Assembly: GCA_964370635.1 (NCBI GenBank)
Contig: CAYJJU010000002.1
Span: 93,237-157,236 of the forward strand
Length of the DNA stretch: 64,000 bases
DNA from: an uncultured Eubacteriales bacterium
Lineage (GTDB): Bacteria; Bacillota; Clostridia; Oscillospirales; Acutalibacteraceae
Direction: 5' to 3'
The number at the start of each line of letters is the position of its first letter. Within the stretch, counting starts at the first letter, position 1. The notes beneath the pieces are model-generated. The model was not told the DNA's origin and searched no databases. It saw only the letters and a list, made by a program, of their open reading frames with translations. Both the position numbers and the translations under genes were made by a program. Of the stretch, positions 1 through 64,000 are shown piece by piece.

Positions 1-105
1 TTCCTCGATACATAAGCCATCTCTAGGGTTTCTTGAATCTGCTACAACTATACGGTAGAAAGGAGCTTTTTTAGCGCCCATTCTGCGAAGTCTGATTTTA
101 ACCAT
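1..105 (-). CDS. rpsP: 30S ribosomal protein S16, N-terminal part (gene runs off window start)
   Basis: My reverse-strand translation from the ATG at 105..103 gives [36 protein letters not shown] lies upstream. It follows ffh as in the conserved ylxM-ffh-rpsP operon. Confidence 0.9.
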
Positions 106-168
106 AATGTTACCTCCAAAATATTAAATAAAAATTATATATTGACCAAAAGTGAAACTTTGGTAATA

Positions 169-1506
169 CTACATGTCAAACGGAAGATTGCCCATATTAA
201 ACGGCATTTTTCTCTTCCCTTTTTTGCCTGAAAACTGCTTCATCATCTTTTGCATTTGTCTAAACTGATTTAAAAGCCTGTTTACGTCTTCAACCTTCAT
301 TCCGGCACCAGCCGCAATTCTTCTTTTTCTTTTTGCATCTATAATATCGGGTTTTGTCCTCTCCTTAGGCGTCATAGATAAAATTATTGCCGCAGTTCTA
401 TCCATAGCCCTGTCATCAATATTCATATCATCTATATTTTTAACGCCGGGGAGTTTTGAGAGTATACCCTTTAGCGGACCCATTTTTTTAATCTGCTCAA
501 ACTGACTTAGCATATCATTTAAGTCCATCTTGTTTTGCATTAATTTATCGGCAGTTTTCTGCGCTTCTTTTTCATCAAGCTTTAGCTGAGCTTCTTCTAT
601 AAGGGTCAGCACATCGCCCATTCCCAAAATTCTGTTTGCCATTCTGTCGGGATGAAACGCTTCTAAATCGCCTATTTTTTCGCCTGTACCTGAGAATTTA
701 ATGGGTTTTCCGGTAACGGCCCTTATTGATAAGGCAGCACCGCCCCTTGTGTCGCCGTCAAGTTTTGTGAGGATTACACCCGATATTTCAAGCTTCTCAT
801 CAAAAGTTTTTGCGACATTTACGGCCTCCTGTCCTGTCATGGAGTCTACAACAAGTAAAATATCGGTAGGATTTACCGCATCTTTAATTTGTTTTAATTC
901 TTCCATCAAGACTTCATCTATTTGAAGTCGACCTGCCGTATCTATAATCACATAATCATTACCAAAATCTCTGGCATGTTTAAGCGCTTCTTTTGCTGTT
1001 TTAACAGGGCTTTGTGTGCCTGCTTCAAACACCTTTGCTCCTGCCTGTTCGCCGACAATTTGTAGTTGTTTAATAGCTGCAGGCCTGTAAATATCGCCCG
1101 CCACAAGCAGTGGCCTGTGCCCTTGAGTTTTAAGCATTGCCGCAAGTTTTGCCGCATGTGTGGTTTTACCAGCACCCTGAAGACCGCACATCATAATGAC
1201 TGCCGGAGGCTTACTTGGAAAAACAAGCTTTTCCTGCTTTTCACCCATGAGCGCTGTAAGCTCTTCATTTACTATTTTTACAACCATTTGAGCCGGAGTA
1301 AGACTTTCCATAACCTGAGCGCCTACTGCCCTGTCTGTTACAGATTTTGTAAAATCTTTTGCTACCTTATAATTAACATCGGCTTCAAGTAGTGCAAGCC
1401 TAACTTCACGCATTGCTTCTTTAACATCGCCCTCGGTAAGTTTGCCCTTGCCACGAAGTTTTTTAAAGGCATTACCAAGTTTGTCTGCAAGACCTTCAAA
1501 CGCCAT
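169..1506 (-). CDS. ffh: signal recognition particle protein Ffh (SRP54)
   Basis: 445 aa. GTPase motifs GLQGAGKTT, DTAGR and TKLDGD, plus a Met-rich C-terminal M domain. Confidence 0.97.
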   Translation of the reverse strand: MAFEGLADKLGNAFKKLRGKGKLTEGDVKEAMREVRLALLEADVNYKVAKDFTKSVTDRAVGAQVMESLTPAQMVVKIVNEELTALMGEKQEKLVFPSKPPAVIMMCGLQGAGKTTHAAKLAAMLKTQGHRPLLVAGDIYRPAAIKQLQIVGEQAGAKVFEAGTQSPVKTAKEALKHARDFGNDYVIIDTAGRLQIDEVLMEELKQIKDAVNPTDILLVVDSMTGQEAVNVAKTFDEKLEISGVILTKLDGDTRGGAALSIRAVTGKPIKFSGTGEKIGDLEAFHPDRMANRILGMGDVLTLIEEAQLKLDEKEAQKTADKLMQNKMDLNDMLSQFEQIKKMGPLKGILSKLPGVKNIDDMNIDDRAMDRTAAIILSMTPKERTKPDIIDAKRKRRIAAGAGMKVEDVNRLLNQFRQMQKMMKQFSGKKGKRKMPFNMGNLPFDM

Positions 1507-1509
1507 AGT

Positions 1510-1875
1510 TTACCCCTCTTCTTCCACAAGCTCTTCGACGGCCAAAATAATTTGCGACACAGCATTTTCTATGTCCTCATTACTGCCCTCATTAAGCTCA
1601 CCTATCTCAACCGCGCAGTCGCAGATAAACGCAAGCTTATCCTGCACCTTTTTAAAGCGCTTTGCAAGACCGAGTCTTTCCTCCATGTCTACCAAAAGAG
1701 CCTCAGAGCGCTTTATAGCATCTCTTACACCTTGTCGTGTAATATTTTTTTCTTCCGCAATTTCGGATAAAGATAAATCGTCGTTATAATAATTTTCCAC
1801 AACTTCACGCTGCTTATCGGTAAGCATGTCACCGTAAAAATCAAGCAAAACCGTGATTTGCAAATTTTTTGCCAT
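1510..1875 (-). CDS. ylxM: YlxM-like putative DNA-binding protein (UPF0122)
   Basis: 121 aa, directly upstream of ffh. HTH-like segment LSLSEIAEEKNITRQGVRDAIKR. Confidence 0.85.
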   Translation of the reverse strand: MAKNLQITVLLDFYGDMLTDKQREVVENYYNDDLSLSEIAEEKNITRQGVRDAIKRSEALLVDMEERLGLAKRFKKVQDKLAFICDCAVEIGELNEGSNEDIENAVSQIILAVEELVEEEG

Positions 1876-2033
1876 CGTTAACCCCTCACTCTCTGTAAAG
1901 CTATTTTCTTTACACTGCTTTTGAGATTATACTACATAAAATTTACTTTGTCAATACAAAATAGAGTTTAAATCTTTACTTTTTAACATCTTTATAGTAA
2001 AATTATTTGAATTAAAATTTAAGGAGCCTTGTA

Positions 2034-3578
2034 ATGATATATTTTAACTGCGACTATACCGAGGGTGCGCACCCGAAGATTTTAGAGAGTCTAATAAATA
2101 CTAATATGGAGCAAACTATAGGCTATGGTGAAGACGAGTACTGCCAAAGGGCAAAATCGCTTATAAAAAAAGCCTGTGATAACGAAACTATAGATATTCA
2201 CTTTTTAGTGGGTGGAACGCAGACTAATTTAAGCTTTATTTCAAGTGCACTAAGGCCTCATCAAGGCGTCATAAGTGCAAATACCGGGCATATAAGTGTG
2301 CACGAAACGGGCGCAATTGAGGCAACAGGCCACAAGGTGCTTACAATTAACACTAAAGAAGACGGCAAACTTTTGGCGTCTGACATAGAAAAATATATTG
2401 AAAACCATGTAAACGACCCCGCAATGGAGCACACGGTACAGCCAAAGCTTGTCTATATTTCAAACTCTACCGAAAGCGGTGCAATTTACAAAAAATCGGA
2501 ATTAACTCAAATTAGCAAGGTCTGCAAAAAGCACGGACTTTACCTATATTTAGACGGTGCAAGGCTTGGCTATGCGCTATCTTCAAAAGAAAACGACCTA
2601 ACACTACATGATTTAACTAAACTTTGCGATGCCTTTTATATAGGAGGCACGAAAGTAGGCACACTCTTTGGCGAGGCATTAATTATTGCAAACGACAATT
2701 TAAAAGAAGACTTTAGATACATAATTAAACAAAAAGGCGCTTTGCTTGCCAAGGGCAGACTTTTGGGGCTTCAATTTTTAAGCCTCTTTGAAGATGGCTT
2801 ATATAAAAAAATATCCGACCACGCAATAAAAATGGCGGAAAAAATATCGAAAGCACTCTCCGATTGTTCGATAAATCTTTATTCCAAACAAGAAACAAAT
2901 CAAATTTTTGTCATTATGACAAAATCGCTTTTCAAAGCACTTGAAAACGATTATATTTTTGAATTTTGGGGGCCTTACGACGACGAACATGACATTATAA
3001 GAATTTGCACAAGCTGGGCTACCACTGAAGAAAATGTAGACAAACTAATTCATGACATAAAAATGTCATCTATGACATTTAGACTCGCAGCACCTGAAGA
3101 TTTACCCAAGCTTCAACCTCTAATTAAAGAAGTGGTAAAGAAAATGGAAGAAGATAAAATCTTCATTTGGGACGACGTTTACCCCTTAGTAATGATGGAG
3201 CCCGACATAAAAAAACAGCGTCTTCATGTTTTAGAAAACAAAAAAGACGGAGTAATTGCAATGTTCTCACTTTGTGAGGAAAACGGCGAAAAATCACAAC
3301 TTGTGTGGGCGGACGAAAGTGCGACATCGCTTTACATGTACCGACTTGCAATACACCCAAAATACACAGGACAAGGGCTTGCTACAGAGCTTATAAATAA
3401 AGCCATAAATATTTCAAAAAGCAAGGCTGCAGATTACCTAAGACTACTAGTAGTAGAGGGAAACACCCCTGCGTTTAAATTATACGAAAAATTAAACTTT
3501 CAAGCCGCAAAAGGATTTTATGAAGACAAAATAGACGATAGAATTCTTATAGAATATGGGTTTGAGATAAAGATATAA
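2034..3578 (+). CDS. threonine aldolase-like PLP enzyme fused to C-terminal GNAT acetyltransferase
   Basis: 514 aa. Residues about 1-340 resemble low-specificity threonine aldolases (GGTQTNL, DGARL, GGTK lysine). Residues about 345-514 carry a GNAT core (YRLAIHPKYTGQGLATELINKAI). Confidence 0.75.
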   Translation: MIYFNCDYTEGAHPKILESLINTNMEQTIGYGEDEYCQRAKSLIKKACDNETIDIHFLVGGTQTNLSFISSALRPHQGVISANTGHISVHETGAIEATGHKVLTINTKEDGKLLASDIEKYIENHVNDPAMEHTVQPKLVYISNSTESGAIYKKSELTQISKVCKKHGLYLYLDGARLGYALSSKENDLTLHDLTKLCDAFYIGGTKVGTLFGEALIIANDNLKEDFRYIIKQKGALLAKGRLLGLQFLSLFEDGLYKKISDHAIKMAEKISKALSDCSINLYSKQETNQIFVIMTKSLFKALENDYIFEFWGPYDDEHDIIRICTSWATTEENVDKLIHDIKMSSMTFRLAAPEDLPKLQPLIKEVVKKMEEDKIFIWDDVYPLVMMEPDIKKQRLHVLENKKDGVIAMFSLCEENGEKSQLVWADESATSLYMYRLAIHPKYTGQGLATELINKAINISKSKAADYLRLLVVEGNTPAFKLYEKLNFQAAKGFYEDKIDDRILIEYGFEIKI

Positions 3579-3583
3579 TAAAA

Positions 3584-3605
3584 AGCTGGCCTGAAAAGGT
3601 CAGCT
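3584..3605. terminator. hairpin AGCTGGCCT-GAAA-AGGTCAGCT, left copy of a duplicated bidirectional terminator
   Basis: The 22-nt string is identical to 3803..3824. It has an A-run on its left, and the right copy has a T-run on its right. It lies between convergent genes. Confidence 0.7.
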
Positions 3606-3802
3606 CAGCGTGTCAAAAAAGTCCTACTTTTTTGACACGCTGCCGGACTGTCCAAAATCTGCAAGACAAGGAACAAATACCCTAAAATGACCGAGTAATA
3701 CGAGGGTATATGAGGGAAATTTTAGGGTGTTTGTGACGCGGGAAGCAAAAAAATGAGCCAAGCTGGCTCATTTTTTGCGTTTGTGGGTTTTTCGACAGTC
3801 TG
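3606..3802 (+). mobile_element. MITE-like element E1 (197 bp), no coding capacity
   Basis: The ends CAGCGTGTCAAAAA and TTTTCGACAGTCTG are imperfect terminal inverted repeats. The element is flanked by an identical 22-bp duplication. Inside are a perfect 15-bp hairpin (3608..3640), a 10-bp inverted repeat ACCCTAAAAT/ATTTTAGGGT, and the hairpin AAAAAATGAGCC-AAGC-TGGCTCATTTTTT. Confidence 0.7.
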
Positions 3803-3824
3803 AGCTGGCCTGAAAAGGTCAGCT
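3803..3824. terminator. right copy of the duplicated terminator hairpin
   Basis: Identical 22 nt to 3584..3605, followed by TTTTT. Confidence 0.7.
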
Positions 3825-3830
3825 TTTTCA

Positions 3831-4028
3831 TTAGATATAAACATCAATATTCTTCCCCGGGGCCATTGGGGGTTTGTTTGCGTTCATCATTTCTAGTAAA
3901 TTTTGTGATGTCGCCTCAGTTGTATCCATTGCTTTTTTCGCCATGCTTAAACTTACTTGTTGCATGGTGCTCGACGAGCTCATTGCCATGCTTAAAGCCG
4001 CTATATCCATAACCATAACTTTCACCAT
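3831..4028 (-). CDS. YjfB-like small putative motility protein
   Basis: 65 aa ORF with MDIAALSMAMS...VSLSMAKKAMDT, typical of the YjfB family. The true start may be the internal Met at 4010. Confidence 0.6.
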   Translation of the reverse strand: MVKVMVMDIAALSMAMSSSSTMQQVSLSMAKKAMDTTEATSQNLLEMMNANKPPMAPGKNIDVYI

Positions 4029-4135
4029 CCGTTACCTTATTTCTGCCTATATTATACAACAAAAAATCAAAAAAGTAAATAGTGCATTTTTTATTTTATT
4101 ATGCTATAATAAAATAAAAATGGGTGGACAAATTC

Positions 4136-5269
4136 ATGTTTGAGATAATAAGAGAGATAAAAGTTAACAAACTTCGCAGTATTTTGCTTTTGCTCGTACT
4201 GCTGATAAGCCTTACGTGTATCGGTGTTTATTTTGGAAATATAGTGCAAAACATAAATTTGCTTGAAAATATTTCAGATGACATATCGGTCGAGATGCAA
4301 GTTGTAAATGCAAACGGCACTAAAAGCAATCAACTGACTATCAGTGGCGACACAGCCAAAAAACTTTTAGAAAATACAACTTACACAGAAAATGAAGTAT
4401 ATACCATTATGGCTTTAGGACGAGATGAACTCTCAGAAAACAGCGCTAATATACCCGTGGTCGGTGTGAGTAATTTTGACGAAAATTTTGACAGTTTAGA
4501 AGAAAACGTTTGTGTCGTACCTAAAAATTATGCAGAGTTTAATAATTTAAAGGTTGGCGACATGCTAACGCTTCAAATTTTTATGTATAAATTCACAAAT
4601 AATGACAGCGTTTTTGAGCTCTTGCCTCTTGATAAAGTTGAACTTGAGATAATAGACTTTTACGAAAGTTCTCAGTCAAGCGAAATTATAACCCCAATTA
4701 AAGTCTTAGAAAAACTTATTCAAAACGAGGGCGAAGAACTTACCTATTCTTCATTTAGTGCCAAGGTGGAAGACCCCACAAATTTGAATGAATTTAAGCT
4801 ACTTTTAAGCACAAACGGCTTTCAAGAGGCTTCTCTTTCGGCACAGGAGAAATTATACGACAATAACATAAGCTTTGACGATAGACTATTCATCGAAACC
4901 GCAGGGCCTATCGAAAATATGCTAAACATGTTTTATATGCTCGCAACACCCTTTACCCTGATCATACTTATTCTAAACATAGTGGTCATTTTGATGATTT
5001 ACAGACAGTCGCTAAAAGAAATTGCGCTATACTTCTGCATAGGAAAAAGCATAAAAGAAATTAAAAATTTGTACTTTTATTCGGTTTTAATAATAAATGC
5101 TTTTGTGTCGGTGGCAGGCTTATTTGTGCTTTTAATTATACTCCATTCTATTATTTGGGCACTGGGATTAGTCTTGCTGTGTTTTATGCTGACGAGCGTC
5201 GGTTCAAGGCTGGCACTTTCTATGCTTTTAAAAACGGATTTTGTAAAACATCTTGGCAGTGATGATTAA
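4136..5269 (+). CDS. FtsX/MacB-type ABC permease, short form
   Basis: One N-terminal TM, an extracytoplasmic domain of about 230 aa, and three C-terminal TMs. I prefer the ATG at 4136 (GGTGGA 7 nt upstream) over the GTG at 4124. Confidence 0.75.
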   Translation: MFEIIREIKVNKLRSILLLLVLLISLTCIGVYFGNIVQNINLLENISDDISVEMQVVNANGTKSNQLTISGDTAKKLLENTTYTENEVYTIMALGRDELSENSANIPVVGVSNFDENFDSLEENVCVVPKNYAEFNNLKVGDMLTLQIFMYKFTNNDSVFELLPLDKVELEIIDFYESSQSSEIITPIKVLEKLIQNEGEELTYSSFSAKVEDPTNLNEFKLLLSTNGFQEASLSAQEKLYDNNISFDDRLFIETAGPIENMLNMFYMLATPFTLIILILNIVVILMIYRQSLKEIALYFCIGKSIKEIKNLYFYSVLIINAFVSVAGLFVLLIILHSIIWALGLVLLCFMLTSVGSRLALSMLLKTDFVKHLGSDD

Positions 5270-5281
5270 GGAGGGGTGAAC

Positions 5282-5950
5282 ATGTTAGAAGTCATAAATT
5301 TAAATTATACCTATGAGAGCAAATACCAAAAGGTGCATGCACTAAAAAATGTCAACTGCAAATTTTTACCTGGCAAATTTTATGCTATAAGCGGAGCCTC
5401 GGGCAGTGGCAAGAGTACACTGCTAATGCTTCTTGCCGGCTTAATGGAAGTGGTCGAGGGCGACATATGTTTTGATGAGAAAAAAATCTCTGACATAGGC
5501 GGTGACACTTACAGAAGAGAAATAGTGAGCGTGATTTTTCAACAGTACAACCTGTTTGAAAAACTCTCTGTCCTTGAAAACGTCGTACTGCCTGCAACTA
5601 TTGCAAAGCTTTCCACTAAAAAACTCATAGAAGAAAGAGCAATAGAAAAGCTAAACGCCGTCGGCATAGGCAGCGATAAACTAAAAAAACTGCCAAACAT
5701 GCTCTCCGGCGGAGAGCGCCAAAGGGTGGCAATTGCAAGGGCGCTTACCTCAAAAAGCAAGGTGATTTTAGCCGATGAGCCCACAGGCAGTTTGGACACT
5801 GAAAATTCTGAAATAGTGGTAAATTTATTAAAGCGCCTGACAAAAGAGGAAAACTGCGCTTTGATAATGGTGACGCATGATGAAAGAATTGTGGCGCAAG
5901 CCGATGTGGTTTATACCATGAAAGACGGTGTGTTGACCTATGAAAAATAG
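5282..5950 (+). CDS. ABC transporter ATP-binding protein (MacB/LolD-like)
   Basis: Walker A GASGSGKST, signature LSGGERQR, Walker B ILADEPTGSLD. ATG at 5282 follows AAGGAGGGG. Confidence 0.95.
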   Translation: MLEVINLNYTYESKYQKVHALKNVNCKFLPGKFYAISGASGSGKSTLLMLLAGLMEVVEGDICFDEKKISDIGGDTYRREIVSVIFQQYNLFEKLSVLENVVLPATIAKLSTKKLIEERAIEKLNAVGIGSDKLKKLPNMLSGGERQRVAIARALTSKSKVILADEPTGSLDTENSEIVVNLLKRLTKEENCALIMVTHDERIVAQADVVYTMKDGVLTYEK

Positions 5951-7790
5951 TATTAAACAGTTGTTTAGGTCACCGCTTAAGGCCTGCATACTGCTCATTG
6001 CGCTGAGCCTTTCCATGATAATTTGCATACTATCGCTATACCTATTTTTAAACTCCTCAGAGCAAATGGAAAGTTTGCAATCGGAATTTATCACCATAGG
6101 AACGGTAGAGCAAAAAAGCGATTCACAGGAGCAGGTGGAGGTTTGGGACTGGGTCAATAAAGAGTACACAAACTACTTAGTTCCCTCATACACAAAAATA
6201 CTAGGCGAGGAAATTTTTGTAGAGCTTAACGCACCGTTTTTAATAGAGCCTACAAAAAGGGCGTATTTTGGCGCAAAAACCGATTATGTTTTGCAGGACA
6301 ATGCACTATTTTACAGCCTTTCTGAGTATCACCCCGTCGTGGAATTTAAGGTTGAAGAGGACTGCGTGCCAAATGAGCCTGTTGAAATAACGGTCACAAA
6401 AATATTATCAGGAGAGCTCACTTCCCAAAGTACGAAGAAAAATGAAAACGGCGAAACGGTGATTTTATTTTGCGATGTGGAAAATGAAAGCCCAATAAAC
6501 TTAGAAGTCGGCAAAACATATGTGACATCACTCAGGCGAACGCTTGAGCCAAGTTCCGGAATAGAATTTTTTGCGGGGATTAACTGGAGCACAAGAAACA
6601 CGCAAAGGGACGAAAGCGGAGAGCAGATAGAGAGCGATATTTTAAATCAAATAGGCTCAATAGCCGAAGTTGACGATAAATTTTACGAAAGTGACATGGG
6701 AAAATACTGGCTTAATTTACCTAGCGCCCTTGTCGATTTAGACAAAACTTTGCCTGTAATAGCGACAAAAAGCACGGCACTTATAGCCGATTTTCACGAT
6801 AAAACAGCAATGATAACAGCTGGTCGTGATATCACAAGCGAAGAGTACGAAAGCGGGGCGAAAACATGCCTTGTTCCCGAAGAATTTATGCAAAACAACA
6901 ACTTGAATTTAGGCGATAAAATAAACTTACCCTTGTATTTTGCAAACGAAAACACCTCGCCTACATATTTATTTTCTAAGGGAAATGTGCTTTTATTTGA
7001 CTTTTTACTTTTAAATGCACAGGGCGAAAAATACGAAGTTTTCTTTGAGGAAGAATATGAAATAGTCGGCATATATAACAGCGCCTTGACAGCGAGCAAG
7101 CATTACACCCAAACCGAAATAGCAAGGGACATGATTATCATTCCTCAAAACTCTATAAGCGAAAGTTATGAAAATAACCTTGCGGATTTTGGCACTATGA
7201 AGGCGCAGACAACGTCTTTTCAAATTCCAAACGGAAGCATAGGAGAATTTGAAAAAATATTTGAAGAAAACGGCATAAACGAGCTGTTTGACATCAGTTT
7301 TGACGACAGAGGATATGGCGAAATCAAAGAAAATTTAGAGCAAACACGCAGTTTTTCGGGTCTACTCATGATAGTCGGTATTAATGTTTCTATAGTGGTT
7401 GTAATTATATTAATATTCTTCTTCGTCGTTAAAGAGCAAAAGAGAACGGTGCTTGAAAAAGCCGTGGGCATGAGTAATTTTCAGTGCATAATGTCGATTT
7501 TAAGCGCAGTTTTGGTAGTTTTGGCGCTATCAATTTTACTAGCCGTCGCCTCTTCCTATGTTTTGATCTACATATCAAACGGCGCGCAGAGTGCGGAGCT
7601 TGGCTATAAATACGGCTATAGCACCCAGTTTAGTATAGGTTTTAGCGATAATGAAATTTCCGTATCGGAAAATATTAATTTAGGCAATTTCATAAAAGTA
7701 AGCACTGCCGTTTCACTTGCAATCACGGCTTCAATCACGGCTTTATCGCTGATTTTCATTAAAAAAATTCTTAGAAAAAGCAGACTATAG
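5940..7790 (+). CDS. FtsX/MacB-type ABC permease, long form
   Basis: 616 aa. TM1, an extracytoplasmic domain of about 430 aa, and three C-terminal TMs. Overlaps the ATPase stop by 11 nt. Confidence 0.8.
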   Translation: MKNSIKQLFRSPLKACILLIALSLSMIICILSLYLFLNSSEQMESLQSEFITIGTVEQKSDSQEQVEVWDWVNKEYTNYLVPSYTKILGEEIFVELNAPFLIEPTKRAYFGAKTDYVLQDNALFYSLSEYHPVVEFKVEEDCVPNEPVEITVTKILSGELTSQSTKKNENGETVILFCDVENESPINLEVGKTYVTSLRRTLEPSSGIEFFAGINWSTRNTQRDESGEQIESDILNQIGSIAEVDDKFYESDMGKYWLNLPSALVDLDKTLPVIATKSTALIADFHDKTAMITAGRDITSEEYESGAKTCLVPEEFMQNNNLNLGDKINLPLYFANENTSPTYLFSKGNVLLFDFLLLNAQGEKYEVFFEEEYEIVGIYNSALTASKHYTQTEIARDMIIIPQNSISESYENNLADFGTMKAQTTSFQIPNGSIGEFEKIFEENGINELFDISFDDRGYGEIKENLEQTRSFSGLLMIVGINVSIVVVIILIFFFVVKEQKRTVLEKAVGMSNFQCIMSILSAVLVVLALSILLAVASSYVLIYISNGAQSAELGYKYGYSTQFSIGFSDNEISVSENINLGNFIKVSTAVSLAITASITALSLIFIKKILRKSRL

Positions 7791-7970
7791 CACCTTCTCA
7801 ACTCTAAAACTTTACATATCTATCGGCTGTTTTTACCCAAAACTGCGTTGTCGTCAATCGGAATACGTCAAGTATTCCTCAATCCTCCGCCTTGTTTTGA
7901 ACTAAAACATCTCGATATCTATTGTATACTTTCAGAGTTAACAAGGTGCCAATAATATAAGGAGGTAGCT

Positions 7971-8735
7971 ATGATAAAATTAATAGTAAGCGACTTGGAT
8001 AATACCCTTTTAAATTCACAGCAAATCATTTCGCCATACACGGCGGAAATTTTGGAAAAATGCAGAGAAAATGGTGTGGTTACGGCCTTTGCAACGGCAA
8101 GGCCTATAAGATATACTAATTGCTTTTTTAAATATTTCACGCCTGATGCTTTTATTTGCCATAATGGTGCCGTGATTAATTTTCCAAACGGGAATATTTC
8201 TCATGTAGGAATAGAGCATGAAAAGGCTATTGCATTTATTAAAAAACTGATAGACTATAGTGATAATTTAGAAATTGCTGTCGAATATCAGGATAAAATT
8301 TACGCAAATTTTGATGCCGGGAAATACTGGAAGGGCATAGATTATAATAAATCTAATCTAATTGATTTAGCTTTTGACACCGCCGACAAAGTTTTGGTGG
8401 CTTTAAGCGATGCACAGGCAGAGGATGTAAAAAAATTTATACCCGAAAATTGCTATCTGGAAAAATCAAAAGACGGGGTATGCATGGTGATGAACAATGA
8501 AGCCACAAAAATAAATGCAATTAAAAAACTTTGCAAGCATTTAAACATTGACATATCGCAAGTTGTAGCTTTTGGCGACGACCACAACGACCTTAGCATG
8601 ATAAAAGGCTGCGGCATAGGCGTTGCCGTTCAAAACGCAAGAGAAGAAATAAAGGCAGTAGCAAAAGACTTTTGCCCGTCAAACGATGAGGACGGCGTGG
8701 CGAAATGGCTTTTAGAAAATGTTTTGGAGGGATAA
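7971..8735 (+). CDS. Cof-type HAD-IIB hydrolase
   Basis: 254 aa with motifs VSDLDNTLL and FGDDHNDLSM. Confidence 0.9.
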   Translation: MIKLIVSDLDNTLLNSQQIISPYTAEILEKCRENGVVTAFATARPIRYTNCFFKYFTPDAFICHNGAVINFPNGNISHVGIEHEKAIAFIKKLIDYSDNLEIAVEYQDKIYANFDAGKYWKGIDYNKSNLIDLAFDTADKVLVALSDAQAEDVKKFIPENCYLEKSKDGVCMVMNNEATKINAIKKLCKHLNIDISQVVAFGDDHNDLSMIKGCGIGVAVQNAREEIKAVAKDFCPSNDEDGVAKWLLENVLEG

Positions 8736-8738
8736 AAG

Positions 8739-9290
8739 ATGAAACTAATATGGATAATCGGCAGTGGAGCGGTAGGGAAAATGACCGTGGGGCAAGAACT
8801 TATGAAAATCACCGATTTAAGGCTTTTTCACAACCATATGATGATAGAAGCCGCCATTGATATTTTCGGCAGATTTGAAGGAAAAGCCATACTAAAACTG
8901 CGTGAAGTAATATTTGAGGAATTTTCTAAATCGGATTTATACGGCATGATTTTTACTTACATGTGGGCCTTTGACATGGAAAGCGACAGAGAATATGTGG
9001 AACATGTGACAAATATTTTTAAGGAAAAAGGCGCAGAAATTTACTGTGTCGAGCTAATTTCCGACCAAGAAACAAGGCTTAAACGAAACGAAACGGAAAA
9101 TAGACGCAGTCATAAAAAATCAAAGCAAAACATAGAATTTTCTAAGGGTTTAATTTTAAACGAGGATAAAAATTACCGCCTTGTAAGTAATGACGGCGAA
9201 ATTCCTTTTGAAAATTATATGAGAATAGACAACACAAACTTATCCCCTGACAGCGTGGCAAATATGATAAAAAAGGAATTCAAGCTATAA
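8739..9290 (+). CDS. P-loop NTPase / small-molecule kinase-like protein
   Basis: 183 aa with N-terminal Walker A GSGAVGKMT. Family not resolved. Confidence 0.6.
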   Translation: MKLIWIIGSGAVGKMTVGQELMKITDLRLFHNHMMIEAAIDIFGRFEGKAILKLREVIFEEFSKSDLYGMIFTYMWAFDMESDREYVEHVTNIFKEKGAEIYCVELISDQETRLKRNETENRRSHKKSKQNIEFSKGLILNEDKNYRLVSNDGEIPFENYMRIDNTNLSPDSVANMIKKEFKL

Positions 9291-9295
9291 AACCC

Positions 9296-9324
9296 TTGAC
9301 AAAACAACAAAATTCTAGTATCAT
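9296..9324 (+). promoter_or_regulatory. sigmaA-type promoter of the ilv leader
   Basis: TTGACA (9296..9301), 17 nt spacer, TATCAT (9319..9324). Confidence 0.7.
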
Positions 9325-9334
9325 TAGCTACATA

Positions 9335-9598
9335 TACACATAATGCAGTGACGAGAATTGGTGTGAGGGTCTTTCTTTTAGAGAGTTGTCGGTTGGTGTA
9401 AGACAACAGGAAGCTTGCAGTCTGCTCATCTCGTAGCAGTTTTCCTGAACATTTATGATTATTAGGGAAAAACGGTAGTCCCCGTTACAGGACAGTATGT
9501 ATTAGCATACACTGAGTGGTCGCTGTTTAGGCGGCAATTAGAGTGGTACCGTGAAGTCTAGCCTTCATCTCTTATTAAGAGATGAAGGCTTATTTTAT
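9335..9598 (+). promoter_or_regulatory. T-box leader (tRNA-sensing riboswitch) with terminator
   Basis: AGAGAG at 9380..9385. Distal GGTTGGTGTAA loop at 9391..9401. T-box sequence AATTAGAGTGGTACCGTG at 9536..9553. A 13-bp terminator stem AGCCTTCATCTCT/AGAGATGAAGGCT at 9560..9590, followed by a T-rich tract. Lies directly upstream of ilvB. Confidence 0.85.
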
Positions 9599-9620
9599 TA
9601 ATTAGAGAGGATGAATTATT

Positions 9621-11294
9621 ATGAACACAAAAAATATAAATGGCTCTGACATCATCATGGAATGTCTTATAGAGCAAGGAGTAGACACCGTTTTCGGTTA
9701 TCCCGGAGGAGCGGTTTTAAACATTTATGACGCACTTTATAAATACGAAGATAAAATTAAACATGTGCTTACTTCTCACGAGCAGGGTGCGGCACATGCG
9801 GCAGACGGCTATGCACGCTCTAGCGGCAAAGTAGGCGTTTGCATCGCAACGTCGGGCCCAGGAGCCACAAACCTTGTCACAGGCATTGCAACAGCCTATA
9901 TGGACTCTGTGCCCATGGTTGCAATTACAGGAAATGTCGGTCGCTCACTATTAGGCCTTGACAGCTTCCAAGAGGTTGACATTACGGGAATTACCATGTC
10001 CATCACTAAACATAATTTTCTTATTAAGAATGTCGAGGAGCTTGCCGACACCGTGCGTGAAGCCTTTGTAATTGCAAATTCTGGCAGAAAAGGGCCGGTA
10101 CTTATCGACATACCAAAAGACATTACGGGCGCTATGTGCGACTTTACCCCTGTTGCCCCTAAAAAAATAGAGGCAAGTGCCGAGCTTCCGCCAAAAGAGT
10201 GGCTTGATAAAACCATAGATATGCTTAAAAACAGCAAAAGGCCTATGATTTATGCAGGCGGAGGAGTGATGTGGTCGGGCGCTACAGACGCCTTACACGA
10301 GTTTGCAGATAAACTTGACGCGCCCGTGTCTTGCTCATTAATGTGCCAAGGTGGTTTTGACCAAGAAAACTCACGCTATGTGGGAATGCTTGGAATGCAT
10401 GGGACAAAAGTGTCTGCGCAAACCATAAAACATTGTGACCTTTTAATCGCAGTTGGAAGCAGATTTTCAGACAGGGTCATCGGAAATCAACAACTTTTCG
10501 CAAAAAATTTCCCTGTAATTCAAATCGATGTAGACGCCGCAGAGTTTAACAAAAATATTCCTGTCTCCGTAAGGCTTAAAGGTGATGCCAAAGTCATTTT
10601 GGAGGAGCTTTTAAAGGCACTTCCACAGTGCGAGCACGGCGACTGGATGAACGAAATAGAAACATGGAAAAACATGTATCCCTTAGTACAAAAAGGAAAA
10701 GGTGTCACGCCTCAATCTATTTTATCGACACTTAGCAAGATGACAAACGATAACTCTGTAATCACCACAGAAGTCGGACAGCATCAAATGTGGACGGCAC
10801 AGTACTACACCTTTAGAAGGCCACAACAAATGCTAACTTCCGGCGGACTTGGCACTATGGGTTACGGCCTTGGAGCCAGTATAGGCGCAAAGTTTGCAAA
10901 CCCTACAAAAAAAGTCATTAACATTGCAGGCGACGGAAGTTTCCACATGAATTTAAACGAGCTTGCAACTGCTTCAAAATATAATGTTCCCATAATAGAA
11001 ATGATTTTTGACAACCAAGTTTTAGGCATGGTAAGGCAGTGGCAAAAACTGTTTTACGACGGACGTTTTTCAAGCACTACCCTTGAAAAGAAAACAGATT
11101 ATGAGTTTTTGGCTAAAGCATTCGGCATTAAAATGCTAAAAATTGAAAAAGAAGAGCAGATAGAATCTGTGCTTAAAGAGGCTTTAAGCGCCAATGAACC
11201 CGTACTTATTCACTGCGTTATAGACAAAGACTTTAACGTGCTTCCCATGGTGCCCACAGGCGCATCGGTCGAAGACCCCATACTAGAAATGTGA
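9621..11294 (+). CDS. ilvB: acetolactate synthase large subunit
   Basis: 557 aa with ThDP motif GDGSFHMN and full-length family resemblance. Confidence 0.95.
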   Translation: MNTKNINGSDIIMECLIEQGVDTVFGYPGGAVLNIYDALYKYEDKIKHVLTSHEQGAAHAADGYARSSGKVGVCIATSGPGATNLVTGIATAYMDSVPMVAITGNVGRSLLGLDSFQEVDITGITMSITKHNFLIKNVEELADTVREAFVIANSGRKGPVLIDIPKDITGAMCDFTPVAPKKIEASAELPPKEWLDKTIDMLKNSKRPMIYAGGGVMWSGATDALHEFADKLDAPVSCSLMCQGGFDQENSRYVGMLGMHGTKVSAQTIKHCDLLIAVGSRFSDRVIGNQQLFAKNFPVIQIDVDAAEFNKNIPVSVRLKGDAKVILEELLKALPQCEHGDWMNEIETWKNMYPLVQKGKGVTPQSILSTLSKMTNDNSVITTEVGQHQMWTAQYYTFRRPQQMLTSGGLGTMGYGLGASIGAKFANPTKKVINIAGDGSFHMNLNELATASKYNVPIIEMIFDNQVLGMVRQWQKLFYDGRFSSTTLEKKTDYEFLAKAFGIKMLKIEKEEQIESVLKEALSANEPVLIHCVIDKDFNVLPMVPTGASVEDPILEM

Positions 11295-11307
11295 GGAGGA
11301 TAAAATT

Positions 11308-11790
11308 ATGACAGAAAAAGATTATCTGGTTTTAGTAACAGCAAAAAACCACACAGGTGTAATTCAGCGTATATCAGGCCTTTTTAGCAGAAGATTTTTT
11401 AATATTTTAAGCCTTGTCGCCGCCCAAAGCGAAAATCCGGAAATTTCACACCTTATCATAGTTGTAAGAGGCGATGCAAACGCTGCAAGACAGGCAGAAA
11501 AACAGCTTTCAAAACTTTATGATGTAATAAATGTAGATGTAGTAGACACAGAAAACGCCGTGGTGCGTGAATATTTAATGCTAAAAGTAAAAAATAACAA
11601 TGAACAAAGCGAAAAATTAATCTCAATAGCAAGCGTATTTCATGCAAACGTTTTAAATGTTGACGACAAGAGCTTTATAGTGGAAATTACAGGCAATCCA
11701 AGGACTATAAATTCTTTTGTAGAACTTTATAAGGGTTATGGAATAGTTCAAATGCTTCGCACAGGTGCTATGGCAATGACCGTAGAATGA
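11308..11790 (+). CDS. ilvN: acetolactate synthase small (regulatory) subunit
   Basis: 160 aa with an ACT domain, immediately after ilvB. Confidence 0.9.
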   Translation: MTEKDYLVLVTAKNHTGVIQRISGLFSRRFFNILSLVAAQSENPEISHLIIVVRGDANAARQAEKQLSKLYDVINVDVVDTENAVVREYLMLKVKNNNEQSEKLISIASVFHANVLNVDDKSFIVEITGNPRTINSFVELYKGYGIVQMLRTGAMAMTVE

Positions 11791-11800
11791 GGAGGAAACA

Positions 11801-13003
11801 ATGTTAAGTTTAGACAAAGTATATCAGGCTTCCTATGTGCTTAAAAACGTCGCAAAATGCACAGAGCTTGTCCATGCTCCTTTATTAAACCCCAATGCAA
11901 ACATTTACCTAAAGACAGAAAATTTACAAAACACGGGTTCATTTAAACTTCGTGGCGCGTATTTTAAAATGTCGCAGTTATCCCAAAAAGAAAAAGCCGC
12001 AGGCGTAATTGCCTGCTCTGCAGGAAACCATGCGCAAGGCGTCGCATTTGCCGCAAAAGAAAATAAAATCAAGGCGAGAATATGCATACCAGAGGGCGCA
12101 CCAATATCAAAGGTTGAGGCAACAAAAAGGCATGGCGCAGACGTAATCCTTGTAAAAGGCGTGTATGACGACGCCTATGAAAAATCAAGAGAGCTTCATG
12201 AAGAACTGGGTTGCACCTTCATTCATCCTTATGACGACGAAGACGTAATTGCAGGGCAAGGGACTATAGGCCTTGAAATTTTGGAGCAACTTGAAAATTT
12301 AGACGCCGTAATTGTGCCGATAGGCGGCGGCGGTTTAATCTCGGGCATAGCCTACACGATAAAATCGCTTAACCCTAATGTTAAGGTGTACGGTGTTCAG
12401 GCTTTTGGCGCTATGTCCATGCTAAACTCCATAGAAAAAGGCAAAAGAGAGACTCTTTCACATGTGACGACCATCGCAGACGGTATAGCGGTCAAATGCC
12501 CGGGAGAAATCACATATGACATCTGCAAAAAATATGTTGATGAAATAGTAAGCGTTACCGACGACGAAATTTCCTCTGCAATCTTGGCTTTGATAGAGCA
12601 ACACAAAATGATAGCCGAGGGCGCAGGCGCCGTTGCAGTAGCCGCCGCAATGTTTGATAAAATTGACATAAAGGGAAAAAATGTCGCCTGCATAGTGTCG
12701 GGTGGTAACATAGATGTGACGATTTTATCAAGGGTAATAGGCCGAGGCTTACTAAAAGACGGGCGTTCTATAGACATAAGCGTTGCGCTGTCCGACAAAC
12801 CGGGTCAGCTTCAAACTGTTTCTAGAATTATTGCAGATTTAGGAGCAAATGTAGTGTCGGTAAGGCACGACCGCTCCGATGAAAACATGGATATAACCTC
12901 ATGTTATTTGCATCTTAGAATGGAAACAAGAAACCGTGAACATGCAGACGAGGTAGTAAAATCACTAAGAGAAAACGGCTACGAAATAGTGTCGTACAGA
13001 TAA
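11801..13003 (+). CDS. ilvA: threonine ammonia-lyase (threonine dehydratase)
   Basis: 400 aa with PLP lysine motif [10 protein letters not shown] and a C-terminal ACT-like domain. Confidence 0.9.
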
Positions 13004-13006
13004 AAA

Positions 13007-13244
13007 TAGCTTCTAAAAAACAATATAATTACGGCTATTAAAAGTTTTACTAAATTTTTTTCAAAAAATTTCGGGTTCTTAGGGCTGAGCCCTAAGGCGT
13101 TTTCCGCAGAAAACGAAATCTTATCCTTAGAAGAGCATTTTAAAGGTGAATTTTGCCCTTAAAGGGCAAGTTTTGCGATAAAAAACTTTCCTTATCTCGT
13201 CCCTTTTGTAGAGTGTTTTCACTACAAGGGTTTATTGACAGTCT
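13007..13244 (+). mobile_element. MITE-like element E3 (same family as E1/E2)
   Basis: The right end GGGTTTATTGACAGTCT matches the E1 end GGGTTTTTCGACAGTCTG. The left end TAGCTTCTAAAAAAC is a degraded A end. The internal 160 nt (13037..13196) is the reverse complement of 15290..15460. Confidence 0.7.
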
Positions 13245-13245
13245 T

Positions 13246-13287
13246 AACAATCTAACACTTGATAAAAGTGTTAGATTGTTTTTTTAT
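13246..13287 (+). terminator. intrinsic terminator of the ilv operon
   Basis: Perfect 15-bp stem AACAATCTAACACTT/AAGTGTTAGATTGTT, loop GATAA, then T7. Confidence 0.9.
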
Positions 13288-13336
13288 GTTCTTATAATCC
13301 ATTAATCAGCAATTTTAAAAAGATAATAATAAGCTC

Positions 13337-13365
13337 TTGACAAATAATAATAGTTAAGCTAAAAT
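13337..13365 (+). promoter_or_regulatory. sigmaA-type promoter of marR-MATE
   Basis: TTGACA, 17 nt spacer, TAAAAT. Overlapped by three tandem TAGTTAAG(C)TAAAA-like units at 13351..13392. Confidence 0.6.
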
Positions 13366-13415
13366 AGTTAAGTAAAAGTAATTAAGTAAAAATACTTATC
13401 GAAAGGAAGATATTT

Positions 13416-13865
13416 ATGGAAGAGAGATTTATAAAATCCATGGACAAGCTTTTTCACAACATGGCCATAACGGATTTACAGCGTTCTTACACAGATTTTG
13501 ACACATCGGACTTGTCGTATCACGACACCTTATATTTAAACATCATCGAGGCGCACCCAAACAGGTACACTTCGTCTCAGATAGCCGATTTATTAAAAAT
13601 AACGAGGCCTGCGGTGACGCAAAAAATAAATATACTCGTAAAAAAAGGCTATATAATAAGGACGCAAAGTCAAAAAGACAGGCGTGTTTTCTATCTTGCG
13701 ACAAACCCTGAAAAGAGCTTTTATAATAGCGATGACAAAAAGGCAGACAGAAAAGTTGCCAAATATTTTGAAAAAAAGTATGGCACTCATGCGCTTAAAA
13801 TGCTTTGCGAAATGATTGAATTTTACGCGCAGGAAATTTACGACGAAAAATTGAAAGAGGTATAA
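13416..13865 (+). CDS. MarR family transcriptional regulator
   Basis: 149 aa with winged-helix segment LKITRPAVTQKINILVKKGYIIRTQSQKDRRVFYL. Confidence 0.9.
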   Translation: MEERFIKSMDKLFHNMAITDLQRSYTDFDTSDLSYHDTLYLNIIEAHPNRYTSSQIADLLKITRPAVTQKINILVKKGYIIRTQSQKDRRVFYLATNPEKSFYNSDDKKADRKVAKYFEKKYGTHALKMLCEMIEFYAQEIYDEKLKEV

Positions 13866-13866
13866 A

Positions 13867-15207
13867 ATGCATATTAACAATCCGCTTGCTAAGGATTTTA
13901 GCATGGCGGCACTACTAAAATATACTTTACCCAGCATATTTACAATGATATTTTTATCCACCTACACAGTCATTGACGGTGTGTTTGTATCAAACTTTGT
14001 GGGTGAGAATGCCTTAGCGGCAATCAACATAGTTTTCCCCTTACTCGGCGTCTTACTTGCCGTAAGCCTCATGTTGGCAACAGGCGGCAATGCGATAATC
14101 GCAAGGTTTATGGGCGAGGGCAAGAATAAGGAGGCAAGAGAATTTTTAAGCGTGCTATACATCATAGGCACGGCCTTAGGCCTTCTTGCAAGCCTTGCGG
14201 TTTTTACTTTCCCCGATGCGATACTCAAGGGATTAAACGTGAGTGAGAGCCTGTATGAACCTTCAAAAGTATACATGCTCAGCTTGGCAGGCTTTGCGGC
14301 ACCCGTCGTGCTTCAGGTCTTGGCACAATCTTTCATGGTAACCGCAGGAAAACCTACATTTGGCTTTATCATAAGCGTTGCAGGTGGAATAACTAATATT
14401 ATCTTAGACTATGTGTTAATTTCTCCCAATTTAGGCAATTTGGGCATAGCTGGCGCCGGAATTGCGACGGGAATAGGAAACTCAATACCCGGAATAATCG
14501 CCCTGTTTTATTTTATGTTTAAAAGAAAGGGAAACCTTTATTTTTCAAAGCCAAAATTGAAACTCAAACTACTATTTCAAGGCATGTTTAACGGCTCATC
14601 AGAACTTGTAAGCTCGCTTGCAGGCTCGGTTACTACCATAATGTTTAATGTGATACTGCTAAGTTTAGTGGGCGATGCAGGCGTTGCCGCAATCAGTGTA
14701 ATTCTATATTTACAAATGTTCCAAAATGCCATTTACATGGGATACAGCATAGGTGTAGCGCCGATTATCGGCTACAAATACGGGCAGGGCAACAAGCAAG
14801 CCCTTCATAAAGTCATGGGGCAAAGTCTTAAAATCACAGCCGCCGCCTCAGTCTTAGTGATATCCGCCACGCTACTGTTCTCAAATCAAGCGGTGGGCAT
14901 ATTTATTTCACAAGACAGTGCGACTTTTGAAATGGCGAGAAACGGCTTGATTTTGTTTTCACCGGCCTATTTATTTATGGGATTTAACATATTTTTCTCG
15001 GCAATGTTCACATCGCTTTCAAACGGAAAAATATCGGCGAGCATATCGCTTTTAAGAACCTTTGTATTTTTAGTGAGCTCACTCATTGTGCTTCCAAATA
15101 TATTTGGCTTAAACGGAGTATGGCTTGCAGTACCCATAGCGGAATTTTTAGCATTTATCATTGCAGTGATATTTTATAGACGATACAAAAAGACATATGG
15201 GTATTAA
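13867..15207 (+). CDS. MATE family efflux transporter
   Basis: 446 aa with a 12-TM pattern and MATE-like N-terminus. Start is 2 nt after the marR stop. Confidence 0.9.
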   Translation: MHINNPLAKDFSMAALLKYTLPSIFTMIFLSTYTVIDGVFVSNFVGENALAAINIVFPLLGVLLAVSLMLATGGNAIIARFMGEGKNKEAREFLSVLYIIGTALGLLASLAVFTFPDAILKGLNVSESLYEPSKVYMLSLAGFAAPVVLQVLAQSFMVTAGKPTFGFIISVAGGITNIILDYVLISPNLGNLGIAGAGIATGIGNSIPGIIALFYFMFKRKGNLYFSKPKLKLKLLFQGMFNGSSELVSSLAGSVTTIMFNVILLSLVGDAGVAAISVILYLQMFQNAIYMGYSIGVAPIIGYKYGQGNKQALHKVMGQSLKITAAASVLVISATLLFSNQAVGIFISQDSATFEMARNGLILFSPAYLFMGFNIFFSAMFTSLSNGKISASISLLRTFVFLVSSLIVLPNIFGLNGVWLAVPIAEFLAFIIAVIFYRRYKKTYGY

Positions 15208-15209
15208 AA

Positions 15210-15238
15210 AAATCCGCCCTCGCTGTGAGGGCGGATTT
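15210..15238. terminator. hairpin H1 AAATCCGCCCTC-GCTGT-GAGGGCGGATTT
   Basis: 12-bp stem preceded by A7. It is near-identical to H2 at 15503..15531 as its inverted copy. The two flank element E2. Confidence 0.65.
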
Positions 15239-15502
15239 CAGACTGCCAATAAACCTCTGTTAGGAAAAAAGTTGCACAAATGGTTAGGCATAAGGAAACT
15301 TTTTCTATCGCAAAAACTTTCCTCTTTTGCCCTTTTAGGGCAAAATTCACCTTCAAAAATGCTCTTCTAAGGATAAGATTTCGTTTTCTGCGGAAAACGC
15401 CTTAGGGCTCAGCCCTAAGTACCCGAAATTTTTTGAAAAAAATTTAGTAAAACTTTTAATAATTGTCATTATGACGAAACGCCATGGTTTTTTGACACGC
15501 TG
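15239..15502 (-). mobile_element. MITE-like element E2 (264 bp), inverted relative to E3
   Basis: The + strand starts CAGACTGCCAATAAACC (B end) and finishes TTTTTTGACACGCTG (A end). The internal 15290..15460 is the reverse complement of 13037..13196. Confidence 0.75.
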
Positions 15503-15531
15503 AAATCCGCCCTCACAAAGAGAGCGGATTT
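15503..15531. terminator. hairpin H2 AAATCCGCCCTC-ACAAA-GAGAGCGGATTT
   Basis: Second copy of the hairpin, followed by a T-rich tract. Lies just downstream of the stop of the minus-strand gene at 15546. Confidence 0.65.
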
Positions 15532-15545
15532 ATTTGTGTAAATAA

Positions 15546-17837
15546 TTAATCTTTAAGCTCTACTCTTCTAATTTTTCCGCTGATAGTCTTAGGTAAAAAG
15601 TCCCTAAATTCTACTATTCTGGGATATTTATAAGGAGCTGTATGCGATTTTACATATTCTTGAATTTCTTTTTTTAGCTTGTCGCTTTGCGCAGTGCCTT
15701 TTGTGAGCACTACAGTAGCCTTTACAATTTGACCTCTAATGGGGTCTGGCGACGGAGTTACTGCGCATTCTAAGACATATGGAAGCTCCATAATGACGCT
15801 CTCAATCTCAAAAGGCCCTATGCGATAGCCTGAGGATTTAATCAGATCGTCGGTGCGTCCTACATACCAGAAAAAGCCGTCTTCGTCTTTCCAAGCGGTG
15901 TCGCCTGTATGGTAAATGCCGTCACACCAAGCTTCTTTAGTGCGTGCGTCGTCTTTATAATAGCCGTCGAAAAGTCCGCAAGGCTTTTTATTTCCTGTCC
16001 TTATTACAATCTCGCCTGTCTCGCCTTGAGGAGCGGAGCTTCCGTCGGGCATGATGACGTCCATTTCGTAAAGCGGATTTAAAATTCCCATAGAGCCGGG
16101 TTTTGGCACTGTTCCCACAGGATTATACACGGCTAAAGTAGTTTCTGTCTGTCCAAAGCCCTCCATAAGGCTTAGTCCCGTCGCTTTTTTCCACTGTTCG
16201 TAGACTTCAGGGTTTAGCGCCTCGCCTGCAACCGTGCAGTGCTCTAGGCTTGTAAGGTCAAACTTTGATAAATCTTCTTTTATGAAAAATCTATACATGG
16301 TCGGTGGGGCGCAGAAGGTGGTTATATTGTATTTTTTGAACATAGGAAGCAAATCGTTTGCATCAAATTTATCAAAATCATAGGTGAAAATTGCCGCTTC
16401 ACATAGCCATTGACCATAGTATTTTCCCCATACAGCCTTGCCCCATCCGGTGTCGGAAATAGTAAAATGTATGCCGTCGGGGTTTACATTGTGCCAGAAT
16501 TTTGCCGTGACATAATGCGCAAGCCCGTAAGTGTGGCTGTGCTGTGCAATTTTTGGGTATCCCGTAGTTCCCGAGGTGAAAAACATAAGTATTGGGTCAT
16601 CACCACAAGATGTGTCCTCGTCTCTTAAGAAAATATCGCTCTGTTTTGCTATGCCATCATTAAAGTCGTGCCAGCCCTCACGGCTTTCGCCGCATAATAT
16701 TAGGGTCGGCTTTATTTTAGCCTTTGTGGCACCTTTTTCCGCTTCCCATGACACCATGCCGTCTGATGTGCACACAAGTGCCGATACGTCTGCCGCATCA
16801 AAACGATACACAAAGTCATGCTCCATAAGTAAATTTGTTGCAGGAATTGCAACGGCACCAAGTTTATGTAGGGCGGTTATTGCAAACCAGAACTGATAAT
16901 GCCTTTTAAGTACAAGCATTACCTTGTCGCCTTTTTTAATTCCCAAACTTTTAAAGTAATTTGCCGTCATATTTGAGTATTTTTTCATATCGCCAAAGCT
17001 AAAACGTCTTTCTTCATGCTCTCTTGATATGTGTAGCATCGCAAGTTTATCGGGGTTTTTGTCTGCAATTTTATCGACTACATCAAAACCAAAGTTAAAT
17101 TTATCTTCATTAATAAACGAGATAGATTTTAATATATTATTTTCATCAAGCTCTGTTTTAATAAAAGCCTCTGCAACTTCATTAGGCTGATTTTCTAAAA
17201 GTTTGCTTTTTACTATTTTTTCAAAATTACTTTCTGCATGGCTTTCTTCGTTTTCGTCTGCCTTAAACACTATCGCTATGAGCTCGCAGTCTTCCCCATT
17301 TGCCGCTACCATGCCGTGCTCTGTTGAGCTGTCATAGAAAATGGTGTCGCCCTCATTAAGTATTTCTGTATGTGTTCCAATTTGCATTTTCATGCTGCCT
17401 TTTACCACTATGTCCATCTCTTGACCTAAATGAGTCGATACCTTAATTGGAGAATTTTCATCCTTTTTGCTATATGGCATAGTGACATAAAATGGCTCTG
17501 CCGCCTTGTTTTTGAAAAGAGGCGCCATGTTTAAATACTTAAAGCCCTCTCTTCTTGTAATGGGAAGCCCCTCGCCTTTTCTTGTAATATTATAACTTGA
17601 AAGGGTAGGACTTACGCCTGTTATAAGGTCTGTAGGGTCGACAGAAAACACGTGTGCACATTTGTATATGAATGTAAAGCTAAAGTCCTTGTTTCCTGCT
17701 TCATATGCTTCATATTCCTCTGTGCTTACGTCTGTTTTACTTGCCATGTCCTCTTTAGATATTCCCATGATTTCCCTTAAGGTGCGTATCCTTTGTGCCA
17801 CTTCGTGCAGTTGATTTTTAAGCTGAGTATTTTCCAT
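15546..17837 (-). CDS. XRE-HTH + cupin domains fused to AMP-forming acyl-CoA synthetase
   Basis: 763 aa. Residues about 10-75 are HTH_3-like (RIRTLREIMGISKEDMASKTDVSTEEYEAYE). Residues about 130-195 are cupin-like (GDTIFYDSSTEHGM). The rest is an adenylate-forming enzyme (FFTSGTTGYPK, YHTGD, final PKTISGKIRR). Confidence 0.85.
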   Translation of the reverse strand: MENTQLKNQLHEVAQRIRTLREIMGISKEDMASKTDVSTEEYEAYEAGNKDFSFTFIYKCAHVFSVDPTDLITGVSPTLSSYNITRKGEGLPITRREGFKYLNMAPLFKNKAAEPFYVTMPYSKKDENSPIKVSTHLGQEMDIVVKGSMKMQIGTHTEILNEGDTIFYDSSTEHGMVAANGEDCELIAIVFKADENEESHAESNFEKIVKSKLLENQPNEVAEAFIKTELDENNILKSISFINEDKFNFGFDVVDKIADKNPDKLAMLHISREHEERRFSFGDMKKYSNMTANYFKSLGIKKGDKVMLVLKRHYQFWFAITALHKLGAVAIPATNLLMEHDFVYRFDAADVSALVCTSDGMVSWEAEKGATKAKIKPTLILCGESREGWHDFNDGIAKQSDIFLRDEDTSCGDDPILMFFTSGTTGYPKIAQHSHTYGLAHYVTAKFWHNVNPDGIHFTISDTGWGKAVWGKYYGQWLCEAAIFTYDFDKFDANDLLPMFKKYNITTFCAPPTMYRFFIKEDLSKFDLTSLEHCTVAGEALNPEVYEQWKKATGLSLMEGFGQTETTLAVYNPVGTVPKPGSMGILNPLYEMDVIMPDGSSAPQGETGEIVIRTGNKKPCGLFDGYYKDDARTKEAWCDGIYHTGDTAWKDEDGFFWYVGRTDDLIKSSGYRIGPFEIESVIMELPYVLECAVTPSPDPIRGQIVKATVVLTKGTAQSDKLKKEIQEYVKSHTAPYKYPRIVEFRDFLPKTISGKIRRVELKD

Positions 17838-17861
17838 AATGATGACCTCCTCAAATTTAAT

Positions 17862-19337
17862 TTAATCATTATAATCCAGTGCCTTTAAAGTAAACCAAAA
17901 ACAGCTTCCACTCCCCTCTTCACTTATCACACCATAGGTGCCGCCGTGAAGGTCTAAAATTTGACTTACTATGGAAAGTCCTAAGCCAGTGCCGATTTGC
18001 GCACGCTTATGTTCTTTTTCCACTTTATAGTAACGCTGCCAAATATTTTTAAGTTTGTCTTTAGGTATTCCTATTCCGCTGTCTTCTACCTTAATAGTTA
18101 TATTATCATCAATTACGCTTTGTGTCAAAACTATTCTTTTATCAGGCCCTGTATAAGTTACCGCGTTGTTTACAAGATTATATATTACCTGCGTTAGTTT
18201 TAAGTCATCACCCATGACATAAACGTCGTCACCGTGATAAAAATCAAAGTTGTAATCGACCAATTTATCATATCTTAACAGTATTTTTTTAATGCTCTCA
18301 GTGAGGTTTACGGGCTCCATGATAAGCGTTTGAGTCCCGGACTCCAGCTTTGAAATATCAAGCAGGTCGTTCACCAAGTTTTTAAGCCTTGTCGCCTCGT
18401 CGATTATAATTTGAATATTCTCGGCCGTGTTTTCGCCCGGAATATCTCTCATAACCTCTGCATATCCACTTATCATAGTCAGCGGCGTTCTAAGGTCGTG
18501 CGACACGTTTGCAATGAGCTCTTTTCTTAAAGATTCAACAGTATTAAGCTCTTTTGCCGCAACGTTTAAGGTTTGAGACAGCGCAAGTATTTCGTGCCCT
18601 CCACCCTTTACATCAAAACTTATCTCATAATTGCCTTTAGAGAGCTCTTTTGCCCCTTGAGTTATCTGTACTATGGGTTTAGATATTTTCCTTGAAATGA
18701 AAATTGCCACACTTAAGCCTAGCAAAATCATCAGTGCCGTAAGTGAATAAAGCTGAAATTTCAATGTTTCTACAGTAGAGTCAACAGGGGTTACCGTGGT
18801 GCTTAAAAGCAATAAAAGATTCGTGTCATCGCTTAGGGTTATTGTCTTTAAAAAGACTAAGCCCTCCGGCAATGAGCTATTCTCCTGCAAGGGAGCATTT
18901 CCCAAAAAAGCGTCGCCCCCTATACCCTGCGAGAAATCCCATATAGTGTAGCTTTCCAAAAATTCACCGCCGCTTGCCTTTGTTTGAGCATACATAGACA
19001 TGAGCTGTGTGCTGCTTATTCTATTAAAAAAAGTGCTTTTCATCGAGGTGGCACTTATCACGGTTTCACCAAACTCTGTGGCAATCAGCACATCTGTGTT
19101 ATAGTTTAAAACCACATCTTCAAGCACCGCCGTCAAATTATCACTTGTATATTGATTTTCAATATACTGTGCGGTACTCTTTATTTCTTGCTCTTTAATA
19201 AATTTGTAAAATGAATTTAAAAGCGTTATCTGAAAAATCCAAATTAGCAAGATTACAAGGGCGGTAAAAATTCCAAAACCCAAAAATATTTGCGTGCCTA
19301 TTCCTATTTTTTTTCTCTTTAAAAAATTAAATTTCAA
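17862..19337 (-). CDS. sensor histidine kinase
   Basis: 491 aa with two TMs, a HAMP-like segment, H-box SHDLRTPLT, and N/G boxes in the C-terminal ATPase domain. Confidence 0.92.
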   Translation of the reverse strand: MKFNFLKRKKIGIGTQIFLGFGIFTALVILLIWIFQITLLNSFYKFIKEQEIKSTAQYIENQYTSDNLTAVLEDVVLNYNTDVLIATEFGETVISATSMKSTFFNRISSTQLMSMYAQTKASGGEFLESYTIWDFSQGIGGDAFLGNAPLQENSSLPEGLVFLKTITLSDDTNLLLLLSTTVTPVDSTVETLKFQLYSLTALMILLGLSVAIFISRKISKPIVQITQGAKELSKGNYEISFDVKGGGHEILALSQTLNVAAKELNTVESLRKELIANVSHDLRTPLTMISGYAEVMRDIPGENTAENIQIIIDEATRLKNLVNDLLDISKLESGTQTLIMEPVNLTESIKKILLRYDKLVDYNFDFYHGDDVYVMGDDLKLTQVIYNLVNNAVTYTGPDKRIVLTQSVIDDNITIKVEDSGIGIPKDKLKNIWQRYYKVEKEHKRAQIGTGLGLSIVSQILDLHGGTYGVISEEGSGSCFWFTLKALDYND

Positions 19338-20004
19338 ACCTGTATCCTACCCCTCTTACCGTGACTACAAATTTATTATAAGGCCCTAAACTTTTTCTTA
19401 ATAGCTTAATATGGGTGTCTAAAGTCCTGTCATCTCCGTAAAAATCATAGCCCCATACATTAGAGATAAGCTTATCACGTGAAAGCGCAATATTCTTATT
19501 TGAAATCATATAAAATAAAAGCTCGTACTCTTTTGGTGAAAGCTCTGCGCGACTTCCGTCTACCGTCACAATTCTTGCGGAAAAATCCACATTAAGCCCT
19601 TCTGCGCTGAAAACATCTTTGCTATTCTCCTTTTCGCCGACGGTTCTTTTAATTATAGCGTTAATCCGCATCAATAATTCTTTTGGAGAAAAAGGTTTGG
19701 TGACATAATCGTCTACACCAAGTTCAAAACCGTGGATTTTGTCGTACTCCTCTCCCCTTGCCGAAAGCATGAGCACGGGCACTTTAGAAATTTTTCTTAT
19801 CCTAGCCACGGCGGAAAATCCGTCAAGCTCGGGCATCATGACGTCCATAATAACTATGTCAAATTTATCCGGATTATCTGTAAAAATCGTCACAGCGTCC
19901 ATGCCATTTTCCGCCTCGGTTACGGTGTGACCTTCAAACTCGGCGTATTTTTTTATTAAAAGCCTGATATTCATTTCGTCGTCTACTATTAAAATATGAT
20001 ACAT
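19327..20004 (-). CDS. OmpR-family response regulator
   Basis: Receiver domain (ILIVDDE, DVMMPELDG) plus a winged-helix output domain (VRGVGYRF). Start moved to the ATG at 20004, which follows GGAGA. Overlaps the kinase start. Confidence 0.92.
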   Translation of the reverse strand: MYHILIVDDEMNIRLLIKKYAEFEGHTVTEAENGMDAVTIFTDNPDKFDIVIMDVMMPELDGFSAVARIRKISKVPVLMLSARGEEYDKIHGFELGVDDYVTKPFSPKELLMRINAIIKRTVGEKENSKDVFSAEGLNVDFSARIVTVDGSRAELSPKEYELLFYMISNKNIALSRDKLISNVWGYDFYGDDRTLDTHIKLLRKSLGPYNKFVVTVRGVGYRFEI

Positions 20005-20147
20005 ATAAATTCTCCGTTCAATCTGAATTTTCATCATCTTAACACTGCTTTGTGAAGTTTTGGTGAAAGATGTTTACCGTTAAATGTAATTATAACTTTT
20101 TTATCAAAAATTATCAAGATTTTTACTTAAAAAATGTGTAAAATATA

Positions 20148-20176
20148 TTGACATTTCCCATTGGGAATATTATTAT
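20148..20176 (+). promoter_or_regulatory. sigmaA-type promoter
   Basis: TTGACA, 17 nt spacer, TATTAT. The spacer contains the palindrome TTCCCA-T-TGGGAA. Confidence 0.6.
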
Positions 20177-20219
20177 ATAATTAGAAGAATAAAAAATAAT
20201 TATACGAGGGAGTGTTATT

Positions 20220-20834
20220 ATGTTACCGGTAATTACTATTGCAAGAGAGTACGGAAGCGGCGGTCATACGGTTGGAATTAAGCTTGCGAAGGCTTTAAAT
20301 CTTCCCTATTATGACAAAGAGCTCATAGGCATAGCGGCTAAAGAGAGCGGGCTTAGTGAAGAAGTCTTTGCGCAGGTAGATGAAAAGGCTGGAAGCAGTC
20401 TTTTATATTCCATGGTAATGGGCAGTTATCCGCTTGGAATACGCCTTGCAGGAAATACGTCTGAAATGCCGATAAACGACCAACTGTTTATACTGCAAAC
20501 AAATATAATAAAAAAAGCTGCAGAGGAAGGCCCGTGTGTTGTAATCGGACGATGTGGGGATTATATTTTAAGAGAGCATGAAAATTTGTTTAAAATTTTC
20601 ATTCACGCCGGCATGGAAAAACGCAGAAAATGGGTAATAGATAACGGCCTTGCAGAGAAGAAAAAGGCAAATGATTATATACTAAAAAAAGATAAGCAGC
20701 GCTCAAATTATTACAATTTCTACACAAATCAAACATGGAACGACATGTCAAACTATAACCTTACCATAGACACTAATGTCTTTGACGAAGACAAGGCTGT
20801 GCAAATTATTTTAGAGGCTTTAAAGCTTAGATGA
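20220..20834 (+). CDS. cytidylate kinase-like family protein
   Basis: 204 aa with N-terminus ITIAREYGSGGHTVG, typical of the CMP-kinase-like family of unknown role. Confidence 0.8.
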   Translation: MLPVITIAREYGSGGHTVGIKLAKALNLPYYDKELIGIAAKESGLSEEVFAQVDEKAGSSLLYSMVMGSYPLGIRLAGNTSEMPINDQLFILQTNIIKKAAEEGPCVVIGRCGDYILREHENLFKIFIHAGMEKRRKWVIDNGLAEKKKANDYILKKDKQRSNYYNFYTNQTWNDMSNYNLTIDTNVFDEDKAVQIILEALKLR

Positions 20835-20871
20835 CTTAGCTTTTCTTTTATTAGAAAATGAACATTGAAAG

Positions 20872-20919
20872 TGCATTATTGTGGCAAAATTTATATATGC
20901 CACAATAATGCATTTTTTT
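20872..20919 (+). terminator. intrinsic terminator
   Basis: 15-bp stem TGCATTATTGTGGCA/TGCCACAATAATGCA followed by T7. Confidence 0.9.
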
Positions 20920-20957
20920 ATTGTAGTATTTAGTTAAACCTAAAACTTTACAAAACA

Positions 20958-21042
20958 GTAGGGGACGGCGTCCTCGACGTCCCTCATGGCTTACCAAAAA
21001 ATTCATTAAACCTTGCAGTGCGTCGAGGATGCCGCACCCTAC
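20958..21042. repeat. REPIN-like doublet (two inverted REP units)
   Basis: GTAGGGGACGGCGTCCTCGACG at 20958.. and CGTCGAGGATGCCGCACCCTAC at ..21042 are near reverse complements of each other. Confidence 0.7.
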
Positions 21043-21096
21043 ATTTAAGCTGATGAAAAAATAATATATGTGTAAACTTTTAGATTTAACACGACA

Positions 21097-21124
21097 GTAG
21101 GGGCGACGTTTCTCGCCCGTAGGG
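21097..21124 (+). repeat. REP unit in the leader of array gene 1
   Basis: GTAGGGGCGACGTTTCTCGCCCGTAGGG. Same architecture as the units in front of genes 4-9. Confidence 0.75.
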
Positions 21125-21151
21125 TTTACACAAAACAAAAGGAGGAGCGTT

Positions 21152-22510
21152 ATGAAAAAGTTTATATCAATATTACTCGGCACAATCTTAATAATCCTAA
21201 CAGCCTGTAGCACAGGCTCAGGCACAGAAAAGGCGAAAATCGAAATTATCCCAGAGGGCACAGAGCTTTCGGGCACGCTGATTATTTCAACCGATACTGA
21301 AGAAATAAGCGGGGTAGGGTTATTCGCGCTTGCAGATGGGTTTATGGACTTGCATCCTGGTGTTGAAATTGAAATCAACGAAACATATGACGACTATGAT
21401 TCAAGGGTGAAATATAGCGAGCAATTAAAAGTAGAAATGCTTGCGGGAGAAGCGCCTGACTTATTGCATCACTCTTTTGATTATAGCTCAAATTTTGCAA
21501 TAGGCGGACTTCTGATGGATTTGAATTCATTTATAGAAAATGATGAAACTTTTATAAAGGAAGATTATTTTATGAACTTACTTGAAGCTAGTGAGCTTGG
21601 CGGAAAGCAGTATCGTATGCCACTATACACAGCTCCGATAGAGTTTATTAGGTTTAGAGTAGATGTCTTAGAGGCCGCAGGAATTGACCCTGACACAATA
21701 GACGCAGTAGACTATAAACTACTATATGAAATTTATGACAAAGCGATAGCAAGCGGAGAAGTACCTGAACTTAAATATATAGGCAAAGACGGCTATGGGT
21801 CAATGTATTTTCTTGCACAAGAGATGGCGGCTTGTTTTGACCGTGAAACTATGACTGCAAACTTTGAAACAGAAGAATTTATAGAATATCTTGAAACAGC
21901 AAAAGCACATAATGCGCCAAGCGGTGGAGCAGATGGGTATTTGTTTATTGATGGAGTGGATGAATTAATAGAAGCTACAGACTTTTTTGCAGTGAGCGTT
22001 ACTATATCTCCATCAAATCCTCAAGAAGTCATGGGGAAAGACAGTAAAATAACAAAAGCCTATCCGGTGGTAACTTCTGCTGGGGAATTGGCGGTGCGTG
22101 ATGGACTAGTAAGCATACCGACAAATGCAAATAATCCCGGACTTGCGTGGGAGTTCATTAAATACTGTATTTATGAGAGTGAAGAAATACAAATATATTT
22201 GGACAAAGACATACCGGCAGGGTATTGGGGTGGCGATAGATTTTCAGGCTCAACACCCATAAATAAAAATAATATGGAAAAATATTTCCAAAAATGTCTT
22301 CAAGGCTTCCCCGAAGAATATATAGAAGAAACTATCTCGCTTGTATACACCTATGACCAATACGAATTGATAAGCGATATTCCGTCTTCGGATTTAAGGA
22401 CTGCGCTTTACCGGTTGGTAGTTGATTACTATAATAATTTACTAACAGCTGAAGAATGTGCAAGCGCTATGCAAGACAGAGTGGAGGTTTATTTTGCGGA
22501 GATAGAATAA
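21152..22510 (+). CDS. SBP-like lipoprotein, array copy 1 of 9
   Basis: 452 aa. Signal peptide MKKFISILLGTILIILTAC with a lipobox. Motifs GEAPDL and NPGLAWEFIKY. RBS AAAGGAGG. Confidence 0.9.
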   Translation: MKKFISILLGTILIILTACSTGSGTEKAKIEIIPEGTELSGTLIISTDTEEISGVGLFALADGFMDLHPGVEIEINETYDDYDSRVKYSEQLKVEMLAGEAPDLLHHSFDYSSNFAIGGLLMDLNSFIENDETFIKEDYFMNLLEASELGGKQYRMPLYTAPIEFIRFRVDVLEAAGIDPDTIDAVDYKLLYEIYDKAIASGEVPELKYIGKDGYGSMYFLAQEMAACFDRETMTANFETEEFIEYLETAKAHNAPSGGADGYLFIDGVDELIEATDFFAVSVTISPSNPQEVMGKDSKITKAYPVVTSAGELAVRDGLVSIPTNANNPGLAWEFIKYCIYESEEIQIYLDKDIPAGYWGGDRFSGSTPINKNNMEKYFQKCLQGFPEEYIEETISLVYTYDQYELISDIPSSDLRTALYRLVVDYYNNLLTAEECASAMQDRVEVYFAEIE

Positions 22511-22612
22511 AAAATGCGTAGCATTTTTCAGTGAAGAGTGAAGAGCGAAAAGTGAAAAGTTGTGGCGAAACCACAATTTCCAGTGTAGACACAAAACAAA
22601 AGGAGGAGCGTT
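22511..22612 (+). repeat. array junction J1 (long form with internal deletion, no REP)
   Basis: Contains the hairpin AAAATGC-GTA-GCATTTT and heptads GTGAAGA GTGAAGA GCGAAAA GTGAAAA. The empty REP site CAGTGTAG|ACACAAAAC lies at 22581..22597. Confidence 0.8.
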
Positions 22613-23992
22613 ATGAAAAAGTTTATATCAATATTACTCGGCACAATCTTAATAAGCCTAACAGCCTGTAGCACAGGCTCAGGCACAGAAAAGGCCAAAA
22701 TCGAAATTATTCCCGAGGGTACAGAACTTTCGGGCACGCTTAATATTTGGAGCGATGCAATAGCGCATCAACATACTGATATAAATTCATTAAAACTTGG
22801 TTTTGAGGAACTTCATCCCGACGTTACCATAATTATTAACGATGAAAACAGCTACGTTGACTCCGATGGAAACACACTTGATGAAAAATACATGGCGGAT
22901 TTAGGCATTAAAATGCTAAGCGGCAATGCGCCTGATTTGCTTTATAACCGCCATGACTTAGTGACAAACTTCGTGCCTGCCGGATTAATTTATGACTTAT
23001 ATGAATTTATTGAGGCAGACGATAGATTTAATACAGAAGATTATTTTGAGAAAATATTAAAACTTGGAGAAATAAATGGTGGTCTATATTCAATTGCTGC
23101 TAGTGCGCTATTTGAGTTTTATAGATTAAGCGAAGAAGTACTAACGGCGGCTGAGGTCGACCCAGATACGCTTGAAAACATAGATTATAAATTCATTTAT
23201 GATGTCTACAATAAAGCGACGGCAAGTGGCAAAGTCCCACAGCTTGAATACATAGGCGGCGGTGGAGCATTTCATGGTTTTTTTGAAGAATTGTCTGCGC
23301 ACATTGATAAAGATAACTTGACCGCTAGTTTTAACTCGCCCGAATTTATAGATTACTTAGAAATGGCAAAAACATATACGGGGCCTGACACTAGGCCAAT
23401 AGGACACATGGTGCATCCAATTTACGCTGATTATGGCTTTCCCGAGACTCTTCCGAAAGATTTTCCATATATAGGGGTTTCTGTAGCTGCTGACTTGTTA
23501 GGAGGCGCGCAGGATATGTTGGCGGAAGTTGAGGGTTTAACAAAGCCTATTCCTTACCTTAATTTAAACGGTGAATATAAAATTCTGCCCGGAAACTCAA
23601 TGTCAATACCGAGCAACTCAAAAAACCCAGAACTTGCGTGGGAATTCATCAAATACTGCGTAAGCGAAACAGAAAATTACGATGCGTCTATAAGATATTG
23701 GGGAAAGGCAAACGGAGCAAAATTTTGGAGCGGAATCCCCATAAACAAAAACAATTTAGAGCATTATATGTCACCATTACTTGCTGGATATAGCAGTGAA
23801 CAAAAAGAAGAATTTATGTCGTATATTGATACTGCTTTGAATTTACCATCCGCAGGAGCCACCCCGCCACTAGAACTTAATATAGCTATTCCCTTAATCG
23901 TTGCAGATTATTTAAATAGCATGATGACAGCCGAGGAATGTGCAAAAGCAATACAAGACAGGGTAGAGATTTATTTTGCGGAGATAGAATAA
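22613..23992 (+). CDS. SBP-like lipoprotein, array copy 2
   Basis: 459 aa. The first 41 residues are near-identical to copies 1 and 3. Motifs GNAPDL and NPELAWEFIKY. C-terminus MTAEECAKAIQDRVEIYFAEIE. Confidence 0.9.
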   Translation: MKKFISILLGTILISLTACSTGSGTEKAKIEIIPEGTELSGTLNIWSDAIAHQHTDINSLKLGFEELHPDVTIIINDENSYVDSDGNTLDEKYMADLGIKMLSGNAPDLLYNRHDLVTNFVPAGLIYDLYEFIEADDRFNTEDYFEKILKLGEINGGLYSIAASALFEFYRLSEEVLTAAEVDPDTLENIDYKFIYDVYNKATASGKVPQLEYIGGGGAFHGFFEELSAHIDKDNLTASFNSPEFIDYLEMAKTYTGPDTRPIGHMVHPIYADYGFPETLPKDFPYIGVSVAADLLGGAQDMLAEVEGLTKPIPYLNLNGEYKILPGNSMSIPSNSKNPELAWEFIKYCVSETENYDASIRYWGKANGAKFWSGIPINKNNLEHYMSPLLAGYSSEQKEEFMSYIDTALNLPSAGATPPLELNIAIPLIVADYLNSMMTAEECAKAIQDRVEIYFAEIE

Positions 23993-24127
23993 AAAACGCG
24001 TAGCATTTTTCAGTGAAGAGTGAAAAGTGAAGAGTGAAAAGTTGTGGCGAAATGCTTCGCATTTTTTGATTACAAATTGTTAAAACCACAATTTCCAGTG
24101 TAGACACAAAACAAAAGGAGGAGCGGT
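23993..24127 (+). repeat. array junction J2 (long form, no REP)
   Basis: Hairpin, 2 x GTGAAGAGTGAAAA, then hairpin GCGAA-ATGC-TTCGC plus T6. Empty REP site at 24096..24112. Confidence 0.8.
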
Positions 24128-25501
24128 ATGAAAAAGTTTATATCAATATTACTCGGCACAATCTTAATAAGCCTAACAGCCTGTAGCACAGGTTCAGGCA
24201 CAGAAAAGGCGAAAATCGAAATTATCCCAGAGGGCACAGAGCTTTCTGGCACTCTTGAAATTTGGAGCGACTCAGAAAACACAGGTAGAACATCTATAGA
24301 GGGTTTACGGGACGGATTTGAAGAAATTCACCCTGAGGTTGAGATAATTATTAATGACGGTCATAATTATCTTGATAATTACGGAGCTCTGGACGATGAA
24401 AAATTCAAGGCGGATTTAGGTATTAAAATGCTAAGTGGTGATGCGCCTGATTTGCTATATAACGAAAAAGATTATGTTACAAATTTTGTGCCTTCCGGAC
24501 TAATTTATGACTTATATGAATTTATCGAGGCAGACGACAGCTTTAATACGGAAGATTATTTTGAAGAGATATTAAGGCTTGGAGAAATTAATGGTAGTCT
24601 ATACTCAATTGCCGATGGTGCTACATTTGATTTTCACAGGCATAATATAGACGTATTAGAAGCAGCAGATGTTCAGCCCGATACGCTTGAAAGTATAGAC
24701 TATAAATTCATTTACGATGTCTACAATAAGGCGATGGCAAGTGGTGAAGTCCCGTATTTTACACATATAGGTATATACGGAAAGGCTTATGGGTTTTTGC
24801 AGGAATTGCCTGTCTACTTTAATAAAGAAACTTTGACTGCTAACTTTAACACAGCCGAATTTATCGATTATCTTGAAACTGTAAATGCCTATACTGCACA
24901 GGACACAATGCCAATAGGTAATTTTGATTCCTATAATAACTCTGATTATTCCATTCCGATACCTGAGGACTATCCTTATATCGGCATGAGCGTATCAACA
25001 CATTTGCCATATGGTCCGGAAGGGGTGTTAAGAGAGGACGAAAGCTTAACAAAGCCAATTCCCTTACTTAATTCAAGCGGTGAATATCAAATTAATCCAG
25101 GCAATGCAATGTCAATACCAAGTAATGCAGAAAATCCACAGCTTGCGTGGGAGTTCATTAAATACTGCATAAGTGAAGTAGAAAATATGGATACATCTTT
25201 ACTAAGTATAGGAAAAGTAAACGGAACAAAATATTCGGGCTATATGCCGGTAAATAAAAATAATGCCGAGACCTATATTAATGCATCTCTAGTAGGATAT
25301 AGTGATGAACAGAAAGAAGAGTTTATGTCGTATATTGATAAGGCTTTGGATTTACAGATAGCAGGCGCAGAGCCACCACATGAGCTTCTTGCCGCCGTAG
25401 TAGAGATATTAGAAGATTATCTAAACGACCTAATGACCGCAGAAGAATGCGCAAAGGCTATGCAGGACAGGGCGGAGATTTATTTTGCAGAGATAGGGTG
25501 A
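24128..25501 (+). CDS. SBP-like lipoprotein, array copy 3
   Basis: 457 aa with lipobox LTAC and motifs GDAPDL and NPQLAWEFIKY. Confidence 0.9.
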   Translation: MKKFISILLGTILISLTACSTGSGTEKAKIEIIPEGTELSGTLEIWSDSENTGRTSIEGLRDGFEEIHPEVEIIINDGHNYLDNYGALDDEKFKADLGIKMLSGDAPDLLYNEKDYVTNFVPSGLIYDLYEFIEADDSFNTEDYFEEILRLGEINGSLYSIADGATFDFHRHNIDVLEAADVQPDTLESIDYKFIYDVYNKAMASGEVPYFTHIGIYGKAYGFLQELPVYFNKETLTANFNTAEFIDYLETVNAYTAQDTMPIGNFDSYNNSDYSIPIPEDYPYIGMSVSTHLPYGPEGVLREDESLTKPIPLLNSSGEYQINPGNAMSIPSNAENPQLAWEFIKYCISEVENMDTSLLSIGKVNGTKYSGYMPVNKNNAETYINASLVGYSDEQKEEFMSYIDKALDLQIAGAEPPHELLAAVVEILEDYLNDLMTAEECAKAMQDRAEIYFAEIG

Positions 25502-25663
25502 AAAATGCGTAGCATTTTTTAGTGAAGAGTGAAAAATGAAGAGTGAAAAGTTGTGGCGAAATGCTTCGCATTTTTTGATTATAAATTGTCAAAACCACGG
25601 TTTCATTGTAGGGGCGACGTTTCGTCGCCCGTGAGGTTTACGCAAAACAAAAGGAGGAGCGGT
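25502..25663 (+). repeat. array junction J3 (long form with REP at 25608..25636)
   Basis: Full module: stop-adjacent hairpin, 2 heptad pairs, hairpin plus T6, then GTAGGGGCGACGTTTCGTCGCCCGTGAGG, then AAAGGAGG. Confidence 0.85.
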
Positions 25664-27058
25664 ATGAAAAAGTTTATATCAATAATTTTAATTTTAAGCT
25701 TAATTTCATTAATATCTTGCACCGACCAAAGTGCGAAGATTTATTCTGAGAATATGGGAAGCGGTGACAGTGTGAGCGATTTGGAAAGTGATGCAAAAAC
25801 AGAACTTTCAGGCACACTTGAAATTTCAACGGCACTAGTTCAAGACGATGCAATGGGTTGGGGTGCTTCGATTCGTAAATTTCAAGAGCTTTATCCCGAT
25901 GTGGAAGTGATTTTTAACGACACGGCTATAGATGTTTTGTCGGCAAGTTTTGAATCATATGACATTGCAATGCAAAAGTATCAACAAGACTTAAGCCTTA
26001 AGATGATTTCGGGCGGCGCTCCCGATTTGATTGTAAACATGAGCGACTATACAACTCAGTTTGTGCCAAGCGGACTAATTTATGATTTAAACAAATTTAT
26101 AGAAAACGACCCCGAATTTATTTATGAAGATTACTATATGAACGTCATAGAAGGGCAAGAAATAAACGGTGGTCTATACAGAATGCCCACCGAGTTTACA
26201 TTTAAATCTATAAGATTTAGAAAAGATGTGTTTGACAATTTAGGGATAAGCGAAGACGAAATTGACACCGTAGACTATAAATTCTTGTATGATTTATATT
26301 TTGACACAGTAGAAAGCGAAAATTTACCTGATGTTAAACAAATATTATTCGACGTTTTTGACGGCAAGGCGTTAATGTACAACGAAGAGCGTGCCGTGGC
26401 TTTTGACTCTAACACAATGACGGTAAATTTTAATGCACCCGAATTTATAGAATACTTAGAAACGACAAATAAATACGAGCAAAACAGCCCATTTGCATTT
26501 TTAGCTTATGAGGGCGAATTATTTTCGCAAGATGGTTATATAGCAGTCGGCATGAATGTCGCACCCTCGCCATCTGATGCGCTGATCGATGAAAAAGAAA
26601 ATGTGACCAAGGCATATCCCGTTGTCACCTCTCAAGGAGAACTCATAGTAGAGGCAGTTGAAAGCATGACTATCCCAAAAGACGCTAAAAACCCCGAACT
26701 TGCATGGGAATTTATTAAATTCCACATATCCGAGGGCGAAGTTACATTTAAAACAGAAGACGGCCATGAGTATGGAAGCAAGGGTAATGGTTTAATACAA
26801 ATAAATAGGAATAACCATTTAAACAATGCAAAAAGCACTTTCGAGTATTTTAAAAGAGATGAAGATTTTACAGCCAAATATTTTTCATATTTAGAAAGTG
26901 CCCTTGAGCTACCTGTCGCGGCAGGTTTAACCGACATCCAGTTATCAGGTGCATTAAACTTACTTCAAATGGACTTTTATAACGGCCTAATGACAGCAGA
27001 AGAATGTGCCAAAGCTATGCAGGATAGGGCGGAGATTTATTTTGCAGAAATAGAATAA
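25664..27058 (+). CDS. SBP-like lipoprotein, array copy 4
   Basis: 464 aa from the ATG at 25664 (RBS AAAGGAGGAGCGGT). Lipobox LISC. Motifs GGAPDL and NPELAWEFIKF. The ORF-track start at 25553 reads through the repeat. Confidence 0.9.
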   Translation: MKKFISIILILSLISLISCTDQSAKIYSENMGSGDSVSDLESDAKTELSGTLEISTALVQDDAMGWGASIRKFQELYPDVEVIFNDTAIDVLSASFESYDIAMQKYQQDLSLKMISGGAPDLIVNMSDYTTQFVPSGLIYDLNKFIENDPEFIYEDYYMNVIEGQEINGGLYRMPTEFTFKSIRFRKDVFDNLGISEDEIDTVDYKFLYDLYFDTVESENLPDVKQILFDVFDGKALMYNEERAVAFDSNTMTVNFNAPEFIEYLETTNKYEQNSPFAFLAYEGELFSQDGYIAVGMNVAPSPSDALIDEKENVTKAYPVVTSQGELIVEAVESMTIPKDAKNPELAWEFIKFHISEGEVTFKTEDGHEYGSKGNGLIQINRNNHLNNAKSTFEYFKRDEDFTAKYFSYLESALELPVAAGLTDIQLSGALNLLQMDFYNGLMTAEECAKAMQDRAEIYFAEIE

Positions 27059-27119
27059 AAAGTGTAGGGGCGACGTTTCGTCGCCCGTGAGGTTTACGCA
27101 AAACAAAAGGAGAAGACTT
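27059..27119 (+). repeat. array junction J4 (61-nt short form: REP + RBS only)
   Basis: TAA AAAGTGTAGGGGCGACGTTTCGTCGCCCGTGAGG...AAAGGAGAAG. REP at 27064..27092. Confidence 0.85.
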
Positions 27120-28535
27120 ATGAAAAAGTTTATATCAATAATTTTAATTTTAAGCTTAATTTCATTAATATCCTGCACCGACCGAGTTGCCGAGATTTAT
27201 TCTGAGAATATGATAAGTACTGCGCAGGAGAGTGACACTGTATTTGAGGAAGAAGAAAGCGGTACTGACACAAGCAACAATGTGCTGGTGATATCTTCTG
27301 ATTTAGCGCCAATGGAATTCTCAGGGGTGTTGCCCCTTGTTGAGGGATTTAAAAAACTCCACCCCGATGTTGAAATTATTTTGAACGAAACCGGCATAGA
27401 CCCCTTCACTGTCGGACCTCTTGAAAGCGTTATTGTATATGAAAAATACATGGCCGACTTAAGCGTTAAAATACTTTCAGGCGAAGCTCCGGATTTGCTT
27501 TTTAGCACAGGCGACTCCAATAGTGACTTTGCCTTTAGCGGACTCTTGTATGACCTTAATGAGTTTATAGAAAATGATGAAACTTTTATACAAGAAGATT
27601 TTTTCATGGAAGTATTAAATTCATGGGAGCTTGAAGACGCACTTTACAGCATGCCGACGGCATTTACATTTGGATTTGCTCGATTTAGGCAAGATGCACT
27701 TGATGCAGTGGGAATAAGTCTTGAGGGCGTGGAAAGTGTAGACTACAGATTTCTATTTGATACATATTACACCGTACTTGACAGTGGGTTATTTCCTGAA
27801 ATCACACATTTGGGCAGAGAAGAATACGTAGGTAAGGGAATTTTAACATTTGAGGAGCGAACAAGAAACTTTGATAAAGAGAGTATGACAGTAAATTTTG
27901 AAAGTGAAGAATTTTTAGATTTTCTTAATACTACTAACGGATACCTTGTCTCAGATAAGCCGTTTGGAAGTTTTTACATAGATGGCCCGGATAGTCTATT
28001 TGAGAGAGATGACTATTTAGTAGAAGGTTCGTACGCAACACTTTCCAGAGTCTTTAGTTTAACCGGTAAGCATGCGAAGGCAACAAAGGCTGTTCCGATT
28101 ACCACATCTGAGGGAGAATTATTACTTAGCGGGGATAATTTAAGTATTCCAAAAGATGCCAAAAACGCCGAGCTTGCATGGGAATTTATTAAATACTGCA
28201 TATATGAAAGCGAAAAAGTGTCAACTTCTTATGATACCATCGGAGAGTGGGAGGGAGATAGATTTTATGATGCTATTCCTCTAAACAAAAATAACTTCCA
28301 GAAAATATGTGATGCGTATACAGTAGGTGAAACACAAGAGGCGTATATGACAGAGTATTATGACTTTGTAATAAAAGCACTCGAGTTACCGCTAGCAACA
28401 AGAATTCCATCATCAACTCTAGGTTATGCGCTAGATGCAATACAAATGGATTTCTATAACGGCCTAATGACCGCAGAAGAATGCGCTAAAGCTATGCAGG
28501 ACAGAGCGGAACTTTACTTTGCGGAGATAGGGTAA
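27120..28535 (+). CDS. SBP-like lipoprotein, array copy 5
   Basis: 471 aa from the ATG at 27120. Lipobox LISC. Motifs GEAPDL and NAELAWEFIKY. Confidence 0.9.
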   Translation: MKKFISIILILSLISLISCTDRVAEIYSENMISTAQESDTVFEEEESGTDTSNNVLVISSDLAPMEFSGVLPLVEGFKKLHPDVEIILNETGIDPFTVGPLESVIVYEKYMADLSVKILSGEAPDLLFSTGDSNSDFAFSGLLYDLNEFIENDETFIQEDFFMEVLNSWELEDALYSMPTAFTFGFARFRQDALDAVGISLEGVESVDYRFLFDTYYTVLDSGLFPEITHLGREEYVGKGILTFEERTRNFDKESMTVNFESEEFLDFLNTTNGYLVSDKPFGSFYIDGPDSLFERDDYLVEGSYATLSRVFSLTGKHAKATKAVPITTSEGELLLSGDNLSIPKDAKNAELAWEFIKYCIYESEKVSTSYDTIGEWEGDRFYDAIPLNKNNFQKICDAYTVGETQEAYMTEYYDFVIKALELPLATRIPSSTLGYALDAIQMDFYNGLMTAEECAKAMQDRAELYFAEIG

Positions 28536-28697
28536 AAAATGCGTAGCATTTTTTAGTGAAGAGTGAAAAGTGAAGAGTGAAAAGTTGTGGCGAAATGCTT
28601 CGCATTTTTTGATTACAAATTGTTAAAACCACGGTTTCATTGTAGGGGCGACGTTTCGTCGCCCGTGAGGTTTACGCAAAACAAAAGGAGAAGACTT
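28536..28697 (+). repeat. array junction J5 (long form, REP at 28642..28670)
   Basis: Same module order as J3. Confidence 0.85.
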
Positions 28698-30104
28698 ATG
28701 AAAAAGTTTATATCAATAGTTTTAATTTTAAGCTTAATATCATTAATATCTTGCACCGACCAAAGTGCCCAGATTTATTCTGAGAATATGGGAAGTGCCC
28801 AGCAGGAAAGCGACACCGAATCAGAAGACAGTGACGATACTAATAATAATGTGCTGGTGATATCTTCTGATTTAGCGCCAATGGAATTCTCCGGGGTGTT
28901 GCCCCTTGTTGAGGGGTTTAAAAAACTTCACCCAGATGTTGAAATTATAATAAGCGACACGGGTGTAGATATGATGTCGTTAACAGCCGATGAAGTGCCG
29001 ATTGCATTTAACAAATACATGGACGACTTAAGTGTTAAAATGCTCGCAGGCGAAGCTCCAGATTTGATTTACGGCACAAGTGACTATAATAACGACTTTG
29101 CCTTTAGCGGGCTTTTATATGACCTCAATGAATTCATTGACAATGATGAAACGTTCATAAAAGAAGATTTTTTCATGAACGTGCTAGAGGCCTGGGAAAT
29201 TGCAGGTGGACTGCATAGCATGCCTAGCATTTTAATGTTCAACTCTGTGCGCTTTAGGCAAGATGTGCTTGATGGCGTGGGGATAAGTCTTGATGAAATA
29301 GAAAGTGCAGACTATAAATTTTTATTTGACACATATTATAAAGTTCTTGACAGTGGCTTATTCCCTGAAATCACTCATTTAGGCAGAGAGGAATATGTTG
29401 GAAAAGCTCCTCTTACATCTGATGAAATGGCAAGTGCATTTGATAGAGAAAGTATGACTGTAAGTTTTGAAAGTGAAGAATTTTTAGACTTTCTTAACAC
29501 TACTAACGGGTACGATGTCACAGACATTCCATTTGGTTTTTTCGCTCTAGACGGCTCAGATTTTCTCTTCCAAAGAGATGAATATTTAGTAGAGGGCTCA
29601 ATTACAAGTGTCAGTAAAGCAACTTATTTAGTTTCAACACAAGCGAACGCCTCTAATGCTGTTCCAATTACCACATCCGAGGGAGAACTCTTCGTAACAG
29701 GGAATAACTTCAGTATTCCAAAAGATGCCCAAAACCCTGAGCTTGCATGGGAATTTATAAAATACTGCATATATGAAAGCGAAACTGTTTCGACTGCCTT
29801 GGACGCTATTGGAGAATGGGAGGGCGATAGATTTGAAAGTGCTATCCCCATAAATAAGAATAATTTCAAAAAATTGTGTGATGCGTACGCAGTAGGGGAA
29901 ACACAAGAGGCGTATATGACAGACTTTTATGATTATGTAGTAAAATCACTGGAGTTACCTATTGCAACAAAATTGCCTTCAGCGACTTTAGCCCGTACTA
30001 TAAGTAAAATACAAGTAGATTTCTATAACGGCTTAATGACCGCAGAAGAATGTGCAAATGCAATGCAAGACAGGGCGGAGATTTATTTTGCGGAGATAGG
30101 GTAA
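28698..30104 (+). CDS. SBP-like lipoprotein, array copy 6
   Basis: 468 aa from the ATG at 28698, with a lipobox, an acidic linker SAQQESDTESEDSDD, and motifs GEAPDL and NPELAWEFIKY. Confidence 0.9.
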   Translation: MKKFISIVLILSLISLISCTDQSAQIYSENMGSAQQESDTESEDSDDTNNNVLVISSDLAPMEFSGVLPLVEGFKKLHPDVEIIISDTGVDMMSLTADEVPIAFNKYMDDLSVKMLAGEAPDLIYGTSDYNNDFAFSGLLYDLNEFIDNDETFIKEDFFMNVLEAWEIAGGLHSMPSILMFNSVRFRQDVLDGVGISLDEIESADYKFLFDTYYKVLDSGLFPEITHLGREEYVGKAPLTSDEMASAFDRESMTVSFESEEFLDFLNTTNGYDVTDIPFGFFALDGSDFLFQRDEYLVEGSITSVSKATYLVSTQANASNAVPITTSEGELFVTGNNFSIPKDAQNPELAWEFIKYCIYESETVSTALDAIGEWEGDRFESAIPINKNNFKKLCDAYAVGETQEAYMTDFYDYVVKSLELPIATKLPSATLARTISKIQVDFYNGLMTAEECANAMQDRAEIYFAEIG

Positions 30105-30266
30105 AAAATGCGTAGCATTTTTCAGTGAAGAGTGAAAAGTGAAGAGTGAAAAGTTGTGGCGAAATGCTTCGCATTTTTTGATTATAAATTGTCAAAACCA
30201 CGGTTTCATTGTAGGGGCGACGTTTCGTCGCCCGTGAGGTTTACGCAAAACAAAAGGAGGAGCGGT
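30105..30266 (+). repeat. array junction J6 (long form, REP at 30211..30239)
   Basis: Same module order as J3. Confidence 0.85.
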
Positions 30267-31673
30267 ATGAAAAAGTTTATATCAATAATTTTAATTTTAA
30301 GCTTAATTTCATTAATATCTTGCACCGACCAAAGTGCGAAGATTTATTCTGAGAATATGGGAAGTGCCCAGCAGGAAAGCGACACCGAATCAGAAGAAGA
30401 CAGTGACGATACTAATAATGTGCTGGTGATATCTTCTGATCTTATACCACAAGAATTTGCAGGTTTTGGCCCCCTTGTTGAGGGCTTTGAAAAACTCCAC
30501 CCCGATGTTGAAATTATAATTAACGATACGGGTGTAGACATGATGGCGTTAACCCCTGATGAAACAACACTTGCATTTAACAAATACATGGACGACTTAA
30601 GCGTTAAAATGCTCGCAGGCGAAGCTCCGGATTTGATTTTTAGCACAGGTGATTTTAATAACGACTTTGCATTTAGCGGACTTTTATATGACCTTAATGA
30701 ATTCATAGAAAATGATGAAACGTTCATAAAAGAAGATTTTTTCATGGAAGTATTAAAGGCATGGGAAGTTGCAGGTGGACTGCACAGCATGCCCACAACT
30801 TTTGAGTTTTCATCGGTTCGTTTTAGGCAAGATGTGCTTGATGGCGTGGGAATAAGCCTTGACGAAATAGAAAGTGCAGACTATAAATTTTTATTTGACA
30901 CATATTATACAGTACTTGACAGTGGATTATTCCCTGAAATCACTCATTTAGGCAGAGAGCAATATGTTGGAAAAGGAATTTTAGCGTTAGAGGAAATATC
31001 GAATGCATTTGATAAAGAAACAATGACTGTAAATTTTGAAGGTGAAGAATTTTTAGACTACCTCAACACTACATTAAATTACGAAGCTGGACAATATCCG
31101 TTCGGCAGTTTTATGATGGCTGGTGCGGATACATTGTTTGAGCGAGAAGAGTATTTAGCCGAAGGTTCAGGCTCATATACTGACGATGCAGATTGCTTGG
31201 TTTCAGAAAAAGATAATGCCTCAAAGGCTATTCCCCTTACAACATCTGGGGGAGAGTTATTAGTAAAAGGGAATAATTTAAGCATTCCAAAAGATGCCAA
31301 AAACCCTGAGCTTGCATGGGAATTTATTAAATACTGTATATACGAGAGTGAAACAGTTTCAATCGCATTTGACGCTATTGGAGAATGGGACGGAGACAGA
31401 TTCTTTAACTCAATTCCAATAAATAGAAATAATTTTAAGAAAATATGTGATGCTTATTCAATAGGAGACCTACAAACGGTTTACATGACAGAGTATCATG
31501 ATTATGTAATAAAATCACTTGAATTACCCATTGCGACAAGAATGCCCTCAAATATTTTAGTAAAAGAGTTGAATAATTTACAAACAGATTTTTATAACGG
31601 CCTAATGACAGCAGAAGAATGTGCAAAAGCCATGCAGGATAGGGCGGAGATTTATTTTGCAGAAATAGAATAA
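30267..31673 (+). CDS. SBP-like lipoprotein, array copy 7
   Basis: 468 aa from the ATG at 30267. Same motifs as the other copies. Confidence 0.9.
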   Translation: MKKFISIILILSLISLISCTDQSAKIYSENMGSAQQESDTESEEDSDDTNNVLVISSDLIPQEFAGFGPLVEGFEKLHPDVEIIINDTGVDMMALTPDETTLAFNKYMDDLSVKMLAGEAPDLIFSTGDFNNDFAFSGLLYDLNEFIENDETFIKEDFFMEVLKAWEVAGGLHSMPTTFEFSSVRFRQDVLDGVGISLDEIESADYKFLFDTYYTVLDSGLFPEITHLGREQYVGKGILALEEISNAFDKETMTVNFEGEEFLDYLNTTLNYEAGQYPFGSFMMAGADTLFEREEYLAEGSGSYTDDADCLVSEKDNASKAIPLTTSGGELLVKGNNLSIPKDAKNPELAWEFIKYCIYESETVSIAFDAIGEWDGDRFFNSIPINRNNFKKICDAYSIGDLQTVYMTEYHDYVIKSLELPIATRMPSNILVKELNNLQTDFYNGLMTAEECAKAMQDRAEIYFAEIE

Positions 31674-31734
31674 AAAGTGTAGGGGCGACGTTTCGTCGCC
31701 CGTGAGGTTTACGCAAAACAAAAGGAGGAGCGGT
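31674..31734 (+). repeat. array junction J7 (61-nt short form, REP at 31679..31707)
   Basis: Nearly identical to J4. Confidence 0.85.
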
Positions 31735-33192
31735 ATGAAAAAGTTTATATCAATAATTTTAATTTTAAGCTTAATTTCATTAATATCTTGCACCGACCAA
31801 AGTGCGAAGATTTATTCTGAGAATATGGGAAGTGCTAATCAAAGCGAAGAAGATGAAAACACTGTCAGTGATGAAGGGGCAGCAGAAAGTACACTTTCGG
31901 GGACTTTAAAAATATCGTCTTCTTCTCAGCCGGAATATTTTTACCCATGGGCTAATACACTTAGAGAATTTAATAAAGTTCATCCAAATGTCGTGATAGA
32001 ATATAATGACACGGCGGTTCCTGCATTTGATTTGTCGCCGGAGGAATATATGCTCGCTTTAGAAAAATACGAAGACGATTTAGGTGTTAATATGGTTGCA
32101 GGAAATCCTCTTGATTTGATAATAAACAGTAAAGATTACACCAGTCAATTTGTTCCAAGTGGCATAATATATGATTTATACGAATTTATAGAAAACGACC
32201 CTGAGTTTATAAAAGAGCATTACTTTATGAATATTTTGGAACAAAGTGAAATAAAGGGTGGACTATATGTGCTTCCGACAGAAATAATATTTGAGTCGGT
32301 AAGAATTAGAAGCGATGTTTTGGAGTATTTTGAGATTGATGAAAACAATATCGAAACAGTCGACTATAAGTTTATGTACGATTTGTATTTTAAAACAGTT
32401 GAAAGCGGAGCCTTTCCAGAAATTAAATATATGGTGAGAGAGGAATTTTCAAGTAAAGCAGTATTGCTAGATGAAGAATATGCAGCGGCGTATGACCCTG
32501 AAACAATGACTGTGAACTTTGAAACACCCGAATTTATAGAATATTTAGAAACTACAAAAAAATTTGATGCAGTGGAAAATCCTTTTCAACTGAGAGCTGC
32601 AATAGGCGATATAGGGGTTTTTGCCACTGATGACTATTTGTTTGAAATTTCACAGTCTGTTGGTCAGGGTGCAAAATTTTATATGGGAGAAATGGAAAAT
32701 GCAACACGTCCTTTTCCACTTGTATCATCTACAGGTCAGCTAGTACCCACAGTTTTCGGGGGAATAAGTATCCCTAAAAATGCAGAAAACGCAGAGCTTG
32801 CGTGGGAGTTTATAAAGTTTTATATAGGCGAGACAGAAGAAGCGAATTATTATGACGAGGAAGAAAACGTAATTGGAACTAGAAGTAGCGGTGCAATATT
32901 TATAAACAGAGAGCTTTACAAGGTAGACCAAATGAACGTAGTAATTCAAGAGCTTGTTTACAGAGGTATAAACGAAGAGGAAGTTACGTACACAGTGGAG
33001 GAAATAGAAGGACTTATTTCATATGTAGAAAACGCATTGGCTATTCCACTTACTTTAGGGATTACAGATGTAGCGCTAAACAGTACACTCAGAGAAATAC
33101 AATTCGACTACTACAGCGACTTAATGACAGCAGAAGAATGTGCAAAAGCTATGCAGGATAGGGCGGAGATTTATTTTGCGGAGATTGAGTAA
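31735..33192 (+). CDS. SBP-like lipoprotein, array copy 8
   Basis: 485 aa from the ATG at 31735. Closest by eye to copy 4. Motifs GNPLDL and NAELAWEFIKF. Confidence 0.9.
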   Translation: MKKFISIILILSLISLISCTDQSAKIYSENMGSANQSEEDENTVSDEGAAESTLSGTLKISSSSQPEYFYPWANTLREFNKVHPNVVIEYNDTAVPAFDLSPEEYMLALEKYEDDLGVNMVAGNPLDLIINSKDYTSQFVPSGIIYDLYEFIENDPEFIKEHYFMNILEQSEIKGGLYVLPTEIIFESVRIRSDVLEYFEIDENNIETVDYKFMYDLYFKTVESGAFPEIKYMVREEFSSKAVLLDEEYAAAYDPETMTVNFETPEFIEYLETTKKFDAVENPFQLRAAIGDIGVFATDDYLFEISQSVGQGAKFYMGEMENATRPFPLVSSTGQLVPTVFGGISIPKNAENAELAWEFIKFYIGETEEANYYDEEENVIGTRSSGAIFINRELYKVDQMNVVIQELVYRGINEEEVTYTVEEIEGLISYVENALAIPLTLGITDVALNSTLREIQFDYYSDLMTAEECAKAMQDRAEIYFAEIE

Positions 33193-33365
33193 AAAGTGAA
33201 GAGTGAAAAGTGAAGAGTGAAAAGTGAAGAGTGAAAAGTGAAGAGTGAAAAGTTGTGGCGAAATGCTTCGCATTTTTTGATTATAAATTGTCAAAACCAC
33301 GGTTTCATTGTAGGGGCGACGTTTCGTCGCCCGTGAGGTTTACGCAAAACAAAAGGAGGAGCGGT
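33193..33365 (+). repeat. array junction J8 (expanded heptad repeat, REP at 33310..33338)
   Basis: Four exact GTGAAGAGTGAAAA units at 33196..33251, versus two elsewhere. It lacks the stop-adjacent AAAATGC hairpin. Confidence 0.85.
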
Positions 33366-34769
33366 ATGAAAAAGTTTATATCAATAATTTTAATTTTAAG
33401 CTTAATTTCATTAATATCTTGCACCGACCAAAGTGCCCAGATTTATTCTGAGAATATGGGAAGTGCCCAGCAGGAGAGCGACACCGAATCAGAAGACAGT
33501 GACGATACTAATAATGTGCTTGTGATATCTACCGAGTATGTACCACAAGAATATGCAGGTTTTGGTTCTCTTATTGAAGGCTTTAAAAAACTCCATCCCG
33601 AGGTTGAAGTTATATTAAACGACACGAGTGTGGATACGATGTCCTTAACACCTGATGAAACAACACTTGCACTTAGTAAATACATGGATGACTTAAGTGT
33701 TAAATTGCTCGCAGGCGAAGCTCCGGATTTGATTTTTTGCTTGGGTGATTTTAATAACGACTTTGCCTTTAGCGGACTTTTATATGACCTTAATGAGTTT
33801 ATTGAAAATGATGAAACGTTTGTAAAAGAAGATTTTTTCATGGAAGTGCTAGAGGCCTGGGAAATTGCAGGGGGGCTTCATAGCATGCCTACAATTTTTC
33901 TATTCAACTCTGTGCGTTTTAGACAAGATGTGCTTGATGGCGTGGGGATAAGCGTTGATGAGATGGAAAGTGTGGACTATAAGTTTTTATTTGATACATA
34001 TTATACGGTTCTTGACAGTGGATTATTCCCTGAAATCACTCATTTGGGTAGGCCGGAATATGTAGGAAAAGGTCCTCTTACATCTGAAGAAAGGGCAAGT
34101 GCATTTGATAGAGAAAGTATGACTGTAAGTTTTGAAAGTGAAGAATTTTTAGATTTTCTTAACACTACTAATGGGTACGATATCACAGACATTCCATTTG
34201 GAACTTTAAATATCGATGGTGCAGATTTTTTCTTTCAAAGAGATGAATATTTAGTAGAAGGAGCAACTTCAGTCACAGGCAACGCAGTTCAATTAATTTC
34301 AAATCAAGCGAATGCCTCAAAGGTTATTCCGATTACCACATCTGAGGGAGAACTTTTAATCAAAGGAAATAATGTGAGCATTCCAAAAGATGCCAAAAAC
34401 CCTGAACTTGCATGGGAATTTATAAAATACTGCATATATGAGAGTGAAACCGTGTCAACTTCTTATGATACCATCGGAGAATGGGAGGGCGATAGGTTTG
34501 AAAATTTTGTTCCTATAAATAAAAATAATTTCAAAAAATTGTGCGATGCGTACGCAGTAGGCGAAACGCAAGAGGTGTATATGGCAGACTTTTATGATTA
34601 TGTAATAAAAACACTGGAGCTACCCATTGCAACAAAGTTGCCTTCAACGACTTTAGGCCGTGCTTTAGATGCAATACAAATGGACTTTTATAACGGCCTA
34701 ATGACAGCAGAAGAATGCGCAAAGGCTATGCAGGACAGGGCGGAGATTTATTTTGCGGAGATTGAGTAA
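33366..34769 (+). CDS. SBP-like lipoprotein, array copy 9
   Basis: 467 aa from the ATG at 33366. Same motifs as the other copies. Confidence 0.9.
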   Translation: MKKFISIILILSLISLISCTDQSAQIYSENMGSAQQESDTESEDSDDTNNVLVISTEYVPQEYAGFGSLIEGFKKLHPEVEVILNDTSVDTMSLTPDETTLALSKYMDDLSVKLLAGEAPDLIFCLGDFNNDFAFSGLLYDLNEFIENDETFVKEDFFMEVLEAWEIAGGLHSMPTIFLFNSVRFRQDVLDGVGISVDEMESVDYKFLFDTYYTVLDSGLFPEITHLGRPEYVGKGPLTSEERASAFDRESMTVSFESEEFLDFLNTTNGYDITDIPFGTLNIDGADFFFQRDEYLVEGATSVTGNAVQLISNQANASKVIPITTSEGELLIKGNNVSIPKDAKNPELAWEFIKYCIYESETVSTSYDTIGEWEGDRFENFVPINKNNFKKLCDAYAVGETQEVYMADFYDYVIKTLELPIATKLPSTTLGRALDAIQMDFYNGLMTAEECAKAMQDRAEIYFAEIE

Positions 34770-34850
34770 AAAATGCGTAGCATTTTTCAGTGAAGAGTGA
34801 AAAGTGAAGAGTGAAAAGTTGTGGCGAAATGCTTCGCATTTTTTGATTAT
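34770..34850 (+). repeat. terminal half-junction J9
   Basis: Hairpin, 2 heptad pairs, then hairpin plus T6. Homology to the junctions ends there; there is no REP or RBS. Confidence 0.8.
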
Positions 34851-34861
34851 ATTTTAAAAAG

Positions 34862-34920
34862 CTGCAAACAAAAAAATGAGCCGGCTGGCTCATTTTTTAC
34901 TTTTTGCGTCACAAAAACAA
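34862..34920 (-). repeat. partial copy of the E1 internal module, including a bidirectional terminator hairpin (34870..34899)
   Basis: The reverse complement GTTTTTGTGACGC...AAAAAATGAGCCAGCCGGCTCATTTTTTTG aligns with 3736..3790 of E1. Confidence 0.65.
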
Positions 34921-34941
34921 ATTCTATAATTCTATTTTACT

Positions 34942-36066
34942 TTATACTATTCCCATGAACCATTCCACGGTTATTGCCACTATAACGACCAGTGCGGATA
35001 TTGTAAATCCGTGAATCATAGGTGCAAAACCCGATTTTTTCATGTCTCTTAACTGGGTGTTCATTCCTATAGCTGCAAGTGCCGCAACCATTAGGAATTT
35101 ACTGACATTTTTCATGACTAGTGACATTTCGGGTGGAATAAATCCAAAGCTATTTACGATTGACAGTCCTATAAATCCTGCTATAAACCAAGGGAAAATT
35201 GATAAGAAATTGATTTTGCTTGTGGTTTTTTCTTTTTTAGCCATAGTTTCTGAGCCATTTGACAAAGTTTCGATTTTGTCGAGTTGGCTAACTTCGTATT
35301 TTTCCGCTTTTTGATTTAGATGGTCTATTGCGTGGCTGGCTTTTACCTTCTCTCTATATTTAACCCTAATGTTTACATATGCAAAAACCAAAACTGTAGG
35401 AATAATTGTGAGTGTTCTGGTAAGTTTTACCATAGTTGCAAAGTCGCCTGCGGCTTCACTATAGGCATAAGAGGCCGCCACAACGCTTGAAGTATCGTTT
35501 ACCGCAGTTCCTGCCCATAGACCGTATGCCATGTCGCTAAGGCCTAACATATGTCCCATAAATGGAAATGCGACTATCATTATCATATCAAAAATAAATG
35601 TCGCCGACATTGCGTAGGCTATGTCTTTGTCCTCTGCATCTATGACCGGCGCAATTGCCGCAATGGCAGAACCGCCGCAAATTCCTGTTCCTGCCGATAT
35701 CAAGTTAGATAGCTTCCAGTCAAGTCCAAGTGCTTTACCTATAAAATAACCGCCACCAAAACAGGTTAACAGGGTAAAAAACATGACCGCTAATGAAAGT
35801 GTTCCAACAGTAAGTATTGTTTGAATGCTCAGTGATGCACCCAAAAGAATAATTGCAAATTTCAGTATTTTTTTAGAAGTGAATTTTAAGCCCGGCTTGA
35901 ATACAGAAACCGGAAAGAAAGTGTTGATAATTATACCAATAAACAGTGCAATTACCGACGCACCTATTAGGTGTATTGGAAGCAGTCCTTCGATAAAGGT
36001 CGCCACAAAAGCTATTGCAAGGGCTACCGCAACTCCCGGAATAATGCTTAGTACTTTTTTTACCAT
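34942..36066 (-). CDS. YeiH/UPF0324 family putative sulfate-exporter-type membrane protein
   Basis: 374 aa polytopic membrane protein. Its N-terminus and its divergent LysR neighbour match the yeiE-yeiH arrangement. Confidence 0.7.
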   Translation of the reverse strand: MVKKVLSIIPGVAVALAIAFVATFIEGLLPIHLIGASVIALFIGIIINTFFPVSVFKPGLKFTSKKILKFAIILLGASLSIQTILTVGTLSLAVMFFTLLTCFGGGYFIGKALGLDWKLSNLISAGTGICGGSAIAAIAPVIDAEDKDIAYAMSATFIFDMIMIVAFPFMGHMLGLSDMAYGLWAGTAVNDTSSVVAASYAYSEAAGDFATMVKLTRTLTIIPTVLVFAYVNIRVKYREKVKASHAIDHLNQKAEKYEVSQLDKIETLSNGSETMAKKEKTTSKINFLSIFPWFIAGFIGLSIVNSFGFIPPEMSLVMKNVSKFLMVAALAAIGMNTQLRDMKKSGFAPMIHGFTISALVVIVAITVEWFMGIV

Positions 36067-36178
36067 GATTTTAACTCCTCATTTTCTTTGATACCTTGAT
36101 TTTACTGCAAAATCATGATAAAATCAAATAATCATTTATTATATTACGATAAAAATTATTTATCACAGGGGGAAAATT

Positions 36179-37027
36179 ATGCTAGACAATAGGATTTACA
36201 CTTTTTTAGAGCTTTGCAATGTAATGAACTATCACAAAACTGCCGAAAATTTAAGAATGACACAGCCTGCAGTGACCCAGCACATAAAATTTTTAGAAGA
36301 GCATTATGGCTGCAAATTATTTGACTATTCAAATAGAAAACTAAAAAAAACCAGCAAAGGGATAGAGCTTGAAAAGTATGCCAAAAATATTATTTCCCTA
36401 AATATTTCTGTTAATGAAGAATTATCAAAAAAAGACAAGCTCCAAATTAACATAGGCGCAACAAAAACCATTGGCGAATACAAACTAAACCACGCACTCA
36501 TTTTGCAAAGTGAGTGTGAAGTAAATTTCATTATAGACAACACCGAAAACCTCATAAACAAACTTAACCATTTCGAACTTGACATACTCTTGCTTGAGGG
36601 GTATTTAGATAAAGATAAATACCTTTACAAAAAGATATCCGACGAAGAAATAGTGGGAATTTGCTCGCCAAAACATCGTTTTGCTGGCAAGGAGCCCAGC
36701 CTTACAGAAATTTTAGACGAAAATATAATTCTTCGTGAAAACGGCTCGGGCACGAGATGGGTTTTTGAGAATTTTTTGCTCAGTCAAGGTTACTCGGTAG
36801 ATAGCATAAAGCAAAAGTCCATCATAAGCAGTAATAAGGTAATTGAAAATATTGTCGAAAGCAATTTGGCGATATCCTTTGTCTATGATGTAATGCAAAA
36901 GCAAAACCCCAATCTTTCTTACTTTAAAATTAAAGAAAAGCGTATACACCACGAGTTTAACTTCGTTTTCCTCAATAACACAAAAGCTCAAAAGATTATG
37001 GGGTTTATTGAAAATGCTATGAAATAA
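36179..37027 (+). CDS. LysR family transcriptional regulator
   Basis: 282 aa with N-terminal HTH NYHKTAENLRMTQPAVTQHIKFLEE. Confidence 0.9.
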   Translation: MLDNRIYTFLELCNVMNYHKTAENLRMTQPAVTQHIKFLEEHYGCKLFDYSNRKLKKTSKGIELEKYAKNIISLNISVNEELSKKDKLQINIGATKTIGEYKLNHALILQSECEVNFIIDNTENLINKLNHFELDILLLEGYLDKDKYLYKKISDEEIVGICSPKHRFAGKEPSLTEILDENIILRENGSGTRWVFENFLLSQGYSVDSIKQKSIISSNKVIENIVESNLAISFVYDVMQKQNPNLSYFKIKEKRIHHEFNFVFLNNTKAQKIMGFIENAMK

Positions 37028-37035
37028 CGGTAAAA

Positions 37036-38937
37036 TTAAATCTTTTTATCATATAGCCTTGCCGCATTTAATACGACAAGCACAGAGCCCGCATTGTGCA
37101 CCAGTGCTCCGGTCGCCGGATTTAATAGACCCATTACCGATAAAATAATTGCTACAACATTTATTGCCATCGACATCGTTATATTAAATTTAATCGAGAA
37201 AATAGTTGCGTTTGAAAGTTTCTTAATGTATGAAATTTTGGAGATATCGTCGCCCATTATGGCAATATCGGCGGCGTCTATCGCTATGTCGCTTCCCATA
37301 GTGCCCATCGCAATGCCCACGGTTGCGGTTTTTAATGCCGGTGCATCGTTTACTCCGTCGCCTACCATGCATATGCCGCTTGATTTTTCCATCATGGATT
37401 TAACGGCTTCAACTTTACCCTCCGGAAGTAGTGAGGAGTAAACTTCGCTAATTCCGACTTTTCCTGCAATAAAGTTTGCGCTTTTCTCATTGTCGCCTGT
37501 GAGAAGCACCGTTTTGTCAATTCCTGCGGATTTAAGCGAGGAAATAGCCACGGCAGAACTGTCTTTAATTTCGTCCGATAGGCCTATAACGCCAATCACA
37601 CTCTCTTGTGTAGACACAATAATTACAGCCTTGCCTTCTCCCCTAAGCGTGGAAATTATATCTACTATCTCTTGCGATAAATTTATTCCTGCATTGTCCT
37701 CAATGAGTTTTTCATTTCCGCAGAAAATATTTTTCCCGTCTACTATGGCAGTAACGCCTTTTCCTACCATCATCATGAACTTGTCTATTTCTAAAAGCTT
37801 AACGCCGCTTCCTTTTGTATAGTTTACGACAGCCTTGCCTAAAGGATGCTCAGAGCGACCCTCTACAGAAGAGGTCAACAGCATAAGTTCATTTTCAGAA
37901 ACACCGAAGGCTTTAATGTCACTTACCGAAAGTTTTCCCTGAGTTATAGTTCCTGTTTTGTCAAAAGCTATAGTCGACACCGTACCCATGCGCTCAAGCG
38001 CTTCTCCTGATTTGATTAAAACGCCCTTTTTTGTCGCCTGCCCTATCGCCGCCATAATTGAGGTAGGCGTTGCAAGTGCCAAGGCACAAGGACAAAATAC
38101 AACAAGCACCGTAACGGCACGCACCAAGGCATCATCGGGCTGATTTAACCCAAATGCCAATATCGCATATGTTGCTATCGCTATGATAATTGCAATCGGC
38201 ACAAGCCATGCCGCCCATTTATCGACAATTTTTTGCATGGGAGCCTTGTTATTCTCCGCCTCTTCAACAAGCTTAATCATCTTTTGCAGTGAAGAATTTT
38301 CAAACGACCTTGTGACTTTTACATCGACAGAGCCATAGCGATTTATGGTTCCCGTGAACACTTCATCGTCTACAGCCTTGTCGACAGGTAAACTCTCCCC
38401 TGTCATTATGCTTTGGTCGACGCTTGTGTTTCCCACGCTTATTATTCCGTCAGACGGGAAGCTTTCTCCCGGTAAAACCCTTATAATATCCCCTGATTTA
38501 ATGTCTTTTGCCTCAACCATTTTTTCGCCGTCGGCAGTAATGACTCTTCCCTGAGTCGGCACGAGGTTCAACAGTTTTTCTATGCCTTTTTTTGCTTTTT
38601 CAACCGTTCTATCCTCAAGCCACGCGCCTATCGCCATGATGAATGCAACCTCGCCTGCCGCAAATATGTCGCCTATAGACACGGCGGCTATCATCGCTAT
38701 AGTTATGAGCAGTGCCGAGCTTATAAAGCGCTGTGTGAAAACCCTCCATAAGGCAAGATATGCAAGCGGTATGCCCGAAATCAGTATTGACGCCCATGCA
38801 AAATTTACCATTATTACATTCTCGGCGCCCAAAGTAAGCGGGAAAATGTATTCGCCGACAAAACTCACCGCAAGGCAAAGCCCGGACACCCACAACATCG
38901 GCACAGAGTTTAAAAATTTATCTACCTTTTTTAACAT
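37036..38937 (-). CDS. heavy-metal translocating P1B-type ATPase lacking an N-terminal HMA domain
   Basis: 633 aa with motifs CPC (VVFCPCALALATP), DKTGTIT and GDGVNDAP. No CxxC metal-binding domain at the N-terminus. Confidence 0.9.
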   Translation of the reverse strand: MLKKVDKFLNSVPMLWVSGLCLAVSFVGEYIFPLTLGAENVIMVNFAWASILISGIPLAYLALWRVFTQRFISSALLITIAMIAAVSIGDIFAAGEVAFIMAIGAWLEDRTVEKAKKGIEKLLNLVPTQGRVITADGEKMVEAKDIKSGDIIRVLPGESFPSDGIISVGNTSVDQSIMTGESLPVDKAVDDEVFTGTINRYGSVDVKVTRSFENSSLQKMIKLVEEAENNKAPMQKIVDKWAAWLVPIAIIIAIATYAILAFGLNQPDDALVRAVTVLVVFCPCALALATPTSIMAAIGQATKKGVLIKSGEALERMGTVSTIAFDKTGTITQGKLSVSDIKAFGVSENELMLLTSSVEGRSEHPLGKAVVNYTKGSGVKLLEIDKFMMMVGKGVTAIVDGKNIFCGNEKLIEDNAGINLSQEIVDIISTLRGEGKAVIIVSTQESVIGVIGLSDEIKDSSAVAISSLKSAGIDKTVLLTGDNEKSANFIAGKVGISEVYSSLLPEGKVEAVKSMMEKSSGICMVGDGVNDAPALKTATVGIAMGTMGSDIAIDAADIAIMGDDISKISYIKKLSNATIFSIKFNITMSMAINVVAIILSVMGLLNPATGALVHNAGSVLVVLNAARLYDKKI

Positions 38938-38946
38938 AATGCCCTC

Positions 38947-39222
38947 CTAAATTGTCTTTGAAAATTGATTTAATGCCGAAATCAATTTATCTATGGTTTC
39001 ATCTTCGTTTCCGTCTTTTATTCCATCTAAAATACAGTGATGCATATGCCCTTCGAGTATTACCTGCCCCGTTTTGTGAAGTGCGGATTTAATTGCGCCT
39101 ATTTGAATTAATATATCTTCACAAGGCTTATCTTCCTCCACCATTTTCTGTATGCCTCGCACTTGTCCCTCAATTCTTTTAAGGCGCTTGCCTATCGCCT
39201 GTGTATCCATACACTGTTTCAT
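38947..39222 (-). CDS. csoR: CsoR/RcnR/FrmR-family metal-sensing repressor
   Basis: 91 aa of the DUF156 type (RLKRIEGQVRGIQKMVEEDKPCEDILIQIGA...HMHHC). Confidence 0.8.
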   Translation of the reverse strand: MKQCMDTQAIGKRLKRIEGQVRGIQKMVEEDKPCEDILIQIGAIKSALHKTGQVILEGHMHHCILDGIKDGNEDETIDKLISALNQFSKTI

Positions 39223-39247
39223 AAATAAACCTCCTTTTTATTTTCGC

Positions 39248-39298
39248 ATACCCATAGGGGGTATAGGTATATAATACACCAAAAAAAATATTTGTCAA
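39248..39298 (-). promoter_or_regulatory. promoter plus CsoR-type operator
   Basis: On the minus strand: TTGACA (39298..39293), 16 nt spacer, TATTAT (39276..39271). The G/C-tract pseudo-palindrome ATACCCATAGGGGGTAT (39248..39264) lies just downstream. Confidence 0.65.
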
Positions 39299-39311
39299 GC
39301 AAAAAATAATT

Positions 39312-39342
39312 TAGCCGAGTTCGGGTTATATGAACTCGGCTA
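39312..39342 (-). terminator. terminator after ACR3
   Basis: 11-bp stem TAGCCGAGTTC/GAACTCGGCTA, followed on the minus strand by a T-rich tract. Confidence 0.7.
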
Positions 39343-39369
39343 GCCTGACAAATATTTTATATTTGGTGA

Positions 39370-40419
39370 TTATTTGTTTTTAAACCAATGTTTTGTATTA
39401 TTTGCGATTTTTACAAGCACGAGCATGACTGGCACTTCCACCAAAACTCCTACTATTGTAGCAATTGCAACAGGGCTTTGTGTTCCAAACAGCGCAACCG
39501 CCACTGCGACAGATAGCTCAAAAAAGTTTGATGCGCCTATCATTCCGGCAGGTGCTGCAATGTCATGACTGAGTTTAATCCCTTTTGCCGTGAAGTATGA
39601 CACAAAGAAAATTAAAAATGTTTGTATTATCAGCGGAACCGCTATTAAAACTATGTGCAGTGGATTTTCAAGTATAACTGTTCCTTGAAACGAAAACAGC
39701 AAAGTTAGTGTAACCAAAAGCCCTATTATCGTCACATTATTAAATTTAGGTATGAATTTCGTCTCAAAATACTCTTTGCCCTTGTTTTTTGTGATGAAAA
39801 CCCTTGTTAAAACGCCGCCTAAAAGCGGAATTACAACAAAAAGCACGACAGATAAAATCAGTGTGTCCCACGGAACGCTTACACCGCCCACGCCAAGTAA
39901 AAATGCAACTATCGGAGTAAATGCCACCAAAATTATCAAGTCATTTGTAGCAACTTGAACCACTGTATATGCCGGATTTCCCTTTGTAAGGTGGCTCCAC
40001 ACAAACACCATCGCCGTGCAAGGAGCCGCACCTAGAAGCACTGCACCTGTCAAATAGTCGGTAGCAAGCTCAGGCGTTATAAAGCCCTTAAACAGTACAA
40101 AAAAGAAGAGCCACGCAATTCCAAACATTGTAAACGGCTTGATTAACCAGTTTACCACCCAAGTAAGAAACAGGCCTTTTGGGTTTTTGCTTACGCCTTT
40201 TACGCTTTTAAAATCGACCTTCATCATCATGGGGTAAATCATAAGCCATATCAAAATCGCAATGGGAATTGACACATTTGCGTACTCAAAACGACTTAAA
40301 AACTCGGGTATAATCGGTAAAAATAGGCTGATAAGTATGCCTAAACCCATGCAAATTACAACCCAAAGCGTTAAATATCTTTCAAAAAAACTTATGCCAC
40401 TTGCCTTTTGTTTTTTCAT
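39370..40419 (-). CDS. acr3: ACR3 family arsenite efflux transporter
   Basis: 349 aa with N-terminus SFFERYLTLWVVICMGLGI and a 10-TM pattern typical of ACR3. Confidence 0.9.
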   Translation of the reverse strand: MKKQKASGISFFERYLTLWVVICMGLGILISLFLPIIPEFLSRFEYANVSIPIAILIWLMIYPMMMKVDFKSVKGVSKNPKGLFLTWVVNWLIKPFTMFGIAWLFFFVLFKGFITPELATDYLTGAVLLGAAPCTAMVFVWSHLTKGNPAYTVVQVATNDLIILVAFTPIVAFLLGVGGVSVPWDTLILSVVLFVVIPLLGGVLTRVFITKNKGKEYFETKFIPKFNNVTIIGLLVTLTLLFSFQGTVILENPLHIVLIAVPLIIQTFLIFFVSYFTAKGIKLSHDIAAPAGMIGASNFFELSVAVAVALFGTQSPVAIATIVGVLVEVPVMLVLVKIANNTKHWFKNK

Positions 40420-40463
40420 AAAATTCTTCCTGCTTTCATATCAAATATTTTTTATCTGATGTC

Positions 40464-40492
40464 ATTATAAGCCGAAATCCGCATCTTGTCAA
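40464..40492 (-). promoter_or_regulatory. consensus sigmaA promoter for acr3
   Basis: On the minus strand: TTGACA, 17 nt spacer, TATAAT. The imperfect palindrome TCAAATA-N5-TATCTGA (40441..40459) lies between the -10 box and the start codon. Confidence 0.75.
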
Positions 40493-40523
40493 TATATATA
40501 TCAAAATTTTTTAATTTATAATT

Positions 40524-41210
40524 TCAAATGGCATTCACCGCAATGTCTACAGCGTGAATATGCGTAGTATCAAAAACAGGCAGAGAAATATCTTTTTGCG
40601 ACACCAAAAGCCCAATCTCCGTGCAACCCAGTATTACACCCTGAGCGCCCATGCCCTCAAGCCTATTAATTATCTGCAAATATTTTTCTTTTGACTCTGC
40701 CTTAATTTCACCAAGGCAAAGCTCTTTATAAATAATTTCATTAACAATTTCTATGTCCTCATCGTTTGGAATTAGCACTTCAATTCCCTCATCAATCAAC
40801 TTTTGCTTGTAAAAATCTTGTTTCATCGTATATTTTGTGCCAAGAAGTGCGATTTTATTAAGGTTTTTCGCCTTTATCGCATTTGCAGTAGACTGCGCTA
40901 TGTGGAGTATAGGTATATTAATTTTAGCCTCGATTTGCGGTACTACTTTATGCATGGTGTTGGTGCAAATCGCAATAAAATCTGCCCCAGCATTTTGCAG
41001 TTTCAGCGCTATTTGTGATAAAACTTCACCGCTTTTATCCCAGTCCCCTTTAGCCTGATATTCCTCAATTTCGGCAAAATTTACACTGTACAGCAAAATT
41101 TTTGCAGAGTGCAGGCCGCCTAATATCTCTTTTACCTTTTCATTAATTATTTGATAATAAGAAGCCGTGCTCTCAAGGCTCATTCCTCCTATAAGTCCTA
41201 TAGTTTTCAC
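40524..41210 (-). CDS. aspartate/glutamate racemase family protein
   Basis: 228 aa with two catalytic-Cys contexts, CTNTMH and LGCTE. Confidence 0.88.
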   Translation of the reverse strand: MKTIGLIGGMSLESTASYYQIINEKVKEILGGLHSAKILLYSVNFAEIEEYQAKGDWDKSGEVLSQIALKLQNAGADFIAICTNTMHKVVPQIEAKINIPILHIAQSTANAIKAKNLNKIALLGTKYTMKQDFYKQKLIDEGIEVLIPNDEDIEIVNEIIYKELCLGEIKAESKEKYLQIINRLEGMGAQGVILGCTEIGLLVSQKDISLPVFDTTHIHAVDIAVNAI

Positions 41211-42052
41211 TTAGTTTCCTCCTCCGACAAAATCTCATTTATTGTTCTTTTCGAATTTTCATCTGCATCATAGGTGATAAGCGCCTTCCAAAGCGCCCAA
41301 GCCTTTGCCCTATCTACCGTGAATTTATCTATATTCTTAAGAAAAAATTCTCTACTCTGACTATCAAAAAAAGTCCACGCCATGGCATAATCGCAAGACG
41401 GGTCGCCAATTCCCATAATTCCAAAATCTATTACCGCACACAAATGTCCCTTATCGACAAGCAAATTTCCGGGCGCTACATCTCCGTGTATCCAGACAGG
41501 TGTTTTTTCCCATTTGGAGGCTAGCCCTTTTTTCCAAATTTCAAGCAGCCTATCGGTCGGAAGCATGCCCTTTAAGCTTTCAAGAGCCTTTACGGTTTCA
41601 TCGTGGTACACCGCCAAATCTCCGCCACGATAAAAATTATGCGCCCCTGCCACGGGTGCGTTTTCGGTATTTATTTTTTGCAAATCAAGTAAAAACTGCG
41701 AGAGTTCCCTTGCAAAACTGTTTTTTGATTTCATATTGTGCGCACTTAAAGTTTCGCCCTTTATATAGCGATTTACAAGCCACGGAAAAGGATAATTTTC
41801 ATCGGGCTGACCTTTTGCTATGGGTGAAGAAATAGGCAGACTTAAAAACTGTGACAAAAACGGTAGCCACTTATACTCTTTTTCCACCTGAGGAACATAT
41901 GCTTTAGCGCTGGGTAGCCTTATTATCATGTCGTCCCCTAAGTGAAAACTCCTGTTATCATGCCCACTTTTTTCCACCGGCCTAATTTCCAAGTCTTTCC
42001 ATTTTGGAAACTGATTTGATATAAGCGAGCTTACTATTTCTAAATTAATCAT
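41207..42052 (-). CDS. aminoglycoside/choline-kinase-type phosphotransferase (APH family)
   Basis: 281 aa with HGDVAPGNLLV and IDFG motifs. Confidence 0.85.
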   Translation of the reverse strand: MINLEIVSSLISNQFPKWKDLEIRPVEKSGHDNRSFHLGDDMIIRLPSAKAYVPQVEKEYKWLPFLSQFLSLPISSPIAKGQPDENYPFPWLVNRYIKGETLSAHNMKSKNSFARELSQFLLDLQKINTENAPVAGAHNFYRGGDLAVYHDETVKALESLKGMLPTDRLLEIWKKGLASKWEKTPVWIHGDVAPGNLLVDKGHLCAVIDFGIMGIGDPSCDYAMAWTFFDSQSREFFLKNIDKFTVDRAKAWALWKALITYDADENSKRTINEILSEEETK

Positions 42053-42189
42053 AAAACCCCCACAAGATATTTTTTGTACCTATATTATATCTGTAAAATT
42101 CGTGGAGCGCAACGTGTATTTTAAAGTGAGTGTTGAATATTTAATTATTTTATGATAAAATTATTAAAATAATTTCTTTGGAGGTTAGC

Positions 42190-42627
42190 ATGAAAGTAAA
42201 GAGCACTTTTTTAATGAAAATTAAAAATTTAATAGCGATTTTATCTCAGCTTGCGATGTATTCTTATTTGATTTTCAATTGGAATAACATTCCAAAAATA
42301 CTTTTAGCGGCCGATAGTCCTATGACAAGAGGGGAGCTCCTTGTTTTTCCAATTTTAGTTACTGTTTTCTTTATTGTGTTCAGTGTAATAGAGCTATTCC
42401 CGTCGGCGTGGAATACTTTATCTAATGCAAAAGCCGCCAATATCGCCCAACTACTACATATTACAAAAAATTTGATAGTAGATTTAAAACTTGTAGTATG
42501 CTTTGTGCTCGGCCTTTTATTCATGAGCATTGTATTTGCTTTTACTATGCCCGTGTGGCTAGCCACCCTTTCTATAGTAGGAACGCTTGTATACTATGTT
42601 TTAAAAATAATCAAGGCTTCAAAGTAA
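42190..42627 (+). CDS. small integral membrane protein, function unknown
   Basis: About 145 aa with 4 predicted TMs. The ATG at 42190 follows GGAGG; the ORF-track TTG at 42178 overlaps the RBS. Confidence 0.6.
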   Translation: MKVKSTFLMKIKNLIAILSQLAMYSYLIFNWNNIPKILLAADSPMTRGELLVFPILVTVFFIVFSVIELFPSAWNTLSNAKAANIAQLLHITKNLIVDLKLVVCFVLGLLFMSIVFAFTMPVWLATLSIVGTLVYYVLKIIKASK

Positions 42628-42672
42628 ATTGCGGCCTCGATGTCTTTTGCCATATATTTAAATTAAAAATAA

Positions 42673-42704
42673 AGAGGGCTCCCTTTCTTTGCAGGGAACC
42701 CTCT
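42673..42704. terminator. hairpin AGAGGGCTCCCT-N8-AGGGAACCCTCT
   Basis: 12-bp stem with one mismatch and A/T-rich flanks on both sides. It bounds the ORF-free region. Confidence 0.6.
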
Positions 42705-43810
42705 AATTTATATTATTATTAACTTTTATTTAATTGAAAGAACTTTTAACTAGTACATTGGATTACCCTCTTAAAACATTTCATTACTAATTTTGATGTC
42801 TAAAACTTATATCGTAGTCAAGATTAATTAACTTTAGTTATCATACTAATAACTAACAATTTATCTACTTACAATAACCTATAATCTAATTTTACTACCA
42901 GCTTTCTTATCTATTAAATTGTCCTAAAACTCTATCGGACAAACACTATACTATTTTCTCTATTTGCGTGTAATTATATAACCGTCATCTCTTCGTATCG
43001 CCTAAATAAAATCATGTCTGCCATTATTATTTAATAAAAAACTCGGCCATACTACTTCTTCATATTTCATAACCTTTAACACCAAATCAACTCTACATTC
43101 ATTTGATTTGACATTTGCCTAATTCCAACACTTCAAAGGCTATATTACTAACCAAACACTACCAATTATTTACTCAGCTCCTGTGGTTTTTTCATCACTT
43201 ACTTTTATGAACTTTACACAGTCTACCTCTAAATAACTCGTATATTTTGTAATCATCCCTTCTCGGTTATAGTTTTTCCCCTACACACTTTCTCTTCATG
43301 TATAGTAAAAACTTATCGCAAATGCGATACTAACACCCAAATAAGATAAACTAAAACTCATTTACTAAATTTTTAAGTATAACTTATATATTTTAAAAGA
43401 CCACAGTCTTTTTATTATTTCAAGCAATCTTTTACATCAATTATTTTATAAATGCCTTTAACATTACCAAGATAAACTGATGTGGTTTAACGAAACCATA
43501 AAACGATGGAACTTAAAGTTTATAAAACTCTTAAAATGCAAACACTTGAAATTTTACCGATAACTGAATTTTTTGACTGATATACGGTATTGCACTCCAT
43601 ACCATATAAAGCTGTTCTTTCATCGGCGCCCATCAGGGAACCGACTTGCTGCTTTTCAATTTCCAATGGACTCACCCTTTCTTTTTCGCATTCATTTTAA
43701 CTCTTAAAGAAAACATTTAAAACTACTCTACTCTTACTTAAGTTTTAACGGGATTTTCTTTTATGAACTTATCTTTTTCTTCTTTTTTCCCGCTTGCTTT
43801 CTTTATCTGT

Positions 43811-43839
43811 ATCTTACACCTATTTGTGCAATTTGTCAA
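43811..43839 (-). promoter_or_regulatory. orphan sigmaA-type promoter firing into the ORF-free region
   Basis: On the minus strand: TTGACA (43839..43834), 17 nt spacer, TAAGAT (43816..43811). No annotated gene lies downstream. Confidence 0.55.
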
Positions 43840-43958
43840 TAGTTTTTTTAAAAATAATTAGATTTTTTTATTTATTCTAAACATGAATAATAAAACCTTT
43901 GAATTAATATAATATTTATGTACACACTACTAACGCACATGATAAATTGAGTTTTGTA

Positions 43959-43987
43959 TTGACTAAATCGCTTTTACAATGTACAAT
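43959..43987 (+). promoter_or_regulatory. sigmaA-type promoter of the DUF1292 gene
   Basis: TTGACT, 17 nt spacer, TACAAT. Confidence 0.65.
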
Positions 43988-44021
43988 ATAGATACACAAT
44001 AATATTTAGGAGGATTGGCAA

Positions 44022-44315
44022 ATGAATAATGAATACGAGGCCGATTTAATAACGCTTTTAGACGATGACGGAAACGAGCATGAATTTGAGGTTATTGACG
44101 AAATCGAAACCGATGACGGACATTTTGTTGCATTGGTTCCAACTCTTCAAGATCCCGAAGACATTGGAGTTGAACCCGAAACATATTATATTTTTGAAAT
44201 TGACAGCGAAGACGGAGAAGAGCAACTTATGGAAGTTGAGGACGAAGATACTTTAAATAAGCTTGCTGAAATTTTTGAGCGTCGTTTTGAAGAAGAATTT
44301 TACGACGAAGACTAA
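44022..44315 (+). CDS. DUF1292 family acidic small protein
   Basis: 97 aa. The pattern LLDDDGNEHEFEVIDEIETDDGHFVALVP is typical of DUF1292. Confidence 0.85.
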   Translation: MNNEYEADLITLLDDDGNEHEFEVIDEIETDDGHFVALVPTLQDPEDIGVEPETYYIFEIDSEDGEEQLMEVEDEDTLNKLAEIFERRFEEEFYDED

Positions 44316-44547
44316 AGCAAATATTTCCTGCCTGATGCGCCTATCATGCACAAATAACCCTACACTCATTTTTTAGGGAGCTTCTCTCCTGTTGAGGGAT
44401 TGCAGACCTCCCGGCCCGGTTTTTTCCGACGTCGGACGAAGGGAGCGCGAGCCAACAGGGTGAGCACCCACCTGCTTTTTGGTAGCAGGTTATTGAGAAG
44501 CAAGTTACGGTCAGGTGGGAATTTTTATTTTAAGTAAGAGTGAAGAA

Positions 44548-44573
44548 GTGTAGCGAAAAGCTACGCTTTTTTT
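44548..44573 (+). terminator. intrinsic terminator
   Basis: Stem GTGTAGC/GCTACGC, loop GAAAA, then T7. The preceding AAGAGTGAAGAAGTG resembles the array junction heptads. Confidence 0.75.
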
Positions 44574-44575
44574 GT

Positions 44576-44612
44576 TTTAAAAAAAACTGAAGGGAGCCGA
44601 AACGACTCCCTT
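44576..44612 (-). terminator. terminator of the hydrolase gene
   Basis: On the minus strand: AAGGGAG-N9-CTCCCTT, followed by T-rich CAGTTTTTTTTT. Confidence 0.7.
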
Positions 44613-44674
44613 ACGATTTACAATTAAAGATGCAAAGCATTTCAACACAACTATCAATTATCAACTATCAATTC

Positions 44675-45619
44675 TCAACTCTCAAAGTTTTCATCTAAAA
44701 ACTTATACATTGTGCTTTTGCAAAGCTCCGGTTCATTTAAAAAACTCACCGCATGCACCGCATCTTTTACTATTAAAAGTTCCTTTTTTGATGCGCAGGC
44801 TTCATAGTTTTCCTTCGACATCCTTGTTGGAACATATTGGTCTTTATCTCCGTGAATAAAAAGCACGGGGATTTTATTTTTCCCGAGTGCTTCTACAGCA
44901 CTTGCTTCTTTAAAGCTAAACTTTGCAAATATTTTGGCGAAAATATCGGCTACACTGAGTATCGGAAAAGGCGGTAAGTGATAGTTTAATTTTAATACGT
45001 GCTTGTATATCTCGTACGGAGAGGTGAAGCCACAGTCGGCAATTATTGCTTTCACTTGACTCGGTAAAGCCAAACTACTTGCCATCATCACCGTTGCGGC
45101 ACCCATAGACACACCGAAAAGGCAAATTTGGGTGCTCTCACCGCATCTTTTTACAATTTCCTCGCACCAAGTTTTACAGTCATAGCGCTCTTTAATTCCA
45201 AATGTTATGTATTTTCCGCCACTTTCTCCGTGGCTTCGCTGGCTTATCATAAGCACGCTATAACCTTTGTCTAAAAACATTTCCGCAGTGGTGATTATAT
45301 CGTCCCTTCCATGGCATCTAAAACCATGCATTAAGAGCGCCACTTTTCCGCAAACCGCCTCTTTTGGCTTATATAAAGTGCCTGAAAGCTTTATTCCATC
45401 AAAAGATTTAAGCTCTATTTTTTCCTGCTCTATCGCCTTGAATCTTTCTTTTATTAAAATGATTTTATCATAATTTTTTGCCCATGGGCTTTCCGGTGTT
45501 TTGAGGACAAACTCTGTCGGCTTTGGTTTATCTCTTACACACGCAAGATTAAAAAAGAATATCGACGCAAGGAGCGACACTAATATTATTGAGCCCACTA
45601 AAATTATAAATAAAATCAT
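44675..45619 (-). CDS. alpha/beta hydrolase with N-terminal membrane anchor
   Basis: 314 aa with nucleophile elbow GVSMGA and one N-terminal TM. Confidence 0.85.
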   Translation of the reverse strand: MILFIILVGSIILVSLLASIFFFNLACVRDKPKPTEFVLKTPESPWAKNYDKIILIKERFKAIEQEKIELKSFDGIKLSGTLYKPKEAVCGKVALLMHGFRCHGRDDIITTAEMFLDKGYSVLMISQRSHGESGGKYITFGIKERYDCKTWCEEIVKRCGESTQICLFGVSMGAATVMMASSLALPSQVKAIIADCGFTSPYEIYKHVLKLNYHLPPFPILSVADIFAKIFAKFSFKEASAVEALGKNKIPVLFIHGDKDQYVPTRMSKENYEACASKKELLIVKDAVHAVSFLNEPELCKSTMYKFLDENFES

Positions 45620-45638
45620 AAAACCACCTTCTTAGATA

Positions 45639-45929
45639 TTAATATTGATAGTCCACGCACACACTTTTTTCAATAACAGAATGAACATACGCCTTGACTA
45701 CTTCTACATGATATGCAGAGCCTTGGTATTCTGCCATATCTTCCATGCTGTCAAAACTTACTTCTAAACTAACATCAAACGAGCGCTCTGAGCGTAAAGC
45801 ATCTTTACTTGCCACTATATTCTTGGCCTTTGGCACTTTGCCTTCCATCGACATAAACATGTCGCAAAGCTTTTGTGCATTTTCCTCGCTATAATCTTTA
45901 AGTTTGTAAAATACTATATGTTTTACCAT
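45639..45929 (-). CDS. Dabb (stress-responsive A/B barrel) domain protein
   Basis: HIVFYKLKD...FDSMEDMAEYQGSAYHVEV pattern. The start is probably the second ATG (45929), which has better RBS spacing than 45938. Confidence 0.8.
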   Translation of the reverse strand: MVKHIVFYKLKDYSEENAQKLCDMFMSMEGKVPKAKNIVASKDALRSERSFDVSLEVSFDSMEDMAEYQGSAYHVEVVKAYVHSVIEKSVCVDYQY

Positions 45930-45944
45930 TTTTTTCATCCTCTT

Positions 45945-46655
45945 TCATTTTGAATTAAATATATAAGTTGCAACCGCAACAGATACGGCTAGATTTAGTG
46001 AGTCTATATCCTCACTTTGATTAATAAATAAGGGTTTGCCTATTTTCTCAAATTTTTCGGGAAGGCCACTTGCCTCATTTCCGAAAATAAGCGTGTAACG
46101 CTGGGTTTCCGGCACCGTGTAAGGTGTAAGTACTTTACTTGAATTTAGCATAAAGGGGAACAAATCCCTGCCCTCTCCATATTCATTTTGATACTCTTCA
46201 AAACTTTCAAATATGGCTATTCTCAGCTTAAAAATTGCCCCCATAGACGCCCTTATAACCTTGGGATTAAACACATCGGCGCAGGGCTTTATTATGGCTA
46301 AATCTTTAATTCCAAAACCTAAAATCGTCCTTATGATAGTGCCTAAATTTCCCATGTCAGATGGACCATGTAGCACGACGTGATTATCATTTTTTGATAA
46401 ATCAGAATTATATTTTTCAAAAACCGCCGCGGCATAGCACATTTCTTTATCGGAAATTCTATTTAAAGTTTTATCGTCAATTTGAAACTCTACGCCCTTT
46501 TGTGCACAGAGTTTTGAAAGTTTTTCGCTGTCATTAAATTTTTGTGAAACTATTGCCTTTATAACTTTTTCGGGCTTATTGTTTATAAGCTCAAACACGG
46601 GAAAGGGGCCTAAGACATAGGAGTGTTCCATGTCTTTTTTATATTTTTTATACAT
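45945..46655 (-). CDS. TrmH/SpoU family RNA 2'-O-methyltransferase
   Basis: 236 aa with C-terminal SpoU motifs (FGNEASGLP, SLNLAVSVAV). Confidence 0.85.
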   Translation of the reverse strand: MYKKYKKDMEHSYVLGPFPVFELINNKPEKVIKAIVSQKFNDSEKLSKLCAQKGVEFQIDDKTLNRISDKEMCYAAAVFEKYNSDLSKNDNHVVLHGPSDMGNLGTIIRTILGFGIKDLAIIKPCADVFNPKVIRASMGAIFKLRIAIFESFEEYQNEYGEGRDLFPFMLNSSKVLTPYTVPETQRYTLIFGNEASGLPEKFEKIGKPLFINQSEDIDSLNLAVSVAVATYIFNSK

Positions 46656-46673
46656 GAAAACCTCCTAAATTTT

Positions 46674-47651
46674 TTAAAGCATCTCAAAAGGCGCTATAAT
46701 TTCGCTTACTTTTGCCATGATTTCTTCGGATACTGCAAAGTCCATCGACTTTACATTCTCTTCCATTTGCTCAGGGTTCATTACACCGCAAATAATAGAG
46801 GTAATTTCGGGTTGTGCTTTAAGCCAGTTCATGGTTAAGTCCATCATTTTCAGGCCATTTTCTGTAGCAAGTGCATAAAGTTCTCTTGCAGGTTTTAGGT
46901 AAGTATCTAAAAGCGGTGGGCAAAGTTTTGGATTTTCAGACCTTACATCGTCCTTAGAGAATTTTGCGCCGTTTTGGAATTCGCCTGTTAAAAGCCCTTG
47001 GAAGAACGGGCTGTAAGGGAAAAATGCTTGTCCGTTTTCACGCACAATCGGGAAAATTTCGCTCTCTGTTCTATAATCCAAAGTGATTGCGTGATAAGTT
47101 TTCGGGTTTCTCTCAAGCATATTGTAAAGCCCTTGTTGAGAGTCGATTTCCGTCAGTGTCATAAGCTTTTTAATGTCATTTGCAGAAAAATTTGTGAGTC
47201 CTATGTATCTAATTTTGCCAGATTTTTTTATTTCATTTAGCGCATCTGCTGTCTCTTCTAAAGAAGTCGCAGGGTCAGGCCAGTGCATTTGATATAGGTC
47301 AATATAATCAACGCCTAGGCGCATAAGGCTATCGTCAATTTCCTTTAGCATGCTTTTTTTAGAGAGATTATTTGTAACAGCACCGTTTTCGTCCCAAATA
47401 AGTCCTGCTTTTGAAGCAATTAAAACCTTATCCCTCTTGCCTTTTATTGCCTTGCCCAAAACAGTTTCTGACACACCATTTCCGTAAATTGGCGCAACGT
47501 CAAAGAAATTGACACCCAAATCAATCGCCTTATGAACGATGTTAACCGAATTTTCGTCACTAGTATTGTCCCAGTTACCGCCAAAATTCCAGCAACCAAG
47601 CCCCATTAGCGATATTTCCTCTTTAATTCTTCCTACTTTTCTGTATATCAT
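46674..47651 (-). CDS. aldo/keto reductase
   Basis: 325 aa. AKR signatures: GLGCWNFGG, DVAPIYGNG, and an IYRIGLS-like IRYIGLTNF. Confidence 0.9.
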   Translation of the reverse strand: MIYRKVGRIKEEISLMGLGCWNFGGNWDNTSDENSVNIVHKAIDLGVNFFDVAPIYGNGVSETVLGKAIKGKRDKVLIASKAGLIWDENGAVTNNLSKKSMLKEIDDSLMRLGVDYIDLYQMHWPDPATSLEETADALNEIKKSGKIRYIGLTNFSANDIKKLMTLTEIDSQQGLYNMLERNPKTYHAITLDYRTESEIFPIVRENGQAFFPYSPFFQGLLTGEFQNGAKFSKDDVRSENPKLCPPLLDTYLKPARELYALATENGLKMMDLTMNWLKAQPEITSIICGVMNPEQMEENVKSMDFAVSEEIMAKVSEIIAPFEML

Positions 47652-47679
47652 TTTCTTTTTCCCCTTTGTTTTTTATATT

Positions 47680-48036
47680 TTACGCCGTTAGAATATCATT
47701 TTGAACTGCAGCACTTTCCGCATAAATAGTATCAGGACAAACATCTATGCAATTACATGGGTCACGTTCCTCTGATATATCAAAGGCAAGTGTTCTGTTC
47801 ATTATTGTACACAATCTTTTAAATTCGTTTATATCTTTAATTTTATCAAAAATCTTACCACCATTTAAAACAAAGGCGCAATCGTAAAGTTTTATTTCTC
47901 CATTATCATAATAAAGATAAACTTTAAAATCATCCGTCGGCAAAACTTGATATAAATTCGGTCTATCCAAAATAACACCTCCTACTTCATCGTATTGGTT
48001 CAATTTTTCTAAATTCCTTCGTTTCCCACATCTCAT
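47680..48036 (-). CDS. hypothetical protein
   Basis: 118 aa ORF abutting the HD-domain gene stop. No family recognised, and the start is uncertain. Confidence 0.45.
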   Translation of the reverse strand: MRCGKRRNLEKLNQYDEVGGVILDRPNLYQVLPTDDFKVYLYYDNGEIKLYDCAFVLNGGKIFDKIKDINEFKRLCTIMNRTLAFDISEERDPCNCIDVCPDTIYAESAAVQNDILTA

Positions 48037-48705
48037 TTAAATCTCACCGCTCCACTCGGCTATAAATTTTTTGATAAATTCTTTTGTAAACTCAACTTTT
48101 TCTTTTGCCATTTTACTTGCCGTGGCGGTGTTCATATGGTCTGCAAGCTTAAAAATTTTGCTGTAGAAATGGTGCACTGCCGACGGGTCGGTTTTATCGC
48201 CTTCTACATAATCACCCTTAGGCTCTAGCTCTTTTGTTTCATCATACATCGGCCTTCCTACGCTTGCACCGTAAACAAAGGTTCTTATTATGCCTATAGC
48301 TCCTAAAGCATCCAAATTATCCGCATCTTGCACTATATGGCAGTTTATTGAATTTTCTTCATTGCCTTTATTCCAGTTATAGTTTTCATGATTTTTAATC
48401 ACATTGCAAATTTCATCCTTGTCATCGTCTGATAAATCTAAATCAGAAATAAGCTCTCGTATTGTCGGTATAGACTCTGCAGGCTCTACAAATCTGCCAA
48501 GATTACTTTGCATTATCCTGTGGACATCATGAAGGTACGCCGATATTCCTACAAGCACCCTGTCGCCGCCCTCTTTACTTGAAATATGCAAGGCAAGTTT
48601 CATGGTTCTTTCTAAATGAGTGGTGTCATGCCCTGTGGCATCGTCTTTAAATAGAGCTTCTACCTTAGGTTTAAGTAAGTCAATATAATCTTCAACTTTC
48701 CGCAT
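48037..48705 (-). CDS. HD domain phosphohydrolase
   Basis: 222 aa with HD-type motifs H...HD...D (TTHLERT, YLHDVHR, QDADNLDALG). Confidence 0.85.
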   Translation of the reverse strand: MRKVEDYIDLLKPKVEALFKDDATGHDTTHLERTMKLALHISSKEGGDRVLVGISAYLHDVHRIMQSNLGRFVEPAESIPTIRELISDLDLSDDDKDEICNVIKNHENYNWNKGNEENSINCHIVQDADNLDALGAIGIIRTFVYGASVGRPMYDETKELEPKGDYVEGDKTDPSAVHHFYSKIFKLADHMNTATASKMAKEKVEFTKEFIKKFIAEWSGEI

Positions 48706-48716
48706 ATTGCTCTCCT

Positions 48717-50072
48717 TTAATTTTTCAAGCTATGAAGAGGTGCCGGGATTTGTCCACCTCTATTTATAAACTTAGACGGGGAGTTATAATTAATCTTCAT
48801 GACCGGTCCTTTTCCGAAGAGGCCACCCCAGTCGAGCTCGTCGCCTATTTCCATGCCTATTGCAGGTATTATTCTCACGGCAGTGGTTTTGTTATTTACC
48901 ATGCCTATTGCGGCCTCGTCTGCGATTATCGCCGCTATGGTGTCGTTTGTGATGTCTCCGGGCACTACTATCATGTCAAGCCCTACAGAGCATACCGCCG
49001 TCATTGCTTCTAGTTTGTCTATGGTAATAGAGCCACTTTCCGCGGCGGCTATCATTCCTGCATCTTCTGATACTGGGATAAATGCGCCCGAAAGTCCGCC
49101 AATTCTTGAACAAGCCATGACTCCGCCTTTTTTTACGGCGTCATTTAATAGCGCCAAGGTACAAGTAGTTCCGTGCGCTCCGCACTGCTCTAAGCCGATT
49201 TCCTCTAAAATATGCGCAACACTATCTCCGACCGCAGGGGTTGGAGCAAGCGATAAATCGACTATGCCAAAAGGAACGCCCAGTCTTTTTGAGGCCTCAA
49301 CTCCTATAAGCTGTCCAACTCTTGTGATTTTATAGGAAGTTTTCTTTATGATGTCTGCAAGCTCACTGATATCCGCATCGGGATATTTTGCAATTGCCGC
49401 ACGCACAACTCCGGGGCCCGATACTCCTACATTTATCATGCAGTCCGGCTCTCCCACGCCATGAAACGCACCCGCCATAAAGGGATTATCCTCTACTGCG
49501 TTGCAAAAAACCACCAGTTTAGCCGCGCCAAAGCACTGTTTATCCACCGTAAGCTCGGCGCATTCTTTTACAATTTTTCCCATAATTTTGCAGGCATCTA
49601 AATTAATTCCCGTCTTAGTAGAGCCAATGTTTACAGACGAACATACTCGCTCTGTGGCGGCAAGTGCTTCCGGTATAGAATTAATAAGCTCTAAATCACC
49701 TGCGGAAAATCCTTTTTGTACGAGTGCAGAATATCCACCTATAAGGTTAACGCCGACATCACGTGCGGCATCGTCTAAAGTTTTTGCAAAGGGCACAGGG
49801 CTTCCTCCGCACGCGGCAGAAATTATCGCTATGGGAGTAACAGAAATTCTTTTATTTATTATGGGTATTCCATACTCTTTTTCTAGCTCTTCCCCAACTT
49901 TTACAAGGTTTTTAGCCTTCCTTGTAATTTTGTCGTAAACCTTTTTACAAGCTATGTCAATATCACTGTCTATGCAGTCTAAAAGCGATATGCCCATGGT
50001 TATTGTCCTGATGTCAAGGCATTCGTCTTGTATCATTTTAATTGTCTGTAAAATATCATATACATTTATCAT
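48717..50072 (-). CDS. UPF0210 (DUF711) family protein
   Basis: 451 aa. The N-terminus [27 protein letters not shown] is typical of UPF0210. It is paired with an upstream ACT protein, as is conserved. Confidence 0.85.
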
Positions 50073-50080
50073 GGCGCCAC

Positions 50081-50350
50081 CTATATTTTATGCATAGCAT
50101 TAAAAATGTCTTCATGCATTACATAAATTGAAAGCCCTAACTCTTTTGATAACTCTGTCATTCTATCGGAAAGCTGTGGAAGTGATTTATTCATTTTTGA
50201 AATATCCACCAGCATAATCATTGCAAAAATATCCTGCAAAACCGACTGAGTAACGTCCGTTACATTGGCATTATACTCTGCACAAATTGTACTGACCTTT
50301 GCCAAAATTCCTACTGTGTCTTTTCCTATTACCGATAATACTGCTCTCAT
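50081..50350 (-). CDS. ACT domain protein (UPF0237)
   Basis: 89 aa from the ATG at 50350 (GAGGAG 7 nt upstream). Sequence begins [20 protein letters not shown]. Confidence 0.85.
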
Positions 50351-50426
50351 ATTCATTCTCCTCACTTTTGTTTTGTTTCTCTATTTTTATAAGACGAAAG
50401 TCGCCAGTTCTTCCACCGTCTTTTCG

Positions 50427-51197
50427 TCACCCTCTACAAATAAACATTCCATAATCCTTTGGCACGAAAATTTTTCCGCCTACTTTTTTGCTTTCAAGAA
50501 CTTCGTGAAGCTTTTGAACTTTACAGCTTTGTATATCCACAAAACTTTCCATTGAAACTATGTAGTCCACTAAATCTTGTGTTTGTGTGACTTCTAATGA
50601 GTCTTCATATCTTCGCATTTCTGTACTTATAAAATATTTTTTGAGCTTTTCTTCTCCGTTTTGCAGAGTAAACTCCTTGTTTTGCTGTGATTTAAAATTT
50701 GAATTTTTAATAAGTGATTCTATATATTCTGTAATTCCGTTTTCGCCAAATGTTGCACAGTAGAACTTGCCGTGCTTTTTTAATACCCGTTTGACTTCCG
50801 ACAAGGCTTTTTCTAAATTTGGCACGTGATGGAGCATCATATTCGCAATTACCATGTCAAAACTACCATCTTCATATGGAATTTTCTCGATGTCTACCTT
50901 ATTAAAAATCACATCGGCTTTATACTTATTTTTCTTTGCCGTCTCAAGCATACCCTCGGACAAATCGGTCAAGTAAAGCTTTACGCCCTGTGGCAAAACG
51001 CAATTTTCCCACATGCACCCCTTGCCACAGCCGAGCTCTAAAATTTTAAAGCCCTCTTTTATTTCAAACTGGTCTAAAATCCAGTTTGAAAATCCTTGCT
51101 TATTAGTGCTGTATTTTTCGTGAATAGAAATTCTTGTACTCAGTTTTTCGTCATTTTCATATTGCGACTTGACGTTTTGACTGTCATTAATTTTCAT
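50427..51197 (-). CDS. class I SAM-dependent methyltransferase
   Basis: 256 aa with motif I ILELGCGKG. Confidence 0.85.
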   Translation of the reverse strand: MKINDSQNVKSQYENDEKLSTRISIHEKYSTNKQGFSNWILDQFEIKEGFKILELGCGKGCMWENCVLPQGVKLYLTDLSEGMLETAKKNKYKADVIFNKVDIEKIPYEDGSFDMVIANMMLHHVPNLEKALSEVKRVLKKHGKFYCATFGENGITEYIESLIKNSNFKSQQNKEFTLQNGEEKLKKYFISTEMRRYEDSLEVTQTQDLVDYIVSMESFVDIQSCKVQKLHEVLESKKVGGKIFVPKDYGMFICRG

Positions 51198-51597
51198 TTT
51201 TCACTCTCTCCCATAACTTAGGCTGTATTAGTGGATAGGTGAGATTTTTGGGTACCTCGTCAAAAAACTCTATTTTTTCAATCTCCATAGACGGCAGTTT
51301 TTCAAACTCTGTAATCTGTGCAAAATATAGTTTTCCGAAGCTTTCGGCCTCGCCCTTTACCACTGAGTAGACACAAACAGCTTTTATTGTAAAATCTTTA
51401 GCGCCCGTTTCCTCCCAAAGCTCTCTTTTTGCCGTGTCGTCGATATTTTCATTTTCTTCCCTATGTCCACCCGGAATTTCATAGGTATCCCTGTCTTTGT
51501 GCTTACAAAACACCCATTTTCCTTTGTGTTTTGCCACAATGACAGCGAATTTAAGCAAAGCATCGTCTACTTCATCATAAAATTTAACTTCAAGCAT
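51187..51597 (-). CDS. NUDIX hydrolase
   Basis: 136 aa with Nudix box GGHREENENIDDTAKRELWEETG. Confidence 0.9.
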   Translation of the reverse strand: MLEVKFYDEVDDALLKFAVIVAKHKGKWVFCKHKDRDTYEIPGGHREENENIDDTAKRELWEETGAKDFTIKAVCVYSVVKGEAESFGKLYFAQITEFEKLPSMEIEKIEFFDEVPKNLTYPLIQPKLWERVKNEN

Positions 51598-51599
51598 TT

Positions 51600-52127
51600 T
51601 TACAGCTCCTTATGATATTTGTCAAGTTCCCATTTTAACGGATTTGTTTCGATATACTCCCAAAACTTTTGATATTCTGCTTCGTTTCGGATTATTCTAT
51701 CGTGGTATGATTTTTGCCACACCTTCACCACCGTAGTGAACGCATTGTATGCGTTCTTATCCCTCTGTTTTGCATGTATACCCTTGCTAACAGACGATTT
51801 AAAAATTTGAATTATCTTTGGTACATCCAGTTTTGCATGTTCTCCACTTGGAACGCATACAATGCGTTCCCTACATATTAGCAAAATTAAATGCACATGA
51901 TTTGGCATGATGATATACTTCTCAACACTAATATCATCATATAAATTTGACAAAATTTCTACATTATGATTTACAACATTGCCATATTGATTTAATTTCA
52001 TTTGCCCGTTCACAATCTCACCGAATAAACATTCTCTGTCATGCGTGCAAATTGTAACAAAATATGCTCCGTTTTGGCTGTAATCGTAATCTCTCAGCCT
52101 AAGCTGTTTGCGATACTGCATATCCAT
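51600..52127 (-). CDS. RAYT-like Y1 HUH transposase (IS200-like fold, solitary)
   Basis: 175 aa with HUH motif PNHVHLIL and C-terminal WQKSYHDRIIRNEAEYQKFWEYIETNPLKWELD. No tnpB partner and no IS ends seen. Confidence 0.8.
   Translation of the reverse strand: MDMQYRKQLRLRDYDYSQNGAYFVTICTHDRECLFGEIVNGQMKLNQYGNVVNHNVEILSNLYDDISVEKYIIMPNHVHLILLICRERIVCVPSGEHAKLDVPKIIQIFKSSVSKGIHAKQRDKNAYNAFTTVVKVWQKSYHDRIIRNEAEYQKFWEYIETNPLKWELDKYHKEL
51850..51875 (-). repeat. REP-like unit embedded in the RAYT ORF
   Basis: On the + strand: GGAACGCAT-ACA-ATGCGTTCC-CTACA. On the coding strand: TGTAGG + 9-bp hairpin, read in frame as CRERIVCVP. Confidence 0.7.
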
Positions 52128-52138
52128 AAAACGCCGCC

Positions 52139-52834
52139 TTACCCCAAATTGCCCATGGTCTTTCCGCTGCCGTTTATTGTTTCAAAATCTACTTTAAAAT
52201 CTGCAACTGCTTTGTCTATTGATGCCATTTCTACCGCCGCATATAGTAAATCGGGGCTTACTGTGATGCTTCTTGCTCCGCTATTAAACGATTTTACCAG
52301 CTGTCCCACATTTTTATAGCTTGCGCCTAAAACTTTTGCTATGTATCCTCCCTCGGCGATGAAATTTGAAATTTCTTCTATTGTAAGGCTTGGGTCGGAA
52401 TTGTTATTTTCCATTCTGTTAAAATACACTGCAACATATTTTGCCCCTGCTAAAACGGCAAGTATGCCCTGCATTGAAGAGTAAACCGCCGTTGCCGTTA
52501 TATTTACGCCTTTACTTGAAAGTGCTTTTATTGCCTTTAATCCCTCTTTATTTACAGGAATTTTTATATATGTGTTAAGCCCAAGTGTTTTTCTTATAAC
52601 ATCTGCTTCTTTAATAATTTCCTCGGCCGTTTCGCTTACTACTTGAACATGCAAGCTTCTGTTTCCGCAAAGTAGTTTAACTTTACCTAAATGTCCGTAC
52701 AAGTCCACTTTTCCAAGCGCTTTTAATATAGTCGGGTTGCTTGTTACTCCTGTTATTGGAAAAATATCTAAAGCTTTTTCAATTTCCTCAAGGTTTGCTG
52801 TGTCTAGCATGATTTCCATTCCACTAAAATGCAT
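52139..52834 (-). CDS. fructose-6-phosphate aldolase / transaldolase-like (FSA/TalC type)
   Basis: 231 aa. MLDTANLEEI start region and the short transaldolase-family length. GAGGAGG lies 8 nt upstream of the ATG. Confidence 0.85.
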   Translation of the reverse strand: MHFSGMEIMLDTANLEEIEKALDIFPITGVTSNPTILKALGKVDLYGHLGKVKLLCGNRSLHVQVVSETAEEIIKEADVIRKTLGLNTYIKIPVNKEGLKAIKALSSKGVNITATAVYSSMQGILAVLAGAKYVAVYFNRMENNNSDPSLTIEEISNFIAEGGYIAKVLGASYKNVGQLVKSFNSGARSITVSPDLLYAAVEMASIDKAVADFKVDFETINGSGKTMGNLG

Positions 52835-52855
52835 AATATTTTCCTCCTCAAATAA

Positions 52856-55261
52856 TTAAAATTCTTGTTCTGTTCTTGCTATAATATCGTCTTGTGTGCG
52901 CTTTGACAGCACATTAAAGAACGCACTGTAACCTGCGACACGCACTATTAAATCCCTGTGTTTTTCAGGGTGAACCTGCGCATCGAGTAGCGTCTCTTTG
53001 TCCACAACATTAAACTGCACGTGGAAGCCTTTTAGCGCATCAAAGAAGGTTCTTACCGCATAGATAAGTTTTAGTTTATTTTCTTCCTTCTTTAAAATTT
53101 CGGGTGTTGTTTTTTGATTTAAAAGCACGCCTCCCGTGATATCGCCTGTTGGAAGCTTTGATACCGATTTAAACACGGCTGTAGGGCCGCTTGTGTCCAT
53201 GCTGTGTGTCGGACTGCAACCTTCTGCTAAAGGTTCGCCCTCAAATCTGCCGTCAGGTGTTGCCTTAGTGCCTGCACCTTGTGGAACATTTGCAGAAATT
53301 GATGAAGTGCCCGCATAATAAACACCGCCTATAGGACCTCTGCCGTATCTTGTGTTTTTGAAAGTCTTCATTTCATCAATATAGCTTTGATACCCCTTTA
53401 CGACCCACTCATCGACTCTGTCGTCATCGTTTCCGTATTTTGGAACATTCAAGAGCATATTTTGAATTTTTTTGCCCTTATCGCCGTCAAAATTAGTTTG
53501 TAGTGCTTCCCAAAGCTCTTCCGTAGTAATTTCTTTATCGTCAAATACAGTTTTCTTAATAGCATAAAGGCTGTCGCCTAAATTTGCGATACCCACCTGT
53601 AAGTCGCTGATAAAATCATACTCGGCACCGCCCTCTTTAAGCGTTTTTCCTCTGCCTATGCAGTCGGAAATTAGGGCTGAACAGAATATATCTGGCACAT
53701 TTTGCTCAAGCACCAAGTCGGCACAGCTGTCTATGATATTTGCCATTTTGCCGTATTCTCTAATAATTTTATCCCATGCGGCAAACACTTCATCAAAACT
53801 TTTCATTTCTTTAAAGTGCCCCATACCGCTCCAAACTTTTTTACCGCTTGCAGGGTCTATGCCGTCGTTCATTGCAATTAAAAGCGTTTTTGGGAAGTTT
53901 ATAAAGCTCATACCCGTGCATCTGTATCCCCATTTGCCGGGCACTGCAACCTCAACACAGCCTATTGCGCTGTAGTTTATTGCATCTTCTTTTGTGACTC
54001 CACGGCTTAAAAAGCTTGGAATAATAATCTCGTCACTGTTAAATGCAGGCATACCAAAGCCCAATTTTATGACCTCTACACACTCATTCATAAACTCAGG
54101 CTCTAAGCCTTTAAAATACCTTACAGTAAGGTTTGGCTGTGGAAGTTTAATCCTTGCAACGCTTTTCAAAATTAAGTAACTCAGTTCATTTACAGCGCTT
54201 GTTCCGTCTAAATTTTGACCGCCGACTGTTACGTTTTGATAAAGCGGACTGCCTGCTGAGAATTTTGTGTGACTTGAAGAGCGCACCTTGTTGACTGTAT
54301 AGGTTTTAAGCCATAAATTCTCCAAAAGCTCGCAAGCCGTGTCTTTATTTATAATTCCCTTTTTAATGTCATTTTCGTAAAACGGATACAAATATCTATC
54401 CAAAAGCCCATAACTCATGCTGTGGCCGTTGCTCTCAATTTGAAGTATTACATGCACCATCCAAATCGACTGGACTGCCTCATAATAAGTGTCGGCCGGG
54501 TTTTCAGGCACTTTTTTCGTAATTCTTGCTATCTCTAAAAGTTCTGCTTTTCTCGTTTCATCTGTCTCTTTTTCAGCCATTTTCGTGGCAAGGGCTGAGT
54601 ATCTGTTTGAAAAATTAATTGCCGCATACAGTGTAATTATTACCGCGTCATAAAAATAGCTTTGTTTTAACTGCTCAAAATCTCCTAAATCAAGACTTGC
54701 TCTTTTTTCTTTTGCACGCCTTAAATAATCCTTAAGTCCAAATTTAAGAATTTTTTCATATTCAACGGCAACATGGCCGTCGCCACTTGTTATATTGCCC
54801 TCAGCCTTTATTATTCCAAGGTCATAAAGCTCTTTGCACTCTTTAGGAAAAGCGGCAAGCCCCTTGTCTTTTAAGGTGTTATTTTCCCAAAACGGTGCAA
54901 TTTCTCTTATTTCATTTTTCGTTTCTTCCGATATGGTAAAAACGTCGCCGTCACGGTCTTCAAACATGTCAAGCTCATTTACTATCCAGTCCATTGCATA
55001 CTCTGGAAAAACAGGTGCTCCCCTGTTAACTTTTGCCTGATTTCCTACAAGTAAGGTGTTGTCTTCTATGAAAACATCCATGTTATCAAGGATATTCTCT
55101 AGCATTTTCGCCCTTAGAATATTCGTCTGTTCGTTCCTGTAAAGCTTGTAAGCTTTAGTTGCTAGCACCGCTCTTTGACTACATACGGAAGATTTCGTGC
55201 TCATAATCTCTTCTCTAAACTCAAGTATACGTTTGCCGGATTTTCCAAAATATTCTGACAT
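52856..55261 (-). CDS. glycyl radical enzyme, PFL2/dehydratase-type (not a true pyruvate formate-lyase)
   Basis: 801 aa with glycyl-radical motif RVAGYSAFF near the C-terminus. The active site is a single Cys in GCVE rather than the PFL Cys-Cys pair. Confidence 0.9.
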   Translation of the reverse strand: MSEYFGKSGKRILEFREEIMSTKSSVCSQRAVLATKAYKLYRNEQTNILRAKMLENILDNMDVFIEDNTLLVGNQAKVNRGAPVFPEYAMDWIVNELDMFEDRDGDVFTISEETKNEIREIAPFWENNTLKDKGLAAFPKECKELYDLGIIKAEGNITSGDGHVAVEYEKILKFGLKDYLRRAKEKRASLDLGDFEQLKQSYFYDAVIITLYAAINFSNRYSALATKMAEKETDETRKAELLEIARITKKVPENPADTYYEAVQSIWMVHVILQIESNGHSMSYGLLDRYLYPFYENDIKKGIINKDTACELLENLWLKTYTVNKVRSSSHTKFSAGSPLYQNVTVGGQNLDGTSAVNELSYLILKSVARIKLPQPNLTVRYFKGLEPEFMNECVEVIKLGFGMPAFNSDEIIIPSFLSRGVTKEDAINYSAIGCVEVAVPGKWGYRCTGMSFINFPKTLLIAMNDGIDPASGKKVWSGMGHFKEMKSFDEVFAAWDKIIREYGKMANIIDSCADLVLEQNVPDIFCSALISDCIGRGKTLKEGGAEYDFISDLQVGIANLGDSLYAIKKTVFDDKEITTEELWEALQTNFDGDKGKKIQNMLLNVPKYGNDDDRVDEWVVKGYQSYIDEMKTFKNTRYGRGPIGGVYYAGTSSISANVPQGAGTKATPDGRFEGEPLAEGCSPTHSMDTSGPTAVFKSVSKLPTGDITGGVLLNQKTTPEILKKEENKLKLIYAVRTFFDALKGFHVQFNVVDKETLLDAQVHPEKHRDLIVRVAGYSAFFNVLSKRTQDDIIARTEQEF

Positions 55262-55297
55262 ATTCGTTAACCTCTTTCCTAAATAAATTATAAGTCT

Positions 55298-55336
55298 ATC
55301 ATACCATAAATTTATGAATTTTCAAACCAAAATTCA
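55298..55336 (-). promoter_or_regulatory. promoter of the GRE gene with an overlapping palindrome
   Basis: On the minus strand: TTGAAA, 16 nt spacer, TATGAT. An 8-bp inverted repeat TGAATTTT-N6-AAAATTCA (55315..55336) covers the -35 box. Confidence 0.55.
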
Positions 55337-55338
55337 CA

Positions 55339-55902
55339 TTAAATTATACTATAAACAATGCCACCTACTACCCCACAGCCCATCATCACTATTATGGGAT
55401 TTGGCTTAAATTTTCTCATAATTATTATCGCCGTTAAAAATAGTATTAACGCCACAAAGTTGACATCGCTTAAAACCGTAGTAAAACCATGCTCACCCCA
55501 TAAGGCAAGTATAAGTATCGACACACCTGCCGAGGCTATAAGTGCCACAACGCCCGGCCTAAGTCCTGATAAAATCCCTTTCATAAGCTGTAAATCTCTA
55601 TATTTAAAGTAAAGCATTGCAAGAAGCGACACTATTATGCACGAGGGCAAAATGCAGCCAAAAGTTGCAACCAAGGCACCGGGAATGCCTGCTACACGTA
55701 TGCCTACAAAGGTTGCAGAGTTAATCGCTATTGGGCCCGGTGTCATCTCTGCTATTGTGATAAGGTCGGTAAACTCTGTAATGCTAAGCCAACCGTTTAC
55801 TTCTACTGCCTGACTTTGAATTAAGGGAATTGCAGCCATTCCTCCGCCTACACTAAAAAGGCCAATTTGAAAAAAGCTCCAAAAAAGTTCTAATAATATC
55901 AT
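55339..55902 (-). CDS. chromate transporter (ChrA) family half-protein
   Basis: 187 aa with FQIGLFSVGGGMAAIPL motif. Confidence 0.85.
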   Translation of the reverse strand: MILLELFWSFFQIGLFSVGGGMAAIPLIQSQAVEVNGWLSITEFTDLITIAEMTPGPIAINSATFVGIRVAGIPGALVATFGCILPSCIIVSLLAMLYFKYRDLQLMKGILSGLRPGVVALIASAGVSILILALWGEHGFTTVLSDVNFVALILFLTAIIIMRKFKPNPIIVMMGCGVVGGIVYSII

Positions 55903-55904
55903 AT

Positions 55905-56471
55905 TTACACCCCTTTTCTTACTTTATAAGAAGTGTAAACAAGTCCTATTACCGCACATCCTATAATTATGTATATCACATTTACAGAAAAGAAAAATGT
56001 TAGGGTAAAAACCAACGCCATAAGCGCTATAAGCACCCACTCTTTTTGTTTTACTATTCCTAAACCCATGCCGATTACAACATCGCAAATAACCGCCGCA
56101 ACGCCTGCCTGCATGCCTAAAAGCACATTATTTACTATTACATTATCTCTAAAAGCCGTGTAAAAAAGCGAAATTACAGAGATAATTATGAGGGGCGGCA
56201 AAATTGTGCCAAAAATGGTTATCACTGCGCCGAGTGGCCCCGCAACCCTAAAGCCTAAAAGCAGTGATGCATTAACAGCCACCGCACCCGGAGAAGACTG
56301 CGCTATTACCGTAAAGTCCACCATTTCTTTTTCATCAATCCACTTTAGGTTGTCGACAAACTTCTTTTTCATAAGCCCAATAATGACAAAACCCCCGCCA
56401 AAAGTAAACGCACTTAGATAAAATGTCGCCAAAAACAATCTAAGGTAAAACTTTATGCCTTTCTTTTCCAT
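55905..56471 (-). CDS. chromate transporter (ChrA) family half-protein
   Basis: 188 aa with FTFGGGFVIIGLM motif. Paired with the gene above. Confidence 0.85.
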   Translation of the reverse strand: MEKKGIKFYLRLFLATFYLSAFTFGGGFVIIGLMKKKFVDNLKWIDEKEMVDFTVIAQSSPGAVAVNASLLLGFRVAGPLGAVITIFGTILPPLIIISVISLFYTAFRDNVIVNNVLLGMQAGVAAVICDVVIGMGLGIVKQKEWVLIALMALVFTLTFFFSVNVIYIIIGCAVIGLVYTSYKVRKGV

Positions 56472-56494
56472 TGTGACCTCCTCATGATTTTTAC

Positions 56495-56551
56495 TTGAAA
56501 ACCCGAAATTAACATGTTATTATTATACTACCGAAAATTAGTAACTGTCAA
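56495..56551. promoter_or_regulatory. back-to-back divergent promoters (activase + strand, chrA pair - strand)
   Basis: On the + strand: TTGAAA (56495), 17 nt spacer, TATTAT (56518..56523), with a TG at 56515..56516, one nucleotide upstream of the -10 box. On the minus strand: TTGACA (56551..56546), 18 nt spacer, TATAAT (56527..56522). Confidence 0.65.
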
Positions 56552-56578
56552 ACAGTTTAAGGGAGTAATTTATAAGTT

Positions 56579-57403
56579 ATGAAAGCAACTATATTTAATA
56601 TCCAAAAATTTTGCCTGCACGACGGCCCAGGCATTCGCACAACCATATTTTTTAAGGGTTGCCCATTAAAATGCATTTGGTGCGCAAACCCCGAAAGTCA
56701 GCATCCTCATCCTCAAATCTTAAAGGACAAATCAAAGTGCATTTCCTGTTTGCTATGTCATGAAAACGAATTTGTTGTAAGCGACTGCCCTACATTTTCC
56801 GCAAGTTTTTCGGGCAAAAAGCGCTCGGTGGAAAAAGTATATAACGAGGCTATAAAAGACATAGAATTTTATAAAAGCAGCGGCGGAGGTGTCACTTTTT
56901 CAGGAGGCGAGCCCCTACTTCACTTAGATTTTATTAAAGAGCTTTCCAAGCTTTTACGACAAAAGGACATTCACCTTGCCTGCGAAACCAGCGGTTATGC
57001 AAGCGAGCAAAATTTTGCAAGGCTTTTAAAGCGTGTGGATTTACTGCTTTTTGACGTAAAGCATTACGATGATGTAAAGCATAAGACGTTTACAGGCGTT
57101 AGCAATGAAATTATACTTAAAAATCTAGAAACGGCAATCCTTAACGGGAAAGATGTAATAGTGAGAATACCCATAATCCCAAATTTTAACGACAGTTTAG
57201 AGGACATGGAAAATTTCGGAAAACTGCTTAAATCCTTAAACATCAAAACAGTGAACCTCCTACCCTTTCACCAAATGGGTGAGAGTAAATATGAGATGAT
57301 AGATAAAGAATATACAATGAAAGAATATAAGCAGCTAAGCGAAAGCGATTTAAAGGAACATTTAGAAGTAATAGGCAAATATGTGGAAAAAGCAAGTTTT
57401 TAA
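56579..57403 (+). CDS. glycyl-radical enzyme activating protein (radical SAM)
   Basis: 274 aa with CLHDGPGIRTTIFFKGCPLKCIWCANPE. Confidence 0.92.
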   Translation: MKATIFNIQKFCLHDGPGIRTTIFFKGCPLKCIWCANPESQHPHPQILKDKSKCISCLLCHENEFVVSDCPTFSASFSGKKRSVEKVYNEAIKDIEFYKSSGGGVTFSGGEPLLHLDFIKELSKLLRQKDIHLACETSGYASEQNFARLLKRVDLLLFDVKHYDDVKHKTFTGVSNEIILKNLETAILNGKDVIVRIPIIPNFNDSLEDMENFGKLLKSLNIKTVNLLPFHQMGESKYEMIDKEYTMKEYKQLSESDLKEHLEVIGKYVEKASF

Positions 57404-57424
57404 TCATAAATATTGAGCAAAAAC

Positions 57425-57453
57425 TTGACATTCTCATTTCAAAATGACATAAT
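57425..57453 (+). promoter_or_regulatory. sigmaA-type promoter of valS
   Basis: TTGACA, 17 nt spacer, CATAAT. Confidence 0.6.
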
Positions 57454-57489
57454 AATTTATTAGCAAGTTTTTATAAAGGAGTTTTTAAA

Positions 57490-60105
57490 ATGACAAACGA
57501 ACTGGCAAAAGCCTATGACCCTAAAGAGGTTGAACAGAGAATTTACGATTTTTGGACAAAAGGAAATTACTTTCACGCCCAGCGTGATGAAAATAAGAAG
57601 CCATATACTATAGTTATACCACCGCCAAACATTACAGGCCAGCTTCACATGGGGCATGCCATGGACAACGCCTTACAGGATACTTTAATCAGATTTAAGC
57701 GTATGCAAGGCTATAGCGCTTTGTGGCTACCGGGCACCGACCACGCCTCCATTGCGACAGAGGCAAAAATTGTTGAAGCGATGAAAGAAGAAGGCCTTAC
57801 AAAAGAGGATTTAGGCCGTGAGAAATTTTTAGAGCGTGCGTGGGAGTGGAAAAAGCACTACGGCGGAAGAATTATCGAGCAGCTCAAAAAACTTGGCGCA
57901 TCTTGTGACTGGGAGAGAGAACGCTTCACCCTGGACGACGGCTGTAACAAGGCTGTTAACCACGTTTTTGTAAAACTTTATGAAAAAGGGCTTATTTATA
58001 GAGGCGAAAGAATAATAAACTGGTGCCCACACTGCAAGACATCAATTTCTGATGCAGAGGTTGAGTTTATCGAAAAAGACGGCAGTTTTTGGCATATTAA
58101 ATATCCTATAGCTGACGGAAGCGGTTTTGTGGAGCTTGCAACAACAAGGCCTGAAACCATGCTTGGTGACACGGCAGTTGCGGTTCACCCTGAGGACGAA
58201 CGCTACAGCCATCTCATAGGAAAAACAGTTATACTTCCTATAGTAAACAAAGAAATTCCTGTTGTGGCCGACGATTTCGTAGATATGGAATTTGGAACAG
58301 GCGTTGTAAAAATAACACCTGCACATGACCCTAACGACTTTGAAGTGGGACTTAGGCATAAACTTCCCATCATAAACGTAATGGACGAAAGCGCCGTTAT
58401 TAATGAAAACGGTGGCGAGTACTGCGGAATGTCCTCAAAAGACGCAAGAGTAGCCATAGTAAAAAAACTTGAAGAATTAGAGCTTTTAATTAAAGTAGAG
58501 CCTATAAAGCACAATGTTGGCACTTGCTACAGATGCACTACCACCGTAGAGCCTAGAGTGTCTACTCAGTGGTTTGTAAAAATGGAGCCACTGGCAAAAC
58601 CTGCTGTAGACGCAGTTAGGAGCAAAGAAATTAAGTTTATTCCCGAAAGAATGGAAAAAACTTATTATAACTGGATGGAAAATATCAAAGACTGGTGTAT
58701 TTCCCGTCAGCTTTGGTGGGGACACAGAATCCCTGCTTGGTACTGCTCTTGTGGCGAAGTTATAGTAGGCGAAGACGCACCTAAAACTTGCCAAAAATGC
58801 GGTGGCACCACCCTATTACAAGACGAAGACACACTTGACACTTGGTTTTCATCGGCACTTTGGCCATTTTCGACCCTTGGCTGGCCTGAAAAAACCGAGG
58901 ATTTAGAATATTTCTACCCAACAAACACACTTGTAACAGGCTATGACATCATTTTCTTCTGGGTTGCAAGAATGATATTCTCAGGGCTTGAGCATATGGA
59001 AAAAATTCCGTTTGACACAGTTTTCTTCCATGGCCTCATAAGAGATGCACAGGGTCGCAAGATGAGCAAATCTTTAGGAAACGGCATAGACCCACTTGAA
59101 GAGATAGAAAAATACGGTGCAGATGCCCTAAGATTTACCATAGTAACAGGCAACAGCCCCGGAAACGACATGAGATATTCCGACGAGAAGGTAAACTCCA
59201 GCAGAAACTTTGCAAATAAAATTTGGAATGCCGCAAGATTTATCTTGATGAATTTAGAAAATAAAGACGTAAAATGCGAGCTTCCAAAAAATCTGTCCCT
59301 TTCCGACAAGTGGATTTTATCAAAATATAACGAGCTTACAAGGCAGGTTACCGAAAACCTTGAAAAATTCGAACTCGGCACAGCAGTAAGCAAAATTTAC
59401 GACTTCTTATGGGACGATTTCTGCGACTGGTATATAGAGCTTGCAAAAATCACAATTAACTCAGGAAACAACCCTGAAAACGGCGCAGAACATGTTTTAG
59501 TGTGGGTACTAAGCAACACTTTAAAACTTTTACACCCATTCATGCCTTATATCACAGAAGAAATTTGGCAAGCACTTCCTCACGAGGGCGAGGCGCTGAT
59601 AATTGAAGCCTTCCCGACTTACTGTAAAGACCTTTGCTTTACAAAAGAGCAACAAGACATGGAAAACGTGATGGAGCTTATCCGCTCTATAAGGGCAAGA
59701 AGGGCAGAAATGAACGTTCCGCCGTCTAAAAAGGCGAAACTTTCCATAGAAACCGCAAATGAGGAGTTGTTTAAATCGCAAGAAGCCGCTATTTCTAAGC
59801 TTTCATATGTAAGTGACTTTAGCTTTACAGCAGATTTTGACACGTCGTCAGCCGTCGCAATAGTAACAAATGCCTGCAAGGCGTATATCCCAATGGACGA
59901 GCTTGTAGACAAAGAGGCGGAAACTTTAAGGCTTACAAAAGAGCTAGAGGCCGCACAAAAACAACTTGACACGGTAAATGCAAAGCTTAAAAACAAAACT
60001 TTCATGTCAAAAGCACCCGAAAACGTAGTAAAAGGCGTTCGTGAAAACGGAGAAAAACTAGCTGAGCGCATAAGACTTATAAAAGAAACTTTAGATAAAG
60101 TTTAG
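57490..60105 (+). CDS. valS: valine--tRNA ligase
   Basis: 871 aa with HIGH-type LHMGHAM, KMSKS, and a C-terminal coiled coil. Confidence 0.97.
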
Positions 60106-60115
60106 AATTGATATT

Positions 60116-60176
60116 TGTAGGGGCGGTCATCGGCCGCTTGAAAGACAACGGTCGCCCACACAGGGGCGCCCCTACA
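60116..60176. repeat. REPIN-like doublet between valS and serS
   Basis: TGTAGGGGCGGTCATCGGCCGC...GGTCGCCCACACAGGGGCGCCCCTACA. The termini TGTAGGGGCG and CGCCCCTACA are inverted. Confidence 0.8.
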
Positions 60177-60200
60177 TAATCAACTAAAAAGGAGATAAAT

Positions 60201-61478
60201 ATGCTTGATATTAAATTTGTAAGGGAAAATCCCGATATTGTAAAACAAAACATTAAAAATAAATTTCAAGAGCAAAAACTTCCACTTGTAGACGAAGTTA
60301 TAGAGCTTGACGAGAAAAAAAGGGCCAACCAACAAGAGGCCGACACTTTTAGGGCAAACAGAAATAAGTTGTCAAAACAAATAGGTGCCTTAATGGGACA
60401 AGGCAAAAAAGAAGAAGCCGAAGAGGTCAAGGCGCAGGTGACAGCGCAGTCTGAAGCACTTGCAAAATCAGAGGCCTTAGAGCGTGAGTTTGACGAAAAA
60501 ATAAAGACCATCATGATGACTTTACCAAATATCATAGACCCAAAAACACCAATCGGTAAAGACGACAGCGAAAACGTGGAGCTTGAGCGTTTCGGCGAGG
60601 CCATTGTTCCTGAATTTGAAGTACCATATCATGCCGACATCATGGCAAAGTTTAACGGAATAGACCTAGACAGCGCAAGAAAAGTTGCAGGCAACGGTTT
60701 TTATTATCTAATGGGCGATGTCGCAAGGCTACATTCTGCCATAATTTCTTATGCAAGAGATTTCATGATAGACAGGGGATTCACCTACTGCATTCCGCCT
60801 TACATGATAAGAAGTGAAGTCGTTACAGGCGTTATGTCTTTTGCCGAAATGGACGCAATGATGTACAAAATTGAGGGCGAGGATCTGTATTTAATAGGCA
60901 CAAGCGAGCACTCAATGATAGGAAAATATATCGACACTATCGTAAAGGAAGAAAGCTTGCCACACACATTGACAAGCTATTCACCTTGCTTTAGAAAAGA
61001 AAAAGGCGCACACGGAATAGAAGAGCGTGGCGTTTATAGAATACATCAATTTGAAAAGCAAGAAATGATAGTAGTTTGCAAACCCGAGGACAGCCCAATA
61101 TGGTATGAAAAAATGTGGAAAAACACGGTAGATTTGTTTAAAACACTAGACATACCGGTAAGAACTTTAGAGTGCTGCTCTGGCGATTTAGCCGACCTTA
61201 AAGTGCGCTCTGTCGACATAGAAGCATGGTCACCACGTCAGCAAAAATATTTTGAAGTGGGAAGCTGTTCAAACCTTGGAGACGCACAGGCAAGAAGGCT
61301 TAAAATCAGGGTAAACGGCGAAAACGGAAAATACTTAGCCCATACCCTAAACAACACAGTTGTAGCACCACCGAGAATGCTAATAGCATTTTTAGAAAAT
61401 AACCTAAAAGCCGACGGCTCAGTGAGCATCCCAGAAGCCCTAAGACCATACATGGGAAACAAAACCGAGCTTTCGTAA
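60201..61478 (+). CDS. serS: serine--tRNA ligase
   Basis: 425 aa with an N-terminal coiled-coil arm and a class II core. Confidence 0.95.
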   Translation: MLDIKFVRENPDIVKQNIKNKFQEQKLPLVDEVIELDEKKRANQQEADTFRANRNKLSKQIGALMGQGKKEEAEEVKAQVTAQSEALAKSEALEREFDEKIKTIMMTLPNIIDPKTPIGKDDSENVELERFGEAIVPEFEVPYHADIMAKFNGIDLDSARKVAGNGFYYLMGDVARLHSAIISYARDFMIDRGFTYCIPPYMIRSEVVTGVMSFAEMDAMMYKIEGEDLYLIGTSEHSMIGKYIDTIVKEESLPHTLTSYSPCFRKEKGAHGIEERGVYRIHQFEKQEMIVVCKPEDSPIWYEKMWKNTVDLFKTLDIPVRTLECCSGDLADLKVRSVDIEAWSPRQQKYFEVGSCSNLGDAQARRLKIRVNGENGKYLAHTLNNTVVAPPRMLIAFLENNLKADGSVSIPEALRPYMGNKTELS

Positions 61479-61521
61479 ACATTTAAAGGCGCTACCGACT
61501 AATTAGCAAAGCTATGGTGAA

Positions 61522-62226
61522 ATGATGAAAATATATAATTATGATGATTTCGTTTTAAATTTACTAAACAGCGGATTTTCTCTTTCGGGTGGGAATTCGG
61601 ACGGGATTTTTTCCTTAATCACTTGGAGCTGGAAAGAAACTCCTCCTTATGAAACGCCTGTGCGTTGGCACACTGGAGACATGGACACCGACCCATGGGA
61701 GTGGCGTGTTCGTGTTTTAAACGAGAGAAACGACATCGCTTACTCTAAGTTATTTTTCGGAAAAGGTGGCTATATCACAAAGCAGTGGTACCCCTATTTT
61801 CTTGCCGCAAGGCGAAAGGGCAAAAGCTTTACTCAAGATTATATGGACGGAAACATTAGTAATTTCGCAAAAAGAATTTACGACTGCCTAAGCGAACACG
61901 GCACACTGCCTTTACAGCTGATAAAGCAGTTCGGAAATTTTTCTAAAGAAGAAAAATCTAAATTTGACCGAGCACTGACCGAGCTGCAAATGAAAATGTA
62001 CATAACAATGTGTGGCACAGCGCAAAAAACCAACAAATTCGGCGAGGAATACGGCTGGTCATCGACGGTATTTTGCAGGGCAGAAGAATTTTGGAGTAAA
62101 GACATTTTTAAAATCGCCCAAAAAATTTCCGAAGATGAAGCGGCAGAAGAAATAAGTGCGCAAATATACAAGCTCAACCCAAATGCACAAGAAAAAAAGG
62201 TGATGAAATTTATAAAAGGCATCTAA
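61522..62226 (+). CDS. hypothetical protein (possibly AlkZ/YcaQ-like winged-helix family fragment)
   Basis: 234 aa ORF. The family assignment is only from a remembered resemblance around PWEWRVRVL and is unverified. Confidence 0.4.
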   Translation: MMKIYNYDDFVLNLLNSGFSLSGGNSDGIFSLITWSWKETPPYETPVRWHTGDMDTDPWEWRVRVLNERNDIAYSKLFFGKGGYITKQWYPYFLAARRKGKSFTQDYMDGNISNFAKRIYDCLSEHGTLPLQLIKQFGNFSKEEKSKFDRALTELQMKMYITMCGTAQKTNKFGEEYGWSSTVFCRAEEFWSKDIFKIAQKISEDEAAEEISAQIYKLNPNAQEKKVMKFIKGI

Positions 62227-62479
62227 TTTCATCTTAATATCAAAGTAAAGGGCTTATCGCATTAACGGATTATTTCGTCAAAATAAATAAACCATAGTAG
62301 CTTCCATGCCTGTCCGAAAACATCAATTTTATACATATTTTTAGGGAGGGCGTGGAAGCCCTCCCCTACTTTTTGTTTATTTTCACCTTAATGCGATAGC
62401 CTCTTTACTTGTGGTTTTTTCAACAATCTGAAAGGAGCTGTGACGAAATAGAATAATTTTCGTCACATTGACGGACAAA

Positions 62480-62552
62480 TGTAGGGGCGTGACCGCCCGA
62501 AACCTTGGATTTTACCATTAGTTTCGGGCGAACACACAGGTTCGCCCCTACA
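62480..62552. repeat. REPIN-like doublet with nested palindrome
   Basis: TGTAGGGGCGTGACCGCCCGAAAC...GTTTCGGGCGAACACACAGGTTCGCCCCTACA. Confidence 0.8.
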
Positions 62553-62613
62553 AAAATTTATATATTATAACAATTACGACACAGCCTCTTTTTTAAGGTG
62601 TCGAAAGTGCACA

Positions 62614-64000
62614 TTAGGTCAATTCTAATAATTTGTTATTAATCCTTAGCATTGCTTCTGTATAATATAACATTTCTTCGGTACTCATTTCTTGTGTTTC
62701 AAGTACGGTTAATTTCTCCATGGTATCGGCATACTCTTCGATAAAATCCATATAATCACCTAAAAGGCTTACATCACTTTCTGATTCGCTATATTTTTTC
62801 ATAAATTCAATATATTCATCAAAAAACGCTTCATATGTATCAATTGCCTCTTTAAATTCAGGGCGAATACCATCACCAGCATCTCCGCTTGTTTCATCAT
62901 CAGAAGCATTATCAATAATTTCGTTATTATTATCTAAATTGTCTTCTCCATCTAATGTTTCAGTTTCTACATTATCCTCAGTTGCATTACTACTGGTAAT
63001 AATCGCATCAATATCATAATTATCATTCCAAATGATTTCGCTATTGACATCCAACCATATGCTATACAAGTCAGAATTAGCATCTAACCAAGTACTATAA
63101 ATATTTGAATTAGCATCTAACCAGTCGCTATATGCTTCGCTGGAAATATCAAGCCATTCGCTATAATCTTCTGTATCTAATGCATCTGCGATTATACCAT
63201 CATAATATGTTTCATATAAAGCATCGAAAATATTTTCATATATTCTTTCGTAGTAACTATCAAATGCTTCTTCATATATAGTGTCGTAAAAATACTCCAT
63301 TGCGGTTTCAATTGCATCAGCATCGTCAGTATCGACAACTGAAACTACCTCTTTGTAATAATCAACTGACTTGAGCGCAATTTGCTCAAACAGTTCGTTT
63401 GTTTGTTCTTGAGTAAGAGCATACCATTCTGAAATCAACTGACGATTAGAAACATAATCGGCATAAGAATCGCCAACTTCATCATAAACACTGATTAATT
63501 CATTTTCAATTGTGGATATTGTAGTCTCAAATTCATTCTGCATCTCAGTTGTCAAATTAATTAACGATTCGTGCAGTTCAACACTTGCATCAAAATTCAA
63601 AATTGCTTCAATATCAAAATTATCATTCCGAAATTCGCTTCTAACATCTGTCCAGTTTTCATAAATCTCTGAACGAGCATCACTCCACTGCTCATACGTT
63701 TCAGAGCGAGCATCGCTCCAGTTTTCATATGCCTCTGAACGAGTATCACTCCACTCGCTATATTCAACTGTATCATTAGCATCATCTATTATACCGTCAT
63801 AATACATATCATATATGTCATCATAGATATCTTCATATATGCTATCATAAAATTCATCATAAGCATATTCGTAAACATCATCATAAAAGTCGTCCATAGC
63901 ATCTTCTATTGCGTCTGAGTCAGTGTTATCGATAGTTGCCACGACTTCTCTGAAATAGTCGTACGAGTGTTGAGTTGTTCTTTCTGATAAAGCAATGAAC
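62614..64000 (-). CDS. highly acidic Tyr/Asp/Glu-rich internal-repeat protein (5' end outside window)
   Basis: The frame stays open to the window edge: the 19 codons upstream of the ORF-track GTG read FIALSERTTQHSYDYFREV with no stop. Two copies of a module with a period of about 200 aa are visible. The C-terminal segment of about 85 aa is helical and non-repetitive. Confidence 0.75.
   Translation of the reverse strand, partial: FIALSERTTQHSYDYFREVVATIDNTDSDAIEDAMDDFYDDVYEYAYDEFYDSIYEDIYDDIYDMYYDGIIDDANDTVEYSEWSDTRSEAYENWSDARSETYEQWSDARSEIYENWTDVRSEFRNDNFDIEAILNFDASVELHESLINLTTEMQNEFETTISTIENELISVYDEVGDSYADYVSNRQLISEWYALTQEQTNELFEQIALKSVDYYKEVVSVVDTDDADAIETAMEYFYDTIYEEAFDSYYERIYENIFDALYETYYDGIIADALDTEDYSEWLDISSEAYSDWLDANSNIYSTWLDANSDLYSIWLDVNSEIIWNDNYDIDAIITSSNATEDNVETETLDGEDNLDNNNEIIDNASDDETSGDAGDGIRPEFKEAIDTYEAFFDEYIEFMKKYSESESDVSLLGDYMDFIEEYADTMEKLTVLETQEMSTEEMLYYTEAMLRINNKLLELT

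Follow-up and report, generated by a model that had tools for sequence, protein, structure and literature searches.

Why would a bacterium carry nine consecutive genes for solute-binding proteins (SBPs) at a site where no cognate importer lies nearby, and what could so many related copies do? This question is raised by a tandem array within a 64-kb window, which is the whole stretch of DNA analyzed here.

Organization of the array

The array comprises nine head-to-tail open reading frames (ORFs) on the plus strand at positions 21152–34769, with products of 452–485 aa; coordinates and sizes obtained from the ORFs reproduce those of a preliminary description of this locus. The ATG start codons (21152, 22613, 24128, 25664, 27120, 28698, 30267, 31735, and 33366) each stand behind a AAAGGAGGAG/AAAGGAGAAG ribosome-binding site (RBS), and all nine copies are intact. 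Every copy is equipped with a strong RBS of its own and encodes a signal peptide, a lipobox cysteine, an acidic disordered tether of 25–30 residues, and a complete two-lobe binding fold. Also recovered, as first described, were the lipobox split (LTAC in copies 1–3, LISC in copies 4–9), the common C-terminus (...MTAEECA(K/S/N)A(M/I)QDR(A/V)E(I/V/L)YFAEI(E/G)), and the internal motifs APDL, GGL(Y/H)xMP, and NPELAWEFIK(Y/F).

Copies 1 (21152–22510, 452 aa), 4 (25664–27058, 464 aa), and 8 (31735–33192, 485 aa) are singletons, while copy 2 (22613–23992, 459 aa) pairs with copy 3 (24128–25501, 457 aa) at 66% aa identity. Copies 5 (27120–28535, 471 aa), 6 (28698–30104, 468 aa), 7 (30267–31673, 468 aa), and 9 (33366–34769, 467 aa) form a subfamily with 70–80% aa identity. 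The earlier grouping of copies 4 and 8 as a separate pair was not borne out: they share 49.7% aa identity, and copy 4 is equally close to copies 7 and 9.

Assignment to the sugar-type binding proteins

Scores against Pfam SBP_bac_1 range from 24.6 to 49.9 bits (49.6, 33.3, 24.6, 46.8, 33.7, 36.5, 49.9, 31.8, and 34.8 for copies 1 to 9), placing eight of the nine copies above the Pfam cut-off of 26 bits; copy 3 falls just below it, as does its SBP_bac_8 score of 26.3 bits relative to the cut-off of that model. The SBP_bac_1 alignment spans 280–300 residues in seven copies and is split into two separate stretches in copies 5 and 6. In profile searches, the best PDB matches, all of them oligosaccharide SBPs, were CbpC (7x0o, E 5e-21), mannobiose-binding MBP1, TMBP, Lmo0181, and YesO. 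An AlphaFold2 (AF2) model of copy 9 (pLDDT 86.2, pTM 0.83) returned nearly exclusively sugar or oligosaccharide SBPs of ABC importers among its top 50 Foldseek matches, with probability 1.0 and TM-scores of at most 0.68. These concordant results agree with the original assignment and support the view that the array proteins are family-1 (sugar-type, MalE-like, CUT1/Pfam SBP_bac_1) SBP lipoproteins. No NCBIfam equivalog matched them. Neither glycoside hydrolase nor sugar-catabolic genes adjoin the array or the copies in the closest metagenome-assembled genomes (MAGs), so that it is fold and family resemblance, at 12–16% identity, that underlies the carbohydrate assignment.

Homogenized 5′ ends and modular spacers

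Over the 5′ UTR and the first ~96 nt, the genes are 91–100% identical inside each of two groups, namely copies 1–3 (98% over the first 96 nt) and copies 4–9 (91–100%). Third positions of codons 1–20 are 90–100% identical within groups, versus 33–41% in cores between subfamilies, and pS is 0.09–0.26 in the first 40 codons versus typically 0.3–0.9 further in. The first 96 nt of copies 4, 7, and 8 match completely (100%), yet the cores of these copies share only about 50% aa identity. These comparisons show that gene conversion or unequal crossing-over has evidently held three segments near-identical: the 5′ UTR with its REP-like hairpin, the signal-peptide region, and the first part of the tether. 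At the other end of the genes, identity is only 75–97% over the last 72 nt and 42–92% at the third positions in the final 24 codons, indicating that the 3′ coding end is conserved mainly at the protein level; near-identical DNA on this side begins after the stop codon. The proposal that both gene ends are homogenized thus holds for the first ~100 nt and the spacers, but not for the last ~70 nt.

The leader upstream of copy 1 (20958–21120, plus strand) contains an inverted pair of GTAG-headed REP-like palindromes, with 36-nt arms (20958–20993 and 21007–21042) that are 75% complementary, followed by a third REP-like hairpin (21097–21120) located ~30 nt 5′ of the RBS, with an exact GTAGGGGCGACG at 21097. 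A near-identical module is common to the array spacers, all read on the plus strand. Its full 162-nt form, present in spacers 3–4 (25502–25663), 5–6 (28536–28697), and 6–7 (30105–30266; fold z −3.1), is exemplified by spacer 3–4, in which a hairpin is followed by (GTGAAGA GTGAAAA) repeats, a weak terminator-like hairpin, an A/T box with TATAAA, a REP-like GTAG-GGGCGACGTTTCGTCGCCC element, and the RBS. Two spacers lack the REP palindrome: spacer 1–2 (22511–22612, 102 nt) has a post-stop hairpin, GTGAARA heptads, a TTGTGG/CCACAA hairpin, GTAG, and the RBS, and spacer 2–3 (23993–24127, 135 nt) has a weak terminator-like hairpin, GCGAAATGCTTCGC plus T6. Spacers 4–5 (27059–27119) and 7–8 (31674–31734) are short 61-nt forms that comprise no more than the REP-like hairpin and the RBS; since spacer 4–5 has no terminator-like element, co-transcription of copies 4 and 5 is probable. 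In spacer 8–9 (33193–33365, 173 nt), the post-stop hairpin is replaced by a heptad/14-mer repeat expanded to 4.8 copies (33187–33253). Copy 9 is followed by a truncated spacer (34770–34898, plus strand), whose first ~80 nt are identical to internal spacers and which ends in the sole strong intrinsic-terminator-like hairpin of the locus (34871–34898, 12 bp plus a T run). Neither the region upstream of copy 1 nor any of the spacers yielded a sigma-70-like promoter, as had already been remarked for the junctions.

Transporter context and proposed function

Within the 64-kb window, neither an ABC permease nor a further ABC ATPase was found. A six-frame scan for the LSGG(Q/E/M) signature gave a single match, LSGGE at 5702, inside the lone ABC ATPase gene (5276–5950), and jackhmmer, started from six verified BPD_transp_1 permeases, had no match in any frame, confirming that a cognate permease or ATPase is missing from the window. 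The ATPase belongs to an ABC system at 4124–7790, labeled MacB/FtsX in the preliminary description and only putatively of that type: the ATPase matches ABC_tran, but the two membrane proteins of this system match no Pfam or NCBIfam family.

Related genomes provide a different context. The family belongs to a narrow lineage, with 33 close homologs among 5.8 billion proteins, and a metagenome scan yielded nothing above 31% identity except short fragments. BPD_transp_1 pairs directly adjoin family genes in locus L005, from one of the two closest MAGs, and likewise in L021, L026, L033, L035, L036, and others; in L015, two permease genes flank four SBP genes next to a lacto-N-biose phosphorylase gene. 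These are ordinary ABC operons, often with two to four tandem SBPs per permease pair (L005, L015, L021, and L026), and tandem sets with homogenized termini recur for this SBP family in other Clostridia. The two closest MAGs hold about 22 family genes in 14 loci versus one permease pair. A 93%-identical ortholog of the closest-MAG permease lies on a 29,288-bp NCBI contig, equal in length to the contig with three family SBPs; none is present on a 170,621-bp contig, which has the length of the source contig.

Several SBPs are known to share one ABC translocator, as with HisJ/ArgT and HisQMP or AmiA/AliA/AliB and AmiCDEF, and such importers usually have two to five SBPs; we know of no established case in which one permease pair serves well over ten. 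Overabundant family-1 SBPs have been reported in Bifidobacterium infantis (PMC3057974). We consider it reasonably probable that the nine-copy array is a tandemly duplicated, 5′-gene-converted battery of oligosaccharide-type binding lipoproteins serving a putative transporter encoded elsewhere. Each copy would bind a different ligand, probably an oligosaccharide, at the cell surface and hand it to a MalFG-type permease pair that a shared ATPase energizes and whose genes lie at another genomic site. The permease pairs that neighbor the family in relatives serve as the model for such delivery, whereas the array itself has no permease in 64 kb. For the most part, the nine genes would be transcribed together in a single long message or a small number of them, with initiation 5′ of copy 1, termination at the strong terminator behind copy 9, and read-through modulated by the weak hairpins of the long spacers. 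Of the three roles originally suggested, a binding-lipoprotein battery for a distant transporter fits best, given that relatives sit in ordinary ABC operons. The array would then be an unusually large case of a known bacterial habit: many binding proteins, few transporters.

A neighboring two-component system

About 1 kb upstream of the array, and divergent from it, lie genes for a histidine kinase (HAMP-HisKA-HATPase_c, two transmembrane segments) and an OmpR-type response regulator (17862–20037, minus strand). The SBPs could instead act mainly as extracellular ligand sensors that dock on a membrane sensor such as this kinase, with the two-component system in turn controlling the array, much as ligand-loaded binding proteins dock on membrane sensors in ChvE/VirA, LuxP/LuxQ, and CBP/ChiS. 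Sensor kinases that depend on SBPs are well established as a class (PMC8050422), and the neighborhood of kinase, regulator, cytidylate-kinase-like gene, and SBP is conserved in L004, a locus of a congeneric MAG. A conserved GTGAAG-N5-GGTGAA direct repeat with an 11-bp period (20052–20067), the only one in the 64 kb, lies upstream of the regulator, and GTGAA heptads mark the array spacers specifically, with 27 of their 28 matches located there versus 0.8 expected by chance. However, the heptads repeat every 7 bp, whereas a period of 10–11 bp is expected for sites of the OmpR family, the kinase and regulator genes lie on the opposite strand and are separated from the array by an unrelated gene, and nine sensors per kinase would be without precedent. 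Furthermore, at least 20 other family copies in related genomes have unrelated neighbors (Band_7, PrsA-like, BlaR1-like, GGDEF/EAL, and flagellin genes), and distant relatives sit inside canonical ABC operons. A primarily sensory role is therefore considered unlikely.

Divergence, recombination, and selection

The copies have diverged to 37–80% identity, and copy 1, copies 2/3, and copy 8 are each nearer to relatives in other genomes than to array members. The closest relative of copy 1 is P0024 of a related MAG (68% aa); that of copy 8 is P0014 (52% aa), the lone copy at the syntenic site of L004, where the same flanking genes are 81–97% aa identical. One family gene there against nine here speaks for growth of the array at this site, although the single copy may reflect short-read assembly collapse. 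The patchwork cores and the tracts shared by copies 5/6 and 5/9, found as first reported, are consistent with the mosaicism of copies 5, 6, 7, and 9, whose 107 informative sites are non-randomly grouped by topology (permutation p<1e-4); the PHI test is also significant, no permutation having reached the observed value. Copy 7, described earlier as mixing 6-like and 9-like tracts, indeed has a 9-like 5′ part and a 6-like middle. Local low-pS tracts inside the cores also fit mosaicism. Taken with the 5′ third-position identity, the clustered sites uphold the proposed duplication and junction-anchored conversion, and array growth by duplication, with apparent 5′-junction gene conversion and recombination between cores, is supported. 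Diversification of the presumed ligand-binding body is plausible.

For 27 of 36 pairs, those with estimable dS, dN/dS is 0.19–0.34 and no window approaches 1; in the remaining nine pairs, synonymous sites are saturated (pN 0.38–0.45 versus pS 0.74–0.78). The youngest array pair has a dS of 0.48, and most pairs are saturated. As judged from these substitution patterns, the array is shown to consist of nine functional, old paralogs under purifying selection.

This selection regime bears on a further possibility, namely that the proteins form a transport-independent surface repertoire, either of glycan-capturing adhesins or of variants reshuffled by gene conversion against phages or host immunity. 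Surface anchoring, mosaic cores, the narrow lineage, and very fast turnover (52% identity between the L004 gene and copy 8, its nearest copy, versus 81–97% for neighboring genes) are compatible with such a role, and the binding of B. infantis family-1 SBPs to Caco-2 epithelial cells has also been assayed (PMC3057974). We nevertheless regard it as improbable: all nine genes are complete and of expressed type rather than silent cassettes, the motifs kept in all copies are core SBP motifs, and close relatives are permease-linked. No invertible promoter, long homopolymer tract, or recombinase was found at the locus, and this lack of phase-variation features, together with the low dN/dS, argues against the variable surface antigen set considered in the preliminary description.

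The least likely reading makes the array a by-product of amplification driven by repeats, with REP-like elements and conserved spacers promoting unequal crossing-over and no function beyond gene dosage or redundancy. The GTAG REP-like palindromes, a RAYT-like gene in the window, an array boundary located at the breakpoint of an inversion relative to L004, and two nearly identical tandem copies in L002, which point to ongoing duplication, would suit it. Purifying selection on old yet intact array genes and the retention of several subfamilies in different genomes weigh against it, and divergence as deep as that among the copies indicates that dosage is not the benefit.

Organization of the Array and Its Products

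Region 21152-34769 holds nine + strand ORFs arranged head-to-tail, all of them complete and preceded by a ribosome-binding site (RBS). When the ORFs are trimmed to the conserved MKKFISI, each copy starts with ATG, 8-9 nt past a AAAGGAGGAG or AAAGGAGAAG RBS, and the products of copies 1 to 9 comprise 452, 459, 457, 464, 471, 468, 468, 485, and 467 aa, respectively. Each protein consists of four parts: a lipobox signal peptide, an acidic tether (in copy 9, residues 18-47, of low pLDDT in the AF2 model), a body of ~400 residues, and a tail ending in ...LMTAEECAKAMQDRAEIYFAEI(E/G). Direct reading of the sequences identified a lipoprotein export signal in all copies, namely MKKFISI(L/I/V)L... followed by L(T/I)(A/S)C at residues 17-20; the lipobox is LTAC in copies 1-3 and LISC in copies 4-9. 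By amino acid identity, the copies form five groups: copies 2 and 3 (66%), copies 5, 6, 7, and 9 (70-80%), and the singletons 1, 4, and 8, each 37-50% identical to all others. The separate pair of copies 4 and 8 proposed in the preliminary description was not recovered, their 49.7% amino acid identity being no closer than that of copy 4 to copy 7 or 9. Antisense ORFs of 132-150 aa, probably spurious, lie over the conserved 5′ parts of copies 5, 7, and 9.

The genes flanking the array are unrelated to it. Upstream are genes for an HTH-cupin-AMP-binding protein, a histidine kinase, an OmpR-type regulator, and a cytidylate-kinase-like protein; downstream are those for a YeiH-type membrane protein, a LysR regulator, a P-type ATPase, and an SBF transporter.

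Fold and Family Assignment

The assignment of these lipoproteins to family-1 solute-binding proteins (SBPs) of sugar-type ABC importers, originally proposed from three internal motifs, is supported by profile and structure comparisons. All nine matched the Pfam SBP_bac_1 profile over most of the body with 24.6-49.9 bits, and eight of nine exceeded the 26-bit cut-off (31.8-49.9). Copy 3 fell just under the cut-offs of both SBP_bac_1 (24.6 bits) and SBP_bac_8 (26.3 bits, cut-off 27); copy 2, with which it shares 66% identity, clears the cut-off. An NCBIfam scan of the array proteins returned no equivalog and only sub-threshold matches to carbohydrate SBP models. With a profile of 33 members of the array family, several solved oligosaccharide-binding SBPs were matched in the PDB, namely CbpC of C. 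thermocellum (E 5e-21), mannobiose-binding MBP1, TMBP, Lmo0181, and YesO. Copy 9 was modeled by AF2 with confidence (pLDDT 86.2, pTM 0.83), and a Foldseek search with the model against the PDB gave 1021 matches at E<=1e-3; the top matches, at probability 1.0 and TM 0.46-0.68, were nearly all ABC-importer SBPs for sugars or oligosaccharides, CbpC lying at the upper end (0.68). Identity of the array proteins to solved structures is only 12-16%. The solved family-1 comparators were CbpC (7x0o, Clostridium thermocellum), TMBP (1eu8), YesO (5z6b), Lmo0181 (5f7v), and MalE. On this evidence, the ligands are presumably carbohydrates.

The three motifs of the preliminary description are indeed present, but they are core SBP motifs and not peculiar to the array: GxAPD(L/I), NPELAW-EF-K-Y, and the C-terminal helix motif correspond to GDGPDII, NKELAKEFLENY, and the final helix of MalE. 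In a one-dimensional profile, variability is greatest at residues 61-75, 91-105, 271-315, 391-405, and 421-435 (copy 9 numbering); conservation across the nine copies is found at residues ~76-90, 106-120, 136-150, and 346-360. Like the CUT1 SBPs of family 1, the array proteins have the two-lobe fold and a Gram-positive lipoprotein anchor, and their relatives are encoded beside MalFG-type permeases; unlike them, they occur nine in a row, with no cognate permease or ATPase and no sugar-catabolic gene within 64 kb.

Homogenized 5′ Ends and Mosaic Cores

The 5′ ends of the genes are subject to conversion at the nucleotide level. Identity over the first 96 nt is 98% within copies 1-3 and 91-100% within copies 4-9, and identity at third positions in codons 1-20 is 90-100% within these same sets; for the cores, compared between subfamilies, it is 33-41%, close to saturation at this base composition. 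Synonymous differences per site amount to 0.09-0.26 in codons 1-40 and typically to 0.3-0.9 beyond. Copies 4, 7, and 8 share 100% identity over these 96 nt and the 61-nt upstream UTR, although their cores are only ~50% identical at the protein level, as is characteristic of gene conversion or unequal crossing-over. The 3′ coding ends had likewise been described as homogenized, but the last 72 nt are only 75-97% identical (third positions 42-92%), and conservation there is mainly at the protein level; DNA identity picks up again directly past the stop codon. Homogenized segments (first 60 nt or last 72 nt) were also found in tandem sets at seven loci of other genomes (L001, L002, L006, L015, L019, L021, and L027), and the tandem SBPs of this family thus generally show concerted evolution of their termini.

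The patchwork noted earlier in the cores, including the shared tracts cited for individual copies, was confirmed in the sequences. Among copies 5, 6, 7, and 9, the 107 parsimony-informative sites are grouped in blocks by topology: sites uniting copies 5 with 6 and 7 with 9 occupy alignment nt 100-300, those uniting 5 with 7 and 6 with 9 occupy nt 500-1400, and those uniting 5 with 9 and 6 with 7 occupy ~1100-1200 and the 3′ end of the alignment. Adjacency of like sites was 60, compared to 36.4 +/- 4.7 after permutation (p<1e-4), and the PHI value observed for the same four copies was matched by zero permutations.

Purifying selection acts on the array. Whole-gene dN/dS is 0.19-0.34 in the 27 pairs with estimable dS; in the remaining 9 pairs, synonymous sites are saturated and pN is well below pS all the same. 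In 40-codon windows, pN is below pS throughout, and even the youngest pair (copies 6 and 9) already has a dS of 0.48. The copies are old functional paralogues, neither recent nor decaying, without overall diversifying selection.

Architecture of the Spacers

The spacers of the array are modular. The 162-nt type contains, in order, a post-stop hairpin, a heptad repeat (2.2 copies of GTGAAGA GTGAAAA), a weak terminator-like hairpin (GCGAAATGCTTCGC + T6), an A/T box, a REP-like element (GTAG then GGGCGACGTTTCGTCGCCC), and the RBS; one such spacer, between copies 6 and 7, is more structured than its shuffles (z -3.1). Spacers 4-5 and 7-8 are 61 nt long and retain the REP-like hairpin and RBS alone, the spacers ahead of copies 2 and 3 are without exactly the 28-nt stretch after GTAG that holds the REP palindrome, and spacer 8-9 has 4.8 repeat copies. 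The heptads form direct repeats of varying copy number (2.2-4.8) in the window spacers, at 22530-22560, 24012-24042, 25521-25551, 28555-28585, 30124-30154, 33187-33253, and 34789-34819, and are array-specific, with 27 of 28 window matches to GTGAARA located in spacers, compared to 0.8 expected by chance. The same repeat lies beside family genes of a related MAG (L002 9867-9886, L007 1991-2010, and L010 1611-1630), and next to these genes the entire spacer architecture is found again. The module extending from the spacer to the signal peptide is conserved even between genomes with coding cores <50% identical.

GTAG-headed REP-type palindromes, often as inverted doublets, occur in intergenic regions at 20958-21120, 25608, 27064, 28642, 30211, 31679, 33310, 60117-60175, 62369, and 62481-62551, with seven exact copies in the 5′ UTRs of array genes. 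Elsewhere in the window, a 175-aa ORF (51600-52127, - strand) without a Pfam match resembles NF047646, a model for REP-associated tyrosine transposases, at E 5e-19 and 68.7 bits, short of the model's 80-bit cut-off.

In agreement with the preliminary description, no + strand sigma-70-like site was detected in any of the spacers or 5′ of copy 1. Visual inspection showed a TATAAA/TACAAA box 29 nt 3′ of the heptads, without a -35 element; on the - strand, the A/T box reads TTGACAATTTATAAT, and the promoter scan located - strand promoter-like sites (10/12, ATGAAA-17-TATAAT) in three spacers, at 25606-25578, 30209-30181, and 33308-33280. No T or A run in the junctions exceeds 7. The nine genes may form an operon. 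An Rfam scan found no riboswitch or leader RNA in the array, its sole matches in the window being a T-box (9339-9575) and a 6S RNA (44322-44525).

Orphan Status and Transporter Linkage in Relatives

The array lacks a transporter within the window, as originally described. No permease-like ORF was found in six frames by jackhmmer seeded with six Pfam-verified BPD_transp_1 permeases, so that the ratio of SBPs to cognate membrane components in the window is 9:0. The window has one ABC ATPase (5276-5950), belonging to another system, and the sole match to LSGG(Q/E/M) in six frames is an LSGGE at 5702, inside this gene. An ABC ATPase is present where a MacB/FtsX-type system had been proposed, but the label itself was not confirmed, since its two membrane neighbors have no Pfam or NCBIfam match.

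In relatives, linkage to two MalF/MalG-like BPD_transp_1 permeases, absent for the array within the window, is present. Pfam-confirmed permease pairs adjoin family genes in L015, L021, and L005 (a locus of one of the two closest MAGs), with further cases in L022, L026, and others; in L022 and L028, the permease is fused, with 12 TM. Permeases are neighbors in about half of the distant loci. In the two closest MAGs, 1 of 14 loci has such a neighbor, and these 14 loci contain ~22 family genes in all and one permease pair. Aside from its own 38,920-bp contig, the L005 permease has only one close orthologue in the database, 93% identical and on a 29,288-bp contig; three family SBPs likewise lie on a contig of 29,288 bp. 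A database search found no orthologue of this permease on any 170,621-bp contig. In the closest MAGs, neighbors of the copies are unrelated, with no CAZyme or sugar regulator beside them. In L015 (Oliverpabstia), the gene order is lacto-N-biose phosphorylase, permease, four tandem SBPs, and permease; at ~25% identity, these SBPs are too distant for ligand transfer. Permease linkage is usual for family-1 SBPs, yet not strictly required, because orphan SBPs are known.

Relatives and Evolution of the Array

The close family is very narrow, with 33 proteins among 5.8 billion in a word-indexed search. About 14 of the 33 are on one 170,621-bp contig; therefore, ~5 more copies are probably present on the source contig, outside the window. 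When 1.84 billion representatives were searched exhaustively with a profile, ~19 scored >490 bits, 382 reached E<1e-30, and 13,899 reached E<1e-3. Apart from short fragments, a metagenome scan gave no relative above 31% identity. Among the distant relatives, six loci of Ruminococcus/Oscillospiraceae MAGs (L040, L041, L043, L046, L049, and L061) encode 760-830-aa SBP-domain proteins in tandems of 3-5 genes. Proteins of 850-966 aa also occur, in which the profile matches two stretches and which are apparently double SBPs joined by fusion; these long forms include P0108, P0123, P0129, and P0131.

The nearest genomes are two 'uncultured Eubacteriales' MAGs with many copies, often tandem, over many mostly short contigs. 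One MAG locus, L004, is syntenic with the window at 81-97% amino acid identity (MATE transporter, HTH-AMP-binding protein, kinase, regulator, and cytidylate-kinase-like gene) and has one family gene, possibly through assembly collapse, where the window has nine; this gene is 52% identical to the nearest window copy (copy 8). Thus, array content turns over much faster than that of its neighborhood. In a neighbor-joining tree, window copies are interleaved with MAG copies (copy 1 with P0024 at 68%, copy 8 with P0014, and copies 2 and 3 with P0015) and copies 5, 6, 7, and 9 form a local clade; therefore, the array combines ancient paralogues with a local expansion. Comparison of window 13416-34769 to L004 2691-11760 revealed that the block from a 149-aa gene through the SBP gene is inverted relative to its neighbors. 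One breakpoint in L004 falls within a degenerate array spacer that immediately follows the SBP gene, and neither the YeiH nor the LysR gene is found at this site. Either a genuine rearrangement at the repeats or a MAG assembly artifact could account for the inversion.

Interpretation and Rival Explanations

The best-supported reading is that the array is a battery of diverged oligosaccharide-type binding lipoproteins feeding a MalFG-type translocator encoded elsewhere, a shared distal permease to which the copies would dock. It would have been built through tandem duplication, with conversion of the 5′ UTR and signal-peptide module holding the copies in register.

There are two main rivals, both less likely and each with specific evidence against it. 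One would link the array, in a sensing role, to the adjacent two-component system (17862-20037, - strand). An intergenic direct repeat with an 11-bp period, GTGAAG-N5-GGTGAA (20052-20067, + strand), lies upstream of the OmpR-type regulator (19327-20037); it is the sole instance of GTGAA-N6-GTGAA in the window and a conserved island in the otherwise diverged intergenic region of L004 (~9135-9155). It is therefore a candidate regulator box, and any link between it and the GTGAARA heptads is speculation. The other rival is a transport-independent surface repertoire.

It is improbable, in addition, that the array is a self-homogenizing cassette system for receptor diversification, combining a register module, shuffled binding segments, and heptad-controlled expression. 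Here, a portable conserved module spanning the post-stop hairpin/REP, GTGAARA heptads, weak terminator, REP-bearing 5′ UTR, and signal peptide would hold all copies in recombinational register, and binding-domain segments shuffled between paralogues would yield new ligand specificities. The two-component system or an RNA-binding factor would bind the heptads and thereby select the part of the array to be expressed.

Phase or antigenic variation was rejected: dN/dS is 0.19-0.34, all copies are complete, and there are no switch elements, the inverted repeats 5′ of copy 1 being REP-like palindromes and not inverton arms around a promoter; no recombinase was found among window genes scanned with Pfam or NCBIfam. 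An integron cassette array was dismissed, as all copies belong to one paralogous family, the spacers are REP/heptad/hairpin modules that are not attC-like, and no integrase-like match was found (genes scanned with Pfam/NCBIfam, other ORFs judged by size and N-terminal sequence).

Comparison with Known Systems

Several SBPs can serve one ABC translocator, as in HisJ/ArgT-HisQMP and AmiA/AliA/AliB-AmiCDEF. As in such systems and in family-1 SBP (F1SBP) sets, binding-protein genes of the array family appear to outnumber membrane components, some lie away from permeases, and the paralogues presumably differ in specificity; distant relatives even have 2-4 tandem SBPs inside one ABC operon (L015, L021, and L026). 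In contrast, the array is larger (nine in tandem, ~14 on the 170-kb contig, and ~22 per permease pair in the closest-MAG loci analyzed), and its 5′ UTR and signal-peptide module is homogenized at the nucleotide level. Family-1 SBPs are also overabundant in the HMO clusters of B. longum subsp. infantis (PMC3057974). The orphan extracytoplasmic solute receptors of Bordetella (Bug/TTT; Antoine et al. 2003, as cited in PMC8050422) are a similarly large, lineage-specific SBP excess, most without adjacent membrane components. However, they have the TTT fold, serve secondary rather than ABC transport in a Gram-negative periplasm, and are encoded by dispersed genes, whereas the array genes are tightly head-to-tail with conserved spacers. 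Because multiple and orphan SBPs such as the B. infantis F1SBPs and Bordetella Bug/TTT receptors are well known, the array is an unusually large case of a known phenomenon.

Tandem clusters of lipoprotein paralogues also include the Borrelia Bmp cluster. Another is the S. aureus Lpl/DUF576 family (PMC5020093). These clusters share with the array a head-to-tail layout, conserved signal peptides, diverged bodies, and birth-and-death plus concerted evolution; unlike the array proteins, which have a canonical SBP fold and are under purifying selection, Lpl proteins are not SBP-fold and have host-interaction roles.

If the array does feed a distal translocator, a little-known anaerobic Eubacteriales lineage puts heavy investment into extracellular capture, with dozens of diverged sugar-type receptors feeding very few translocators. 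It would then be a natural system for how many binding proteins one ABC permease pair accepts and which SBP surfaces must remain constant for docking. The nine copies and their mosaic relatives are a natural chimera series for mapping specificity determinants of the SBP fold. No concept is altered, multiple and orphan SBPs, tandem duplication, and gene conversion all being established.

Other Features of the Window

The T-box leader (9339-9575, + strand, 114 bits) lies ahead of a 557-aa gene (9621-11294) that, in its N-terminus only, looks like an acetolactate synthase large subunit. The 6S RNA gene (44322-44525, + strand, 52.6 bits) is at the edge of a low-GC stretch (~42000-44000, 29% compared to ~39% elsewhere), and there is no ORF >=120 aa between 42627 and 44675. 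A glycyl-radical enzyme (PFL-like + Gly_radical; 52856-55261, - strand) has nearby a 274-aa ORF (56579-57403, + strand) whose N-terminus resembles a radical-SAM activase, and two small 5-6-TM proteins (55339-56471, - strand) are encoded between them. Finally, a 442-aa protein (62614-63942, - strand) has a C-terminal DUF6591 and an acidic, Tyr/Asp-rich N-terminal half, and its gene contains 12-, 24-, and 33-nt repeat arrays identified by a tandem-repeat finder.

Follow-up and report, generated by a model that had tools for sequence, protein, structure and literature searches.

An oriented pair of REP hairpins within the open reading frame of a RAYT-like transposase gene, and its recurrence across the protein family

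The window, by which we mean the whole 64-kb stretch of DNA analysed here, carries on its reverse strand an intact gene (51600..52127, 175 aa) that the open reading frame (ORF) together with profile and structure matches identifies as encoding a RAYT-like Y1 (HUH) tyrosine transposase. The gene is separated by 11 nt from the preceding TAL/FSA gene and by 2 nt from the NUDIX gene that follows; it has a PFL-like gene upstream, and a methyltransferase gene is also among its neighbours. A preliminary description had pictured it as standing alone among housekeeping genes with neither TnpB nor the ends of an insertion sequence, and so it proved: no TnpB gene and no second Y1 gene are present in the 64-kb window, and no IS ends (LE or RE) were found around the gene, which is separated from its neighbours by gaps of 2–11 nt. 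A 96%-identical homologue (L081) is syntenic, occupying the same gene context in another assembly, and homologues are rare on plasmids and phages, being found in 6 of 72,556 plasmid records and in one phage record. Some homologues are annotated in their source records as 'REP element-mobilizing transposase RayT'.

The product contains the motif MPNHVHLIL and a C-terminal WQKSYHD...WEYIETNPLKW. It scored 68.7 bits (E 4.8e-19) with the NCBIfam model NF047646 (REP_Tyr_transpos), which does not reach the curated cut-off of 80 bits, against 13 bits with the IS200 model NF033573 (below its cut-off of 55) and 17.4 bits with Pfam Y1_Tnp (below its gathering score of 23). The HUH codons H77-V-H79 (51891..51899, reverse strand), at the start of beta-strand 77–84, are invariant in alignment; with 31 homologues aligned, H77, H79, Y158 and N162 do not vary. 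When aligned by phmmer to 4ER8, the E. coli RAYT structure, Y158 falls on Y115 and N162 on N119, a residue named in PMC6006769. Hence the predicted catalytic tyrosine is Y158 of WEYIETN (codon 51654..51656, reverse strand), aligned to Y115 of E. coli TnpA-REP, and not the tyrosine of SYHD; with its HUH motif, one catalytic tyrosine and an asparagine four residues on, the gene has the Y1/HUH features of a RAYT. An AF2 model of the product (pLDDT 80.8) matched IS200/IS605 Y1 transposases and 4ER8 in Foldseek, the latter giving the best query TM-score (TMq 0.57, rmsd 3.8 Å). The Y1 hallmarks first noted in this ORF are therefore sound, and its reading as RAYT-like rather than ordinary IS200 is upheld by the housekeeping context, the two NCBIfam scores and the rarity on plasmids and phages. 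The gene, present once in the 64 kb and apparently single-copy, encodes a domesticated RAYT-family Y1/HUH enzyme in a housekeeping operon.

Across the window TGTAGGG occurs 20 times (3.75 ± 2.1 expected from shuffles), and there are 19 cases of GTAG leading directly into a perfect stem of 6 bp or more (2.9 ± 1.6 expected). All of the REP-like units listed earlier are present. An extragenic cluster (20958-20983, forward; 21019-21043, reverse; 21097-21118, forward) is situated upstream of the first of nine SBP_bac_1 paralogues arranged in tandem, and the spacers of this array contain six identical units on the forward strand, GTAGGGGCGACGtttCGTCGCCC, one per spacer (25608, 27064, 28642, 30211, 31679 and 33310; span 25608..33332), which are not independent, having been duplicated together with the SBP_bac_1 genes. 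Two extragenic doublets have their GTAG tags outward, the first between valS and serS (60116..60176) and the second at 62480-62552, and a single extragenic REP at 62344-62369 (reverse strand) is an addition to the list. The extragenic units of the window comprise at least five different stem types.

Within the transposase gene itself one unit had been reported, read in frame as CRERIVCVP immediately after the HUH motif, and it is as described: REP1 (51850..51875, reverse strand) consists of TGTAG plus GGAACGCAT-tgt-ATGCGTTCC, carries its GTAG tag on the coding strand, reads TGTAGGGAACGCATTGTATGCGTTCC from 51875 to 51850 with a 9-bp stem and a 3-nt loop, and supplies residues 85–93. What had been overlooked is a second unit, REP2 (51733..51757, forward strand, GTAGtGAACGCATTGTATGCGTTC), inverted with respect to REP1 and read as KNAYNAFTT at residues ~123–131; its template strand is GTAGtGAACGCATtgtATGCGTTC and its coding strand runs hairpin-aCTAC. 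The two units are identical at 23 of 25 positions and have stems of 8–9 bp, the outermost base pair of REP2 having decayed. Along the coding strand the layout is GTAG-hairpin, 92 nt, hairpin-CTAC, that is, an inverted pair with GTAG outward, and the spacer (51758..51849, reverse strand) encodes the rest of loop 85–101 and a conserved helix, 102–124 (VPKIIQIFKSS...). In the AF2 model REP1 coincides with the low-confidence loop 85–101, directly after the HUH strand, and REP2 with the low-confidence loop 125–141, after the helix, so on this model the in-ORF hairpins lie in disordered surface loops. In the alignment, both places are occupied by short loops in homologues that lack the units. The helix 102–124 is native, being present also in homologues without REP2, which rules out a simple whole-REPIN insertion for the clade of the window gene. 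For a 161-nt region, folding predictions give a long REP1:REP2 stem, of approximately 24 bp in mRNA, with an energy of −56.9 kcal/mol as RNA (z −6.3; none of 200 shuffles was as stable) and −32.7 kcal/mol as single-stranded DNA (z −6.6).

The preliminary description had placed the in-gene unit in the TGTAGGGG family of the window, and this assignment fails, since the in-ORF and extragenic units share only the GTAGGG head, the stem being GGAACGCAT in the former and GGGGCG... in the latter. The stem type GGAACGCAT has no other occurrence in the 64-kb window, which likewise contains no second doublet copy of the pair, and no REP flanks the gene, where the gaps measure only 11 and 2 nt. With the flanking copies gone, the in-ORF type lacking an extragenic copy in 64 kb and REP2 decaying, the window pair may be a relic.

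The in-ORF pair is also present in six further genes, which share 50–59% protein identity and occur in different genomic contexts. The unit flanks the gene on both sides, inverted, in L082 and L084, forming the classic REPtron; it adjoins the gene on one side in L083, L086 and L109, and more copies are found in the intergenic DNA of L085, L086 and L109. These flanking and intergenic copies establish the in-gene hairpin as a true member of the REP family of this clade. Furthermore, in a codon alignment of close relatives no other 26-nt stretch of the gene is as well conserved as REP1, whose mean pairwise identity is 92%, against 65% overall, and whose third codon positions show 100% identity, compared with 51% for the gene overall. 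The differences that do occur in REP1 are all compensatory, GGAACGCAT/ATGCGTTCC being replaced by GGAATGCAT/ATGCATTCC or by GGTACGCAT/ATGCGTACC, and they alter amino acids, while REP2 is translated in two frames among the relatives (NAYNAF and GTHTMRSL). The conservation of REP1, its compensatory changes and the two frames of REP2 together indicate that the constraint acts on nucleic acid and not on peptide, and a conserved peptide motif is ruled out by these same features and by the variation of the peptides from lineage to lineage; gene conversion from extragenic copies could, however, mimic selection at the nucleotide level. The preliminary description had named, as a finding that would count against it, the same hairpin as a conserved structural segment in homologues from REP-free genomes. 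The hairpin is indeed present in homologues, but it is conserved as nucleic acid and not as peptide, and those genomes have the REP outside the gene as well.

To gauge the arrangement across the protein family we assembled 101 non-redundant homologous genes with their DNA, from GTDB species representatives (many phyla, cultured isolates included), metagenomes and close relatives; homologues from the scan of GTDB-representative contigs were at most 48% identical to the window protein, and the 18 loci from the metagenome scan at most 47%. With an in-ORF unit defined as a GTAG- or CTAC-tagged hairpin of at least 8 pairs and at most one mismatch, 69 of the 101 genes have at least one inside the ORF. 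A REP hairpin in a RAYT ORF, which the preliminary description had considered unusual, is thus the rule within this family, and the in-ORF arrangement is typical for a large RAYT family that spans many phyla. RAYTs of this kind are carried by, among others, Geosporobacter ferrireducens (P0019), Chakrabartyella piscis (P0061, P0098) and Fonticella tunisiensis DSM 24455 (L028). The units occupy three recurrent loops: loop A separates two N-terminal strands, loop B follows the HUH strand directly and loop C precedes the WQ strand. Among the main layouts, loops A and B are both occupied in 23 genes, many of them from Clostridia, where the pair brackets the HUH-coding segment; 8 genes have units in B and C, like the window gene; another 8 have one long GTAG...CTAC palindrome in B; and the remaining unit-bearing genes have single units. 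In the relative L086, a GC-rich unit is found in loop A of the same RAYT gene; this unit and the shared GTAGGG head bear on whether the window enzyme might also act on the GC-rich REPs of the window. Where two units are present, GTAG comes first and CTAC second in 33 of 36 genes, with the reverse order in 3; the unit in loop B is seen in either orientation, depending on the partner loop. The reading frame in which GTAG would give a TAG codon is never used.

Tagged perfect hairpins reach a density of 1.93 per kb within RAYT ORFs. The corresponding values are 1.31 for the 300-nt flanks, 0.61 for the rest of the non-ORF DNA and 0.034 for other long ORFs; the 57-fold excess of RAYT ORFs over other ORFs, with the window shuffles, rules out chance. 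Two units of the same gene share 91.7% identity and units of different genes 53.8%; in 12 of 33 within-gene pairs the match is perfect over 26 nt. The in-ORF units are linked to the REPs around them: in 22 of 56 genes the in-ORF 13-mer (GTAG plus 9 nt) is found again at the same locus beyond the ORF, exact in-ORF 13-mers are 33 times denser in their own locus than in other loci, and where a locus has several extragenic copies, as in L073, L055, L017, L039 and L092, the in-ORF unit is the commonest extragenic variant. REP similarity also rises with protein similarity when the REP-coded residues are removed (rho 0.215; none of 500 Mantel permutations as high). About a third of the 101 homologues are without clear in-ORF units, and tagged hairpins are likewise missing from the ORF of E. 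coli rayT, the type RAYT; in-ORF units are, therefore, not essential for RAYT function. A whole REPIN-like insertion occupies one loop of L021, with an identical copy just upstream. The extragenic copies of in-ORF units are mostly single and lack the coding spacer, which makes it evident that copying does not involve the pair as a whole; the survey yielded no extragenic REPIN with a coding spacer, only short REP-plus-flank matches and partial gene duplicates (L018, L007). Nor did it yield a natural allele of precise excision, the truncated homologue P0029 being a frameshifted fragment with no clean deletion between units.

No domesticated transposase with a vertically inherited set of miniature repeats has been studied more closely than RAYT with its REPs or REPINs. 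The REPtron is a RAYT/TnpA-REP gene flanked by inverted REPs (Nunvar 2010, PMC2817692; Ton-Hoang 2012, PMC3333891). In common with the REPtron, the window gene has a Y1/HUH enzyme, the RAYT-type Y...N helix, a copy that is single in the window and apparently chromosomal, and GTAG-tagged hairpins, and its relatives L082 and L084 extend the likeness to inverted flanking REPs of the in-ORF sequence. It differs in that its REPs are inside the ORF, where they are read as protein and enclose a native part of the enzyme, with none in flanking position, whereas the ORF of the REPtron type member, E. coli rayT, is free of them. The REPIN is a non-autonomous mobile doublet of two inverted REPs (Bertels & Rainey 2011, PMC3116915). 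The in-ORF pair shares with it two inverted REPs, here 92 nt apart, with outward tags, arms that evolve in concert and one long predicted single-strand hairpin, an architecture found also in the extragenic doublets of the window at 60116-60176 and 62480-62552. A REPIN is, however, extragenic, non-coding and present in many doublet copies, whereas the in-ORF pair is intragenic, its spacer is conserved coding sequence (the helix here, the HUH strand in the A+B clade) and no extragenic copies with the in-ORF spacer were found.

In-frame insertion of REPs into genes has itself been described, under the name of 'REP-decorated' proteins; these include helicases and repair, RNA and tRNA enzymes, no transposase appears in the table, and REPs or TIRs are reported to flank RAYT genes or to overlap the ends of these genes (Di Nocera 2013, PMC3733652). 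The window gene is like such proteins in that short palindromes of the GTAG-tagged REP superfamily are read in frame (as CRERIVCVP and KNAYNAFTT) and tolerated, and unlike them in that here the REP is housed in the gene of its own enzyme, at recurrent sites and in oriented pairs. Rickettsia palindromic elements are a further example of in-frame palindromic insertions in proteins. With IS200/IS605 elements the window gene shares the enzyme fold and would also share hairpins recognised on single-stranded DNA and a pair of processing sites on one strand, but the hairpins of those elements are outside tnpA and are not inverted copies of one another, and the elements are multiple and mobile where the window gene is solitary and in an operon. 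Earlier RAYT surveys sought REPs only in flanking DNA and found weak association for the widely distributed groups (PMC5581495); Bertels et al. scored only flanking extragenic 16-mers, and Groups 1 and 4, which are widely distributed, scored low. The available text of Nunvar 2010, Ton-Hoang 2012, Corneloup 2021 and Quentin 2018 makes no mention of REPs internal to RAYT ORFs, and full-text and phrase searches of the accessible open-access literature found no published report of them. REPtrons, REPINs and intragenic REPs are already known; the oriented in-ORF pair seems not to have been described in that literature.

These observations show an oriented pair of the clade's own REP within a RAYT-like ORF, maintained at the nucleotide level in permissive loops and recurring across the family. 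As to its function, we favour, at a probability of about one half, the reading that the in-ORF pair is a built-in substrate or recognition site that ties the enzyme to its REP. By analogy with E. coli TnpA-REP, which binds the REP hairpin with its 5' GTAG on single-stranded DNA and cuts beside both the REP and the inverted REP, overlapping CTAC in the latter (PMC3333891 and PMC3479197), a GTAG-outward pair offers two processable ends on either strand. The enzyme would bind the REP hairpin and 5' GTAG on single-stranded DNA and cut near the REP or the inverted REP; the in-ORF pair would present both of the ends that it could process, on either strand, and would be the enzyme's own substrate or recognition site. 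Because the pair sits in a gene under purifying selection, it could not be deleted without loss of the enzyme, and enzyme and cognate REP would stay together through inheritance and transfer. The copy in the ORF would then seed or homogenise the extragenic REP population, and the pair would probably feed back on its own gene, either by RAYT binding or cleavage or through the 24-bp REP1:REP2 stem of the mRNA. A bolder version of this reading, which we regard as doubtful, would make RAYT genes of this family self-contained replicator modules, in which RAYT recognises and cuts its own gene as single-stranded DNA and the pair serves as a protected REP master copy, a negative-feedback or on-off switch at the DNA level and a specificity 'barcode'. 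The cargo of such a module would be part of the catalytic core, namely the HUH strand in the A+B clade and helix 102–124 in that of the window, and its master copy would seed or homogenise the REPs of the genome and move with the gene in horizontal transfer.

An alternative that we judge rather unlikely is that the units are tolerated passengers without function, inserted preferentially in cis by the enzyme into its own gene while this is single-stranded during transcription or replication, surviving only where they fall in frame in permissive loops, and kept similar to the genomic REPs through re-insertion or gene conversion. Several findings fit such a process: the confinement of the units to loops that are disordered in the AF2 model, flanks of the RAYT gene that are REP-rich too (1.3 per kb), reading frames that vary, the REPIN-like insertion of L021 beside its identical upstream copy, the existence of decayed remnants and of unit-free genes, and the documented in-frame insertions in other genes (PMC3733652). 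Independent insertions should not, however, yield a near-constant order of GTAG then CTAC across two loops (33 against 3), nor an orientation in loop B that flips with the partner; moreover, in the clade of the window gene no part of the coding DNA is better conserved than the units, whose changes are compensatory, and they persist in the window lineage without an extragenic copy in 64 kb.

Less probable still is a purely RNA-level regulation in cis, in which the ~24-bp mRNA stem, or two local hairpins, would limit translation or recruit RNase III and so hold a potentially genotoxic nuclease at a low level, the likeness to REPs being secondary. The predicted stability of the long-range stem, the nucleotide conservation with compensatory changes and the covariation of the two units of one gene are consistent with this, as is the throttling of IS200 tnpA by an mRNA hairpin, cited in PMC3733652. 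Pairing alone, however, leaves unexplained both the constant outward GTAG and the identity of the units with the extragenic REPs of the genome; many genes make do with one long GTAG...CTAC palindrome or one unit, structures of this kind would be melted by coupled translation, and there was no match in Rfam, so that a known RNA family is set aside. Finally, it is exceedingly improbable, and already largely refuted, that this is an ordinary IS200/IS605 transposase gene or that the palindrome merely results from encoding a conserved peptide: the weak Pfam Y1_Tnp match, a fold equally close to ISDra2 and IS608 TnpA and the recurrence of CRERIVCVP-like peptides in the closest homologues are outweighed by the RAYT over IS200 profile scores, the one window copy tightly set between housekeeping genes without LE/RE or tnpB and the rarity of homologues on plasmids and phages, and by peptides that differ completely among lineages while the hairpin persists.

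The arrangement bears on how a RAYT enzyme and its repeat stay matched and on how REPs arise. If the cognate REP sits in the ORF, the specificity of thousands of RAYTs would be readable from the gene, even on short metagenomic contigs, and enzyme and substrate would be physically inseparable, which offers an explanation for the long persistence of these systems and for identical REP types in unrelated phyla. In-ORF REPs also show plainly how selection on DNA structure, and not on the peptide, can dictate the sequence of part of a protein.

The RAYT gene at L086, a close relative of the window's, carries three REP units (GTAG-tagged small DNA hairpins) of two different stem classes: a GC-rich unit beginning GTAGGGGCGACC occupies loop A, between two N-terminal strands, and GGAATGC-type units occupy loop B, right after the HUH strand, and loop C, before the WQ strand. 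The unit site recorded for this mixed-stem gene is 10115–10140. Extragenic copies of the GGAATGCAT REP, found at L086 (14538–14800) and in the flanks of the gene at L109, another close relative, form direct repeats and not inverted doublets, each repeat following the last after approximately 104–120 nt.

Further palindromes, AT-rich and either untagged or weakly tagged, lie within the region of RAYT genes that codes for a conserved N-terminal motif. They are present in the window (51943–51962, minus strand; GTAGAAATTTtgtcAAATTT) and at L082, L005, L084, L008, L010, L026 and L069; another example, GTGCATATTtcattacAATATGCAC, encodes GAYFITICT. Such palindromes may be no more than a by-product of encoding this motif. 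Partial gene copies were also observed. At L018, an internally deleted tandem copy (9729–9935) is situated upstream of the intact RAYT gene (about 10031–10522), with its start precisely at the GTAG REP of loop A, and extends to the HDHIIRD region; similar partial ORF copies adjoin the RAYT genes of L007 and L021.

Elsewhere in the window, nine SBP_bac_1 (extracellular solute-binding protein) paralogues, each of about 1.5 kb, are arranged in tandem (21152–34769), and six of their spacers have in common both an identical GTAG REP and a conserved leader, GTGAGGTTTACGCAAAACAAAAGGAGG, before the start codon. Two further features of the window exceed their Rfam gathering scores: a T-box leader at 114 bits (9339–9575, plus strand) and, at 52.6 bits, a 6S RNA gene (44322–44525, plus strand). 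In addition, 33-nt tandem repeats (repeat family D18; 63645–63755) lie within the DUF6591 gene on the minus strand.

Extragenic REPs of the window (20958–20983 and 62526–62551, the latter on the minus strand) were compared with in-ORF units of RAYT genes at other loci. Over 26 nt, GTAGGGGACGGCGTCCTCGACGTCCC shows no difference from in-ORF units at L100 and L002, whose genes belong to a different subfamily from the window's, having their REP pair at loops A and B, and GTAGGGGCGAACCTGTGTGTTCGCCC is identical to an in-ORF unit of the Bacteroidales RAYT gene at L068. Hence, unrelated phyla possess identical REP types, and the window's genome may contain a second RAYT elsewhere.
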